Part shown: positions 1 to 64,000 of the stretch, piece by piece
How the letters are laid out: every line of letters starts with the position of its first letter
How positions within the stretch are numbered: position 1 is the first letter of the stretch
DNA from: Mizuhopecten yessoensis
Lineage: Eukaryota
NCBI RefSeq assembly: GCF_002113885.1
Contig: NW_018480008.1
Coordinates: forward strand, 1 to 64,000
Length of the DNA stretch: 64,000 nt
Direction: 5' to 3'
Program-made: the position numbers and the translations under genes
The notes under the pieces: model-generated
Told to the model about the DNA's origin: nothing
Databases searched by the model: none
The model's input: only the letters and a program-made list of their open reading frames with translations

Positions 1-1990
1 TAACCTAAGTGGCGCCACTCAGGTTTAACATTAGTCGGGTAAATAGCCAGGTATATAATTATCACCTGTCGTAGGATAACCTAAGTGGCGCCACTCAGGT
101 TTAACATGAGTCGGGTAAATAACCAGGTATATAATTATCACCTGTCCTAGGATAACCTAAGTGGGGACACTCAGGTTTAACATTAGTCAGGTAAATAGCC
201 AGGTATATAATTATCACCTGTCGTAGAATAACCTAAGTGGCGCCACTCAGGTTTAACATGAGTCGGGTAAATAACCAGGTATATAATTATCCCCTGTCCT
301 AGGATAACCTAAGTGGCGCCACTCAGGCTTAACATTAGTCGGGTAAATAGCCAGGGATATAATTATCACCTGTCGTAGGATAACCTAAGTGGTGCCACTC
401 AGGTTTAACATGAGTCGGGTAAATAACCAGGTATATAATTATCCCCTGTCCTAGGATAACCTAAGTGGCGCCACTCAGGCTTAACATTAGTCGGGTAAAT
501 AGCCAGGGATATAATTATCACCTGTCGTAGGATAACCTAAGTGGCGCCACTCAGGTTTAACATGAGTCGGGTAAATAACCAGGTATATAATTATCCCCTG
601 TCCTAGGATAACCTAAGTGGCGCCACTCAGGCTTAACATTAGTCGGGTAAATAGCCAGGGATATAATTATCACCTGTCGTAGGATAACCTAAGTGGCGCC
701 ACTCAGGTTTAACATGAGTCGGGTAAATAACCAGGTATATAATTATCCCCTGTCCTAGGATAACCTAAGTGGCGCCACTCAGGTTTAACACTAGTCGAGT
801 AAATAACCAGGTATATAATTATCACTTGTCCTAGGATAACCCTAGTGGGGACACTCAGGGTTAACATTAGTCAGGTAAATAACCAGGTATACAATTATCA
901 CCTGCCCTAGGATAACCCTAGTGGGGACACTCAGGTTTAACAGTAGTCAGGTAAATAACCAGGTATATAATTATCTCCTGTCCTAGGATAACCCTAGGGG
1001 GGACACTCAGGTTTAACATTAGTCAGGTAAATAAGCAGGTATACAATTATCACGTGTCCTAGGATAACCCTAGTGGGGATACTCAGGTTTAACATTAGTC
1101 AGGTAAATAACCAGGTATAAAATTATCACCTGTCCTAGGATAACCCTAGTGGTGCCACTCAGGTTTAACATTAGTCAGGTAAATAAGCAGGTATACAATT
1201 ATCACGTGTCCTAGGATAACCCTAGTGGGGATACTCAGGTTTAACATTAGTCAGGTAAATAACCAAGTATACAATTATCACCTGACCTAGGATATAGTCA
1301 GGTGTAATACAATCAGGTAACCAGGCACATTACCACCTCCCTAGATCAGACAAAACCTGACTCGAAATTATACTCTCAGTCATTGTATTTATGTTTCAAT
1401 GATAGTCACAATAACCTACACCAGGTATATAATTATCACCTGTCCTAGGATAACCTAAGTGGCGCCACTCAGGCTTAACATTAGTCGGGTAAATAGCCAG
1501 GGATATAATTATCACCTGTCGTAGGATAACCTAAGTGGTGCCACTCAGGTTTAACATGAGTCGGGTAAATAACCAGGTATATAATTATCACCTGTCCTAG
1601 GATAACCAAAGTGGCGCCACTCAGGTTTAACATTAGTCGGGTAAATAGCCAGGTATATAATTATCACCTGTCGTAGAATAACCTAAGTGGCGCCACTCAG
1701 GTTTAACATGAGTCGGGTAAATAACCAGGTATATAATTATCCCCTGTCCTAGGATAACCTAAGTGGCGCCACTCAGGGTTAACATTAGTCGGGGAAATAG
1801 CCAGGGATATAATTATCACCTGTCGTAGGATAACCTAAGTGGCGCCACTCAGGTTTAACATTAGTCGGGTAAATAACCAGGTATAAAATTATCACCTGTC
1901 CTAGGATAACCCTAGTGGTGCCACTCAGGTTTAACATTAGTCAGGTAAATAACCAGGTATACAATTATCACCTGACCTAGGATATACTCA
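1..1990. repeat. 76-bp tandem satellite in two blocks (1-~1290 and ~1420-~1985), with A/B alternating units
   Basis: The unit taacctaagtggcgccactcaggtttaacattagtcgggtaaatagccaggtatataattatcacctgtcgtagga recurs at 1, 77, 153 and onward. Variants alternate (attag..tagcc..gtcgtag / atgag..taacc..gtcctag). The array is cut by the window start. Confidence 0.95.
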
Positions 1991-2387
1991 GGTGTAATAC
2001 AATCAGGTAACCAGGCACATTACCACCTCCCTAGATCAGACAAAACCTGACTCGAAATTATACTCTCAGTCATTGCATTTATGTTTCAATGATAGTCACA
2101 ATAACCTACACCTCTTGGTCAAAGGTCAAATATGTGCAAAATTTAGACCATTGAAATATGTTCATGAATTCTGGAACAATAACTACATCACCTGCTGTGT
2201 GCTATATTTAGGCCACTATGACCTTCATCTCTTGGCCATTGAAATGTAAAGTAACAATACATATCTGTAGAAAAGGGTTAACATGTTTTGTTTAAAAAAA
2301 ACAAATCTCTTTGTTCACAATAACTTGTGTTGAAAGTTGCATATATGAATTTGATAAAACAAAAATCTTTATTCTTTGTGTTGACAG

Positions 2388-2570
2388 ATAGCCTTGTGGG
2401 AAGGGACACGCTACACCTTACAGTTCATCTTTCGCCATCGCCATGCCGACAAACAGCTACAACAGCCATCGTGGTCATCTGATCTTACAGTGCCTATAGA
2501 CTTTGCAGGTCATCCTCCATGTATAAACGATTCATCCAACATGTATCAACATTCATATGAAGATTTTTAA
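2388..2570 (+). CDS. Candidate terminal coding exon of an upstream gene (product unknown)
   Basis: Pyrimidine-rich acceptor ctttattctttgtgttgacag, then 60 open codons IALWEGTRYTLQFIFRHRHADKQLQQPSWSSDLTVPIDFAGHPPCINDSSNMYQHSYEDF-TAA. GC is locally higher, and several kb of AT-rich UTR-like sequence with AATAAA motifs (~6157, ~6461, ~6579) follow. Family not recognised. Confidence 0.5.
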   Translation: MALWEGTRYTLQFIFRHRHADKQLQQPSWSSDLTVPIDFAGHPPCINDSSNMYQHSYEDF

Positions 2571-4621
2571 TCCTGTACCATTTCATCATGATGCATGAAA
2601 TTATTTTTAGCCATCATCTCATGATATATTGTGACATATAAACTCATCCTGACATTTGTGTACTGTTCTGTTCTTGTGAAATTTTTCCTGATTTTATAAA
2701 TCCGGTCAGTGCCGTTGAATCTGCAATTTCAGAAACACTAGTTGAATTTATGATATCTACAATTCAACTGGTTGAATGAATCATGCCTGCTGTTCATTCG
2801 GTTGAATATGACATTTCTGCAATTAACTGATTGAGCATGCATTCACATTAATGAAATATGGATTGAATACATTTTAACTGGTTGAATTGTCAATATCTTT
2901 GGTCCCATCTTGAGATGGAACCTAAAGTTGTGTTGAATATGCAGTTCAGCTGGTTGAATTACTTTTACAGTACGACTGGTTCTGAGGTTACACATGTTAT
3001 TACAGGAACTTTAACTTATTAAACCCCTGAAGACATATTTGAACTTTTCCAATTCAAAGGTTGGAATAGTTCATTATGAAGTTTCAGGGGTATGCAGTTC
3101 CACTCTTACTATTCTAGTGTGACATAACAAGGATGAGTTCAGTTATTCAAGCCGGTAAACAAGCTCTATGTTAATTTTTTCTTTGATTTTAAATTGCAAT
3201 GTTCACAAAACGTAATGGATAAATGTAAGCTTATGTAATCATGTACGGTATAACGTCAACCTTCTTTCTGTCGAGGAAAGAAGGACTAGAAACCAGATTG
3301 TTAACTGAATCGGGATCCATGGGGGATTTGCAATAGAAGTTGTTAATATATGATTTTGTAGATAGATTCCATATAGATTTGAGTTAAATCTTTTAAAGAT
3401 AAGTTAATTTTGTAATAAGTGTACAGTTAATTCAAATACCTAACTATATGATAATATTTGCATGTTATGTTAAACATACTGAAAATGGTGTCAGAGATTG
3501 TCATGGAAGCAATTCTGGAATTCTTTGAAAAAAGTTTCAAGGAAAATCATCAAGGATTTATTTCATGATTGGTATATTCAACTAATCCCAGCTATTGGTC
3601 CTGTATGGGAGTCTGGAGTACATGGTTATTACGTGGAATGCCTTTTGCTGGGCTAACACAGATCTATAATTTAATTTAAGTGCCCACACGTAGTTATGCT
3701 TAATAAATTTCCAAATATACAGAGAAATTTATTGGTGAAAATTTGAGTGAATAGCTTACATTGATTGCAGATGAACAAACAATATTGATATGTTGCTTGA
3801 GTTGCACTTTAGCCTCTCTTGAGTCCTTTTAAGTTGCATTTTATTATTTTGAATGATCTTTGTTTTTTATATCATTATAAGCTACGGTATGTTAGGTTGT
3901 TCCTTAGGACCCTTGGCAGTGTGTCATAACATAGCAAGTCATGGATTTAGAGAACTTTTTATTTCGACTAAAACATGATGACAACTATGTTAATATAGAT
4001 TATTGATAAGTATTTTTTCTATAGGGAATGAACTTGAAACAATGGCTTGTACATAGACTTCTTTGTTGAAAACTTAGTGAGGGCAGCTACTAATTAATGA
4101 AAGCTGGATGAACTCTGGGAGATAACTCTGTCAAATCCATAATTAAACTGAAGTGGATTTCTTTTTTGTCTCAAAGTTGCCATACTCACCAAATTTCCTC
4201 TTTCAATTAATAGAACATTAAAAAAAAATCGTAATCTATAAACCAGACTTTAAAGTCAATGAATGTGCTAGATATGTATTTCACTGTAGAATCAGGGGAC
4301 ATGAGTTATCTCCACTTGTCTTCGTCTATAAGTAGTCAAGGTTTCGATAGCCAATTGACATGGCAACAGGAGGTAAGGTGACTTATTTCCAGTAACAAGA
4401 GTGCTGTATCTTAATAATATTGTTAATCCTGTCTTTGCTGACAGTAATATGTTGCCATAGTGATTGCTTCCTTTCCTGCCCATTATGACCTCTGGATAGG
4501 ATTTTTAAATGTCCTCATCGGTCCATACATTTCTAGATTTAGTCCATTTTGTGACCCTGAGGCACTTTGTGATTTATGCTGAGTAGTGAATAAAACAGCT
4601 GATTAGGATCCAAGTCATCAG

Positions 4622-4715
4622 AGTTCAAGGTCAAAGTTAGGACAATGACAGTTCAAGGTCAAAGTTAGGACAATGACAGTTCAAGGTTACTGTAAGGATT
4701 ATAAGAGTTCAAAGT
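4622..4715. repeat. Short 28-bp tandem repeat (~3 copies)
   Basis: agttcaaggtcaaagttaggacaatgac twice, plus a degenerate third copy. Confidence 0.7.
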
Positions 4716-5931
4716 TAGAGTAACCTTTTTTTTCCATGTCAGATATTGAAGTTCCAGTTGTGTTTTATCAGTCATAGTGAAATCCTGATTGGTTTGCAAT
4801 ATTAGCAATTTGCTTACAAGGACATTACTATGTCAAGCAAACTGTCATGATACTGTTTTTGTAGTCACGCATTGAGTACCTGTTTTTTATGCTGTAGATC
4901 TTCTGAATATCTTGTTTCAGAAGTCTGAAATTTGTTTTATATTACTATTATTATTCGCTATTTAAGTTTCTTTTCGTAGAAAATTATTGCTCAAATGTTG
5001 TCTTGCTTTTATTATTAATCATTTATTTTCTGTTCTGTCTTAAGATAACCAATATGCAGTAATGGTGTCAAGTATAAACTTTTAATTCAAATGATCACTA
5101 GAAGGTGATGGCTACACTACTAATATCTAATGGACAAAAAAAAAGTGTGTCTTGAGTTTATCTCCCATTATTTAATGTGCCCGCACACAGTTTAATATTT
5201 CCTTGCTATTTTTGTTGAAATAAATAACAGACATTGTGCCAAAATTTATCATAATCGGAAAGAAAATGACAAAAATCGGACAGAAGATATTTATTTGGGA
5301 TCATTACCGCATACTTGTGTTTCTGTAAGCCTTGAAAAGGCGCCTCTTCTTTAAATAACCAATGCATATTGATGAAGCCTAACATGGGCTCTCTTCTCGC
5401 AGTGTGGGGAAAGGGAGCTTACTGGTGAGGCTATATATAACAACTGTAGATCAATTTAATTTTTATTTGTACAAAATCACAAAATAAAATAATTTTTAAC
5501 TTGTAGTTGTTGTCTTTGTTATGTCTTATTAAGATAATATATAGAAGCAGAAGCTTGAGGTCATAGAAATATTATATTTACCTGCCTGTTCATTTCAGTA
5601 ATCTCTATAATACAATTCATACGTAAGTATCTCTGGGTTACTTTTCTCTCCTATATTCATCAAACTTGAGGAAATGCAAGTAAATCATATTTAGAAGAAA
5701 AAAATTGAGTTAACTGATACATTTTGCACGTTTACTGTATTTGATAAACTGTCTTTCAGAGTATTGCTTATTCAAGTGCATAGTACCTGTTTCAATGTAC
5801 ATGAAGATCTAATATAGTAAAAACATTATTACAAAATGTAAAACCATCGTTTGTTTACTAACTCATAGTACAGTAATGCTTGCTTATATAGCTCTGGATT
5901 CCTATTGTCCAATTCTCTGTTCCTGAATGGA

Positions 5932-6079
5932 TCTGGATGTCAGTACTGGTCTAGTTACATCAATAGTTCTGCTGTCAATACTGGTCTAGGTACATCAATA
6001 GTTCTGGATGTCAGTACTGGTCTAGTTACATCAATAGTTCTGCTGTCAATACTGGTCTAGTTACATCAATAGTTCTGCT
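5932..6079. repeat. 35/36-bp minisatellite (~4 copies, 71-bp dimer)
   Basis: tctggatgtcagtactggtctagttacatcaatagt alternates with tctgctgtcaatactggtctag(g/t)tacatcaatagt. Confidence 0.85.
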
Positions 6080-6962
6080 ATTCAGTATGTATACGCTAGT
6101 TTTTCAGGATAGCGGGGGTTACTAATAAACTACCGGTACAAGATCATTTTTGATCTAATAAATACACAATACATGAATCTCGATCAAGGGTGTAGCTGGG
6201 ATATAAATCTTGTGTAGGCACTTGAACAATTGACTGATAAATGTTTATATTTGTAGTTTAAGGCAATAGGTTGGTGTCACCATTTCTCAGTAGAATTTCA
6301 AATTTTCTAGTTATATTGCTTTGAAGTAAAGAATATTTTCGGCCACATTTTTTTTTTATACGTTGTCAGAATTTTTAGGATTTTAAATGGAAATTTAAGT
6401 AAAAAGGAGCGAATTTTTATGGGGGGAAAAAAGAAAAACCTTTTTTTGCAAAATAATGTCAATAAAAATGATACTGCCATAGATTAGTATTGTATCAATG
6501 TATGTCAATTTCATAAATGCTGAAATTGTGTAAAATTAATTATCTATAAATGATTAAAAATTGATTATTTTTTTTTATAATAAAACCATATACACATAGT
6601 AATTGCATGTAAGAGTTATCTTTCTTTAAAAACTTCATAGTCGTCAAATATGTAGCCGGTTCCCTGAAGTACAGAAAAATGGACACGTATGACTCGTTGA
6701 TTAAAAAAAAAACGAATTAATGCCCGAGTTGCTTTGAAATACTTTAATATTGAGAGAACACCCTGTTCTGTCAATAAAAAACATACAATATTCATCACAA
6801 CTCTAGACTCATTAGAATATGCGGAACTTGTGATACTGTCTCCCTACATGGATTTTCGACTAGGGATGTACTTCTATTTCCGTTTATCAATACACTCATT
6901 CGACCTTAACGACAATTGTTTTGAAGTTTAAATACAATCAGTTGACAAGTATACTGGCGGGC

Positions 6963-7570
6963 TTTTAGGTCACCTGAGCTTTAGCTTTTTTTCCGGGTCG
7001 ATCAAAAATCCAATTTGGCCGCTAGGGCCAGCCATTTAAAAAAAAACTATTTCAAACTTATAAGTCAAGTTCTACTGGGCCAATCTAACTGAATCTTGGT
7101 AGGAATGATCAACTTATGTTCTTGACAAAGTGTTGTTATTTTTGGGGTCGATCAGAAATCCAAAATGGCTATCACAGCCGTCATTTTAAAAAAAAGAATT
7201 CTAACTTAAAGTCAAGTTCTATGGGGCCAATTTCACTGAAACTTGGTAGGAATGACCACCAATCTAGCTGAAACTTGGTAGGAATGATCAACTGATGTTC
7301 TTGACAAAGTGTTGTTATTTTTGGGGTCAATCAGAAATCCAATATGGCTGTCACAGACGCCATTTAAATAAACTATTTCTAACTTAAAGTCAAGTTCTAT
7401 GGGACCAATTTCACTGAAACTTGGTAGGAATGATCAACTCATGGTCCTGGCAAACTTAACTTAAAGTTATTATTATCTCCACTTCATATTTCAACAACAA
7501 AAATAATACTGTATGACCCATGAGAACGCTAAGGCCCATGAGACCGCTAAGGCCCATGGGCCTCTTGTTT
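6963..7570 (+). mobile_element. Non-autonomous Helentron/HINE (DINE-1-like) element with internal tandem repeats
   Basis: 5' end ttttaggtcacctgag. Internal ~125-180-bp repeats (gaaacttggtaggaatgatcaact...cttgacaaagtgttgttatttttggggtc...agaaatccaa..tggct). 3' hairpin aggcccatgggcct followed by cttgttt. This architecture is typical of invertebrate HINEs. Confidence 0.7.
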
Positions 7571-7799
7571 AATTTAATGAATGAGTGGTAATGATCTTAA
7601 TACACTGTATGGCGATATTGGCAGGAGTTTTCAACTATTTCTCACCGACAATATCTTTTAAAATAATATATAAACGAATTGTTATCCAAAAAATTTAAAC
7701 TAAATTCAACTTTTCATTGGTGGGAGGGTGGTTCCTAGTATCAAAGAGCCAACAAAGTTACAGTGTGAACTCAAAATCGATAAAATTGGGGGGAAATAT

Positions 7800-8830
7800 G
7801 AACAAAGGCATGGAGACCCTTGAAAAATACAAGTAGAATAGGACCATGTGGCCTAGAAGGGTAAGCGTCTTCTGCGTCATCGATGACATACAGCATTTAA
7901 ATCTAGGTAGTTCTGTTACGTCCTCGTCATGAGCATTTGGGAAGTGACAACAAAACCCCTATAATGAACATAATTAAAAAACATCGGCCTTCATATCACA
8001 CAAAGAAATAGCCTATTTCACTATTACATGTAATTTATTATGGCGACCATAACACTTGCCAATAGACTACATTAATCTGCGTCTTCGGAAACTGTGCTGT
8101 CGGTAGTCGAAATCTGTGATATCAGGATGGTTGAAGAGCCAGTAGTTTCTTTAATTTCAAGCTCGAGAGGGTACATAAGCTCTACACAAGCTCGGGAGGG
8201 TACATAAGCTCTAACCAAGCTCGGGAGGGTACAAAAGCTCTACACAAGCTCGGGAGGGTACACAAGATCGATGTGGTCAATATATTTTTTGTTATTTAAC
8301 AAGACAACACATCTCGCCGATAGGAATACCTACAGACTGCTCACTGATGGAACGTTTTGCTGAACTCGTCAACGATATTTTCAAATAGGAACACAAACAT
8401 TCATCTATTTTAGTCTTTGTTGTGTTATTCACAAAATATGGTCCAAAACTATGTACAATCATACTTGTATATCGCAGTTCGCCACTCTTTTCGGAAAGAA
8501 AGTTCTCATAATAAAAGAACGAATGTGTTCCGTCTGTTTGGTATGACGAATGGAAGTTTAAAGGATGCATTTTTGAGAAGAGGATGGCATAACGGTTTGG
8601 TTGAAAAAGTTGTGTATAAGGATATTTGTAAAATTTCGGAATTAAATACAAACAGGGCAGGTCTGTATCCTTATCGTTAATGGGTAGAAGGAGAGATTGT
8701 AATACAGAAGCGTGATAAGCTAGTTTTTCGTTTGCGCAGACATAGATTAAAATATTAAATGCTTTGTCTGCAAAGTCAAATACATGCGAATTGTTGAGTG
8801 TGATTTGCACATCGGGGTCAGGAAATATAT
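7800..8830 (-). mobile_element. Degenerate Penelope-like retroelement (reverse transcriptase remnant)
   Basis: ORF 8292..8810(-) contains ADKAFNILIYVC, LPCLYLIPKFYKYPY and QSVGIPIG. These resemble the ADKAxNN, LPxLYWIPKLHKxPY and QxxGIPMG motifs of PLE reverse transcriptases. The RT core between them is deleted or scrambled. Confidence 0.6.
8158..8265. repeat. 29-bp tandem repeat (~3.7 copies)
   Basis: aagctcgggagggtacataagctctacac repeated. Confidence 0.85.
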
Positions 8831-11800
8831 GCTTTGTGTTTTCCTTCCGGACTAAATCATCTTAATTACTTAAGAAACTAAGTACTTACAGGGTAGAGGC
8901 TGTCGTCCCATCGTGCAAGGAGAATGGTCACCTTGTCATGATCTGCAAGCCTACCCCCGACTGATATCCTATGCGTGCAATTTAAAGATTGACGCCTTAC
9001 TTTGAGTAGCCTCGGAAGAGGAGACAGTTTCACTGTGAGAGGCATTCTATGACTGGGTCTCTGAACTTTTGATATTTAGAATTCTCGGGACCACAAACTT
9101 GTTCATCGTTGTGGCTTTGTCATTATTTTTAAAATAAGCTTGAAAGTTGTATAGCTCTTTCGTCTATTACAAGATTTTATGAGTGAAAAAAACCCAACTT
9201 AAACTTGTCTTTTCGTACTTTGTACTAGACCTATACAAAACGTCCTGGATATAGTATAATCTTTAAATTAAATGCATGCACATATTTGATTTTTCAACTA
9301 CTTGAAATAACACTTACAAAAAAACAAACACTTGGCAAAACTATGTGTAGGCACGTGCCTACTCGAGCCTAAGGCAACTACGCTACTGTCTGATGGTGTA
9401 AAAACTACAATTTTCAAACAATATCTGACTTATCAATAGTTGTATGTACGTCCTTGTCCAGCTCAATGCTAACCTAATCTGTTTTGAGATGAATCTACTG
9501 TTGGTGTCGAAACTACATGCCAGTACTTGTAAATAACTAAAATGATAATATAAGATATCTTAAATAGAATAACTTGTGTTGAAAGTAAACGCATACCCCA
9601 AGAAAAAATCATAAAATGTTACTATTTCCGATTACAAAATAAAGTTAATTGAGTGGGTAAATATCATGCACATTTTTTTAACTCGAAAAACGTAGTACCA
9701 TTTTTGGCATCTTATAATATCAGTTAAGTTTCAGTTGTTTGAGATATTGGAAATGTACACATTATTTTGGTCCGTTTGGTTACATCTTAGGTACACTTAA
9801 TGATCAAATTGGTAGAATAAATATATGATTTATGGGTTTACGTCAATTACGTAAAACTTGAATGTTTGAAAATTCCTTTGTACGCCACCATCTTAAAACT
9901 TTTAGAAAAAGCGTGTATAATAAACAAGGTTAATGTATTAGTTTAGTTATATTAGAATAATAGCCGAGCCGTGGCTTACAAGTTCCTTTCTATTGACATA
10001 TTTTTCCCACAATATTATTTATATAAGTCGTTTGAAATGTTCAGCCTATAGTGAAGCATACAGTCTTCAGTGTTCTCTTGGACACGGTTTAATGAAGAGA
10101 ACATAATTATTTTTCATTACTAAACGTGACTACGAATTAAACAGGTGGAAAAGAACTCAGCGTATAGGTCCAGGCCGCGTAGCTTCCTTGTCTATAAAAA
10201 GATCAGTAAAAACAACCAGGAAGTCTAAAGACGTCACGGAATAATTGTCCTTATACACTGCACTGAAGAATTGTGTTACGCTTGAAATATTATACACGAA
10301 GGCGGTACATCCTCGGTTCTGAGGATAATCATTTTTTGTGAAAAGGAAATTAAAGTGTTTCTTTGAAGTTGTAATTTGACAACATTTCCCCAATCTGATG
10401 GGCTCCGAAAGTATTTCGTGTAAAAATCAATATTTTTACTTCCTCTGTAATCAGGTCCATTTCATTCGGCGATAATTTGTCAACTTTCTGTAAACATATT
10501 CTTTAAACGTTAACAATAAAGACTAAGAAATGTTAAAATTAAACAAAATTCTAATTGCATTAAAATTAGTATACTTTTTCACCGCCGAACAGAACGAGAC
10601 GAATAATTGTTGTCCGAGTTCCAAACTGTATGCCATGATGATGCTCATCTATATCTATACCGGTATATGTATACATGTAAATGATTGACATAACATAATA
10701 TAAAGCCCGCAATCCATCTACCAAAATTAGCACACACCCAGGTATAACTTTGGAATAGGATATATGTCGGTGCCAAGTTGAGTGTGACTGATTATATTTC
10801 TAACTAAAGTTGGATTACTTTGTACTTTGTTACCTTATTTTGCCTTTCTTATTTGCTTCCATAGTGGTTTGTTTTTCTGATATTTTGGATTACACCGTGA
10901 TAATGTAATTCTATAATGTATAATAGGTGATGTCTGTTATGTTGTCCCTACCCTCACACAGAACAAAACCCCCAAAGAAACACAAGTAATAACAACACTG
11001 TCCCTCGTCCCCACCGAAAACACACACGTTATTTGAAGTTAATGATCTGTTTAATGTAGACACAAGTTGTAAGTAATATAAAAAAAATGATTACATTCAA
11101 TAATAAAAGATAAACATTTTTCCTTTGGTATGATGAGTGAAAATAATTTTGTATTTTAAAATGTTGAATAGTTTATCATAGTAATTACCCATTATCCACT
11201 ATTGTTTGTTATGGACTAAAATAGCATCTGTGATACAATATTTGTAATATTGTTTCATAGCTTGGATTTATCTCACCAAGTTAATACGATATCTTATACA
11301 TATACTGGGTCAATTTCCGGAATACATGTTTAGTTGGTTCCAGCTGAACGGCAGTGTTCCGACCTATTTCAGACAAGCCATTAATATCCAAGTCCCTTGC
11401 CGTAAACCAAACATCTATGAACGCTGTGACATCTGATTGCATATGCTTCATTTTTATTGTACTTTTCAAACCGTACGATACACAGATCAGACTATTTATA
11501 TACACAATCGGTGCGTTATTCGATCGCCACCGGTTTGTAACTCTATAATAGATATACATGTGTTAGTTTACTTGTGCGATTTTCTTCTATTTTGTTTCAC
11601 GAACATTCTGTACTATTTCAGCATCTGAACAATCGCTAAACTAAGAACACGCATTCCATTCGGGGAAAAAACGCAGCTCAATGGAAATCTGAAGACGATG
11701 TCAACTTCAGATCGAGGCAAAAATAAAGCTGTCTTTTTGGTCAGCAACTTCAGAAGGTCAATTTGTTCTTTTTATTGACAAGGAGACCAGCTGAATTTCT

Positions 11801-11929
11801 TCATTACGAGGTTCAATGAAGCGGTCACTGGGATATGAACTCAATCTATGTGTATGATACAGCGACTGGATGTAGATATCTAGTATAGGTTTACCGTTAC
11901 GAGATATACTTTCTCGGTGTTGATTCGTA

Positions 11930-12904
11930 TCATTTGTTTACATGTGTGGCATAGATATTTTCGCCTGCTTTCCTTGTATTAGATAAGTGCTCTTTCCTCT
12001 TCTTATTCGGCATTTCATAACTGTCAAAATTATACTTTCCGAAATCTGTAAATCCCTCTGCGCGACTCTTCCGAAAGTCGTCTGTTCCTCTATTTCTTGA
12101 CTTTCCTAAGTCACCGTCATCCCATTGGGGGAAATTCCAGTCGTTATCCGTTCCCGAAGGTTTGGGTGAATGTTTCTCCGCGCCAAATGTTCGATCCCTG
12201 TTGTAATCATCTGACTGCCACTTCCGGCTTTTGCCAAGGTTGTCCACTTCCCACTGGCCTGGCTTCTTCACACGATCGTCCTCCCAATCTGTCCTGTTCT
12301 CTCTTATTTCATCAGCATGCTTATAGCGACTTTTCCTCAAGTCATCTGCGTACCATCTTCGATTTTTTTCGTCGTCGTTTGCCTCACTCTTCAGGTGTTT
12401 ATCGTACTGGTCCGGTGACCTTCTCTGATCTACCTCAGGTCCAAGTCCCCGAGTTCTTCTGAAATCAGCGTCATCCTTGGTAGAAAATTCATCTTTTGTC
12501 GACGAAACGTCCTGTTCCGATTTGGCAATGGCATTTGACATTGTCTCAAGAAATTCCGAAACATTGGCATTCATTGATGTCTTTGCTCTTGGTATTCCAA
12601 AAACAAAGTACATATTTTCCGGAAGAATGTTAAAATGTTGAACGCCATGTCCTTTTGCACCATATTCGTTTTGGAGTCGTCTGCCATTTGTGTCACTTGC
12701 AGGGTCAACTATTACGGAAGTAACCATACTGTCCATAGGAAGATCTAATCGTCTTGTAAATTCTTTGTTGGAATCCCTTTCTTTTCGGACTTCTTGTGAT
12801 ATTTCACGGTTGACCCAAAGTCTAAACATTGTCCACCTATGGATTTTATCCTTTCCCATGCCGTCGGTTGAGTTTTGCACTATCGGGGCATCCATTGGAT
12901 CTTC
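11930..12904 (-). CDS. Terminal exon of the orphan gene (324 aa, D/R/K-rich, 11-mer repeats)
   Basis: The 321-aa ORF extends by EDP to the acceptor ttcgttttag at 12905-12906. Confidence 0.8.
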   Translation of the reverse strand, partial: EDPMDAPIVQNSTDGMGKDKIHRWTMFRLWVNREISQEVRKERDSNKEFTRRLDLPMDSMVTSVIVDPASDTNGRRLQNEYGAKGHGVQHFNILPENMYFVFGIPRAKTSMNANVSEFLETMSNAIAKSEQDVSSTKDEFSTKDDADFRRTRGLGPEVDQRRSPDQYDKHLKSEANDDEKNRRWYADDLRKSRYKHADEIRENRTDWEDDRVKKPGQWEVDNLGKSRKWQSDDYNRDRTFGAEKHSPKPSGTDNDWNFPQWDDGDLGKSRNRGTDDFRKSRAEGFTDFGKYNFDSYEMPNKKRKEHLSNTRKAGENIYATHVNK

Positions 12905-15900
12905 CTAAAACGAACAAGGTAATTGTTGATGTAGGACATCTGGCGGATGTACGAGGCTAATATAAACTAGATATACCAAACAACCTACTGGTTAGTACTA
13001 TACATTGTCGAAGCAATAATGATGACCACCGCATATATTCTATAACATTACTGGCAGTTTTTACGATACCTTGTTTATCTAAACAACTGACAGTACGTAT
13101 GATAGTGTCGCTTTATTGAGATATACGTTGAGGTTTCATTCAATACCAACGTTTTTTAGAGACTTTAGTTATCAATAGAGATACCTATTTGGATTTCCTT
13201 CGATAGTCACTGTTATTTTGAGACCTTGGTTATCTAAAGACACATTGGGGTTTCATTCAATTCCGACGGTCATTTGGAGATTTTGGTTATCTATGAAGAT
13301 ACCCATTGGGATTTCCTTCAATACTCGCTGTTATTTTGAGACCTTGATTATCGAGAGAAACATTCATTGGTATTCCCTGTATCTTACATTGAGCTACTTT
13401 CTAATTATCGAGACAGCCACCGATACTTTCAATTAGTATCATATCTTGAACAGCCAATTTCTAACCTATGCAAATGTAGCATTATATACGCTCGCATACC
13501 TTAGATTGGAATTTGCTGGGTTCTGGGTGTTGCGCATGCGCAACACGCGTTCCTCTTATGTTCTTATTTACAAAATCTGCCTTTTGTGGGACCGGATTGG
13601 ATTCCTCGTACTTTCTGCCGTTTTGAATGTCGTCTGCCTGTTCACGATACGTTTTTCCGTCAGGCAGGACTCGGTAGGTAACAGCTCTCTGAAAACAAAT
13701 GAAAGAGTTTATTGAAACGTTAATGATATATGAGGTAACATGTCGATATTTAAGACGACGTCACCGTAACCATGAATGGTGTTCTTACAATGTTTAAAAG
13801 TTTCAGGTTACGCTAAACTATCTGTCATCATTTTTGTTTAAAACGAAAAATGACTTTAAACAAAATTGCTTTTTCATACTTGTTTTGGCTTATGTAGCCT
13901 TTCTTCTTAATATAACATTTAAATTGAGCATCAGGTACACGCTTACTTAACCATTATACAGTTTTCATTAAACAAAAATACAGTTTGTTCAATTACGATT
14001 TACAATGATTCGTAAAAAAAAAGTGGTACCAATATATTAAGTCGCAAGATTAAAATGTAAACTTTAATTTATATAACAACGATTATGAAACAGATTATTT
14101 CAACTGGTATCAATCACTCACGTTTCCCCGGATGTTAGCGCGCGTGGGGTCTTAATGTGAGAGGAAACCGAAGTACCCGAAGAAAGTCCAGGTGGTTGGG
14201 CATGTGAATCTTACTCGGACCGCCTTGGTAAAAGGCTGGTGCGTTATCCATTGTCTTAACTCTATGCATATTCCAGTCGGACACAATTACGAATTATCAG
14301 TAACTTTTGTATAAGACAATATAAAATTTAGAAATACGTTAAGAAAATGTCACTTCACTGTCATATAACCTCTCAAACTCATCAATTTCTCTTTACATCA
14401 TTCGCATAATCACAAAAAATATTTTCAATAAAAAGTCTAAAGATTTTTTTTTCAATTAAGTGTGGACGTGTCTCAACAAGGATATCCGATACATAACATT
14501 CCACAAATAAAACTTAATACGGTGGTGTCTATTTCTGATGACATAAGACACAAATATTCCTGAATAGAGAACAATGCCTAGCTTTTGTACCCGTCCTCTG
14601 CAGCTGAAGGGTATATATTCGAAATCAAGTTACCCAGGTATCACACGACAACCTAAGTCGATGAAGGCCATACCCACTACGCCAACCAAAACCAGAACAC
14701 GTCCTACTATGCTTTTTATCTACACTGTTTAAATTAGCAAACACAACCTTATAACGGGGTCCATTCTCAATGACCGATACATTAACTCTTTCGTCATGTA
14801 TGCAGCACGTGTTACTATGGAGTGATGCGTGTAAAATGAGACTCGTACGACCTGATTGTGTCATTCTGGATCTACGCATACATTGCTTAGTAAAATATCT
14901 GTAGTTCGTTATATCTTTAGCAATACAGTGTGTAGTTACGGAGAAGAAGGTTAAGAAATGGAAATGAAACCTTCGAAAACAGCACCCAGAACTAATTGTT
15001 ACCTAACACGAATGGCAATAATCACAAAAGGACATCACTTACTACTGTAAATCAACATAAAAAATAAGAGAGTAGATCATTAACAACGCTGTAGAAAAAG
15101 TGACCCTGTTGTTTTGAAATCAAATGTACAGTGACTTCATCTATTACTCACATATTTACCGGTACCTTAATATGACACAGATACATTGTCTTTCTATGGG
15201 ATATCGACTATAACTTCCTACATGTCTCCCGTTAAATAAAATACCTTTAACTTAGGAAGACATCTACTTATGTTGCATTTACTTGGTTTATGGGAAATTT
15301 GCTGTAGTTTCCCCATGACTTACGGCTAGTATGATCCTTTCTATGGAAAATTCGCTGTACCTTCCCCATGACTTACGGCTAGTATGGCGCACTGTCCTTT
15401 CTATGGAAAATTCGCTGTACCTTCCCCATGACTTACGGCTAGTATGAAACATTGTCCTTTCTATGGGGAATTTGCTGTAGCTTCCCCATGACTTACGGCT
15501 AGTATGGCACATTGTCCTTTCTATGGGGAATTCGCTGTAGCTTCCCTCATAACTTACGGCTAGTATGGCACATTGTCCTTTCTATGGGGAATTCGCTGTA
15601 CCTTCCCCATGACTAACGGCTAGTATGAAACATTGTCATTTCTATGAGGAATTCGCTGTAGCTTCCCCCATAACTTACGGCTAGTATGAAACATTGTCCT
15701 TTCTATAAGAAATTCTCTGTACCGTCTTTCATAACATATGGGTAGTATGACATTTTGTGTATCTATGAGACATATGCTATAACTCCCTCCATGACTTCAT
15801 GTCAGTATGACACACTGTCTCTAGGCTATGGGGACACACACTTCAGTTTCCTACTTGACTTACCGTAGCATGATTTATTGTGTATCATCTATGAGAAACT

Positions 15901-18900
15901 ATCTGGCCCTTACCGAATGATTTACGGCTAGTAAGAGATGTTTTCTTATTGATGGTGATTATTCTTTCTTATCAATGGGACAAGAACTAAAACTACTTTC
16001 CTGACTTATCACTACCCTGACTTATTCTCTGTGATCTATGCAACATTCACTTTAAATTCCTTTAGTAATTCCAGGTAGTCTTTTATATGGTGACATACCT
16101 GTGGCAGTATTTCGTTTGGTTCTGGTTGTTGCACGTGCGTTACACGCGTTCCTCTTATGTTCCGATCGTGTGGGAAAACGTGCGGTTTTGTTGGGTCTAC
16201 AACATCTCGGTTTCGTTGGTGACTGGCTTGCTCATACTTCCTGTTATACTGTTCGTCGTCTGACTGATCACGATATGTTTTACCGTCAGATTGGACTCGG
16301 TAGGTAGCAGGTCTCTGAAAACACATAGATCTAATAACGTATTTATAGAAACCAACGAACAAGATGCTTTAGGGTATACCCTAAACTGTTTACGGCAGTC
16401 AGTCGGGTTAATAACGCTCTACAAATATATCTTGATATGTTAGAATCCTGATCTGATGACAATGTAGACCTACATTGCGTGTCTATTTATTTTACCTGTC
16501 CCTTTCAAAAGAACAGTGGCTATTCGGATAGTCACGTGACCCAGGTATTAAGTAACACTACACGTCAGTGGATGACATTCACACCACATTAAGCGCAGAC
16601 TGGGTATTCCCATCCTACGTGGTGCAGATACCTTGACGATACCTGTCTACATTACACAGATTATCATGGGTTCTCATCACTACATGAATACTCATGGATT
16701 CTTATGAATTCATAAAGTCAATTAACACAATATTACCTTTCACAGTAAACAGTAATCATAGCACACGGTTAGGTTATCCAGGTTGCGTATTTAATAATGA
16801 GTGACATCACATTGTAAAGGATGTCCACTCTCATTGACCAATATTTATACATACGGGAGCTCTTCAACACTAAGCAATATATAAACTTTGTCATTGGATG
16901 TACTGTGTTGTTACACATTATATATACATGTAAAACTGGAACAAGTAAGACCTGATAGGTTCAATTTGGATCTAAACCACACAGATGGAAATGTCGTCAT
17001 TAGTCAGATATTAACAGATATTTGTTATGTCTACAACGGTAGAGTGTGTAGGTAGAGAGTAGAAAGATAATATTTAGAAAACGAGCATGCGAAAAAGCAC
17101 CCAAGCCTAATGACTATTCCAACCACATGGTGAGAATACAAAAGAACACAACTGAATGAAAAGAACGAATCTCAAAAAAGATCTTAAATGACGATATTTT
17201 CCTTCTGTAAATATATAGTAAAGTAATAATACTTGTCCTTAGGATATGGTGTAATAAGATCAATTGTCCTTCTGTATATAGTAAAGTAAGATACATTATC
17301 CTGCGTATATTGTATAATAAGATCAATTGTCTTAGTATATTTTGTTGTAATATCAATTTTCCTTCTATATATAGTAAAGTAAGATCAATTGTTCTTGGGA
17401 TATGGTGTAGTAAGATCAATTGTCATTAGTATATTGTGTAGTAAGATCAAGTGTTCTTAGTTTATTGTGTTGTAAGATCAATTTTCCTTCTTTATATAGC
17501 AAAGTAAGATCAATTGTCCTTGGGATATGGTGTAGTAAGATCAATTGTCCTTGGGATATGTTGTAGTAAGATCAATTGTCCTGAGTATATTGTGTAGTAA
17601 GATCAATTGTCCTTAGTATATTGTGTAGTAAGACCAATTGTCCTTCTGTATATAGTAAAGTAAGAAAGATTATCCTGAGTATAGTATGTAATAACATCGT
17701 TTGTCGTAGTATATGGTGTAGTAAGATCAATTTTCTTCTGTATATAGTAAAGTAAGATCAATTGTTCTTATTATATTGTGTAGCAAGATCAAGTTCTCTT
17801 CTGTATATAGTAAAGTAAGATCAATTGTCCTTGGGATATGGTGGAGTAAGATCAATTGCCCTTAGTATATGGTGTAGTAAGATCAATTGTCCTTCTGCAT
17901 ATAGCAAAGTAAGATTAAATTATCCTGAGTATATTGTGTAATAATATCAATTGTCTTCGTATATTGTGTTGTAAGATCAATTTTCCTTCTATATATAATA
18001 AAGTAAGATCAATTGTACTTGGGATATGGTGTAATAAGATCAATTGTCCTCAGAATATTGTGTAGTAAGATCAAGTGTCCTTAGTATATGTTGTAGTTAG
18101 ACCAATTGTCCTTCTGTATAAAGTAAAGTAAGATCAATTGTCCTTGGAATATGGTGTAGTAAGATCAAATGTCCTTAGTATATTGTGTAGGAAGATCAAT
18201 TGTCCTTAGTATATGGTGTAGTAAGACCAATTGTCCTTCTGTATATAGTAAGGTAAGATAGATTATCCTGAGTACAGTATGTAATAACATCAATTGTCTA
18301 AGTATATTGTGTAGTAAGATCAATTTTTCTTCTGTATATAGTAAAGTAAGATCAATTGTCCTTGGGATATTGTGTAGTAATATCAATTGTCCTTAGTATA
18401 TGGTGTAGTAAGATCAATTGTCCTTCTGTATATAATAAAGTAAGATTAAATTATCCTGAGTATATTGTGTAATAATATCAATTGTTTTCGCATATTGTGT
18501 GGTAAGATCAATTTTCCTTCTATATATAGTAAAGTAAGATCAATTGTCCTTGGGATATGGTGTAGTAAGATCAATTGTCTTAGTATATTGTGTAGTAAGA
18601 TCAATTGTCCTTAGTATATAGTGTAGTAAGATCAATTGTCCTTAGTATATTGTGTAGTAAGATCAATTGTCCTTAGTATATGGTGTAGTAAGACCAATTG
18701 TCCTTCTGTATATAGTAAGGTAAGATAGATTATCCTGAGTATAGTATTAAATAACATCAATTGTCTTAGTATATTGTGTAGTAAGATCAATTTTTCTTCT
18801 GTATATAGTAAAGTAAGATCAATTGTCCTTGGGATATTGTGTAGTAAGATCAATTGTCCTTAGTATATGGTGTAGTAAGATCAATTGTCCTTCTGTATAA

Positions 18901-21900
18901 CGTAAAGTAAGATTAAATTATCCTGAGTATATTGTGTAAAAATAGTATAATGGTGTAGTAAAATCAATTGTCTTAGTATATTGTGTAGTAAGATCAATTG
19001 TCCTTAGTATATTGTGTAGTAAGATCAATTGTCCTTAGTATATGGTGTAGTAAGATCAATTGTCATTAATATAATGGTGTAGTAAAATAATTGTCTTAGT
19101 ATATTGTGTAGTAAGATCAATTGTCTTTAGTATATTGTGTAGTAAGATCGATTGTCATTAGTATATTTTGAAGTAAGAACCATTGTCCTTCTGCATATAG
19201 TAAAGTAGGATCAAGTGTCCTCCAGTAGATGATGTTGTATGATAAATTGTCGTATCTATGTAAACAATCTACAAGAACAATCAAATCAATGCATATGTAG
19301 CCCTTTGTTAGGTAACATACCTGTGACTGTATTTTGATTGGCTCAGTGTATTTCACGTTCATGGTACGCGTTCCCCTTATGTTTCTATCTTGCGTTGTCG
19401 ATGGGTTCACAACATCTCGGTTATGTGGAAGATTGACTTGTTCATATTTTCTGTCATTCTGGTCGTTGTTTATCTCTTCACGATAGGTATTACCGTCAGG
19501 GTTGACTCGGTATGTCACATGTCGCTGGCAAAACATGATAACATAGTATGATATATTTACTGAAATCAGTGAAACAAGCTTTAACTTTTGTATGGACTAA
19601 AATGTTCTCACCACAAAAAACAGTTGGATGTATAACGGTCTACAAATGAATCTTATTTGATCTGATAATTAACTGATAATTTCATGGAGAGAGCACACTA
19701 TATATTTCTTGTATCCCTCTTCCTAAACAGAACAATGTCTACTCGGAATCACGTGACCCTAACAAGGACAAACCGTTGATGTTTTTCTAAACTTCAACAC
19801 GCGAAGTCGGGAACACGACAGAACCTTTAGTCGTTAATGATAACGGATATTTAACATTCCAGGATAATTACATGCATTTAATGTTGAGTGACGTCACAAT
19901 CAACATTTAAAATCTGTCATTGTATACAAGACGTACCGATAAGCAGGTATTTATGTAATAATACAATAACATAACCAGCTTGTCATCGTAAATGGGAGTC
20001 ATTCCTCAAAACAGTTGTGGACTAATGTTCCATATTGAGAGGGAAAAGTGTCACATTAACTACTAGTTGGTGGAGGAAAACAGCTATAATCATATAAAAA
20101 CCTTTATCACACTCAAACTAAAGCCATATGTTTAACATAATGTCTTTATATTCATGAATCCCATCGACCCCAACATTTTCGTTTTACCGGACATTTCATC
20201 ACCTCCAACTCTGGAAAATATACGGTTTACCCAGTGCTACATACAATTAAAGAAACCATTCAGGTATGTGTTTTAAATAAAGTCGCACCGAAAGTCCCTC
20301 AACAGAGACGAGAGGCAAGGCTTCTCTTCTGTATACCAATGACTAATGTTGTCATATCGCATCTTATTGATTCCAATAGACTCACGACCAAATAATTCAG
20401 TCGAAATATACACAGATACATATACCTCACTTTACTATTGTCAAATTTTAAAGAATATTTTTCCCACCTCTGTGTCTGTTCTTTAAATCGGTTTTATCTC
20501 TTTCACACTAATTTGCGTTGCTATATATACACTTTTGGTCTGTTTAAATAGGTAAATAAACGTTTTCTATTTTTTTAAATCATCTCTAAAAAGATATGGA
20601 TCATTTCTACTATACAACGAAAACAAAATTAAGTCAAATCTCTCTGAAAGTACCTGTTCCGGGTAAGTGGGAGGCCTTTGGTGGTCATCCATTCCTTTCT
20701 GATAAGGACGAAACCCTGACTGAAAGAAAGAAAATAGAAAATAAAAGTATTACATAGGGTTTTTGACGGGGGCATCACCAGTTATTCATATATAACACCA
20801 AACACGTGTCAGAAGATCGCATGTAGGGCGTTATAACTTTTGACACATTCATTAACGCTTAATGTACATAAATCCAACTCTGACATCCTTTAAAGGGGTA
20901 TATCTACATGAAACTGTAAAAGAAGCATTACATAGCAATTGACATAAGACTGTAGAAAGGAGAACTATTAATACCTTTGTGATAACATGATAATCCTTCG
21001 CTTTATTGGGAAATAAATAAATAAATATAAGATTCGTTTAACTATGGATTAACGTTACATTTCAACACTTATGGGACGCGAACTCTCGATTGCAGACACT
21101 ATCCAGTTTCAATAACAATATAAACTCCATTGTACGAGGTAATAAGTATGTTATCTGATCACACACACCAGAAGACAGTCGTTGGCGACATTTACGTCAA
21201 TAGCTACGTGTAATACGAGCGTATGATATCAGACACCCCATGGTTACTTTGGGTTGCCTAACAAGTCAACTAAGATATAATATCATTTAGGTTTAGAAAT
21301 AACATGAATTATGAATTTAGGACGACTCGTAACCTGTTTATCGTCAGTCAATCATTGTACAAGCTTGGTGTGTTGTCAATGTTCGGCTATTTAAGCACAA
21401 TTTATAAACGCACACTGTTTAGAATATATAGATGTTAAAAAATACATTCATTACAAATTAATTATATTTTGTCAAAACCTGTTTAACTAAAATATACCCT
21501 ATGGAATATGATTCGGCTCAGTGCATATGGTGAGTCATGCCGGATAAGTTAAAGCTATCAATAGTGTTTCTACAGTCTGTATTTTTACAACAGTCTATGT
21601 TATGCAGGGACACTGTACACTGTTTCGTCCGTGCATGCAGAAGTTTCCCACGATTCCTATCAAAATTTTCTCTATTTCGTATATACCCCACATCCTTGAA
21701 CTGTTCTACACCCTGAATATCTCCATGTATATAATTATCACAGTATAATCATCAGTTTGTCTGGGGTAAAACGTAATCCGAATACTCACAACACAACCTA
21801 CATTTCAAGTCATTATGGTTTATCCCGGTGTACTTTTCCAAACCAGATTCATTATAATCTTATAATTTTTATTTAAAGATTGTCAACCTAAACTGTTTCT

Positions 21901-22205
21901 GACTCATCGGTCAGTGTTATCATTATGATAAGGAAGCTTAAATATCATATCTTTTTCATCGATGCTGTTTACATTTCTGACCATAGACATGCATTTTGAT
22001 TTAAAGTACAAACTACGTAGCAATGTCAGGCCAACATTAGCCAATATTCCACGGATAACGAGTATTACGAGTGATTGACAACTGTTTACAAATTTGTATT
22101 CTCCATAAATGATTGAATAATTCCCATACATTTATCTTGAATTTGATATATTTTTCGTTAAAATATCTGTAGACGTACCTTGCCAAATGCATTCCTTCCT
22201 GCCAT
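11930..22205 (-). CDS. Multi-exon orphan gene encoding a hydrophilic repeat-containing protein (5' end uncertain)
   Basis: Exons on the minus strand: candidate 22205-22179 (MAGRNAFGK|gtacgt), 19524-19321 (68 aa), 16314-16099 (72 aa), 13688-13500 (63 aa), terminal 12904-11930 (EDPMDAPIV...HVNK-TGA). All junctions are canonical AG/GT and phase 0. Minus-strand AATAAA at 11776-11771. Confidence 0.65.
13113..13435. repeat. Degenerate ~58-60-bp intronic minisatellite
   Basis: gagacctt(g/a)gttatc..gatac...ggatttccttc(a/g)ata...ctgttattttt recurs about 5 times. Confidence 0.65.
13500..13688 (-). CDS. Repeat exon, copy 3, of the orphan gene
   Basis: ttgttttcag|RAVTYRVLPDGKTYREQADDIQNGRKYEES...NIRGTRVAHAQHPEPSKFQSK|gtatgc; 189 nt, phase 0-0. 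Confidence 0.8.
14105..14260 (-). mobile_element. SINE-like fragment
   Basis: gaggaaaccgaagtacccgaagaaa resembles the widespread invertebrate SINE core gaggaaaccggagtacccggagaaaacc (read antisense). It is followed by a decayed tRNA-head-like segment. Confidence 0.45.
15185..15930. repeat. 60-bp intronic tandem repeat (core 15288-15760, degenerate flanks)
   Basis: attgtcctttctatggggaattcgctgtagcttccccatgacttacggctagtatggcac, ~8 good copies. Confidence 0.92.
16099..16314 (-). CDS. Repeat exon, copy 2, of the orphan gene
   Basis: gtgttttcag|RPATYRVQSDGKTYRDQ...RNIRGTRVTHVQQPEPNEILPQ|gtatgt; 216 nt, phase 0-0. Confidence 0.8.
17195..19230. repeat. ~31-32-bp intronic satellite with higher-order variant order
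   Basis: Core agtaagatcaattgtcctt followed by agtatattgtgt / ctgtatatagtaa / gggatatggtgt. The same variant order recurs at ~467-bp spacing (ORFs at 18165 and 18632 are near-identical). Confidence 0.95.
19321..19524 (-). CDS. Repeat exon, copy 1, of the orphan gene
   Basis: gttttgccag|RHVTYRVNPDGNTYREE...RNIRGTRTMNVKYTEPIKIQSQ|gtatgt; 204 nt, phase 0-0. Confidence 0.8.
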
Positions 22206-25103
22206 GCCGTTGTACACCCGATGCTGTCTAAAGCTTCCTGCTGTAGATTTGCTTCAAATAAAAACAGATTTAAATGTAGAGACTATCAGGTTTCACCACC
22301 TTACCTGTGTTTACCTGTATCGTCACGGTCTGTAAACCCACAACACAAACACAGGTGCCAGATCGTACTAGCTAAGTACAACCGGTTTGATTTTTTTCTA
22401 TTAAAAGGAAAGTGAAGTAAAACTTAAAATAAAATATTAAGCAGTTTCTTTAATAATCTAAAACATCAGTAGATCTAGATGCTAGTGCTAATATGCTCAG
22501 TAAAGTAATATTCAAATGTGAGTAAATTACTCAGATACGACCATTGTAGAACGACCACAGTATGATTCATAAAATGCAAAGCTTAGGAAATAAATATCGG
22601 GACCTCAACACTTAAATAACTATCACTTTTTCATTGCTGATTTTGTTTTGATTTTTTAATCTTGAATATTTTTACCTTACTATTGGATCGATTTTATCAA
22701 ATTTCACTAATTAAAACAGGCTATGTTTGTCTCTTGACATTACTTAATATGAATAAATATAAGGCTATAAAATTCCCAAAATGGAGCAGCGAACATATCA
22801 GTTATCACATGACTAGCCTGATTTTCTATATTTCATTCTGATACAGGTTATAGTTTTGGCGGTGCATATTTTCAGTTCTTAATTAATTTTCTGTTTGATG
22901 TTTTATTACTTTTTCAATTTTTACTTACGTAATTCTCGTTAAAGTTATGTTTTGTGTTAAACTTAGGTTTTATTTGACATAGAGATTAATACAGTCTGTT
23001 GATAAGTTTGTATACTACACTAAATGCTTTGGAACATTATCAATTAAATGTCAATAGTACAAAAAGGAACTATATGTTGTGTTCTCTGAAAGACAATAAT
23101 GAGTAGATAAAAGGATTCATTTGCCGATTTTGGAGGACTGTTTAATTATCATGGTAATCTTAAAAATGCTCCTCAGTAACTAACTAAACACGCCATAAAT
23201 GTATTATCTATAAATTATCATCTAAGAAATGTAGATTTTCTTGCAATATATTTTTTAATGATTATCAAATACTTGCGTTGTAAGTTATCAGAATAAGTAT
23301 TTTTTGGCGTTCCGTTGGACAATACCATGATCAATATAAATTGTGATATTTTGTATGCGTTCTGTCTGTAATTTTTTCAAAACTAACAAATATACTGAAG
23401 ATGTACTTATCGCAATGATGTATGCATTATTGTATATTAATGTGACCTCTTTTATCCCACTTTAGTGTGACTGAGGGCTGAATTAAGTATTGACAAAAAA
23501 TCTTAAAATCTTAAAAGCATTATCGTTTACATAACAGAATATGTTTAAATATTTATTTTAGTTTCGATCAATATGGACATTGGAAAACACGTTTAATAAT
23601 TCAATTAAGGAGTATGTCAGGTTTTTGTAATTCTTTGGAATACTTCTATAGTCATTCTATGAATTTACACTGGTTTAACATATTGGGCGATATTTCATGT
23701 GATTGGTTTTAAAAAACTATATGTATGAGGTAACAGCAAGCGTCGAGCCTTGTCCGCCACACACCAGGAACACTATTCCAGGTCATGTCACTAATCGACT
23801 ATACGATATATATGGTAAAGTCACACTGCTGATTCGTCAAACTATCGTTAATGGAGTATGAAGTAAGTGAACTCCAGTTTTCCCGTCAATCGGTTTATGT
23901 TCATTCTACAGAACACTTATTAATCCTTGATCTAGTAGTCTGATTTTCTCATTTTAAATATGATTAATGTTATAAAAGGAAAAAGTTCTTAGTATAAATG
24001 CATTTGGATCATAGTAGCGAGACATATCTATCAGCTGATATAATGGACATTTGTTATGATAATAGAAAATTCATAGCAGTTCAGCAAAACAGCTTTAAGA
24101 TATTTTAGTTATCCTTAAACTAAATCACTATAAATCAATTTTATGAAGTTTTTTTTATAAACATTCCACAGTCTACCCGTCATTATATGGACGTACTTAC
24201 GTAATCTAAAATAATAACCCTTTTTTAAAATTGGTGATTACAATGTAGTTCAGATACAGACCGTATATCAAAATCAAACGAAAGGCAACGTAAAACAAAC
24301 GCAAACCTGGTGATAACACACTTTCAGTTTACATGGATACGACGTATTTTAAATACTTCTAATTCATATGAGGTCAAAATAAATGTCATCAATATATTTA
24401 GGTGATTTGCAACTCAGAGATTGACCGATATGACTATATATCGTGATGTCACCGCACTGAAATGGGATATCAAATTATAATAACTTTAGATACCATTTAA
24501 ATGGAGAAGAAAGTAAAACAGCGCCCCAAGTTTCGATTTTTTTTTAATTTCCTAATGCAATACAGCATATAGGTTAAATTATCCACGTAATGTTATTATA
24601 TTTTATGCCTCTCCACTCATAACAAGAATATCTCAAACAAAAAATGTGAGGGAAATGGCCACCCAAAGGGTGACATTATATTTATTTTACTGATTAAGCC
24701 ACCATGTGGCTTCTATCAAAAACTTATGATTACTTTAAAAAACACGTCAATACAAAGTGGTTGCAAATATCCCAAACTTATTATCTACTGGTATGTTCTT
24801 ACCTTGCTAACTAACTTACTCCTATTTGTATCATTTTTATATCTAGATTTGCATTTACCATTGACACACATTTATTTCGCGAATTTGTCGCTATAGTGCT
24901 TTGTGCACTTTATCTATCAATTTCGTTGTGTTCACTTATAATATATTAAATTCACTTGTAGTTATATACAAGTGAAATGTGTGTTGTAAGTGCATTTCTT
25001 CCTGCTGCCATTCTGTACCTATACATAGTACACAAAACAGCTACATATACATATCATCTAAATATCGACACATATTCTGATGTTTATATAAACATACCAC
25101 GAG

Positions 25104-25290
25104 CATGACTAATTCGGATCACTAAGGGACACCGCCTTCAAATCAGTCAGCCCTTTTAATCCATCAGTCCCTCACAGTATGATCCTCCCAATTACCGCGC
25201 TCGGCCCTCTGACACCCACCCGCGATATTTGATTTAATTATTAAAATCTAAACGTAGGTCATCGTTCTCAAAACTACACCAACGAGCGAT
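25104..25290 (+). promoter_or_regulatory. Conserved upstream block of tetraspanin A (putative promoter)
   Basis: Aligns with 36236-36425 although the surrounding DNA does not. Shared stretches: catgactaattcggatcactaaggga, tttaatccatcagtcc, atcctcccaatta, ccc(a/g)cccg, gatatttgattta, tattaaa. Confidence 0.7.
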
Positions 25291-25454
25291 ATCTATGTGC
25301 GATATCAACCCATATGAATTGTTATCGTGATTTTGTTTCACTCTTCAATATTCAGAGTTTTAAGGTTCACAATACAGAATCAGTGATGTGTTTTAGAAGA
25401 GGATAATTACATTGTTGTGTTTTTAGAACATATGGAATTTACATTTCGCGAACA

Positions 25455-28400
25455 ATGGCTAAATGTTCATTCCGACAATTTACCTTTCTGTTGTTTAATT
25501 TCTTGTTTTTGGTAAGTATATTGCTTTACGTGAAGTCTTTAATATAAAGAAAAGTTAACTAAATAACCGCTCAAATGTAAAAATAATATCAAAGTACCAG
25601 AATAACTTTTATTATGTCATCGTATCGTCATAGCATTGCCGACGGCATAGAACAAAAAATACAGCTGAGAATAATCGTGCCCATCAAATGTATTTGGACG
25701 ATGCCTCTGTATCAGTGTCTAGTATGTTGACATCAGTATAAAGTATTTCATTTTATGTTTACTGTTACAGTGCCTTGGTCTGGGACTGGTAGGATTCGTG
25801 GTCTGGACCTTAGCGACCATTCCTGCTGCCAACGAATTCATATCTGGTACACATGTAAGTCTACAGTATAGCTAGTATACGATATGTTGTTACGTAATTC
25901 CCTTTGTGTTGTTGATCAGGTACATTTATTTATTTTTATTTTACATGGATATTGCTGTGATGATATATATGACGGGAGACATTTGGCCTATGGTCAAACT
26001 ATTGTAGATACATATGACGTCATTTCATTTTTTGATACAATAATATCCCATATCAAAACATTGATCAATTCAATTTGCAAATGTGTTATCGAGATTTGGT
26101 ATGTAAAGCAGAAAACTAATCTCTCTGGTTTACCTGAACACAGCTCTGTGTAAAAATATAGTAATAGAACAATGTGTGTCCATTGTTTCTTAGAAATGAA
26201 TCTAATGTAGGTAAAGTCATCAACAACTTACACAGTCAACGTATCAAATGCTCACTCAGTCTTTTACGTCCCGTGGACATAATCACAACACAGAAACAAT
26301 TATCTGATGTTGTGTTATCTATAAGTATTTCCACGCTGAAATGTGATATTTTTGTGATAATTTGTATTGTACCTGATGTAATGACCAAACATGTTGATTT
26401 TTTGAAATGTCTTGATATTCTTTAACAAATGAAAATAATGTTCATAAATGTTCTGAATATCAGTTCTTCTCCAAATGTGAATTACATATAAATAAGTAAT
26501 TATGTAGCTATATACTTTAAAGAAGGAGTGGAATGATATAATAAAACCAGTATCCTATAGTTTTCTTTCCTCAATATGAAATATCATTCTAACAATCTGC
26601 AATGATTCGGGTGTTCATGGATTAAAACGTTTACTTGAAACAATATTTTCATTTTATAGAGACAAAAGACACACTGTGAAAAATTAACTTAAAATATCTA
26701 TGACGCGTCTAACTGAGTTACATTTTTGAGGCATTCTTTCCTTTAAATCGATGCTGAATTGTTCTCAGTTTATGACTTATGGTTGGTATATATGAAACGT
26801 AAATTAATTCATCGATTCCTTAACGACTTACTCTCAAATCTAACCTCCATTATATTAAATTACACATAATTTAAATCTAGCATAGTTTCATTTTAGTAGA
26901 AGTTTGGTAGTATATTTCGATTTTTTTATTGTAGGTAATCACTTTAACAAGCTTTTGTCTCGGTTTTGTGATCGTCATTATCGGTAAGTGTATGAGGTAT
27001 CCTAATTTCGCCATACCTTGTTCATTTTCACCACATCTGACATATTTGTACGATATCTGGCACATCTTTGGTAATTATAACTAATTTGATATTTCATCCA
27101 TATTGTTAAAAGCATCTTAGGTCGTCAGCTACATCATATTTAACCGTATTGCAGACATCGTGACAGGTGACACAAGCGGTACAAGGAAAGGCCTACACGA
27201 ACAATATACGCACTTGGTTTTCCTTTTACGATTTAATTATCGTCTCAAGAGTTCATGAATCTTTGTTTTTGTATGTTTTACAGTTCACGTTTTAGCTATA
27301 CATAATAAACTTTGCTTAGGTAGGATTTTATTAATGTCATAATATAGACACAGGTATTAATATCACGTTTGATAACAGGAGGTATCGGCTGTGCTGCGGG
27401 TTTCTGCAAGGGATTATGTATGCTGAAAACGGTGAGCATGCAGAATATGTCCAGGTCAAATAATCTTATAAAGTAAGAACATACAGTAAACAAATGTTCT
27501 AAGTTCTCTCTTTTTTTGCATGTTACATTCTATGATACACTCTATGTTGCGAACTAATCAATTCCCTAGTTTGACTTCACGTACGACTTTCTCTAGCTAT
27601 AGTCTAATGGCGATCCTTTTGATATGTTTTGTCCGCTATACTTTCTTACACGTACACTGCCTGAACCAACAAATTTCGTATCAGGTCGTTCATATCTTCC
27701 CCTGTTAAATTTACATGTGTCATGATGTCTTCCATTATAATAATATCAGGCTATGTTGCGGTCTGTATTGTGTATTTATCCTTGCGCTATTTACTTGTTA
27801 TCTTGTGTTTACAGTACGTGGGACTTATGGTTACCCTGCTGTTCCTGGAACTTGGTCTTGTGTTCTTCATATATTCTGAACAATCACAGGTAATTTAATC
27901 AAGTATCAAATATGACGTTCAAAGTTTACAACAATATTGTAAACCGTAGTATTTGTGCTTCGCCATATTATCCTCTTTTTAACTTTTTAAAACTATGGCC
28001 GCTGTTGAATTTTATCATACTTCATACTTACTAGCACTGCTAACTTTGTATTCAATATTTTATCCGTGTATGTTTCGTCGATTCATTGAAAGGCAAAGAG
28101 AGATGAAAATAAAACAAAGACGCAAATGGCCTGTTACACCATCAACTGAATGAATCGCCCCTTCATCAGGCCATGCCAGCAACCAAATGTACAGTCACGC
28201 CAGGTTTTAGTACTTTTTCAGACAACATTTTATATACTGTTTTAAACGGATGGAATTTTCCAAAATATTTGCCATCCTTGTATACGAATTGAAACAATGT
28301 ATGCTTTCTGTTACCTCTGTGTTCTCTGTTTACCAGATACCAAGCGTCATGGTCGACTCCTGGGATGGACTCAACACAGACACACAGTATCAGATTCAGA

Positions 28401-31400
28401 CCGAGGTAACTTTGTATGTAATAAATGGAATCCCAAACATGCTCTATGATGTTTTGGACTATCTGTAATATAAATATGGCACTGTTGTGACAACTCAGTC
28501 ACCTGAAATAGAAACATCAGTCAAATTGATGTGCAAGCTGTTGGATTGGATGTCTTTTGTTTCTTGCCAGTTATTTAGACGTTTCCCCTGTCGTAAATTT
28601 GTTATTTTGTCGTGAACAATAACATAAATATCCTTTTGATTTATATCAGTTCATATAGAAAATAGTGTTAAATTGATAAATATGCACAAATAAAAAACAT
28701 GATATTAAGTCTTAAACGAAACATTATCAATAATTATTATTGGATTGAATGTCAATCATAATCATGGGTACGTTACAGCTGGAATATAAGTGTGGCACAT
28801 TGAAATTTGGGAAAACGTGGTATATTGGTAATGTATGTTGCTTACTAACAATTTGAATAACGTGGTACAATGACGGTGTATGTAGCTATAATACAGTTAC
28901 AATGTTGTATAATGCAAATGCATATTCTCTATGGTTATATTACAGTTGAAGTGTTGTGGTATACAGAACTACACAGAGTACGGAACGGACGTGGAATCCT
29001 ACCCATCTAGTTGCTTTGTTGTGTATGACGTCACAGGCATCATCGAAAAAACAGTCGATAATCTCTTTACAGTTAGTTCGGCATTGAAAACTATCTTTTA
29101 GCTGCAAATTTGATTTTTTGAATTAAACATTTAACTCATGTCCCCAGTGAAAAAAATCAACATCAAAGGAGAAGAGAGCATACGCATTACTACATCCTTC
29201 ATTGTTACGATAAATCTATTACGTCGACATTATTTATGTCAGTGTCTTGTTTAGTTCGCGGTAGGTTAGTGATATGTATCTTATCATGGATGCGTCGATA
29301 GCCTACTATGGAGTATTTTCAAGCTCCTAATAATTTCGACAGTATCTTTCCTGTGATTTTTGGGTAAAAAAATAATTGTTTTTCGAAGAAAAGTTCGTTA
29401 AAAGTAGTTTTTGTATTAATGAACAATTGACATTATTCATATGTAATAATTGTTACTTAGTGTGAATTGTTTATTGACCTTATTTTGTACCACTACTCGC
29501 CTGTTATGTAGGGAATATATCACTGTAACTCTTTCTTAAATGTGATAAGCGACATCCCTAAGTAAGATATCACTTTTCATTTGTGACGTCACTATTAGAA
29601 CAATTGAAATGCAATATGGCGATAACAAATAAAAGTTAATGGCTACAACAAAAGTTAATTTTGAAACACATTGACTTTTCGATAATGTGATATCGTAAAT
29701 AATTATTGATATTTTCAATACAAGATTTTCTTATACTAAATACTTTTTGTTATAGAATCGTTTGCATGAAAAAATCTTAACTGGCTACAAAATTTCATAT
29801 GAAACAGAAACTCATTTACCATCCTATATATTTATTCACAAATTTGATGTCAACATTTCAATGCACATTGGTCACTATAATATCGTCGTTGTCCTTCAGA
29901 TGAGCTGTCTGACTCAAATGCAGACCTGGTTGAATGACCACATCCCAATATGGTCCTCTGTCATCCTGGTCATTGCTGTGATAGAGGTGGGTAGTGTCAG
30001 CTAAGAACGACTGATGTTTGCTCACAGCTTATCACTTACCTTTGTTCTATTTCATAGTTTGATTGTGGTAAATTGGGGGGATACTGGCTTCTTTAGATAA
30101 TATCAAATTTATTTCTTATACTCCTGGTGACGAAATGTTACAAGATACAATATATATATATCGTCGTTTATGTTTACATGTAAATAAAAGCATAAGAACT
30201 TTATAAAAATACGTTTCATCGTCTAGATGGTATAGTCACATTTGGAGGTCAAAGTTCGATACCAACTTGACAGTTGATAGCTTAATATAATATCTAGACA
30301 GGCGATAGATAATCTATTTTAAACAACATTTTACCATCATAATAGAGAGTGTATACAAGTTATGAATTTATACGATATCAATCATTGATCAACACCACGT
30401 ATGTCTGCAAATAAACCATACGTTAGTACTAATATATACTGTATAACTTGGACGTCTAGAAAGTGATTTAAATGAATTTTAATTGCATCACTTTGGAATA
30501 AAATATGGCAAACAGGCATGTCTTGCAAGACATAATTACATCAATTAAAATAATCATGTTCCTTTTCATTTACAGTCCTTGGGTGGTCTCACTTCCTGTA
30601 TATTCCTACAAAGAGTTCAAAAGAAGCTGAAAGTCAAACCTAATGAGGATGATGACACACAAAATATAGACAAGAAAATGGTGGTCATGGAGACAGGCTC
30701 GTCAAAAGAAAAAGACTTTGTTGATACGGAACATGAAAAAGATGACAAGGGAATAAATGTTCCTGGTTTGATAATTGTGTCCCCAGCCTCAGGACAGGAT
30801 ATAAAAGATAATGCTTATAACGATTACCTCAACGAGAAAAACGATGATTCATCATCAACCAAGACTAACAACGAGGTCAAAGACGAGAATAAATTTGATA
30901 CTGCTTCAAATCCTAGTGCGGAAGGATCGTCGCTATTACTGATTGCTTCTATTTCAGATGAAGAAAAATACATTGAAAAAAGTAAGGATGGTGTGCCTGA
31001 GGATGAGGTTGAGACAATAGTTCTGACACAAATCGGTCAAAGTGACATAACGAACGATAGTAAAGATGAAAAGGAAGACTACGTTTCTAATAATAGTGCT
31101 TCAAATCAGTCTTCTCTTCTGGTCGAGTCTGTAACCAAGGACGAGGCTGTTGTTACGATGCCAACTACGACTGCGCCCGTTCCAGACGAAGTGGAAACAA
31201 TAACCTTAGATCAAATGACACCCTATGATGACAATGACGACAACAATGATCACAAAAACGATGACACCACGTCTAACCGCAGTGGATCTGATCATACAAT
31301 GCCACAGGACGCATGTGCTCTAAACAGAGAAACATATGCCGACAAGGAGCCCGATGCTTTCGAGGAAACCGATGACATCGAAACAGTAGCTCTGACACAA

Positions 31401-31433
31401 GATACTAACTTTGATGTGAAGGGAAATAGATAG
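25455..31433 (+). CDS. Tetraspanin family protein, paralog A (485 aa, ~270-aa acidic C-terminal tail)
   Basis: Nine GT-AG exons in one continuous frame: 25455-25511, 25771-25854, 26935-26983, 27379-27431, 27815-27889, 28337-28405, 28946-29071, 29900-29986, 30576-31433. Hallmarks: TM1 FLLFNFLFLCLGLGLVGF; TM2 ..IIGGIGC; TM3 YVGLMVTLLFLELG with polar E; large loop with IQTELKCCG, PSSC and a final C (MSCL); TM4 ..VIAVIESLGGLTSCIFL. Confidence 0.93.
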
Positions 31434-32140
31434 GGCGAAGAAGACGACAATAATACTTCAAATTAAAGTACATCTGTGTACATCGATAACTTCTCGATAA
31501 CGGTCGCCTCTGTGTCATTATCAAAAGCGAACTTTTAAACGACCATTTACATTCTCTTGTACAAGATGAAGAAAACACCATAGTTTTGGATCTGACAACA
31601 GTCATCTAGTTGTAGGGAGGAAAACAAAGATGAAAACGACGGGGACATTATTTCTACGTGGTATTTCATCTTACCCTTCTTTGTGACTGGTCGTATCTTT
31701 CCAAATATTGATATCGGGGTGAAGGATTATGTTGTTGACAATGATGTTGGGACAGTAGCCTTCTCAATCAACATCTTCCTATGATAAAAAGAATGATAAT
31801 AAAGATAACGTCATATTCAATCAAAACACATCCCGTGATTTGATGATTGTCGCCTCTGTGTCACATTCTGATACGTTTGCTTAAAATGACCCATGTGATT
31901 ATGCTGATATGAGAAAAGATGAAACAAAGAAATACATTAATTTCCTCACAGTGCTTCAGACAGGTTTAAGATTCTTCTTGCTTCTTGGTCAGAGGCAGGG
32001 GCGTCTACTGAACACGGAATTTCTAACTTCAAGAAATACTTATGACAACAGTGCGACAATACTTCTACCGAAAATTGTGGAAAGCGATATGCAAAGCCAT
32101 GGTTAAGGTGATAAGTGATACAATTTCTAGACTTTAAATT
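31434..32140 (+). pseudogene. Decayed continuation of the acidic repeat tail in the 3' UTR of paralog A
   Basis: After the TAG the frame reads GEEDDNNTSN*STS. Later fragments EENKDENDGDIIS, PSL*LVVS, VVDNDVGTVA and NQNTSRDLMIVASVSHSD match tail modules of paralog B. AATAAA at 32170-32175. Confidence 0.75.
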
Positions 32141-32509
32141 CTCTGCGACTGAGGGAGAATAATTCCATTAATAAAAAGAAATTGCATATTTATTCATTTA
32201 GGCAAGAAACTGTGAATACAGTTTTTTTTTTAATTGTATACTCTCAGGGATTTTCCGTCTTTGTACATTTAATAAAAAAAAATTATGGTAGTTTTGTTCG
32301 TCTGTTATATTTTTATAAACGCTCTCAAGAGAGTGTAATGATGGTGTTCTTTCTGTTTGCATAGTTTGTCGGATAGAAGGCCTTTATTCCAAGTTAAAAA
32401 TTAGCTTCACCATAGTCATACTATGCGAAATCGGTTTCAACGACATCACCTTAGCTGAGGGATTTATAAATTATATAGAATCCAGATAATTTTATAAATA
32501 TAAAATTGT

Positions 32510-33260
32510 TAAAAGTAGCGTCAAGGCTATTATAATAATATCAAGGTCATATAAATAGTTTCAAAATTATAAAAATAATATCAAAGTTATTACAGTATTA
32601 GTTATATCCAGGTCATTAAAGTAAGGTCAAAGTTATTATTTAGGTTTCAAGGTTTTAAAATAGCATCAAGGTCATTAAAGTAGTGTCAAGATTTTTAAAT
32701 AATATCGAGGACATGAAAATAATGTAAAGATTATTATAATAGTATAAATTTCAATTAAATAGTATCAATGTTATTATATAAGTATCTAGGTAATTGAAAC
32801 TGTTTTAAGGCTATTGTATTAGTATGAAGTATCACAGTTATTATGCTAGTTTAAATGTTAGTATAGTGACATCAAGATTATTATTGTAGCTCAAGGTTAT
32901 TATGATATTATCATTGTGTATTATAGAAGTACCATTATGAAAGTGTCAAGATTATTATATATTGTCAAGGTTACATAAATAATGTAAGGTTATTATAATT
33001 GTGTCGAAACTATTTCAAAATTTCAAAGTATTGGTACTACGATTTATGTAATATTTATTATAATAAAAGCGTCATGGGTATTATGTGTCAAATTATTTTA
33101 TCAATATCAACGTTATCGTTTATTTGTCAAAATGATACATTTCATCATTGTCCAGATTATTAAAGATTGTTCAAGATGTTTTATCAAGTGTCATGTTATA
33201 ACATAACTGTCATGGTTATTATAATAAAGTCATTGCTATCATATTTGTGTTTTTTATGAT
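32510..33260. repeat. Highly degenerate ~21-bp AT-rich tandem repeat
   Basis: tcaaggttattataatagt(g/a)-like units recur. Confidence 0.65.
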
Positions 33261-34054
33261 AATACCAAACGTATCATAATAGTGGGATCCGCATGACGAA
33301 ACAAGAAAAGATTTTACGTCAGTTCTAATTGTTTGGATATAACAGAAGCCTGGAAACGTTGCTTTCCCCGACTTGCTGTATTTACTATATGTTTCGTACC
33401 TTTACCCTGTAGTACAGCTCGGAACTTAACGGCCATATAGTGCAGTAAATATTTATTTGTAGCTTTCTGTATGACTTCCCTAAATAATTAAACAGACACT
33501 TTCTTACATCATATCTCTAACAATTATTTTAGTGAGGGCGCACAGCGTAATGTGCGTAACAATGCCGTTTAAAATCCAAGATCATGAAATTTAGAGAGAA
33601 AATGTTTTTATTATATACTTCCTTGCTAGGTATGTCTGACGATTATTATGAGTCACGGGGGCGTTGAAAGTCAGCAAGTGGACAATCAGCCCACGAAGGT
33701 GACCTTAACCTTGTAGTTTGTATAGAGCTGGGCATGGTTTACATGTAATATTAACCTTTCCTGTGTTTGTTGTTGATAGTTTTAATTTCCTTGTTTCTTA
33801 ATCACCACGATTATCAGAGTCCAAAATAGACAAAATGGCTATCTTATACAGCGACAAGTGTTTCCTTGTTTTGGCTTTATATATCAACTTACACTAGATC
33901 TTTAAAAGTGAGCTTCCGTATCTCGTATCTCTCGTGGAAGCATTTTGTGAAAGCGCACAAATGTTTGTACAAGATTATGACTTTTCTAGTCAAAAAACAG
34001 TATAATTGAAAATGAATGATGAAACCCTTATATTTACATATTTCATTTTGAAAC

Positions 34055-35100
34055 CAACTGATCTGATGTCACCATCATGTCGACCGTTCTGACGTTACTA
34101 TCATTTCGACCAATCTGATGTCACTATCATGTCGACCAATCTGATGTCACTATCATGTTGACGGTTCTGATGTTTTATCATGTCGACCGTTCTGATGTCT
34201 CTATCATGTCGACCGGTCCGATGTCACTATCATGTCGACCGTTCTGATGTTATTATCATGTCGACCGTTCTGATGTCACTATCATGTCGACCAATCTGAT
34301 GTCACTATCATGTTGACCGTTCTGATGTTTTATCATGTCGACCGTTCTGATGTCACTATCATGTCGACCGTTCTGATGTTATTATCATGTCGACCGTTCT
34401 GATATGTCACTATCATGTCGACCAATCTGATGTCACTATCATGTCGACCGTGCTGATGTTACTATCATTTCGACCAATCTGATGTCACTATCATGTCGAC
34501 TGTTCTGATGTCATTATCATGTCGACCGTTCTGATGTCACTATCATGTCGACCAATCTGATGTCACTATCATGTCAACAGTTCTGATGTCACTATCATGT
34601 CGACCAATCTGATGTCACTATCATGTCAACAGTTCTGATGTCACTATCATGTCGACCAATCTGATGTCACTATCATGTCGACCGTTCTGATGTCACTATA
34701 ATGTCGACCAATCTGAGGTCATTATCATGTCGACCGTTCTGATGTCACTATCATGTCGACCAATCTGATGTCACTATCATGTCGACCGTTCTGATGTCAC
34801 TATCATGTCGACCAATCTGATGTCACTATCATGTCGACCGTTCTGATGTCACTATCATGTCGACCAATCTGATGTCACTATCATGTCGACCGTTCTGATG
34901 TCACTATCATGTCGACCAATCTGATGTCACTATCATGTCGACCGTTCTGATGTCACTATCATGTCGACCAATCTGATGTCACTATCATGTCGACCGTTCT
35001 GATGTCACTATCATGTCGACCAATCTGATGTCACTATATGTCTACTGTCCGTAGTCACTATTATGTAGACTGTTCCACTGTCACTATCCTGTCGACGTTT
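34055..35100. repeat. 26-bp satellite (52-bp dimer) between the tetraspanin paralogs
   Basis: ctgatgtcactatcatgtcgaccgtt alternates with ctgatgtcactatcatgtcgaccaat, ~40 units. Confidence 0.97.
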
Positions 35101-36235
35101 CTAAAAGAAAAATGATTTGTTGACGTTGTACACATGTTTTTAGTTTACGTGAACATAAAACAAGGCTTTTTCATTAACAGATTTGATTTCCGACCGAGAA
35201 AGTAAAATATTTAATGAATGAAGGCGTTAAGTTTGTTTACAAATATAGTGGATTGAAAGACGATCCTTTATAAAGTCAGTACATTGCATTTCATGAGCAT
35301 ATACAGCGTCCGATTCATTGACACATGTGACTGATAGGAACACGAATGTAGCTAGAACTACTTACAACACGTGAGACATTGTGTGCGTATGGTATCACTG
35401 CAATAGAAATAATTAGATCAATCAAAAATAGAATAAAGAGAAATTATTTAGTGTCCACGTGATTTATTGATGTCAAATATGTTTATATTAAATAAACTTT
35501 TACTGCAAATGATATTACTATGCACAGATTTGATGATGACAACATGGGCATCTATAATGTGTAGGCAAGTCAGTTTAGACAATCTACAACAGTGTACGTT
35601 AACATTTGATAAATGTATAATTCCCAAGTACATTGTTTGTGTTATATAATAACATCATGGCCGAACTTATATTTGATTATTAAATGTATGTATGTAAGAC
35701 TTTTAATCAATATGAAAAGATAAATTATTGACGAGGACAGCTTATATAAGTATGGACTTATATCTATGGTAAATTATTTAATTTAATGAATCAATTTGGT
35801 ATATTATACTCTGAGGTGCAATGGGTTAAGTAGAGGATTCATAAACTGCCTCATTTTGACATCACTACATGCTATTTTCGAAACATTTGTTTATAACTAT
35901 GGTGCATTGTTTACCCCCGCATATCACAGAATCCGGTCACCAAGGTGACCTTAATTTCAAGTCTTACCATGACGGCATAACTAAAAGGTGTAATAATACA
36001 AAAAATAAAACTTATCGGGGATCACCATCAGAAGGCCAACACTGGAGCCCATCCTTTTATCTGTGATATACCACTAGTACTATAAGGGTATTGCACTATT
36101 CACATATTTCTAGTTAATATATATACCTACACATATTTTTTTTAAACTGTAGCAATACATGGAGTATATATGTATTAAATCTGTATCAAGTATGTATCCA
36201 TCCATAATATTTTGCACATGTAAACATACAATGGA

Positions 36236-36425
36236 CATGACTAATTCGGATCACTAAGGGATACCGCCGTTAAATATATATCGAACTATTTAATCCATCA
36301 GTCCTTCTCTGTATTATCCTCCCAATTAGCGGGTCAGGACCTCTGGTACCCGCCCGTGATATTTGATTTACCTATTAAAGTACTAAGTTTAAATCATTGT
36401 TCTCATAACCACACAAACGTGCAAT
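36236..36425 (+). promoter_or_regulatory. Conserved upstream block of tetraspanin B (putative promoter)
   Basis: Paralogous to 25104-25290 and at the same ~350-bp distance from the ATG. TAATCC at 36291-36296. Confidence 0.7.
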
Positions 36426-36588
36426 GCCCACGTATGGCAGAAACATGTATCTACTTTTATCTTAAACGCCACAACGTTATTCAACTATTGTAGATTTTAC
36501 ATTTAATCAGAACCAAAGATGTGAAACCAAAGAGGGCAAATACACTGTTGTGATCTGTGACCGCCTGGAATTTATTGTACGCGAAAAA

Positions 36589-39500
36589 ATGGCTAAATGT
36601 TCATCTAGACAATTTCTCTTTCTGCTGTTTAATTTCCTATTTCTGGTAAGTACACAGCTTTGCATAAACCTGTCATGTAAAAACTAAATCTTTACCCTCA
36701 TTTTTATAAAGTTTCGAAGGAACGATCCTCGCATTGTGATATAAACATACACCGATGTCTTTAATTGAATCCTTTTAACAAGTTCTTTACCACATTACAT
36801 GGTAGAGAACAATGTTATATTTCAAATAGAATGTTGCAATGTAAACTCATACGTCTTAATAAATTGTTTAAATATTATTTAATAATTCCCCCTGTGTACT
36901 AACTGGAGATAACCAAAAGTTGTTTTCACTAATAGTAATATACTAACACTGTAGCATTTTTTTTATTTGAATGATTATTTTAAGAGATAAACATCTCGAT
37001 AATATACCTTAGTCAATTAATTATGTTAAATTTACAGGGTTGTTGTTGTTCAATATTCTAGATGTCAACAGCTATCTTTGTGGTCGAGGATAAGTTGAAA
37101 TGCTAATCCTAATCACGTCTAAATCTGTCCTTACTGTTACAGTGCCTTGGTCTGGGACTGGTAGGATTCGTGGCCTGGACCTTAGCGACCATTCCTACAG
37201 CCAACGAATTCATATCTGGTACACATGTAAGTAAATACAAGCTATAATCATATGTATGTATGTGTGTAGTAAGATATACAGATATGCGTAATTTGTTAAA
37301 TATGTATATTTATTGTACTGGAAACATTTTGAACTTCTGTTACGCATGATACTATTAATTGTTATAACTTCGCAGGTTAAAAAATGTGTGGTTCCAAGAA
37401 AACAACATATCAGCTCGCAATAAATTATCCGGGACTCCTTACAATGCAACCAGATTCATATCAAATTAATAATAACATTGTCTTTCACTAGGAATTTATT
37501 TCATGATAATTCGTTGTACTGGTAATATCAGATATGCATTTTGTCAAACTATAGGACTGTAGGGTGTGGGTAAGAATTATAGGGCCGGTAGAGGTGTCTC
37601 CTAATAGTCTTGAAGAACCCCTGATGCCTTTGTCTGTGTAGACATAATTTATTAGCCAATAGTTATATTCGATTAAACCTGATTGAGCATCTTCCATCTG
37701 GTTACGCACTGATGCAGCTTGTAGAGAACTTGATTAGGTAGCAATACCGATACATGTTTAAACCCCTTTCACATACGTCGCACAACACAACAGGTAAACG
37801 ACAGAAAACTGTGGGAACACATCATGCCGTAGTAGACCATTTTCAGAGAGTTCTGAACACGCTCAAAACGTTTTCGAGTTATATAATTTAATTCTCGACT
37901 CCGTGCTCATTTCGTAGGTCCGTTTTGCAGTGTCCTATAGCTGTGTCACGATAGACCTAGGTATTTAGTACGATTTTTGGGTCATATTAGACCCTCAGAA
38001 TCGTATGAATTTCGAACAATAGTTCTACTATTGTCTCACTTTAAACCAACAACAATTCTACGAATATACTATCTTTGTTCTCCCTTTCTGCTACTGGCCT
38101 AGGATATGAGCAAGCAATAGTCGTGTAAAATCGTACGATTGTTGTAAGAAAACCTATCATCGCAGGGTGTTGTACAAAGGATTTTATACGCTCGCGAGTT
38201 AGAGCGACTAATGTTAAAATGCCGTCCATCTGTCCGTTAACACTTTCTGATATCAAGTTAGTAATTTTATTAAAAAACATTTTAACATTCAAGTTTTATT
38301 TATGTTCTAATGCCCTTTTGATTATTTTATATTAAATTGAAAATAATTAAATTAGTGAACTGACAATGGGGTAAATGAATATCATACGAAAACAAAATTC
38401 GATCTGTTTAGACCAGGGCCCAGGTGTTCAAACGGTGATTAGCTTAATAACTGTTTGACGACATATTTCAGTCTCTAATAATTTTGACAATATGCAAGGT
38501 AAAATCTCAATTTTTGCATGCTTTTTTATTGTGCTAACATATTTGCAATAAAGAAAGTTTTAACCAAGTTATAGCTGTAGTTAAAGATACAATGTAAGAA
38601 AGAAAAAAAAAAATTCCAAAATTTGAGCTAATCACTGACAAAGATAATCACCTTTTGAACAATGTGACCCAGGTTGTTAGATACTGACTCTGATTTGGAG
38701 GCATAGAAAGTATGGGAAATTTTATCAATATTAAAATAATTTATTGTGAGTGGCTCCAAACAATAACTTTTACAACATTCAAGATAAAAAAATAAATAAG
38801 GAAGCAAATACAGTTTGGACTGAGACTTTTGATGTTTGGGATGCTATACTGTTTATGCACTTCGTTTTAAGATATACTAACAGAACCCTGTAATTAACAG
38901 CGAACAAAGGGACAGATGCCGTCGTTATAGAATACGAATTTAAAAATTAAACTGAGTCTATTAAATTGTCATACAAACATGACAATAAGGGAAAAATCGT
39001 ACAAATTCACTGTTCATACTTGCGTCGTGTAAACATAATCAAGTTAATGTGCTAAATAATGTTGCATTCTCTATAGCAGGTTATCTCCCCTATATCATCA
39101 GTGTGTAAGATGGAAACCGGGGACATGGAGTTAACTATTTTATTTTGTGTTGTAGGTAGTCACTTTGACCAGCTTTTGTCTCGGGTTTGTGATCATTATC
39201 ATAGGTAAGTGTTTACTTAGGATACTGTTTGACGCGTGAATTTGTTCCTTCAATACTTCCACATTCATATATGCAATAGAACACACATATACTCATGTAA
39301 CGTACACTAATGTCATATGTTTCGGAGTAAAAAATAAGATAGACCAGACGAGGGACCGCCTACTTCGCAAAAAGAAAGAATGAATTTTCATTGTTTTGTT
39401 GCTATGGATACGTTTTGCATGTTTACTGACGAACTCCTTAATTGATTTTGAGGTATTTTTCATGATAGCAATTTGTATATTACTTTGTCCTGATAACAGG

Positions 39501-42500
39501 AGGTATCGGCTGTGCTGCAGGGTTTTGCAAGGGATTATGTATACTGAAAACGGTGAGTATAATCGACTATATCCTAGTGTTATAGAACACAATATGCTTC
39601 GAAATAAATATAGTCCATTTCCTTAAATAATTATTTTCTTGGTGATATCATTTATTTCCTTGGTGATATCATTTATTTCCATGGTGATATCATTTATCTA
39701 AAGTTATCAATGTGTTATGTTTAAGTACAATTATCCTGATATTACTAATACCAACAAAATGCGTAAATACCATGGACATGCATGGTTTATATACTTATAT
39801 ATTAATATGTAATATAAACATATACATTGCAGTATCGTCTTGCACAGGTATGCTGCCTAGCAAATTAAGCCCAAAGACCAACTTTATCCAAAAAATGTTT
39901 CGCTGAACGAGAGTCGTTGACAAAAAAGAATGAAAATGATTCGGATCGTTAAGTTCTTTGAAATTTTCCAATGAGTTTTTTCTTTACTTCACTTGATCAC
40001 TTTTTGCAAAGTAGCGTTAATGTATAGCTATGATTCCCATGTGTTTATGGTGTGTTATAAACACAACCTTTGTGTTTTTCATGTTACAGTATGCTTTATA
40101 TCTCACAATTTGTCTTTGTAGTATGTCGGATTTATGTTGACCTTGTTATTCCTGGAGCTTGGACTTATATTTTTCATATATGCAGAGAAGTCACAGGTAA
40201 TTTTATCAACAGTTTAGTATGTTAGATGATGATATCATTTTTATCCTACATCCTCATTGGTTAAATGATAATCACGTTTAGGTCGGTGATTTGTGATAAT
40301 GACTCGGTGTTGCTATTTTTTAGAAACACCAGGTCAAATTTTCCTATATATTCACCTCAACAACAGTACAGAATTGATCAAAAACGTTCAGTGTTAAGAA
40401 CTACCAGTAAACTTGAATGACTTGTAGTACTCACCTGTGCATTAAGGTAGGTAAATCTCACACAGAAGGTTAATGTCACACGGTAGGTAAATCTCACACA
40501 GAAAGTTAACATCACACGGTAGGTTAACGTCACACGGTAAGTAAGCGTAACACGGTAGGTTAACGCCATGCAGTAGGTTAACGTCACACGGTAGATACAC
40601 GTCACACTTTTTGTTCTCTCTGTTTTCCAGATACCAAGCGTCATGCTCGACTCCTGGGACGGACTGAATACAGACACACAGTATAAGATTCAAAGCGAGG
40701 TAAATGTTCACTTCACGTTCCGATATAGTGTGCTATTGGGACGCCAAGACAATTATTGTTTTCAAATTTCTTCCCAACGATGATTTTCACGGGCTGCTGC
40801 CAGCCTAATAATGACCGCACTTTTGATATAGATGTCTGCTAACATAAGTTTGATATTTCATCACCTATTTGATATAGTTATAAAACGAAAGCCATCGTAT
40901 CTTAGAATCTTTTTGACTAAAAAGACATTTGTTATAACTTGTACGGCTATGTTGTTACAGTTGGAGTGTTGCGGTATACAGAACTATACGGAGTACGGAA
41001 CGGACGTGGAATCCTACCCCTCTAGCTGCTTTGTTGTGTATGGCGTCACTGGAATCATCGAGAAAACAGTCGATAACCTCTTCACAGTGAGCAAAGCTTA
41101 TATTACACCAATTAAACTATTTTTATCTGGTTATCACTTGTGTTGGCATGAATAACCTTTTATAACCCGAAGGATAAAATAGATATTGGTTTTTTAAACA
41201 ACATTTAACATCAATGATATGAATACAACCATAATGCATGCATGATTTAAGTTGTAATAATCTATTATTTTTTCTTTCTCAACGTATTTCATTAACTTAA
41301 TGTCAACCGGCCAGAGTATGTCGTATTCTATAAAACCGGTTTTGTTATTTCAAGGTGGACTGTCTGACTCAGATGCAGACCTGGTTGAATGATCACGTCC
41401 CCATATGGGTCTCTGTCATCGTGGCCGTTGCTGTAATAGAGGTAGGTGTCTGGACTCTACAGCGGTGTTGGCAAAGAGCGATTGATGAGTTTATCAAAAT
41501 TATATAATAAATATCTATAATGTAGGCGCACAGTAGAAATCATGGTGTCCGTCTCATCGGCCGTCCGTCCACAATGTGTTAGCTTATCTTATCTCATAAT
41601 CCAGCAGCCTTACATTTTTACATTGTTTACATATTGATAAAATATTGCATATGTAGATGTGCAGTAGGGGGCTAAAAGTGCCTAAGGTCGAAATCACAGT
41701 CACTGTTGCTAAATGGGTATCCTTGGCTATTGTGGGTGATAAATACGGCCATACACACAGCAGAGCCCTTGGTTCCATATAAATGATAAATTTCCTGATT
41801 GTTTATCATGTATGGGGGTCATCACTGTATGCATAAAATAATTAAAATAACAGTGATATACTGTAATAGACATGTATTCAATCTGTAAGACTAGTGTGAT
41901 ATCTAATTGCTGAACATGATTTGATAAAGTTGATAACAAAATTGTGCCATACTGTGTGTCATATTCAATTGCCAATAGATCAATATAAGAAATGACGGTC
42001 AAAAGTTACACTACCTATTATATGATAGTTAATGCTGCATGAAATGGAGCGTGAGCGATATTTTACTAGTTCTAAGTGATATACATGTGTCGTCTGTAGT
42101 ATTTTGTTTTTAATAGTATCATAATTTAACACCACGTGTTAGTAAAATCAATCATATCAGTTTGTCATGTAATATAACGATACTAATTAATAATTTCTCT
42201 TCATTAATATACAGTGCTTAAGCGGCCTCGCCTCCTGTATATTCTTACAACGGGTTCAAAAAAAGTTGAAAGTCGAACCTGTCAACGACGATGATGGAAC
42301 AAATGCGGACATAGAAATGGCAGTTATGGAGGCAGGTTCATCGGACGACAGGGTGTCTGATGAGGAAAATCAAGAAAATGACAATAGAATAAACTCTACT
42401 GGTTTGATACTTGTGACTCCTGCCTCGGAACAGGATATAAAGGATAATACGACTATCGATTATCTCAGTGAGAAAAACGTCGATTCATTATCAACGAATT

Positions 42501-45500
42501 CTCAAAGCGAAGTCAAAGATGAAACAGAAGACGTGATCCATTCTCAAGCAACAATTGATGATCCGTCATTGATACTAGTAGCCTCTGTTTCAAATAAAGA
42601 ACCAGCTATACACGAAACCAATGATTCTATTGCTGACAATGAAGTGGAGATCGTCGCTCTGACACAAACGGCTCCTGGAGATGGGCAGGACAATCGAGCT
42701 GACGAAAATAACGACGATTTAAGTTCAAATCAAAATACACCCGAACCGTCTGTGATAGTAGTTGCCTCTATAACCAAAGGTGAAACATCTGTAACAAGAA
42801 AAACAACAGATTCGTCTGATCAGGACAAAGTGGATTCATCAGTCCATGGAGAAAGGGATGAAGATGGTGATTTAAAGGTCGATAACAAAGATAGTGACAA
42901 TATTTCCCAACATAGCGAGCCTGATCGGAGCTTGATCGTGGTCGTCTCTGTAACCAAGGGAGAAACATCAACGGACAAGGAAGCGAACAAAATTGTTGAT
43001 AATGATCAGAGGGATATCGAAACCCTGACTCGGACGCCTCCTTTGGATGATACGAAAGATGCAAAAGATGAAAAAGTTGAAGATAAAAGTACATGCGATC
43101 AGACAATCGTAATAATTGCTTCTGAAAGAGATGACGAGAATTCAGTAAGATCAGAAAATAAAGCGATCGACGAATCTATAGACGAGAAAAGTAACGAAGA
43201 TAAAAACGACACCATGTCTATTCATAGTTTACCTGATCCGACTCTGTTACTGGTTGCCTCGGTTTCAAGGAAAGAAACTACCGTGACAGACACCAAAGAC
43301 GATGCTAATGGCATTGAAGTGGACACAGTCGCAATGGTGCAAATGACACCGAAAGACACGAACAAAGTGGACAGGCAAGACAACATTTCAAATCCCGAAC
43401 CATCCGACCAAAATGTGTTATTAGTCGCATCATTGACAAAGAGAGAAACGGCACAGAAAAACGGTTTTGAAGATACAGTGGGTACAATGTCCGAAGAACA
43501 ACCTGAACTCAAAGTCAAAGAAATAATAAAGGAGAGCAATGACGATCTAAGTTCAAATCCAATAGAACCTGATGCATCATTTATTACGGTAACCTCTCTG
43601 TCACACGCAGAGAATTCTGACGTAAAAGAAGTCACTGATTCTGCAGACAAGGTTGAAGTCGGTTCCGTAGCTCAGACACAAATGAATACAGTCGCCGTTA
43701 ATGACGATGGCAACACTGACATCACCCAAGATATCAATTCCGAACATATTGTCCCCGAGAAATCTTTGGTATTGTTTACTTCTGAACAAGAGATAGAAAT
43801 ATCTGGCAAAAAGGAAACAACTGATTCTTTGAAGGATTATGCAGTAGATACAGCAGTCTTGGAAGAAATGAATGGTAACAGGGAAAAAGAAAACAATGAT
43901 GAAAAAGATGACGTCACAATTTCTATTCATAGCACTTCTGAACCTTCTCTATTATTTGTTGCATCATTGTCAAAGGACTCTTCAGAAATAGTAGACGACA
44001 AGGAAATGGAAACAACTGCTTCGACACATATGGTTTCCGAGGATGTGACGAGCAATATAAAAGACGAAAACGACGACAATTTAAGTTCAAATGAAAGAAC
44101 ATCCGACCTGTCTGTGATAGCAGTTGCCACTGTGACGAATGGAGAAACATGTGGTATAAAGAAAGTGACCGATTCGTCTGTACTAGACCAAGTGGGATCA
44201 GTCCCGGAGGAAATAGAGGAACATGGTGATTTGAAGGACGATCATAAAGATGGTGACAGTATTTCCCGACAAAGCGAGCCTGATCTGAGCTTGGTCATGG
44301 CCGTCCCTGTAACAAAGGGTGACACGGTTGAGGAGGGGAAGATCATTGTTGACAATTATCAGGGGGATATCGCAACCCCGACTTGGACAACTCCTGGGGA
44401 CGAAACAAAAGATGAGAAAAATGATGACACCATTTCCAATAAAAGTACATCCGATCAGGATATGGAATCGATTGTTCCAATTTCAACTACTACAAAAACG
44501 AATTATTCTGAAGAGAATGACGTGAATACAATAACGTCGGCAAGTAAGGCTATCGACGCATCGATGGAGGAGATAAATGATGAAAATAAAGACGACACTA
44601 TCTCTATTCATAGTTTACCTGATCCGACTGTTTTACTGGTTGCCTCAGTTTCAAAAACAGCCGTGGTGGATACTAAGGATACCATTGATAACATTGAGAT
44701 GAACAATATACAAATGGCATCAAGTGATATGAAAGAAATTAACACAGAAGAAAAACAAGCCGACGTTTCCAGTCCCGAACCACCCGACCCGTCTTTGATA
44801 TTGGTCCCATCTGTGACGAAGGAGGAAACGTTACCAGAAAATGAAACTGTTACGGTGTCTGAAGAACAAACGGGGCTCCAAGAAATGACAAAGGAGAGCA
44901 AAGATGAAAGAGACGAAGAAACAAATTCAAATCAAATAAAACCTGATGTGCCATTGCTTATGGCCGCCTCTGTGTCACACGCAGAGAAATCAAATGTGAA
45001 GGAAGCCACGGATTCTGTTGACAATTATGAAGTCGATTCCGTAGCTCAGATACAGATGAATGCAGTCGACATTAGTGAAGATGACAACACTGACATGATC
45101 AAAGACATAAATTCTGATCATATTGTCACTGATCCATCTTTGAAAATGCTCATTTCTGAGAAAGAAGGGGAGATGTCTACGGAAAAGGAAATTTCAGATT
45201 CTTTTAAAGAAGAAGTAGTAGACACAGTTGCCCTGAAACAAATTGAGCATAACACGACAACGGAGAACAATGGTGAAAAAGATGATGACGCCACCATTTC
45301 CATTCAAAGCACATCTGAACCGTCTTTATTTCTGGTTGCATCATTGTCCAATGAAGAATCATTTTCTTATCCAGCCAACAGAGATGCAAAAGACGACAAT
45401 GAAGGAGAGATAGTCGCTCTAAAACGTATATATCCCAATAATGTAATGGATAATGAGAACGACGTAACAGGCGACGATACAAGTTCAAATCACAGTACAT

Positions 45501-48500
45501 CCGACCCCTCTGTGGAAGCAGAAACGTGTGAAATAACGAAAGCAACCGATTCGTCTAAACACGAAAAAGTTGAATCATTTATCCCGGAGGAAATTGAGGA
45601 AAATGGTGATTTAAAGGACGATAACAAAGAAGGTGACAATATTTCCCACCAGAGCACGCCAGACCAGAGCTTGGTTATGGTCGTCTCTGTAACGAAGGAA
45701 TCATCAACGGACAAGGAAGTGAATACAATTGTTGATAATGATCAGGGCGACATCGAAACACCGACATCAACGACCCCTGATGACGTTAAAAAAGATGAAA
45801 AAGATGATGATACCGTATCAAATCAAAGTACATGCTGTGAGGAAATGGTATTGATTACCCCGACTTCCACAAAACAGACACCTTCTGAAAATAAAATAAT
45901 GGATTATACGTCACAGGATGACGTCAATACAGTTACATCAGAAGACAAAGACATGGCAGTGTTGGTAGAGGAAAGAAATTGTGAAAATAAAGAAGACACC
46001 ATTTCTATTCATAGTCTACCCGATCCGACGCTGTTACTGGTTACAACAGAATCAAGGACAGAAACGTCCGTGATGGAAAATAAGGACGCTGTTGATGACA
46101 TTGAAGACGACACAGTAGCATTGGAACAAATGACACCATTAGATGTGAAAGACATTAGCAAAGAGAATAGTCTAGACAATATTTCCAGCCATAATCCATT
46201 CGACCCGTCTTTGATGTTCGTTGCAACTGTGACGCAGGAAGAAACGCTCCCAGAAAAAGAAATATTTTTTAAAGATGCACCAGTAAGAGAGGATGTAGAG
46301 GGAATGGATATCAAAGAAATGATAAAGTATAACAAAGATGAACATGAAAATGACACGAGTTCCACTCCATTAGAACCTGATGTGTCATCGATTAGGGTCG
46401 CCGCTGTATCATACGCTGAAAGGACAGATGTAAACGAACTCACAGATGCTGTTGACAAGTTTGAAGTTAGTTCTGAAGCTCAGACACAGATGAAAACAGC
46501 TGATGTTAAAGACGACAAAAAACCCGACATCACCGAAGACATTCGTTCCGAACACATGATGCCCAATCCACATTTGATAATGCCTAAATCTGAGCAAGAG
46601 GGAGAAAAATCTGGCGAAATGGAAACTACTGATCTTTTGAAAGATGAAGAAGTAGATAGAGCAGCCTTGGAAGAAATGGAACATAACCAGGCGATGGAGA
46701 ACAATGATAAAAAAGATTATGACGTCACCATTTCTGTTCAGAGCACTTTTGAACCGTCTTCATTACTTGGTGCAACATTTTCAAATGCAGAAACGTTTAT
46801 TGAAGAAGGCATTACAGATGTAGTGGGCGACGATGAAGGGGAAACAGGAGCTCTGAATCAAACGGTGCCTGTTGATGGGAAAGACGAAAACAAAAATAAA
46901 ATCATTGGAGAACCTATTTCCTTGACACCTGAAATGCCTTTAATAGTTGCTGCGTCTTTATCAAATGAAGAAACATCTCCTATAAAGGAAACTTCTGATC
47001 GGGGAGCGCAAGACAATGGAGCGATACTCAAAGTGTCGAGAGAAGAGAGTAAAGATAAAAAGGATATCGGCAGCATTTCGCTTCATGTATCACATGACAA
47101 GTCAGATTCGTTAGTACCATACAAAGTGGATACGGCATCATTCGAACAAATGGTCCCACCTGATGTAACTTCTGCGATGGTGGGAATAACAAATTCGAAG
47201 GAAAAAGATGCAAATGTAGCTGTTGAACGAACGGCGATTAATGATGTTCCAACGAATGACTCAAACTCTATGAATATCACATTCGATCCTTCATTGACAC
47301 TGAGCGCCACGGCGAACACTGCCGAGTTATCCGCGCAAGCCAACATGGACGCATTTGCATTAGATCAACCTGATGATGTGAAAGAAGACACAACGAATCA
47401 AACTGAAGACAACACCGTTTCAAAACAAGGTACATCTGATTCCTGTTTGCAACTAGTTGCTTCGATGTCATCATTAGACGAAACATCAGACCAAAATGGT
47501 ATGAACACTATAACTTTGGATCAAACGGCGATCGATGTACCAACTGACATTTCCATTCATAGTCCACCTGATAAGGCTTCGACATTGGAAGCTAGAGTGT
47601 CATTTTCGAAAAAAAATGCAATTAAGGAATCTGAGGATTTTTCAGGGATAGAAGACATGAGCACAGAATCCTCCGACGTGGCAGATGGTGCAAAATTCAA
47701 AATAGCTGATGCCACCACTTCCAATGATAACACACTTACTCCATCCTTGACAGTGGTTCACCCAGTACCAACTGAAGATGCATACAATGTAGAGGAAAAA
47801 TCAGAAAATGGCGACGTAGTCGACATGGACATATTACCGATGGATCAAATAGAAGCCTGTGGTACGGATGAAACAGTTGATGGCCTCTTTTCTATTCAAA
47901 GCACCCATGATTCACCATCAACTGATGCGGACGGCACAAATTCCGATCATGTTGGACATGCTAGATATTTGTCTGTGGTGGAAGATGTCGGCATAGAAGC
48001 ATTAGAACAAGACAAACATAAGAATGTGAAGGACAATTACAAAGATGAGTTTGAAGACGATTCCACTCCTAATCATGGTGCACGTGATCCCTCTTTGGAA
48101 CCAGTTGCTATGGTGTCAGCTAATGAAATGCATGCCACAAATGAAGATGTAGATGCGTCACAAACAGAGATCACTGAAACCATACCGAATACATCAGAAG
48201 AAGAAGACATAGACGCAATGCCTAAAGACCAAACGGAGGACTGTGATGAGTCAGACAGCAGGAAGGAACAAATAGACGAGGACACCAATTCGAACCTTGA
48301 TATTCACGTTATGCCTATGGAAATTATTCCTTTGGTATTAACAAATGTGTCACAAAAAGTTGTCACTGATGCAATACCGTTGGAACACACGGAGCCTAGT
48401 AATCTGAAGTTTAATAACATTATAGAAACAACAAACGACTCAATTTCCAAACAAATAACACTCGATTTAACTTCAGACCTTGTTGCACCGTTACCAATGC

Positions 48501-51500
48501 CGGAATTGACTTCAATCAAGGAATCCGATAACTCGGAAACAGAAAACACGGATGCATTACCGATGCATGAAAAGGAGCCTTGTTATTTAGAAAACGATAG
48601 CAAGGATGTAAAAGACGACGACAACATCATCAATCAAACTTTGAAACAAACTGAGTTGTTGTCAAATGGTGAAAAATCTATCGTAACGGAAAATAAAAAC
48701 ACAACAGTAAATGAAGTTTCGGACACAATAAAATTGGAACAAACGAAGTCTGACGATGTTACAAGAGATAGCAAGGAAGAAATTACCGACGACACTGAAG
48801 ACACACTTGGTTCGTCTTTGGAACTTGGTGCCTTGGTATCAACGAATGAAACATATGCAGTAAATGCTGACGAGTCAAAAATAGAGGTCATAGACGCAGT
48901 TCCGATAAATCAAACTATACATGGTGATATGGATAATGAGACTACAACCAATCCCACTTCGGAAATGATTGCGTCTGTATTAATCCAAGAAAAGTCGTTC
49001 ATAGAAGAAACAGAATCATCAGAAAAAGGCATTATTGGTGCATGTCAGATGGATCAAACGGAGGCTTGTGAAGTGGAAAACAATAACAAGAATGAAGCAG
49101 AGGATACCAACTCCACCATTCAAAGTACACAGGATTCATCTTTGAAACAAGCTCCTTTGGTTTCACCTGATGAAAAATTTACCGTTGCGGAATGTACAAA
49201 CTCAACAGCGAACGAAAATCCAGACACACCAGAATTTGAAAAAACAGATACTGACGTTGTAATGGACGTTAGCGAGGAAAGAGTATCCAAGGATACTCTT
49301 TCCAATCATGGTATGAATGACCCGTCTTTGGAGCTTGATGCTATGGTATCAACAGAAGCGTCAAAACAATTCAGCGGAGCAACGCCGACTGAACAAACGG
49401 CGCCTGGTGGTTTGAAGAACAATGACTATATTGAAACGACAAACGACCCAATTTTCAATCAAATAACACTCGATTCCACTTTAAACCTGGTTGTACCAGT
49501 ATCAATGCCAGAAATAACTTCAATCAAGGAAACCGATAACTCGGATACAGAAGGTACGAAGACATTACCGATGGATGAAAAAGAGCCTTGTAATTTAAAC
49601 AACGATATCAAGGATGAAACAGACTACGACACATTCACCATTCAAACTTTAAAACATTCTGATTTGATATCAACTGGTGAAAATACTACAGAAAAAAAAG
49701 TTCTGGACACAACAATACTAGAACAAATGAAGGCTGACGATGTTACAAGCAAGAAAGAAGAAATGGCCAACGACACTCCTTCCAATGAAGATACACGTGA
49801 TCCGACTTTGGAACTTGGTGAAATTGTATTAGCTAATGAAAATTCCGTACTAAATGAAGTTACTGGTGTGTCAAGAATGGAGCTCGTAGACGCAGTTACG
49901 ATCGAACAAACTTTACCTGGTGACCCGAAGTTCGAGATGGATAATGAAATAACACCCATTCCCACCTCAGGACTAATTGCGACTGTATCAATCCCAGCAA
50001 TAACTTCAATCGAAGTAACAGATTCATCAGAAAAAGATGTAATTGTTGCATGTCAGATGGATGAAACGGAGGCTTGTGTTGTGGAAAACGATAACGGGAA
50101 TGAACAAGAGGACACATTCACCTCTCAGAATTTGTCTTTGAAACAAGCTGTTCAGGTATCAACTGACGAAAAAACTACCATTTTCTCCTCAGAACTAGTT
50201 GCGCCGGTATTGACGCCACACATGGTTTCAATCAAGGAAACTGATTCATCAGAAAAGGAAGGCATGGAGACATTACCAATGGATCAAACGGATGACACCT
50301 TCACCACTCAAACGCTGAAACTTACTGATGAAAAGTATATCATTACAAAAGATACAGCCACAACGGAATTGGAACAAAGGGAGGCAAGCGATGTGACAAA
50401 CGATAACAAGGAAGAAAGTACTGACGGCACTCTTTGTAAAGAAGGTAAGCCTTATCCGTCTATAAAGCCTGTTGCCTTGGTATCAACAAATGACATGATT
50501 TCAATTGATGAAGTTGCTGATACGTCAGTAGGAGAGATCGTTGACACAATACCGATTCTAGATGATTTGGTATCAACTCAGGACACGTTTGCAGTTGTTG
50601 AACAATCAGATACTACAGGCGACGAAGTTCCGGACACAACAGCATTGGAGAAAGGTGAAGGTGGCAATGTAACAGACAGTAAGGAGGTTATTGCCGACAG
50701 CAGTATTTCTGATCATGGTACACATGATCCGTGTTTGGGAATGTCTGCTTTGTTATCCACAGATAAGTCAGAAAAAGAAGTCGCTGGCGCAATACTGACT
50801 GAGCACACGGCGTCTGTTGATCTGCAGCACAACACCGATAACAAAACAACAAACGACACAGTTCCTGACCAAATACCACTCGATCTGAATTCAGAACTGG
50901 TTCTGACGGTGCCAAGTTCAGAAAGTTCAGAAATGCCTACAATAAAGGAAACCGAGTCAATGGAAACATTGCCGACGGATGAAATGGTGTCTTGTCATTT
51001 CGAAAACAATAACAAGGATGTAACATCTGACGACATCTTAACCACTCAAAGTATACAGGATCCTTCTTTCAAACGAACAAATGAAACATCTGTCATGGAA
51101 GAAAATGAAAACATCACAAAAATTGAAATATCGGACACACAAGCATTGGGACAAACAGAGACTCGCCATGTGACGACGGATAATGAAGAAATAGCCGAGG
51201 CCACTATTTCCAATGAAAGATTGCATGATCCGTCTTTGGAAATTGTTGCTTTGGTATCAACTGATCAAACGTATGCAACAGATGCAATTGCTGATAAGTC
51301 AGAAAAAGAGGTCGTTGAACAAACGGTACCTGCTCTTCTGACGCTCGATATCGGTAATGAAACTGCACCCGATCCCGATTCGAAATTGATTGCATCTGTA
51401 TCAATTCAAGTAATGTCTACAGTCGAAGAACCCGATTTATCAGCAAAAGAAAGTATTGGTGAATTACAAATTGATCAAACCGTGGCTTGTGGGGTGGAAA

Positions 51501-54500
51501 ACGATGACAAAGGTAAAAATGAGGATATCACCTTCACTCAAATTACTCGGGATTCATCTTTGAAACAAGCTGCTCTGGTATCAACTGATGAAAAATTTAC
51601 CATTGCCGAACAGACAGACGTCACAGAAAACGAAGATCCAGATACAACAGAACCGGAACAAATGGAGGCTGACATTGTGACAGGCGAAAACAAAAAGGAA
51701 ATGACAGAGGACACTATTTCCAGTCATGGTTTGCATGATCCGTCTTTGGAACTTGATGTTTTGGTATCCACAAAAGAAATCGATGAAATAGCTGATGCGT
51801 CAAAAGAAGAGGCCTTCAGCGCAATACCGATTGAACAAACAGTAACGAGTGATCTTACGATCGACATTCAAACGCAGGACTCGTCTTCGAAACTAGCTGC
51901 TTCGGTATCAGCAAATACATCTAAACTAGTGGAACAATCAGACATCACTAACAACGATCATCTGGTTAAAACAGCATTGGAGAAGAAAACGGATAATGAA
52001 GATGCGACAGACGGTAACAAAGAAGAAATAGCCAGATACTCTTTTGCCAATGAAGACTTTGACCAAACGGTACCTGATGATCTGACGCTCGATATCGGTA
52101 ATGAAACTGCACCCGATTCTCATTCAGAACTGATTGCATCTGTATCAACCCAAGACATCTCTTCAGTCGGAGAAACAGATTCGTCAGAAAAAGAAAGTTT
52201 TGATGCATTACAGATTGATCAAATGGAGGTTTGCGAGGTGGAAAGCAAAAGAGCTAGCGATACTATCACCATTCAAAATACAAAGGATTCATCTTCGAAA
52301 CAAGCAGCCTTGGTATCAACAAATAAAACGTCTTCAATTGTGGAAAATTCAGATACCTCGTACAATGAAGATCTGGAAACAGCAGCACTGGGAAAAACAG
52401 ATGCAACAGATGATAACAAGGAAGAAATAGCCAAGATTACTATGTCTGATCATAATAGGCATGATCCGTCATTGGAATCTAATGTTATGGCATCAAATGA
52501 CGAAACTTCCTCAATCAATGAAGATCCTGATACGGCAAAGAAAGTGGAGGCTGATACATTACCAATTTATAAAACGGCACCAAGTGATTTGGAATCATCT
52601 CTCGAAATGTCTACAATCAAGGAATCAAATACTTCAGAAAAGGAAGCTAAGGACACTTTACCTATGGACCAAGTAGATTCTTGTTATGTGAGAAACGACA
52701 AGAAGGAAGAAACAGCTAACGATTGCATCAACATTCAAAATACTGCAGATTCATCCTTGAAAGCAGATGCTTTGGAATCAGCTGATGAAATATACACAGA
52801 TATCACAAATGAAGCTTCGAATACAGCAGCGTTGGAACAAAATGAAGCTGGTGATCTGACAGACGGTGGCACAGAAAAACTAGCTGACGAAACTGTTCAA
52901 AATGATGGTAAACCTGAGCCCTCTGGTGAACCTAATGCTGTTGTATCAAACAATGAAAGACTTGCAATTAATGTAGATATTGATGCGTCAGAAAACGGAC
53001 ACGTAGACATAACAACGTCAGCAGAGCACGACATGAACGTATTTCCTATGGATCAAATGGAGGCTGGTGCTACGAAACATGTTAGCAAAGATGACTTAGC
53101 TGAGGAAACCATTTCTGCACATGATACACATAATTCTTCTCCGAAGCCAGCTGATTTGGAATCAAATGATGGAGAGTCTACGAATGAGGGCACTATTGAT
53201 TCGTCAGAAAAAGAAGACGTGGACAGCGAAGTATTAGACGATAAGGAGGACAGTGATGTAATGAACTACAGCAAAGAGGAAGCTGCTGAGGATGTTTCAC
53301 TTTCACTAACAACCGATCAAACGCCAGAAGAGGGCACGAATTCTGAAGCAATGGAAATGAATAATGCTGGCCCAATATTACCTCTAGTGCAAGACACTGA
53401 TGAGAAGCTAAAACCAAAAGGAGATGAGATCATTAGTGAATTATTGAATACAATGGAACAACCTATTAAATCTCCAACAAACACTATGACATCTATGGAA
53501 GGAAAACATACCGAAGGAGTTATTGGTAAAGCTGAAACTCGCTCTGTAAAGGATGAATTCGCTCTCGAACAGCCTAACAACCAAGAGTCAGTAGATCTTT
53601 TGTACCGACAAGAGTGCTTAGAAGCAGGACGTAGTCCGTTACCCGAATCTTCATCAAGCCAAATCGAAGAAATGTCATTTAGAAACACAGATGAGAAAAA
53701 GAACGGTCGAAAAGAAGTCCAAGATAAACACGATAAGGGAACTGTTGATGAAGGCAAAAAAATTGAGTCTAAGGAAGAACAGTTCATGCATTTGGAAGGA
53801 GAAGAAAATAAATCAACGATCGATGAACCTGTTGACAAGAGCCACGACCAGATTCAGGACGAAGTGAAACAAATAGAAAAATGTGATGACACTTACAAAC
53901 CAGTTAAATTAGAAGACAAAAATGAATGTCAGGCTATCAGAGATTCAGATCAAACAAACGCAGAGGAAGACAGAACAACAAACAACGTATCAAAACCTAC
54001 TGACAAACAAATATCAAAACCATCAGTGGATCAAAATGAAGATGAAATACAGAAAGATAGCGAAAAAACTTCATTGGATATTCATCCGAAAAATATCACT
54101 AGCAATCAGATTGCAAGTGATTCAGAGGAGGCTAATGGTGCGGAGTTATTGGACGACCATATCAAAGACAAAACTCCTAAAAACGGAGATATTGATGGTA
54201 CAATTTCTTCTTCTTCACTTAAGATTGATTTGAACGAAGCAGGGTGTCAACGAAATGAGTCAGAAAAGGACAATAATTCAGACAATGAAGAATACAAAGA
54301 TGCGTTGGATTATGTACCGGAAGTAGAAGAGTTTACATTGGCACCAGAAGAAAAAAGAGTAAGTGACAAACCAAAGGTCAATCCAAAATCAAAGGGACAA
54401 CAGCGTATAGACATATCACACGGAAAAGGCAAATCAAGCTTCAAAAAGGGGGCTAAGAAAGAAGTGAAGGAAACAGCTACAAAAGGTTCTAAGAAATCAA

Positions 54501-54601
54501 CAACGGAGGCGGAAGGAAAAGGCCCAAAATCGATAGTCAAGGAAAAACAAAACAGTTTCAAACAGAAAGCGGCTTTCGTTAACCGGGTTGTTTGGCGATA
54601 A
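36589..54601 (+). CDS. Giant tetraspanin, paralog B (predicted 4,328 aa; tetraspanin core plus ~4,100-aa acidic repetitive tail)
   Basis: Nine GT-AG exons: 36589-36645, 37143-37226, 39156-39204, 39500-39552, 40122-40196, 40631-40699, 40961-41086, 41355-41441, 42215-54601. Exons 1-8 have the same sizes as in paralog A (57/84/49/53/75/69/126/87 nt). LECCG, PSSC and VDCL motifs are present. Exon 9 begins CLSGLASCIFLQRVQKKLKV, in frame with the 4,111-codon ORF. Confidence 0.9.
38413..38673. mobile_element. MITE with imperfect ~33-bp terminal inverted repeats, in intron 2 of paralog B
   Basis: Left end ccagggcccaggtgttcaaacggtgattagctt. Right end reverse-complemented: cctgggtcacattgttcaaaaggtgattatctt. 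The interior is non-coding and AT-rich. Confidence 0.7.
39632..39698. repeat. 21-bp tandem repeat x3
   Basis: atttccttggtgatatcattt repeated. Confidence 0.7.
40445..40607. repeat. 18-bp minisatellite just upstream of the exon 6 acceptor of paralog B
   Basis: ggtaggttaacgtcacac-type units, ~9 copies. Confidence 0.85.
41545..41830 (+). mobile_element. Possible non-autonomous element fragment with a (ccgt)n seed
   Basis: tgtccgtc..ggccgtccgtccaca followed by a HINE/pearl-like body. Ends not resolved. Confidence 0.35.
42215..54601 (+). CDS. 12,387-nt giant terminal exon of tetraspanin B
   Basis: Acceptor tttctcttcattaatatacag at 42214. No stop for 4,128 codons. D/E/T/S-rich with internal repeats. 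AATAAA at 55517-55522. Confidence 0.9.
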   Translation, partial: CLSGLASCIFLQRVQKKLKVEPVNDDDGTNADIEMAVMEAGSSDDRVSDEENQENDNRINSTGLILVTPASEQDIKDNTTIDYLSEKNVDSLSTNSQSEVKDETEDVIHSQATIDDPSLILVASVSNKEPAIHETNDSIADNEVEIVALTQTAPGDGQDNRADENNDDLSSNQNTPEPSVIVVASITKGETSVTRKTTDSSDQDKVDSSVHGERDEDGDLKVDNKDSDNISQHSEPDRSLIVVVSVTKGETSTDKEANKIVDNDQRDIETLTRTPPLDDTKDAKDEKVEDKSTCDQTIVIIASERDDENSVRSENKAIDESIDEKSNEDKNDTMSIHSLPDPTLLLVASVSRKETTVTDTKDDANGIEVDTVAMVQMTPKDTNKVDRQDNISNPEPSDQNVLLVASLTKRETAQKNGFEDTVGTMSEEQPELKVKEIIKESNDDLSSNPIEPDASFITVTSLSHAENSDVKEVTDSADKVEVGSVAQTQMNTVAVNDDGNTDITQDINSEHIVPEKSLVLFTSEQEIEISGKKETTDSLKDYAVDTAVLEEMNGNREKENNDEKDDVTISIHSTSEPSLLFVASLSKDSSEIVDDKEMETTASTHMVSEDVTSNIKDENDDNLSSNERTSDLSVIAVATVTNGETCGIKKVTDSSVLDQVGSVPEEIEEHGDLKDDHKDGDSISRQSEPDLSLVMAVPVTKGDTVEEGKIIVDNYQGDIATPTWTTPGDETKDEKNDDTISNKSTSDQDMESIVPISTTTKTNYSEENDVNTITSASKAIDASMEEINDENKDDTISIHSLPDPTVLLVASVSKTAVVDTKDTIDNIEMNNIQMASSDMKEINTEEKQADVSSPEPPDPSLILVPSVTKEETLPENETVTVSEEQTGLQEMTKESKDERDEETNSNQIKPDVPLLMAASVSHAEKSNVKEATDSVDNYEVDSVAQIQMNAVDISEDDNTDMIKDINSDHIVTDPSLKMLISEKEGEMSTEKEISDSFKEEVVDTVALKQIEHNTTTENNGEKDDDATISIQSTSEPSLFLVASLSNEESFSYPANRDAKDDNEGEIVALKRIYPNNVMDNENDVTGDDTSSNHSTSDPSVEAETCEITKATDSSKHEKVESFIPEEIEENGDLKDDNKEGDNISHQSTPDQSLVMVVSVTKESSTDKEVNTIVDNDQGDIETPTSTTPDDVKKDEKDDDTVSNQSTCCEEMVLITPTSTKQTPSENKIMDYTSQDDVNTVTSEDKDMAVLVEERNCENKEDTISIHSLPDPTLLLVTTESRTETSVMENKDAVDDIEDDTVALEQMTPLDVKDISKENSLDNISSHNPFDPSLMFVATVTQEETLPEKEIFFKDAPVREDVEGMDIKEMIKYNKDEHENDTSSTPLEPDVSSIRVAAVSYAERTDVNELTDAVDKFEVSSEAQTQMKTADVKDDKKPDITEDIRSEHMMPNPHLIMPKSEQEGEKSGEMETTDLLKDEEVDRAALEEMEHNQAMENNDKKDYDVTISVQSTFEPSSLLGATFSNAETFIEEGITDVVGDDEGETGALNQTVPVDGKDENKNKIIGEPISLTPEMPLIVAASLSNEETSPIKETSDRGAQDNGAILKVSREESKDKKDIGSISLHVSHDKSDSLVPYKVDTASFEQMVPPDVTSAMVGITNSKEKDANVAVERTAINDVPTNDSNSMNITFDPSLTLSATANTAELSAQANMDAFALDQPDDVKEDTTNQTEDNTVSKQGTSDSCLQLVASMSSLDETSDQNGMNTITLDQTAIDVPTDISIHSPPDKASTLEARVSFSKKNAIKESEDFSGIEDMSTESSDVADGAKFKIADATTSNDNTLTPSLTVVHPVPTEDAYNVEEKSENGDVVDMDILPMDQIEACGTDETVDGLFSIQSTHDSPSTDADGTNSDHVGHARYLSVVEDVGIEALEQDKHKNVKDNYKDEFEDDSTPNHGARDPSLEPVAMVSANEMHATNEDVDASQTEITETIPNTSEEEDIDAMPKDQTEDCDESDSRKEQIDEDTNSNLDIHVMPMEIIPLVLTNVSQKVVTDAIPLEHTEPSNLKFNNIIETTNDSISKQITLDLTSDLVAPLPMPELTSIKESDNSETENTDALPMHEKEPCYLENDSKDVKDDDNIINQTLKQTELLSNGEKSIVTENKNTTVNEVSDTIKLEQTKSDDVTRDSKEEITDDTEDTLGSSLELGALVSTNETYAVNADESKIEVIDAVPINQTIHGDMDNETTTNPTSEMIASVLIQEKSFIEETESSEKGIIGACQMDQTEACEVENNNKNEAEDTNSTIQSTQDSSLKQAPLVSPDEKFTVAECTNSTANENPDTPEFEKTDTDVVMDVSEERVSKDTLSNHGMNDPSLELDAMVSTEASKQFSGATPTEQTAPGGLKNNDYIETTNDPIFNQITLDSTLNLVVPVSMPEITSIKETDNSDTEGTKTLPMDEKEPCNLNNDIKDETDYDTFTIQTLKHSDLISTGENTTEKKVLDTTILEQMKADDVTSKKEEMANDTPSNEDTRDPTLELGEIVLANENSVLNEVTGVSRMELVDAVTIEQTLPGDPKFEMDNEITPIPTSGLIATVSIPAITSIEVTDSSEKDVIVACQMDETEACVVENDNGNEQEDTFTSQNLSLKQAVQVSTDEKTTIFSSELVAPVLTPHMVSIKETDSSEKEGMETLPMDQTDDTFTTQTLKLTDEKYIITKDTATTELEQREASDVTNDNKEESTDGTLCKEGKPYPSIKPVALVSTNDMISIDEVADTSVGEIVDTIPILDDLVSTQDTFAVVEQSDTTGDEVPDTTALEKGEGGNVTDSKEVIADSSISDHGTHDPCLGMSALLSTDKSEKEVAGAILTEHTASVDLQHNTDNKTTNDTVPDQIPLDLNSELVLTVPSSESSEMPTIKETESMETLPTDEMVSCHFENNNKDVTSDDILTTQSIQDPSFKRTNETSVMEENENITKIEISDTQALGQTETRHVTTDNEEIAEATISNERLHDPSLEIVALVSTDQTYATDAIADKSEKEVVEQTVPALLTLDIGNETAPDPDSKLIASVSIQVMSTVEEPDLSAKESIGELQIDQTVACGVENDDKGKNEDITFTQITRDSSLKQAALVSTDEKFTIAEQTDVTENEDPDTTEPEQMEADIVTGENKKEMTEDTISSHGLHDPSLELDVLVSTKEIDEIADASKEEAFSAIPIEQTVTSDLTIDIQTQDSSSKLAASVSANTSKLVEQSDITNNDHLVKTALEKKTDNEDATDGNKEEIARYSFANEDFDQTVPDDLTLDIGNETAPDSHSELIASVSTQDISSVGETDSSEKESFDALQIDQMEVCEVESKRASDTITIQNTKDSSSKQAALVSTNKTSSIVENSDTSYNEDLETAALGKTDATDDNKEEIAKITMSDHNRHDPSLESNVMASNDETSSINEDPDTAKKVEADTLPIYKTAPSDLESSLEMSTIKESNTSEKEAKDTLPMDQVDSCYVRNDKKEETANDCINIQNTADSSLKADALESADEIYTDITNEASNTAALEQNEAGDLTDGGTEKLADETVQNDGKPEPSGEPNAVVSNNERLAINVDIDASENGHVDITTSAEHDMNVFPMDQMEAGATKHVSKDDLAEETISAHDTHNSSPKPADLESNDGESTNEGTIDSSEKEDVDSEVLDDKEDSDVMNYSKEEAAEDVSLSLTTDQTPEEGTNSEAMEMNNAGPILPLVQDTDEKLKPKGDEIISELLNTMEQPIKSPTNTMTSMEGKHTEGVIGKAETRSVKDEFALEQPNNQESVDLLYRQECLEAGRSPLPESSSSQIEEMSFRNTDEKKNGRKEVQDKHDKGTVDEGKKIESKEEQFMHLEGEENKSTIDEPVDKSHDQIQDEVKQIEKCDDTYKPVKLEDKNECQAIRDSDQTNAEEDRTTNNVSKPTDKQISKPSVDQNEDEIQKDSEKTSLDIHPKNITSNQIASDSEEANGAELLDDHIKDKTPKNGDIDGTISSSSLKIDLNEAGCQRNESEKDNNSDNEEYKDALDYVPEVEEFTLAPEEKRVSDKPKVNPKSKGQQRIDISHGKGKSSFKKGAKKEVKETATKGSKKSTTEAEGKGPKSIVKEKQNSFKQKAAFVNRVVWR

Positions 54602-55699
54602 CACTGGTAAGATAATAATATTGACTATCATTCTTACCAGATGAAGGTTTTCTATGAAAATGGATATATTGACAGACTGCTGCAATACAAATCTGTGAGC
54701 ATTTCTGATGTGTCAGGAACTAAACAAACTCAATGAGACAAAAAGAAGTGAAAAGAAATTATGTCATATACTGAAGTTTTTAAAGTTGATGAAACAGTAT
54801 CGCTACAAAGTAAATTAAACCATTTTGATATCGTGGGGATGTTAGCAAATTTTGTATGAGTGCTTAACATCATGTGTTTATTTTTCACCTGTGTTGATAA
54901 TTACGTTTGTGTTCAATCCAAGGATAAAACGAAATATACGACCGCGAAGGGAAAATCGGAAAATGACCTCCGGGCTGTAACGACTCAAATTGTTATCAAC
55001 TAGAGACGTTATCAATAGGATCATCGTCTTTATCATGCAATGTGAGTTTATGAACTATAGTGAAGAGAATGGCATCATATTACTGTTTATCCCCAACAAG
55101 GGAAACCAAAGAATTAACTGTGTTATTATTTAGGTTAGATTATCTATTAACGTAACATCCCATTATTATCTTTAAGCATTAGCCATTAAAAAACATTGAT
55201 ACCTTTGATAACAAGTGATTTATATAGAAGATTAGAAATAGGATACGAGTATATCAAGTCTATTTCACATCATCCGTAGGTGTTTTCTTTAGTTGTTTAT
55301 ACTTACAATGTAATTTCGTTTCGTGCCTCCCGGATTGTATTGATGTACAAAACTGATATTTAGTATGTTTTTTTTCCCGATAAACAGCTATGTATTAAAG
55401 GATTTATTGTACGTGTTTGTATAATATGCAGTTATCATACTACTATTGTTTATATATAATTAGTTTTATTGCTAGCCCTGTCATCTTATTGTTTACACGA
55501 CGTCGGTTTTATAACCAATAAATGAAGCGGTTCGCGTGTATCATATTAAATAACCAAATAGGAGCACAATCTGGAAATAATTTATTATCTTGATCTAGAC
55601 AATATTTCTTAAACGACTATTGAAATGTTATTTTAGTATTACCTGTTCTCTTTTGTTATGTTACCTCAGTGTGGTTGTTTTGTTGCCACAGTAAATTTT

Positions 55700-56290
55700 A
55701 CCCGTGTGTCTGCTTTATAAGACCAGTAGTTTTAACCCGTCTGTTTGTTATATAAGCTCAGAAGAGCTCAGTAGTTTTAACCCGTATATTTTCTATATAA
55801 GCTCAGTACACTATACAAGCTTGTTTGTTATATAAATTCAGTACATTATATAAGCCTGTTTGTTATATATAAATTCAGTACATTATATAAGCCTGTTTGT
55901 TATGTAAGCTCAGTAGACTTAACCCGTCTGTTTGTTATGTAAGCTCAGTAGACTTAACCCGTCTGTTTGTTATATACATTCAGTAGACTTCACCCGTCTG
56001 TTTGTTATGTAAGCTCAGTAGACTTAACACGTCTGTTTACTATGTAAGCTCAGTACACTATACAAGCCTGTTTGTAATGTAAGCTCAGTAGACTTAACTC
56101 GTCTGTTTGTTATGTAAATTCAGTAGACTTAACCCGTCTGTTTGTTATGTAAGCTCAGTAGACTTAACCCGTCTGTTTGTTATGTAAGCTCAGTAGACTT
56201 AACCCGTCTGTTTGTTATACAAATTCAGTAGACTTCACCCGTCTGTTTGTTATGTAAGCTCAGTACTCTTAACCCGTTCGTTCGCTATGC
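55700..56290. repeat. 35-bp tandem repeat downstream of paralog B
   Basis: tcagtagacttaacccgtctgtttgttatgtaagc, ~16 copies. Confidence 0.93.
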
Positions 56291-57914
56291 AACTCGTATC
56301 ATATATTCGCTATGGTAGCTCAATGGGTAGATTTAACTTAATTAATGAAGCTGTCAATACATAGTGAGATCCGTTATTTTGTATAACTAGAGATTGTTAT
56401 TATTAACTTTATCACTGACATGTCTGATTTAAGTCTTATTGTTGAATTACCGAATATTTATGTTTTGGTGTCAGTTTTAATGATTAAACGGGAATCACTT
56501 TCTTGCAGCTTTTGAATAAAAGATGTGTCATCATAAGTTCATAATGCTTCTGTTTTTTCATTAATCATATGAGTACATTTATTCGTTTAGGGTAGACAAT
56601 GAATGATTTTTTGTTTTTTGTTTTTGTTCTCTATTTTTTACATTCATAATGTACAACGTATATTTTGCATATTGTACTAGTATATTTATATATCGCGTTA
56701 AGGATGCAGCACAAAATAAACTACACATAGGATATATTCTGGTATGTATTTTGCCGATAAATAACACAATGCATGACTTGTCGGAAATCTGCATTTATTT
56801 ATTCAAATGCCAGTAACTAAATTATGCCAAGTTATGACAAATAGATACATCTATTTGGTATTTTAAGTTATATGAGGTATAAAGCAACAAAAGATGGGGA
56901 TCACAAAAGATGGAGAATCTTTAATGTATAAACGCCACGCCAAACAAAATGTGGGGACATGCTGCAAAAAGGCAATAAATGTAATACATAATAAGTATCA
57001 AACAAAGGTCCATCAGTCTTCTCGAAAGGAAAATATACATTTACCTCACTGAAAAATACAATCGTTCATCTAAACCAGACTCGGAATACAACGGCTAAAA
57101 TTATCATTTTCTTTTACCCGGATAGATCATCGGCTATGAAATAAAAATACAACAAACTAATTTATGGAACTAAAATGAATTGTGCGTTTACTTAACCGAC
57201 TGTATAAATTACTTTATGTATCACATCAATACAATTATAAAGTATCATTTTAATGTTCACACTTTAACTCACTCATAGTTACAACCATAAACCTATGTTT
57301 ACTTAAAGTACCACTAGAACAGTTTGACATTGCATTACAGGAATGTAAATACTGAATTATTATCGGTTGAAATATGTCAAAAATGACCATTATCAGATCG
57401 AAAGATGAAACACCCTGACATAGCTGGTTAACGAGAGGAGAAACAAAACTAATCTAAATTTAACTTATTTATTGCATTCTCATTTCATGGATACCATTTT
57501 CCTGAACACTATTTTGCAGTAGACTTGTCCATCGTTTACGAAGATGAATTACTAGGGTGCTTACACAGTGGATTATGGTGTATCAAAGAAATACTTCTTA
57601 ATATAAAGTATATTGCAAATAATCTCATGAGGATTGCTTCCCCTTGACCACATAACATCACATAACTTTAATAGGCCTATTCTTCAGACCTGTACACATA
57701 TTGATATGTCTTATAAAACAATAAATGCGCTTGGTATCCTCCTAGCCATTGACCTTAGCAAACTTTTCATCCCAAGTTAGGAGCTGATATGTTAAATCTT
57801 AAGCTTATTCTTATGAATTTGTCCCATATGAAACAATGCTATGCTTGTTGTTTTAAATGCAATATTTGTGCATGTAACATGAGATTACTGGTGCGAAACG
57901 TAATTCTATTATAC

Positions 57915-58040
57915 CCCTTTATATATAAGTCTAGACTTGTGGAATGTGACGTCACTGGCTGTTCTACAGGTACATAAACTCATTTCAGTCCCGGATATAC
58001 ACACAGACGCACGTAACCACACATATATCCAGTACAAAAG
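57915..58040 (+). promoter_or_regulatory. Putative core promoter and non-coding first exon of the HSPA12-like gene
   Basis: TATATAAG at ~57922-57929, palindromic TGACGTCA (CRE) at 57947-57954, strong donor aag|gtgagt at 58040/58041. Confidence 0.5.
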
Positions 58041-58287
58041 GTGAGTGGCGCTTTGTTAAAAGCAAATTGTACACGTTTTAACACGTTATATTTAGAAGCA
58101 AGTTATCAGTATACAGACGTGCAGAGTAGTAAATACTTACTGATGGTAGTGTGTATATGTAGTTTGATTTTGCATCTCATTTGTGCTTATCATCATTATT
58201 ACTTTTGTGTTTTAACTGCTACGCCTATATTTGTAGTCATTCTAATTTATTACTTCCTTTTTGTAGGGACGTCTTTCACCTCTGGAC

Positions 58288-61200
58288 ATGGCGAAAGGTA
58301 AACCCCGTCTAAATATCTCGAGTCTTTCTATGATTTTGACCTTGTTGATACCATATTGAAATTATAATATCTTGTAGTGAGACTCTATGGAATATATGTA
58401 AAATTGTCAATTTATTTTGGAATGTAAATACTGTATGACCATAGAGCTAAATGCCATGTCCTAGTTTATTAAGCGACCTAGAATGGAAGCCAGCTTGTTA
58501 ATTGTCAACCTTAATCAACCTTGGCGGTCAAATGCAAGTCTTTGCAACACCTTTCGGCCAGTGTTAATTGTCATTTGCTCCACCATATCATTCATATCAA
58601 CTTGATATTAAAGAAACCATCAACAAGTCTCAAAATATGACCGAACATACTGAACCATTACGAAATGGATAGATGGCTATTGTGATATGTATTAATTGTA
58701 CTATCAATAGTTAGGCTTAGATATTTTCTTGTGAAAGCTTAAACGAAATAGCCCGCCAGTTTTGTTAAAATTCTTGCTTTTCATTCCTTCGATCATTTCG
58801 CAATCCAATGCAATTGGTATGGGTTACACACCACTAATATTGATATTCAATTCAAGTCGTTATCTTTTCATATGTTTATGGTCATTTTGTTTTCTCCAAA
58901 GACCCTGTCCTGATGAGATATATAATGCCCCCAGTCTTTGTCAAAATTTTGAGTTCGAAGCAGACTTGAGCTTTTGTGAGATCAAATGATTTGAGTAGTG
59001 CAAGATTGAAGATGTTTTATAAAATGAACAAACTTAAAAATTTATGAATTATTGTGAAAATCAGTAAAACATTGATTTGAAATAGACATTTTCTAGCTAA
59101 AGTTAGATGTATGTTATCACCCTACATCTAGCAAGATTAACTGTGTAGTACATTTCGTCTGCTAGTCATAACGGTGGAGTAGTAACAGGGTGTAGCTTGA
59201 GTGGTGTATATTATCTCGTTTGCCATACTGACAGAAATACTATGATACATATTTGTTCTTCTTTTTTAACAGAATAACAGTTATTTATATGAACAAATAT
59301 TATTTAATATATGACTCTTCTATCTATTTAAATTATGGTAAAAATAACAAAATAACTTAGGTGTAAAAACACGTATATACTGATTCTAGATTTATAAACA
59401 ACTGATTACTATATAGCGAAATCACATGCAAAACATAGTGTGTATTGATTGTTTGTTTGTCCTTTTAAGTTATAAACCAAAAGCAATGTTGCTACTGTCT
59501 ATATTATGTTTACACTGAAATATCTTGTTCAGCTACATAACGCGTTTGTGACATGACATATCCAAACGCCCTGCTCCCGAATTACTGTCCGTTTATAGTT
59601 TCAGAATGACATACAAATACATTCGTCTTAGTCACATTAAACTGTACATATTTCATTTAATAATAGAATTATATAATATTCCGTTTAACCATAGCACCAT
59701 GGATGTTGACGAATGCGTTTATGTTACAGATATATATTTCTCAGTGGTTATCAGTATAGGAGAGACATACTGTAGATCAGCAGCTTGCAGTAAATTCGGT
59801 TCGGATAACGATCCGTTCACGATATCGGCAATGGTATGGTCTAGCGCCATTCGCAATGCGTACGACCTAAAAAATTCGACCACCCTCCTTCTACATCCGG
59901 ACAAGAGCTTCCACTCCTTTGGTTATGAGGCCGAGAAAAATTATGCCAACATGACAGAGGATGAAGAGAAGGATCAAACCAGTTACTATTACTTCCGGAG
60001 CTTGCACAACCTTAAGGTAAACCGGTTTTTATCAAACACTTCAATCGATTGGTTCATGCATTCATTCATTCTTGTTTACTGTTACGATTTTACATCATAA
60101 GTAAAGGTAATGAGATGTTATTAGGCAATCGTTATTTCATGATGAAGATGCGCTCATCATTTTATGGCAAGACGAAATGTATTACACAACCAGGCTGTAG
60201 AATCGAAACCTCGTCGTACCGATGCTTTTTAACCTCTGCTTAACCTTTTTATTCCACCATTTTGCTTCCATTTGTTCTTAAGTAACATTTCCGTTCTCCG
60301 TTGATCTATCTTCTGTTGATAATATCATCATAATGTGTTGATATACATGTGCATGTTCTTGCAGAAAATAAACAAAGGCGCAAAAATTAAAGACGAGACG
60401 GGTAAGATGTTACCTGTATTCGATGTATTCGTCCATTCCATACGATTCATGAAAGAAGAAACTTTTCGAGTGGTTCCACATACATTCATCCGCGAATATA
60501 CCATGTTCATGGTAACCTTCCCCGCGAGATGGGGAAACAATGCCAAACCGTGTATACGAGAGGCCGCAGAAAAGGTAGGATAGATAAAGTAATGATTTAT
60601 TCACAGCCCAAATGAAAAGTTGAATGCAAATATATTAGCAACGAAGTAATAACGTGAATGCAGACGAAGAAATTTATGAAATTTTCGAGGTAATCTACCC
60701 ATTTATCTTAAATATGAGAAAGTAGTGTACATAATACAACATATAGCTATTTGACTGATTTGTGTATATTTTGTGATGTCATGCCATTTTCCAGGCTGGA
60801 ATACCTAGAGATAACCTTATTGTAGTCCTAGATCCTGAGGTGGCTGCATTAACCTGCTATTTACCGGAAAGTAACCAGATCGACTCATTTTACAAGCCCA
60901 TCATGTCAGGAGCTTCTTACATTGTCGTGGATTTGGGAGGTAAATATTTGAAAATTAGTGAAATGATATGGTGGGAATCACTACGAATGATCGTGGTGTA
61001 CTAATATTTGTCTTTGATTTTTTGGTTACTATTCTATTTCAGTAGGGAGTATCTATAATTTGTAAAACGTCATGAATATATATTCCCCCAAACTAAATGG
61101 CGGCGCAAAATTTGAATTGGCTCTTTATCGGTTCATTCACAATGTCACACCTTCCCCTTCGTATCGAACGCTCCACGTACAATGACGTCATTGTAACTGA

Positions 61201-63714
61201 AAGTAAATTGGGTCTGAAAGGCAAATAATTGTCACCCGGCACCAAGAAAGACATCATGGTTTCGAAGCAAAATTGATCAAGAGTATTAGAAATAAGTAAA
61301 ATATTGGGAATCAATCGTTCTTCGGTGTGGGAAAATTCGTTCCGAGTGAGCAGAAGTAGAGGTCAAATAGAAATCAACATTACTGAGGGAAGAGGGACAG
61401 TTTGACAGATCGTGACAAACGGACACTGCAGAGGTTAATTAAACTAAAACGACGCTCACATTTGAACGATATAATGACTGAATTTAATAGATATGCTCAA
61501 TTGAAAGAAGCTCGCCGTATCTAAAATGTATAAATTACCGGGGGAAATGTAATTTTAGTGATCTTGAAGCATGGGGACAAAATTCAAGTATGGAGAAAGG
61601 CCGCTGAAAGATCGGGAGTTGAATGCTTAGGCTATGTAAGTGTTCATCCCAAAGATATATTTGAAAATAATGGTGAGTAGTTGCATTACCTACGACTGTG
61701 TGGGAACTTTGGAATTTGTGGTAGGTAACATGAACTCTGAAAAACATCTTGACGTATCTGAAAATAATGCATAGACTGTAATTCTTAAAAATTTAAATGA
61801 CAGACAGCTTTACATTCCTAGAGGACAACACCCCTTGTCATGAATCTCGGTCGTGTAAAACATGGATAGCGGACAATCGTCTAACTGCGCTACAATGGCC
61901 TGCTAAAAGTCCTGATTTGAGTCCAATAGAAAATAGTTGGTTATTGATGAATAACTCATTAGATTTAAGGTACCAACAATGTTGAAAATCTGAAGTCCGA
62001 ATACAAATGAACATGATGCAAAACATTGATACATTATAAATACAACAAACAAAGAAGCCACTCAGGAATTGATAATGTCAACTTTCTACATGTTTTATGT
62101 ATGACGTAGCAGTGGGTGTTTAAGCTCATATAACATTTCAACAGAAGCAGTTAAGATATTGGTATCGATTTCTTTACTGCTATGTATGTTACTGATTATT
62201 TAATTACATATTTCTCAAGCAAATAAGCAAAAAGGATTGTTTGTATCAAGAGATTCGCATGGATGCCATCTAGATTGATAAAAAACGAAACTGGTCAACT
62301 CAAACTGAACTTGTACATGCATATATGCACTGCTTTTAGAAGAAACATTTTAAGTCTATTTCGAAAGTGTCAATTGTTGGAACGTATTAAGATATTCCAA
62401 TACATGCATGGATTACTAGCTAAACATTGCATATTGCTAAAGCGTGAAAATGTTCATCTTTATTTTTTTCCCCAAATTGAATATCATAAAATCGTAATTA
62501 CCTTGCAGGCCCCTCAAACGAACATGATTTCCGTTTACTATTTTTCTGAATACTTTAACATTGTTCTGCAAGTAAGTCAGTCATGACCCTTCTGTGCCAA
62601 ATTCAATTTACATTGAGATAATATCAAGAAAAGGAAATTGACGACATAAGTATGACCGGCTACCTGAGCACGTGGCGTTTATATTTGTTTATCAGGCAGA
62701 ACCGGCGACATATCTTACCATCAACATAACGGATTTCTTAGAAAGCTGCTGCCGACTGAAGGAAGAGCACTTGGAGGAAACAGTGTAAACGATGAATTCT
62801 GGAAACTCCTGGGGCAGGTTTACGGAGAGAAACAATTACTGCGGCTAAAAAAAGAAAACCCAGACGACTACGATAGTGTGATAAAAGTATTCGAAAATAA
62901 GGTGCGTTTCACTTCATTAGAAGGGGACGGGTTTCTTAGAATGAATATCAGGACAATCCTAATTGACAAAGAGGTCACTGATTTAAGTCGATTTTCTGGC
63001 AGTTTCCGAGTTGGCCCTGGGGACAAGCTTTCTTTCAGTCTGGAACAAATCCGACGATTGTTTGAAAAAACTTTAACAGCTATTGAAACAGGCATCGAGA
63101 GGATCCTGCATGCTCATCGGTTAAAAGGAGCTGAATACATATTGCTGGTTGGCGAATTCTCGGAGTGTAAACTTGTGCAAAGCGCCATCAGGAAAAGGTT
63201 CCCTCAGAAGAAAGTTATCGTGCCATGTCAACCAAGGCTGGCTGTTGTTAAAGGGGCAGCTCTCTTCATTTTCATTTCAAAGACAATGAATAGCGAAGCG
63301 CGATGTACTTATGGTGTTCAACACTGGCCAAAGTTTGACAAAACTCGACATCCGTTAGACAAGCTGGTGGTGATTGACGGGGTCATTCGATGCAAAGATG
63401 TTTTTTTCAAATACATCGAAAGGGGTGAACAGATTCCTAAAAACCGAAGAATATCACATGTGTGTTCACTGTTTACCTCCAGCACCGACACAGTAGAGTG
63501 TACAGTGTACGCATCATGCCATCGTGACCCTCAGTTTACCGACGACGAGGGATGTGCTGTCCTAGGAGTGCTACGGGCACCCTTCACTGTTGACAGAAAG
63601 GTGGCGGAGGTGGAGATAGAACAAACCCTTATCTTCAATAAGACATGCATCACGTTACAGGCAATAAACATGGAGACTGGACAGGTCTGCGAAACACAGA
63701 TGGAATATATGTAA
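58288..63714 (+). CDS. HSPA12: Heat shock 70 kDa protein 12 (HSPA12)-like protein, divergent, ~556 aa
   Basis: Exons 58288-58297 (MAK+G), 59730-60016, 60365-60574, 60795-60939, 62696-63714 join in frame with GT-AG. An alternative in-frame ATG lies at 59699. HSPA12-type motifs: TTLLLHPDKSFHSFGYEAE, VTFPARW..AKPCIREAAEKAG, LDPEVAA, YIVVDLGG, LGGNSVNDEF, ILLVGEFSECKLVQ, LAVVKGA, RCTYGV, CKDVF. Confidence 0.88.
61040..62030 (+). mobile_element. Tc1/mariner (DD34E) transposase pseudogene in an intron of the HSPA12-like gene
   Basis: The N-terminal HTH remnant GLKGK*LSPGTKKDI...EISKILGINRSSVW and TDRDKRTLQRLIK contain stops. The catalytic remnant FLEDNTPCH...WPAKSPDLSPIENSW has exactly 34 residues between D and E. 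TIRs not resolved. Confidence 0.85.
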
Positions 63715-64000
63715 GTAATATTCCATATGTCAATTATCAGTGCAATTTTATCTAAATATACTACATAGTACTGCTTTGAAAAACTGCTTTTTTGATTTAC
63801 TCCATCATATGATAAATGTACACTTCTATTCCATCCTTTTCATACAACCTGTTATTTATCAATTATATACTTTTTTATTCTAACAAAGGAGTTAAAGACT
63901 TATCTGGTTAACGTAAACACTCCGAAAAAATGTATTTGTCTATCTCTCTTTTTCAGGTAAATGCAATGGGAGGATGAGTTCACGGAAGGAGGTGACCGGT

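Follow-up and report, generated by a model that had tools for sequence, protein, structure and literature searches.

In the scallop Mizuhopecten yessoensis, a tetraspanin core and an acidic tail of about 4,100 residues very probably form one coding gene (LOC110442163; RefSeq protein XP_021341307.1). The gene lies on the + strand, as do all features described below, in a window of 64,000 nucleotides (assembly GCF_002113885.1, contig NW_018480008.1, positions 1 to 64,000), which is free of N. Joining of nine exons in silico from the window sequence gives a protein of 4,328 aa, 473 kDa and pI 4.1, in line with the mass above 400 kDa proposed in an earlier, sequence-only reading. The explanation favored for the whole, with moderate confidence, is a single gene for a 4,328-aa membrane protein, the tail of which could serve as a tether or spacer.

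Tetraspanins, proteins of ~200–350 aa, are regarded as small organizers of microdomains in membranes, with very little cytoplasmic sequence; their C-terminal tails comprise about 5–70 aa. A 473-kDa tetraspanin with 95% of its mass cytoplasmic, unfolded and polyanionic would widen the capabilities of the family. At least two scallop genera have retained this design while diverging by ~1 synonymous substitution per site.

Gene structure and tetraspanin core

Exons 1–8 (36589–41441), all bounded by AG/GT, encode the full tetraspanin core. All joins are in phase 0 except that between exons 3 and 4, which is in phase 1. Exon 1 (36589–36645, GTAAGT donor) carries the ATG, a short basic N-terminus and the beginning of TM1 (FNFLF, with a polar Asn); its product is identical to the start of XP_021341307.1. 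Exon 2 (37143–37226; AG/GT, phase 0) completes TM1 and adds the small extracellular loop; its DNA is 97% identical in paralog A. TM2 is divided between exon 3 (39156–39204, 49 nt, ending in phase 1) and exon 4 (39500–39552, 53 nt, starting in phase 1), the latter also encoding the GC..G intracellular turn. Both correspond to conserved islands in paralog A (86% at 26922–26991 for exon 3, 93% for exon 4). Exon 5 (40122–40196), placed by its splice sites and the paralog A pattern, encodes TM3 with a polar Glu. The large extracellular loop begins in exon 6 (40631–40699), conserved in paralog A, and continues with CCG and PSSC in exon 7 (40961–41086), the part of XP_021341307.1 best matching Pfam. 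Exon 8 (41355–41441) supplies the fourth Cys of the loop and the N-terminal half of TM4, ending in ..AVAVIE before a GTAGGT donor, a boundary common to paralog A. A candidate exon at 40323–40364 and an exon 3 start at 39469 were ruled out by paralog conservation and by the orthologues.

Exon 9 (42215–54601, 12,387 nt) encodes the second half of TM4, a basic stop-transfer segment and the acidic tail. Directly 3' of its AG acceptor at 42215 it opens with CLSGLASCIFL, followed by QRVQKKLK. The frame stays open for 4,128 codons from the acceptor (stop codon 54599–54601) and has two in-frame stops closely upstream; in the list of open reading frames it appears as 42266–54601, 4,111 aa. Such a frame in DNA of 40% G+C is not due to chance. 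The exon 9 product is 100% identical to residues 167–4294 of XP_021341307.1. The head of exon 9 is the only TM4-completing sequence available to this gene within the window, the sole other copy being that of paralog A. The sequence-only reading had assembled eight small exons into a complete tetraspanin and joined the eighth in phase 0 to a TM4-finishing exon with ~4,100 further open codons. The first point is borne out by the AG/GT sites, the four TM segments and the loop motifs, the second by the agreement of donor, acceptor, RefSeq model and the Ylistrum balloti orthologue, and the third by the codon count.

Paralog A (25455–31433; XP_021341306.1, 485 aa) lies upstream of the giant gene and has a tail of 285 aa composed of two repeat units only. 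It follows the same nine-exon plan with an identical TM4 split, so that the shared junction claimed for it is correct. The DNA of the two paralogs can be aligned only in the exons and in a block on the promoter side; thus all nine exons are conserved, including the two small exons of TM2. The block itself (36195–36588) is non-coding, conserved, located 5' of the ATG and a candidate promoter or 5' UTR. It is alignable with paralog A (36218–36661 versus 25086–25527, 72% in the DNA alignment) and with Ylistrum, where 36195–36488 aligns with DNA directly upstream of the orthologue.

The large frame could also be regarded as a separate gene with its own promoter, placed behind the tetraspanin exons by coincidence, and the annotation of parts of the Argopecten irradians array as stand-alone genes would agree with this. 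Such an arrangement is extremely improbable, given that the frame begins with half a TM helix after an acceptor, lacks an ATG for 35 codons and is preceded closely by stops. Moreover, paralog A and all relatives retain the half-helix, in each case behind a tetraspanin core.

A Kyte-Doolittle scan of the nine-exon model detects four hydrophobic segments, at about residues 7–39, 42–79, 75–104 and 184–212, as expected of the spliced protein, and no window above 1.29 in the tail. XP_021341307.1 lacks exons 3 and 4; paralog A and three other scallops have them in their proteins. The RefSeq model shows three TM segments only, because the TM2 exons are skipped, and inclusion of exon 4 restores the fourth; transcripts were therefore probably not the basis of this part of the RefSeq model. 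The motifs listed by the sequence-only reading (CCG, PxSC, a four-Cys loop and polar residues in TM1, TM3 and TM4) can all be read from the exons. The polar residues are Asn in FNFLF (TM1), Glu in FLELG (TM3) and Glu in AVIEC (TM4), each conserved in the alignment of relatives; ECCG, PSSC and VDC of the large loop (exons 7 and 8) are invariant across all relatives aligned.

The tetraspanin family (PF00335) scores above its gathering threshold in the RefSeq model, the orthologues and paralog A, as the sequence-only reading would predict. Residues 1–260 of XP_021341307.1 reach 57.1 bits (cut-off 32.1) over profile positions 79–224 only, since TM2 is missing, and the orthologues and paralog A reach 91–99 bits over positions 3–224 (Ylistrum, 99 bits). 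A Pfam search of the genome by single exons gave no match within the window, individual exons being too short to reach a score.

The core shares with ordinary tetraspanins the four TM segments, CCG/PxSC, the four-Cys loop, the polar residues in TM1, TM3 and TM4 and a juxtamembrane Cys; the short C-terminal cytoplasmic tail of those proteins contrasts with ~4,100 aa in the scallop protein. It is a divergent member: a word-based search returned one normal-sized relative only, and direct matches to solved chains were weak, TSPAN7, CD9 and CD53 being the nearest. Peripherin-2/RDS and ROM1 also combine a tetraspanin core with an unfolded, functional cytoplasmic C-terminus, but their tail is about 60 aa long, non-repetitive and not strongly acidic, and no sequence relation to them was seen in the structure-chain matches.

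Four RNA-seq runs of the species (four studies, each run sampled at 18–24%) were searched for reads matching 36560–42559. None fell on the exons or the junction, and a few partial ones fell on a repeat at 38414–38448; two of the four runs formally count as 'no test'. In two small runs, presumed to be RNA, 6–8% of the sampled words were present.

The lack of reads in the sampled runs would suit an isoform switch, in which the gene mostly yields a tetraspanin of ordinary size and the full tail is rare, tissue-restricted or shortened by splicing inside the giant exon. The imperfect N-terminal part of the RefSeq model likewise suggests low expression, and short tails are tolerated in the family (A-type tails from 285 aa; a related transcript of another species with a tail of ~75 aa only). 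The arrangement would also resemble the giant-exon isoforms of ankyrin. Nevertheless, a switch is rather unlikely. The window offers no alternative exon to finish TM4, and a short isoform made by read-through of the exon 8 donor, where 21 codons are open, is not conserved in paralog A or other species and was thus rejected as chance. In addition, all 12.4 kb are open with omega 0.3–0.6, so the full tail should be translated often enough for selection to act on it.

Composition and renewal of the tail

The tail contains 23% D+E, a net charge of about −600 and 209 S/T-x-x-D/E sites. Its mean hydropathy of 0.41 lies below the charge-hydropathy boundary of 0.466, and AlphaFold2 predicts one repeat unit, from a shallow alignment of 30 rows, without secondary structure (pLDDT 50, pTM 0.11). 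The description of the tail as a largely disordered polyanion fits these values. The large loop with its disulfides would be outside and the basic segment after TM4 in the cytosol; by tetraspanin topology, the whole tail would then be cytoplasmic. A tail both cytoplasmic and disordered is therefore likely, and as such it would be a membrane-anchored polyanionic spacer or scaffold.

An extracellular tail, i.e., a mucin-like, adhesive or shell-matrix polyanion on a membrane anchor, might be suggested by acidic Ser/Thr-rich repeats resembling those of mollusc matrix proteins, and the name 'extracellular matrix-binding protein ebh-like', given by NCBI to the Ylistrum protein, would point the same way. 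However, the topology just described places the C-terminus in the cytosol, and the motif at the tip (see below) is of a type that works there. The 51 N-x-S/T sequons are about what the composition predicts. No Ebh-type repeat, FIVAR or other Pfam domain is found in residues 200–4294 of XP_021341307.1 (E <= 0.01), and the NCBI name reflects composition only. An extracellular location is hardly credible on this evidence.

Most of the tail (42425–53302) is an array of ~32 copies of one ~146-aa unit, recognized with an iterated profile built from the tail. The unit is divided into two halves of ~70 aa, and a short hydrophobic motif lies within the acidic Ser/Thr-rich sequence of each half, which amounts to ~64 such motifs in acidic spacers. 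Three super-repeats of ~460 aa, 45–52% identical, lie inside the array (42635–46786), with dN/dS between copies of 0.5–0.6. The repeats are detectable at the protein level only, TRF reporting no DNA tandem repeats in the window, and the two units of paralog A are visible only with the profile. A 461-aa super-repeat used as a genome query matched significantly only within this frame.

Outside scallops the tail has no relatives. An exhaustive HMMER search with 1,200 aa of it against 1.84 billion representatives returned five proteins only, all from Pectinidae, and all five matches begin at residue ~201, right behind the tetraspanin core. An Atlas feature search with the tail gave no usable match, and Pfam assigned no family to five other open reading frames of the window.

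AHNAK and the giant-exon ankyrins are built on a similar plan: one huge exon encodes thousands of repetitive or extended residues acting at membranes, and AHNAK is composed of ~128-aa units. There is no homology between them and the scallop tail, which has neither a Pfam family nor non-scallop relatives. Furthermore, AHNAK and giant ankyrin are peripheral proteins, whereas the scallop protein is integral through its tetraspanin core.

The orthologue of Ylistrum balloti (XP_060078180.1, 4,968 aa) carries a giant tail on a complete tetraspanin core. The cores of the two species are identical at 195 of 215 positions (91%) without gaps. B-type genes, corresponding to the giant gene, are also present in Argopecten and Pecten, so that the comparison with other molluscs agrees with the architecture proposed by the sequence-only reading. 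The tandem of A followed by B occurs in three other genera with syntenic flanks. In the tree, the A-types cluster (100/99 support) away from three B-type rows, the branching among the latter being without resolution.

Between Mizuhopecten and Ylistrum, dS is about 1 and omega 0.3–0.4. The alignment of the two proteins covers only the first ~1,700 residues (36% identical overall) and the last ~115 aa. Within the tail, collinearity is confined to the membrane-proximal ~170 aa and these last ~115 aa. The membrane-proximal segment (42215–42856), 53% identical to Ylistrum in amino acids with omega 0.32, is collinear between species and paralogs and also matches the A-type tails. Of 24 tail chunks, 23 have a better match within the same species than in the other one; repeats have been expanded separately in each lineage.

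Fast, lineage-specific turnover, relaxed constraint (omega 0.3–0.6) and frame breaks (one in the Ylistrum giant region, several in the Argopecten array, which may be assembly errors or real) could mean that the array is a functionless, neutral runaway expansion or an incipient pseudogene. This is very unlikely: at dS of about 1 an unconstrained 12-kb frame should be filled with stops, yet the frame has no interruption here and almost none in Ylistrum. Real decay is exemplified by paralog A, the lost tail of which has degenerated into stops. Judged from these sequence comparisons, the array is kept open by selection.

Tip of the protein and possible functions

The last 115 aa (54254–54598) consist of an acidic FFAT-like block and, behind it, a Lys-rich end. 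Compared with the final 116 aa of the Ylistrum protein, this tip shows 43% identity and an omega of 0.41. The FFAT-like core EYKDALD (54290–54310) has an acidic upstream flank and matches the pattern E-[FY]-x-[DE]-[AC]-x-[DE], which occurs exactly once in each giant protein (Mizuhopecten and Ylistrum), at orthologous positions. The cores of the two species read E-Y-K-D-A-L-[DE], with the flanks NSDNE and NSDTE. A second, weaker block, EFTLAPE (54329–54349), was read from the C-termini and is conserved in Ylistrum; it is sub-optimal, with Leu instead of an acid at position 4. A terminal RVxW was rejected as a conserved motif, since it is not kept in Ylistrum. From tetraspanin topology, the FFAT-like motif would lie in the cytosol.

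In protrudin, the motif EFKDAIE is a VAP ligand even with Lys at position 3, and its FFAT score is 1.0 (PMC9213790; PMC3261905). The scallop tip carries the same type of variant. Tethers of ER contact sites (protrudin, VPS13, PTPIP51) carry FFAT motifs; the scallop motif, a candidate VAP ligand, differs in its position at the far tip of a tetraspanin's 4,100-aa spacer. No FFAT-bearing tetraspanin was found in the literature.

According to the tether or spacer explanation favored here, the tail would be a polyanionic chain without a fold; polymer scaling puts its denatured-state Rg at about 28 nm, and its contour length would be about 1.5 um. Specific functions would reside at both ends: the tetraspanin anchor with the proximal ~170 aa, and the tip with its FFAT-like motif and Lys-rich end. 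The repeat middle would be selected mainly for length, charge and short hydrophobic 'sticker' motifs. The protein could thus reach far out from the membrane that holds its tetraspanin anchor and serve as tether or spacer to a partner bound by the tip, for which VAP on the ER is the most plausible candidate; the specific version with a VAP-binding tip is put forward tentatively. With its ends conserved and the repeats between them freely renewed, the gene is a natural case for testing selection on chain length and charge.

In a stricter variant, the chain would be a molecular ruler, its length setting a membrane–membrane distance of tens of nanometres with the tip on VAP or another partner. Chain length would then be renewed in each scallop lineage through its own repeat expansions. 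This is improbable at present. If true, it would imply a spacing far larger than that of ordinary contact sites and a scallop-specific system of regularly spaced membranes in a small tissue; expression in a small tissue would explain the lack of reads in bulk RNA runs.

The tail may instead act without end-to-end tethering, as a membrane-bound buffer of cations (Ca2+) or as a sticker-and-spacer polyanionic brush or gel. Its charge and acidic content, the numerous S/T-x-x-D/E sites and the hydrophobic motifs in acidic spacers would suit such a role, and the expansion of a separate repeat in each lineage suggests selection on bulk properties. A buffer or brush would, however, leave the conservation of the distal 115 aa and of the FFAT-like block unexplained, and the Pfam search found no Ca-binding domain. 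It is considered unlikely.

Annotation of the gene family

The sequence-only reading knew of no described example of such a protein. This holds for the literature, where no paper was found on a giant tetraspanin or under the locus and protein accessions or the NCBI names. It does not hold for databases, since the fusion of core and giant exon had already been predicted automatically: XP_021341307.1 (4,294 aa, PF00335) contains the same fusion without 34 aa of TM2. This model and XP_060078180.1 are automatic models of the same fusion, named 'uncharacterized' and, misleadingly, 'ebh-like', respectively. The automatic names enolase-phosphatase E1-like and CAR1-like are misleading as well.

The warning that annotation from open reading frames alone would mislead has proved apt in Argopecten irradians, where the B-type gene is present and its giant array is annotated in pieces, the later parts being called as separate, stand-alone genes. 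In practical terms, TM2 is missing from the RefSeq model of Mizuhopecten, several 'genes' stand for one in Argopecten, and in Pecten maximus the start of a B-type gene is present in a copy that has been left uncalled.

Exon structure and the junction within TM4

The window, which contains 0 N bases, starts a 338.7-kb scaffold of Mizuhopecten yessoensis (Yesso scallop) and covers its initial 64 kb. The giant open reading frame reported in the sequence-only reading is real: it is listed at 42266–54601 (4,111 aa) and is open from 42215, right after the acceptor ..ATATACAG, with two in-frame stops just upstream. Exon 9 (42215–54601) thereby comprises 12,387 nt, or 4,128 codons. Eight small exons, all with canonical AG/GT borders, are placed upstream of it: exon 1 (36589–36645), exon 2 (37143–37226), the TM2 exons 3 (39156–39204) and 4 (39500–39552), exon 5 (40122–40196), exon 6 (40631–40699), exon 7 (40961–41086) and exon 8 (41355–41441). 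The nine-exon protein was joined and analysed by script with the window sequence as the sole source; it has 4,328 aa, a computed mass of 473.5 kDa (more than 400 kDa had been predicted) and a pI of 4.1. Its tetraspanin core, attributed earlier to the small exons, was recovered: there are four hydrophobic segments, TM1 containing Asn and both TM3 and TM4 containing Glu, and a large loop carrying CCG, PSSC and a fourth Cys.

Exon 8 ends in the middle of TM4 (..AVAVIE) and is followed by GTAGGT. Exon 9 first encodes CLSGLASCIFL, the other half of the helix, and then the basic segment QRVQKKLK. When the core was compared with the entire window by tblastn, this half-helix was found only at the head of exon 9 and at the matching site of paralog A, the upstream A-type tetraspanin gene (25455–31433; RefSeq XP_021341306.1, 485 aa), which shares the nine-exon plan and, as had been claimed, the TM4 split. 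The introns of the two paralogs are no longer alignable; exons and one promoter-side block alone align, and by this independent mark the two tiny TM2 exons are real.

The RefSeq model of the giant gene, XP_021341307.1 (P0001; 4,294 aa), already fuses tetraspanin exons to the giant exon, is 100% identical to exon 9 and carries PF00335, the family proposed as a check. It has three TM segments only, because exons 3 and 4 (102 nt, 34 aa, in frame) are left out. These 34 residues are present in paralog A and in all orthologues, and their absence from P0001 is read as an annotation gap, not biology. The TM4 split, paralog A, intron decay and the RefSeq model make the exon 8–exon 9 junction believable at the sequence level. 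The main structural rival is an isoform switch. Read-through of the exon 8 donor (41442–41507) gives a plausible TM4 finish and a short basic tail with a stop 21 codons on; it is conserved neither in paralog A nor in other species, and this open stretch is probably due to chance.

No reads were found on any exon in four RNA runs, two of which are formally no test, and expression of the giant gene may be tissue-restricted. The only place with RNA reads, from two runs, is 38414–38448 (~35 nt) in intron 2. All these reads are partial matches whose flanks differ, with a fixed G>T at 38424, and they are taken to come from a repeat that is expressed at another site and has a copy here.

Relatives in other scallops

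Exhaustive HMMER search with 1,200 aa of the tail against 1.84 billion representatives returned five proteins only, all from scallops: P0001 and paralog A of M. yessoensis, XP_060078180.1 of Ylistrum balloti (4,968 aa), XP_033738360.1 of Pecten maximus (741 aa) and XP_069128640.1 of Argopecten irradians (1,391 aa). The tail match begins at residue ~201, directly behind the tetraspanin core, in each of the five. As far as this search shows, the giant-tailed tetraspanin is restricted to scallops. The Ylistrum protein, a second giant, was found by a length-matched search in which only the core was scored; it has a full-length PF00335 match of 99 bits, and its first 215 residues align gaplessly with the nine-exon model (195/215 identical).

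In a search of open-access texts, no mention of the locus, its accessions or automatic names was found, and no giant or FFAT-bearing tetraspanin. The sequence-only reading knew of no described example; the sequence itself is not unseen, because RefSeq already contains an imperfectly predicted form of the fusion. The giant-tailed protein would represent a variant of the tetraspanin family not described before. The original observation is confirmed, and its architectural reading is supported.

Tandem order, A-type then B-type (the giant-tailed form), is common to the genomic loci of Ylistrum, Argopecten and Pecten. The B-type start of Pecten maximus, downstream of the A gene, has no gene call: tetraspanin exons are located at 20226–20318 and 25749–25889 of locus L012, 4 kb past the annotated A-type gene, the remainder being beyond the end of the locus. 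In Argopecten, open segments of 939, 271, 1,434, 1,108 and >734 aa, alike in composition, follow directly behind the B-type gene, with no gap and in shifting frames, and are annotated as several genes. The frame shifts may be assembly indels or genuine breaks. The array occupies 19263–33022 of locus L013 (frames 2, 0, 2, 1, 2), where genes of 1,391, 1,428 and 1,076 aa are called along with a 4,785-aa gene running off the locus. In Ylistrum the frame of the giant region breaks once, at about 27572–27586 of locus L018; the open segments 21561–27593 and 27517–36036 overlap there, and the RefSeq model bridges them. Between the Ylistrum A-type and B-type genes (L018 2716–9183) are several long ORFs (308–951 aa), some overlapping in different plus-strand frames, with no match to the tail-unit profile.

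In a tree built from the N-terminal 400 residues, the two A-types cluster (support 100/99) apart from the three B-type rows, among which branching is not resolved; the A/B duplication therefore predates these genera. The flanks of the giant gene are syntenic with Ylistrum: the HSP70-family gene downstream of the orthologue matches window positions 59879–60947 by coding similarity. Conservation extends to a non-coding block immediately before the start codon. One tetraspanin of 287 aa, its core 50% identical, is known only from transcript-sized contigs, and its best matches in the M. yessoensis genome are genes A and B. Since its tail is only ~75 aa, the long tail seems to have been added to an ordinary tetraspanin in the scallop lineage.

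Composition, repeats and tip of the tail

The tail contains 23% D+E, 20.5% S+T, 8.4% K+R and 2 Trp in 4,128 residues, with a net charge of about −600. TRF detected no DNA-level repeat in it, and no Pfam family or Atlas cluster matches it. Protein-level repeats comprise three ~460-aa super-repeats (45–52% identical) plus another zone whose period is ~168 aa. By iterated profile, all of these repeats reduce to a single ~146-aa unit present in about 32 copies; Ylistrum also has about 32, and A-type tails have two. Each unit consists of two ~70-aa halves, in which a short hydrophobic motif of the D-P-S-L-x-L-V-A-S-V-S type is followed by V-D-T-x-x-L-x-Q within acidic Ser/Thr-rich sequence. Mean hydropathy (0.41) is below the charge-hydropathy boundary (0.466). 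When one 171-aa unit was modelled in AlphaFold2 from 30 aligned copies, pLDDT was 50, pTM was 0.11 and secondary structure was absent, a result compatible with disorder but obtained from a shallow alignment. These values agree with the largely disordered polyanionic tail predicted earlier.

In tetraspanins the Cys-rich loop faces outwards and the basic stretch behind TM4 inwards, and the tail would therefore be cytoplasmic. It is probably an unfolded polyanion, for which the denatured-chain scaling law gives an Rg of about 28 nm; the contour length would be about 1.5 µm.

The tip, the last ~115 aa, contains an N-S-D-x-E-E-Y-K-D-A-L-[DE]-Y-x-P-E block almost invariant between the Mizuhopecten and Ylistrum giants, then E-E-F-T-L-A-P-E and a Lys-rich end; a terminal RVxW is not conserved between them. 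The first block fits an FFAT core (a VAP-binding motif type) in which position 3 is Lys and the flank is acidic. Protrudin has the same FFAT variant, EFKDAIE, with an FFAT score of 1.0, and binds VAP (PMC9213790; PMC3261905).

Selection, turnover and a putative tether

BLASTP aligns the two giants over P0001 residues 1–1,693 (36% identical) and the last ~115 aa (43% identical) only. For 140-aa chunks, the best match was inside their own protein, not the orthologue, in 23 of 24 cases. The acidic repeat that fills the Argopecten array is a different one and very uniform. The tail thus appears to be composed of conserved ends and a renewable middle. Between Mizuhopecten and Ylistrum, dS is about 1.0–1.3 and omega about 0.3–0.4 in the proximal tail, first repeat zone and tip; omega among internal super-repeats is 0.5–0.6. 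At this divergence an unconstrained frame would have closed many times, and the stretch past the paralog A stop has indeed filled with stops; the open frame has therefore been maintained. Sequence comparison supports the giant gene as one coding unit, in which a tetraspanin core is followed by a repeat tail that is under selection.

Specific functions could be placed at the anchor end and the tip, while the middle would give length, charge and multivalent weak stickers. Such a division would favour a long-reach tether or spacer between the tetraspanin-bearing membrane and a partner to which the tip binds; ER-located VAP would be the most plausible partner. The main functional rival is that the tail acts as a cation buffer or as a brush or gel.

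The stretch past the paralog A stop codon contains repeat remnants with many stops, which points to a decayed longer tail. At 31431–32300 the paralog A frame keeps broken unit remnants, one reading ..ITVASVS.., and a 62-nt match links 31413–31474 to 44042–44103.

Follow-up and report, generated by a model that had tools for sequence, protein, structure and literature searches.

The window analysed here, a 64,000-nucleotide stretch of the Mizuhopecten yessoensis genome, carries a multi-exon gene as a tandem pair (n=2 by DNA self-comparison of the window), and a genome search found only these two copies in this species. Copy 1 (25455..31433, + strand) is a tandem paralogue of 485 residues with the same tetraspanin core and a short acidic tail. 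Copy 2 (36589..54601, +), a long-tailed tetraspanin gene modelled at 4,328 residues, is made up of nine coding exons (36589-36645, 37143-37226, 39156-39204, 39500-39552, 40122-40196, 40631-40699, 40961-41086, 41355-41441 and 42215-54601, all +), which join into a single open frame with GT..AG at every intron. The giant last exon of 12,387 nt (42215..54601, +) encodes the end of the fourth transmembrane segment (TM4) and an acidic, repeat-derived tail of ~4,100 residues, and lies in a reading frame of 4,135 residues from stop to stop (42194-54601, +). The database protein for copy 2 (P0002; M. yessoensis LOC110442163, 4,294 residues) is identical to our model from TM4 onward and omits both TM2 exons (39156-39204 and 39500-39552), which are intact in the window and present in the six other core-bearing proteins. 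A short intronic piece at 38411-38448, with high-depth matches and loose ends in several runs, is a dispersed repeat.

On its sequence, the core of copy 2 is a tetraspanin. It shares with the family (PF00335), whose hallmarks as given in the accessible text of PMC2278132 were used for the assignment, four TM segments, a CCG plus two further cysteines, a cysteine near TM4 and basic residues after TM4. The Pfam model was matched above its curated cut-off of 32.1 bits by both LOC110442163 (51.3 bits) and the Ylistrum protein (P0008, 92.8 bits); hydropathy peaks at 9, 48, 82 and 192 mark the four TM segments in the full-length Ylistrum protein, the large loop of the copy 2 model reads CCG...PSSC...C, as it likewise does in the relatives, and the nearest solved sequences to the core are those of Tspan7, CD9 and CD53. 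The tails of three species contain no hydrophobic 19-mer above 1.32, indicating no further TM segment after TM4, and N-glycosylation sequons occur at shuffle level in two of the three tails. The last exon begins within TM4 and contains the entire tail, so that production of the four-TM form would put the tail in the cytosol, the placement that family knowledge of four-TM topology (PMC2278132, in its accessible text) also implies; the three-TM form of the LOC110442163 model, if real, could leave the tail facing outward. Just beyond the membrane both paralogues share a conserved block (GLILVTPASEQDIKDNTTIDYLSE, 42392..42475, +, in copy 2; the copy 1 equivalent lies at 30750-30840, +), identical to Ylistrum at 22/28 positions, whose ending I[KQR]DNxxxDYL[SN] is found in all seven core-bearing proteins. 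The scallop protein differs from other tetraspanins in its predicted C-terminal tail of ~4,100-4,750 residues, against fungal tails called long at 66-110 residues in the accessible part of PMC2278132, and in its distribution, with relatives of the core found by core searches in scallops only.

Core searches recovered five shorter proteins (among 1,465 candidates) and one further giant (among 507 candidates), all from scallops, and a tree of seven cores, from which Pecten P0009 was left out because it has no core, separates the long from the short copies with support of 100/98. Short copies, as members of such a pair, are present in four scallops (485, 633, 741 and 834 residues) and carry acidic repeats without an FFAT-like site or basic tip, their best FFAT sites scoring no better than 3.5 or 4; copy 1 itself has neither an FFAT-like site nor a basic tip, and a search for decayed tail repeats after its stop gave no match at E 0.01. 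When the last 135 residues of copy 2 were used for a full HMMER search against 1.84 billion representatives, three proteins came back, including the query's own. The Ylistrum balloti match (P0008, E 2e-11) is a full tetraspanin of 4,968 residues whose full-length model was made independently, and the Pecten maximus match (P0009, E 2e-8) is a fragment of 4,084 residues without a core; its accession and that of the Pecten short copy are four numbers apart, which suggests that the long copy was split in modelling. A word-based tip search among proteins of 2,274-7,237 residues retrieved one of 697 candidates, the query protein itself, a blank that reflects the sensitivity limit of the method since the Ylistrum and Pecten proteins fall in the same size range. 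The Argopecten long copy (P0005) is 1,391 residues long and has no tip; its last ~50 residues are basic and look as though its own repeat had been read out of frame. For that gene the tip may sit downstream, and this copy is neither support for nor a counter-example to tip conservation.

Up to the LAPE block the tail of copy 2 carries a net charge of -620 over 4,033 residues, and the last 81 residues (K20 R4 D2 E5) carry +17, in agreement with the preliminary description, which had reported an abrupt switch to a basic region after ~4,000 acidic residues and put that region at ~85 residues, where about 80 are measured. The features it placed at the end of the tail, namely DNNSDNEEYKDALDY (54269-54313), KPKVNPKSKG (54368-54397), RVVWR (54584-54598) and the stop to 54601, were all located as described in frame 42194-54601 (+). 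The repeat structure of the tail rests on DNA self-matches because protein self-BLAST of the tail gave no rows. Pfam assigned the tail and tip to no family, and a TX13_rpt assignment of Pecten P0009 was dropped, with no passing stretches and a probably compositional origin. Neither SxIP nor LIR patterns gave a match aligned across all three tails, and YxxPhi and di-leucine patterns were absent from the last 170 residues of all three proteins. At 0.38 nm per residue the contour length of the tail is ~1.5 micrometre, and polymer scaling laws give a coil radius of ~19-28 nm.

The linker drifts in both sequence and length among species and its frame is kept. In contigs of other samples, the listed indels are a multiple of three in 4/4 cases inside the last exon vs 1/8 outside it, and the substitutions in the frame number at least 30, the 30 listed comprising 24 residue-changing and 6 silent changes and no stops. 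These patterns imply that the linker sequence drifts as the frame holds, which fits the earlier proposal of a long linker presenting a compact tip. One contig from X4, over 52088-55640, is unchanged between 53031 and 55119. Coverage of the last exon by RNA is sparse, with seven raw reads, all in run X8 (the four other raw RNA runs gave none), and short contigs in X1 and X3, whose RNA status is guessed; one contig from the X1/X3 set spans 54288-54522 with 11 differences at a depth of 2.3. No splice joint, that of core and tail included, was seen in the reads of eight runs, in which coverage was too low; the models of the relatives agree with a join of core and tail. A GTAAGT donor-like site lies at 54359-54364 (+), where the conserved block gives way to the basic segment, and its use was not seen in the reads.

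The best three-way window of the whole tail is the conserved tip block SDNEEYKDALDYVPEVEEFTLAPEE (54278..54352, +). In the three-way alignment its consensus, SDxEEYKDAL[DE]Y[VL]PE...EEF[TI]LAPE, is identical at 19/28 columns, set against a median of 3 and a 99th percentile of 9 (of 28) for windows across the tail, a background that is partly non-orthologous because the repeats expanded separately in each species; the 300 residues immediately upstream of the block hold 0-3 identities per 20. Compared with Ylistrum alone the block scores 22/28, level with the TM4 window and the membrane-proximal block (median 8). This measure of tip conservation covers three related species of one family. Within the block, an FFAT-like core E-Y-K-D-A-L-D (54290..54310, +) is preserved as EYKDAL[DE] in all three species and is preceded by a conserved S-D-x-E (54278-54289, +), which we take to be a CK2-type pattern; more broadly, E-[FY]-x-D-A-x-[DE] follows an acidic flank in 3/3, with flank charges of 2.5, 4.0 and 4.5. 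In a single-sequence structure model the tip comes out as disordered (pTM 0.13, mean pLDDT 61), EEYKDAL being given a short helix of low confidence. The ESM Atlas offered no usable match for the tip.

Beyond the block, a Lys-rich basic segment that is predicted to be disordered (54353..54598, +) has counterparts in the other two species, with net charges of +17, +16 and +23 over 81, 79 and 134 residues in M. yessoensis, Ylistrum and Pecten, respectively, so that charge is kept and length is not. It runs into a second conserved patch, ExKGxKxxxKxxQSxxKxKxxxxNxxxW[KR]-stop (54512..54601, +), which is the second-best window (10/28 three-way identity) and whose shared end is only NxxxW[KR]. The expectation in the preliminary description that the terminal motifs would be conserved while the linker diverges is thus borne out for the FFAT-like site (3/3) and for the composition of the basic segment (3/3), and fails for RVxW (1/3).

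Scoring the site with FFAT matrices, as had been proposed, gave a divided result. With the 2012 matrix (Table S2 of PMC3261905, as available, with 2 suboptimal elements as its cut-off), the site scores 3.5, 2.5 and 2.5 in M. yessoensis, Ylistrum and Pecten, above the cut-off; it ranks best in the first, second in Ylistrum and tied in Pecten, and 254, 52 and 41 of 300 shuffled tails contain a site as good. With an adapted 2020 matrix, consisting of the Table EV4 core of PMC7705450 with position 4 altered to accept D/E and with the upstream tract only, the scores are 1.5, 1 and 1, the site is the best in 3/3 tails, and 33, 19 and 14 of 300 shuffled tails do as well. A cut-off of '<3' is used for later-style scores in the available text of PMC8306308, and the scores published in PMC9213790, as far as its accessible text gives them, imply Y2 = 0 (ORP4L), K3 = 1 (protrudin) and a flank of 2.5 = 1 (CERT); calibrated on such examples, the site would score ~2/1/1, within that cut-off.

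Published VAP ligands provide close precedents. The Chlamydia protein IncV is a direct VAP ligand through EYMDALE (PMC9213790, accessible text), from which the Ylistrum EYKDALE differs by one residue, and in the available text of PMC9213790, PMC8759595 and PMC3261905, protrudin binds VAP through EFKDAIE with a score of 1.0, ORP4L has Y2 with a score of 0.0, and ACBD5 has VYCDSME. In the accessible part of PMC3261905, K3 is described as highly detrimental and Y2 as rare, and Y2 and K3 occur together in none of the published FFAT examples compared from the available texts. A candidate receptor is encoded in the same genome: a VAP exon of M. yessoensis matches VAPA structures with E 4e-22 and carries the FKVKTTAPKRYCVRPNSG and HKFMVQ stretches that form the FFAT-binding signature. 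A second MSP-domain gene besides VAP, presumably MOSPD2-like as judged by eye (L003, G000:C3345), is also present in the genome and represents another possible FFAT receptor. As sequence evidence, the FFAT-like motif is modest when taken by itself and good evidence for a candidate VAP site when combined with its conservation.

We put at about even the chance that the conserved tip is an FFAT motif that binds VAP, through which the giant-tailed tetraspanin would tether the ER on a long, length-tolerant leash. In the proposed mechanism the tetraspanin would sit in its own membrane, likely the plasma membrane or an endosome, with the polyanionic tail extending into the cytosol, and the acidic flank, which phosphorylation of the conserved Ser may strengthen, would dock on the VAP MSP domain together with Y2, D4 and A5. 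The basic end, with its +16 to +23 charge and terminal Trp, may lean on acidic lipids and add grip in the way that of Ist2 does (PMC13286939, accessible text). The last ~110 residues could thereby form a short bridge to the ER on a polyanion of ~1.5 micrometre contour length, and the overlapping LxxVxE described below may let PP2A-B56 compete for or switch the contact. More tentatively, and at well short of even, we propose the full form of this model, an ER tether that binds VAP directly and is carried on a leash of ~4,000-5,000 residues, in which the FFAT/B56 site and the basic lipid-binding end would act as a switchable mini-bridge that reaches ER beyond the normal contact distance.

Several observations weigh against the VAP tether. 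FFAT cores bind in extended form, so that the low-confidence helix over EEYKDAL is a mild point against it, and the invariant K3, L6, Y8, P10-E11 and EEFxLAPE are not accounted for by FFAT. The scores exceed the 2012 cut-off, and shuffled tails match the site in the adapted matrix at the frequencies given above. The linker of 4,100 residues is far longer than a contact gap of 16-34 nm needs (PMC13286939, accessible text). In addition, the LOC110442163 model lacks the TM2 exons, the core-tail joint is in no read of the eight runs, and the comparison involves three species of one family.

The residues left over by FFAT could belong instead to a longer docking element, in which the 25-residue block, perhaps as a short amphipathic helix with Y, A, L and V on one face plus EEFxLAPE, engages a non-VAP partner and its FFAT likeness is incidental. 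The conservation does extend well beyond the seven-residue core, a helix is modelled over EEYKDAL, and the second half of the block is poor as a tandem FFAT, with Leu at position 4 and a rank below fifth in every tail. However, the helix comes from a single-sequence, low-confidence model, the tip matches no known family, and the series S-D-x-E-E-aromatic-x-D-A-x-acid closely tracks proven VAP ligands (PMC9213790, accessible text); we consider such a partner unlikely.

Some of the leftover residues bear on a second alternative, that the block is mainly a candidate docking site for PP2A-B56 and that the tail recruits this phosphatase and not PP1. An LxxVxE (LDYVPE, 54305..54322, +) overlaps the FFAT core, and with the wider pattern applied here, L-x-x-[IVL]-x-E, the matches LDYVPE, LEYLPE and LDYVPE in M. 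yessoensis, Ylistrum and Pecten, each with acidic neighbours, are the only ones aligned in all three among the 8, 4 and 9 matches per tail. Docking of B56 would account for L6, [VL]9 and E11, which FFAT does not. Nevertheless, matches occur in the tails at chance frequency (8.2, 10.4 and 9.0 per tail in shuffles), the SDxEEYKDA portion is left unexplained, the I of the LxxIxE consensus (PMC7108865) is replaced by V or L, and the helper basic patch, N-terminal in known ligands in the accessible text of that paper, is C-terminal here. As the main function of the block, B56 docking is therefore quite unlikely in our estimate, and it is compatible with FFAT as a shared, switchable site: the FFAT core and LxxVxE share two residues, and because of this overlap VAP and B56 would probably exclude each other.

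A third alternative moves the working part to the basic end, which would bind acidic lipids or microtubules, with the acidic tail acting as a spacer or brush of the kind known from MAP2 and giant ankyrins. The net charge of +16 to +23 in three species and the second conserved patch ending in NxxxW[KR] are in keeping with such a role, as is the disordered tail of Ist2, which ends in a polybasic motif (PMC13286939, accessible text). Against it, the acidic block shows roughly twice the conservation (19 vs 10 of 28), SxIP is absent from the last 170 residues of all three proteins (0/3) and KxGS is found in 1/3, and we regard this assignment as distinctly unlikely.

Recruitment of PP1 by the terminal RVVW (54584-54595, +, within the C-terminal patch), as suggested in the preliminary description, fits the loose docking pattern [RK]x0-1[VIL]x[FW] in this species only (1/3) and is rejected as very improbable, because the non-conserved RVxW is absent from both relatives, with the protein ends reading NRVVWR here and NPNAWK and NPLAWK in the relatives, and because 2,063 of 10,000 shuffled 85-residue tips (20.6%) carry the loose pattern, which is chance level; two stricter PP1 consensus patterns were found in 0/3 proteins. 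Equally hard to credit is that the tip is not in the real protein and is an annotation artefact or unexpressed read-through, for which the very few RNA reads, the unseen splice joint, the GTAAGT at 54359 and the tip-less end of the Argopecten long copy at 1,391 residues could be cited, against a 12.4-kb open frame with indels in frame only, a protein-like pattern of conservation in three species, with conservative exchanges both before and after the donor-like site, and the independent 4,968-residue full-length model in Ylistrum.

The proposed VAP tether would share with the FFAT tethers IncV, protrudin, ACBD5, PTPIP51, Kv2.1 and STARD3 the build of a membrane protein in which a disordered stretch in the cytosol bears a non-canonical core after an acidic/Ser tract, and its core lies one residue from that of IncV and two or three from that of protrudin. 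It differs from them in its tetraspanin anchor, in a putative motif ~4,000 residues from the membrane, in the combination of Y2 and K3, and in the basic end that follows. A single giant exon, an acidic repeat spacer and a compact basic end are also features of giant ankyrins and MAP2/Futsch, which have one very large exon, an acidic, repeat-rich spacer and a compact basic end; no sequence match to these was found, and the scallop protein has an integral membrane anchor and a tip without conserved SxIP/KxGS. Yeast Ist2, as described in the accessible text of PMC13286939, is similarly multi-pass, with a long disordered tail that exceeds the contact gap, a short central docking motif and a polybasic C-terminus, but its anchor is in the ER, from which ~360 residues span the distance to the plasma membrane, whereas the scallop anchor would probably be on the opposite side, with a tail more than ten times longer and an ER link via VAP; we claim no homology.

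Among the records listed from openly accessible journals, we came across no report of a tetraspanin that binds VAP directly, and no paper on this gene or protein by title or abstract start, six gene and protein identifiers retrieving none. A tail that exceeds 4,000 residues and has a tip under selection lies outside the usual picture of tetraspanins as small membrane organisers. Why tether linkers far exceed contact gaps is an open question for Ist2 in the accessible text of PMC13286939; if the VAP tether is real, the scallop pair would offer an extreme natural test of linker length, with the adjoining short-tailed, tip-less paralogue as a control, the reach of which is limited to scallops, from which alone the protein is known.

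Elsewhere in the window, minus-strand ORFs of 189 and 324 residues lie within 8295-19596 (-), a region that contains similar exon-like segments at 13485-13760, 16039-16368 and 19120-19596 with 68-71% DNA identity; Pfam gave no match for the three scanned. ORFs at 59552-63714 (+), which we assume to form an Hsp70-12 (HSPA12)-type gene, have a weak Pfam match to an actin-like ATPase (E 0.0087) and no PDB match. Tandem arrays occupy 1-1984, 17233-19251, 34062-35096 and 55765-56277, with units of 76, 31, 26 and 35 bases, respectively.
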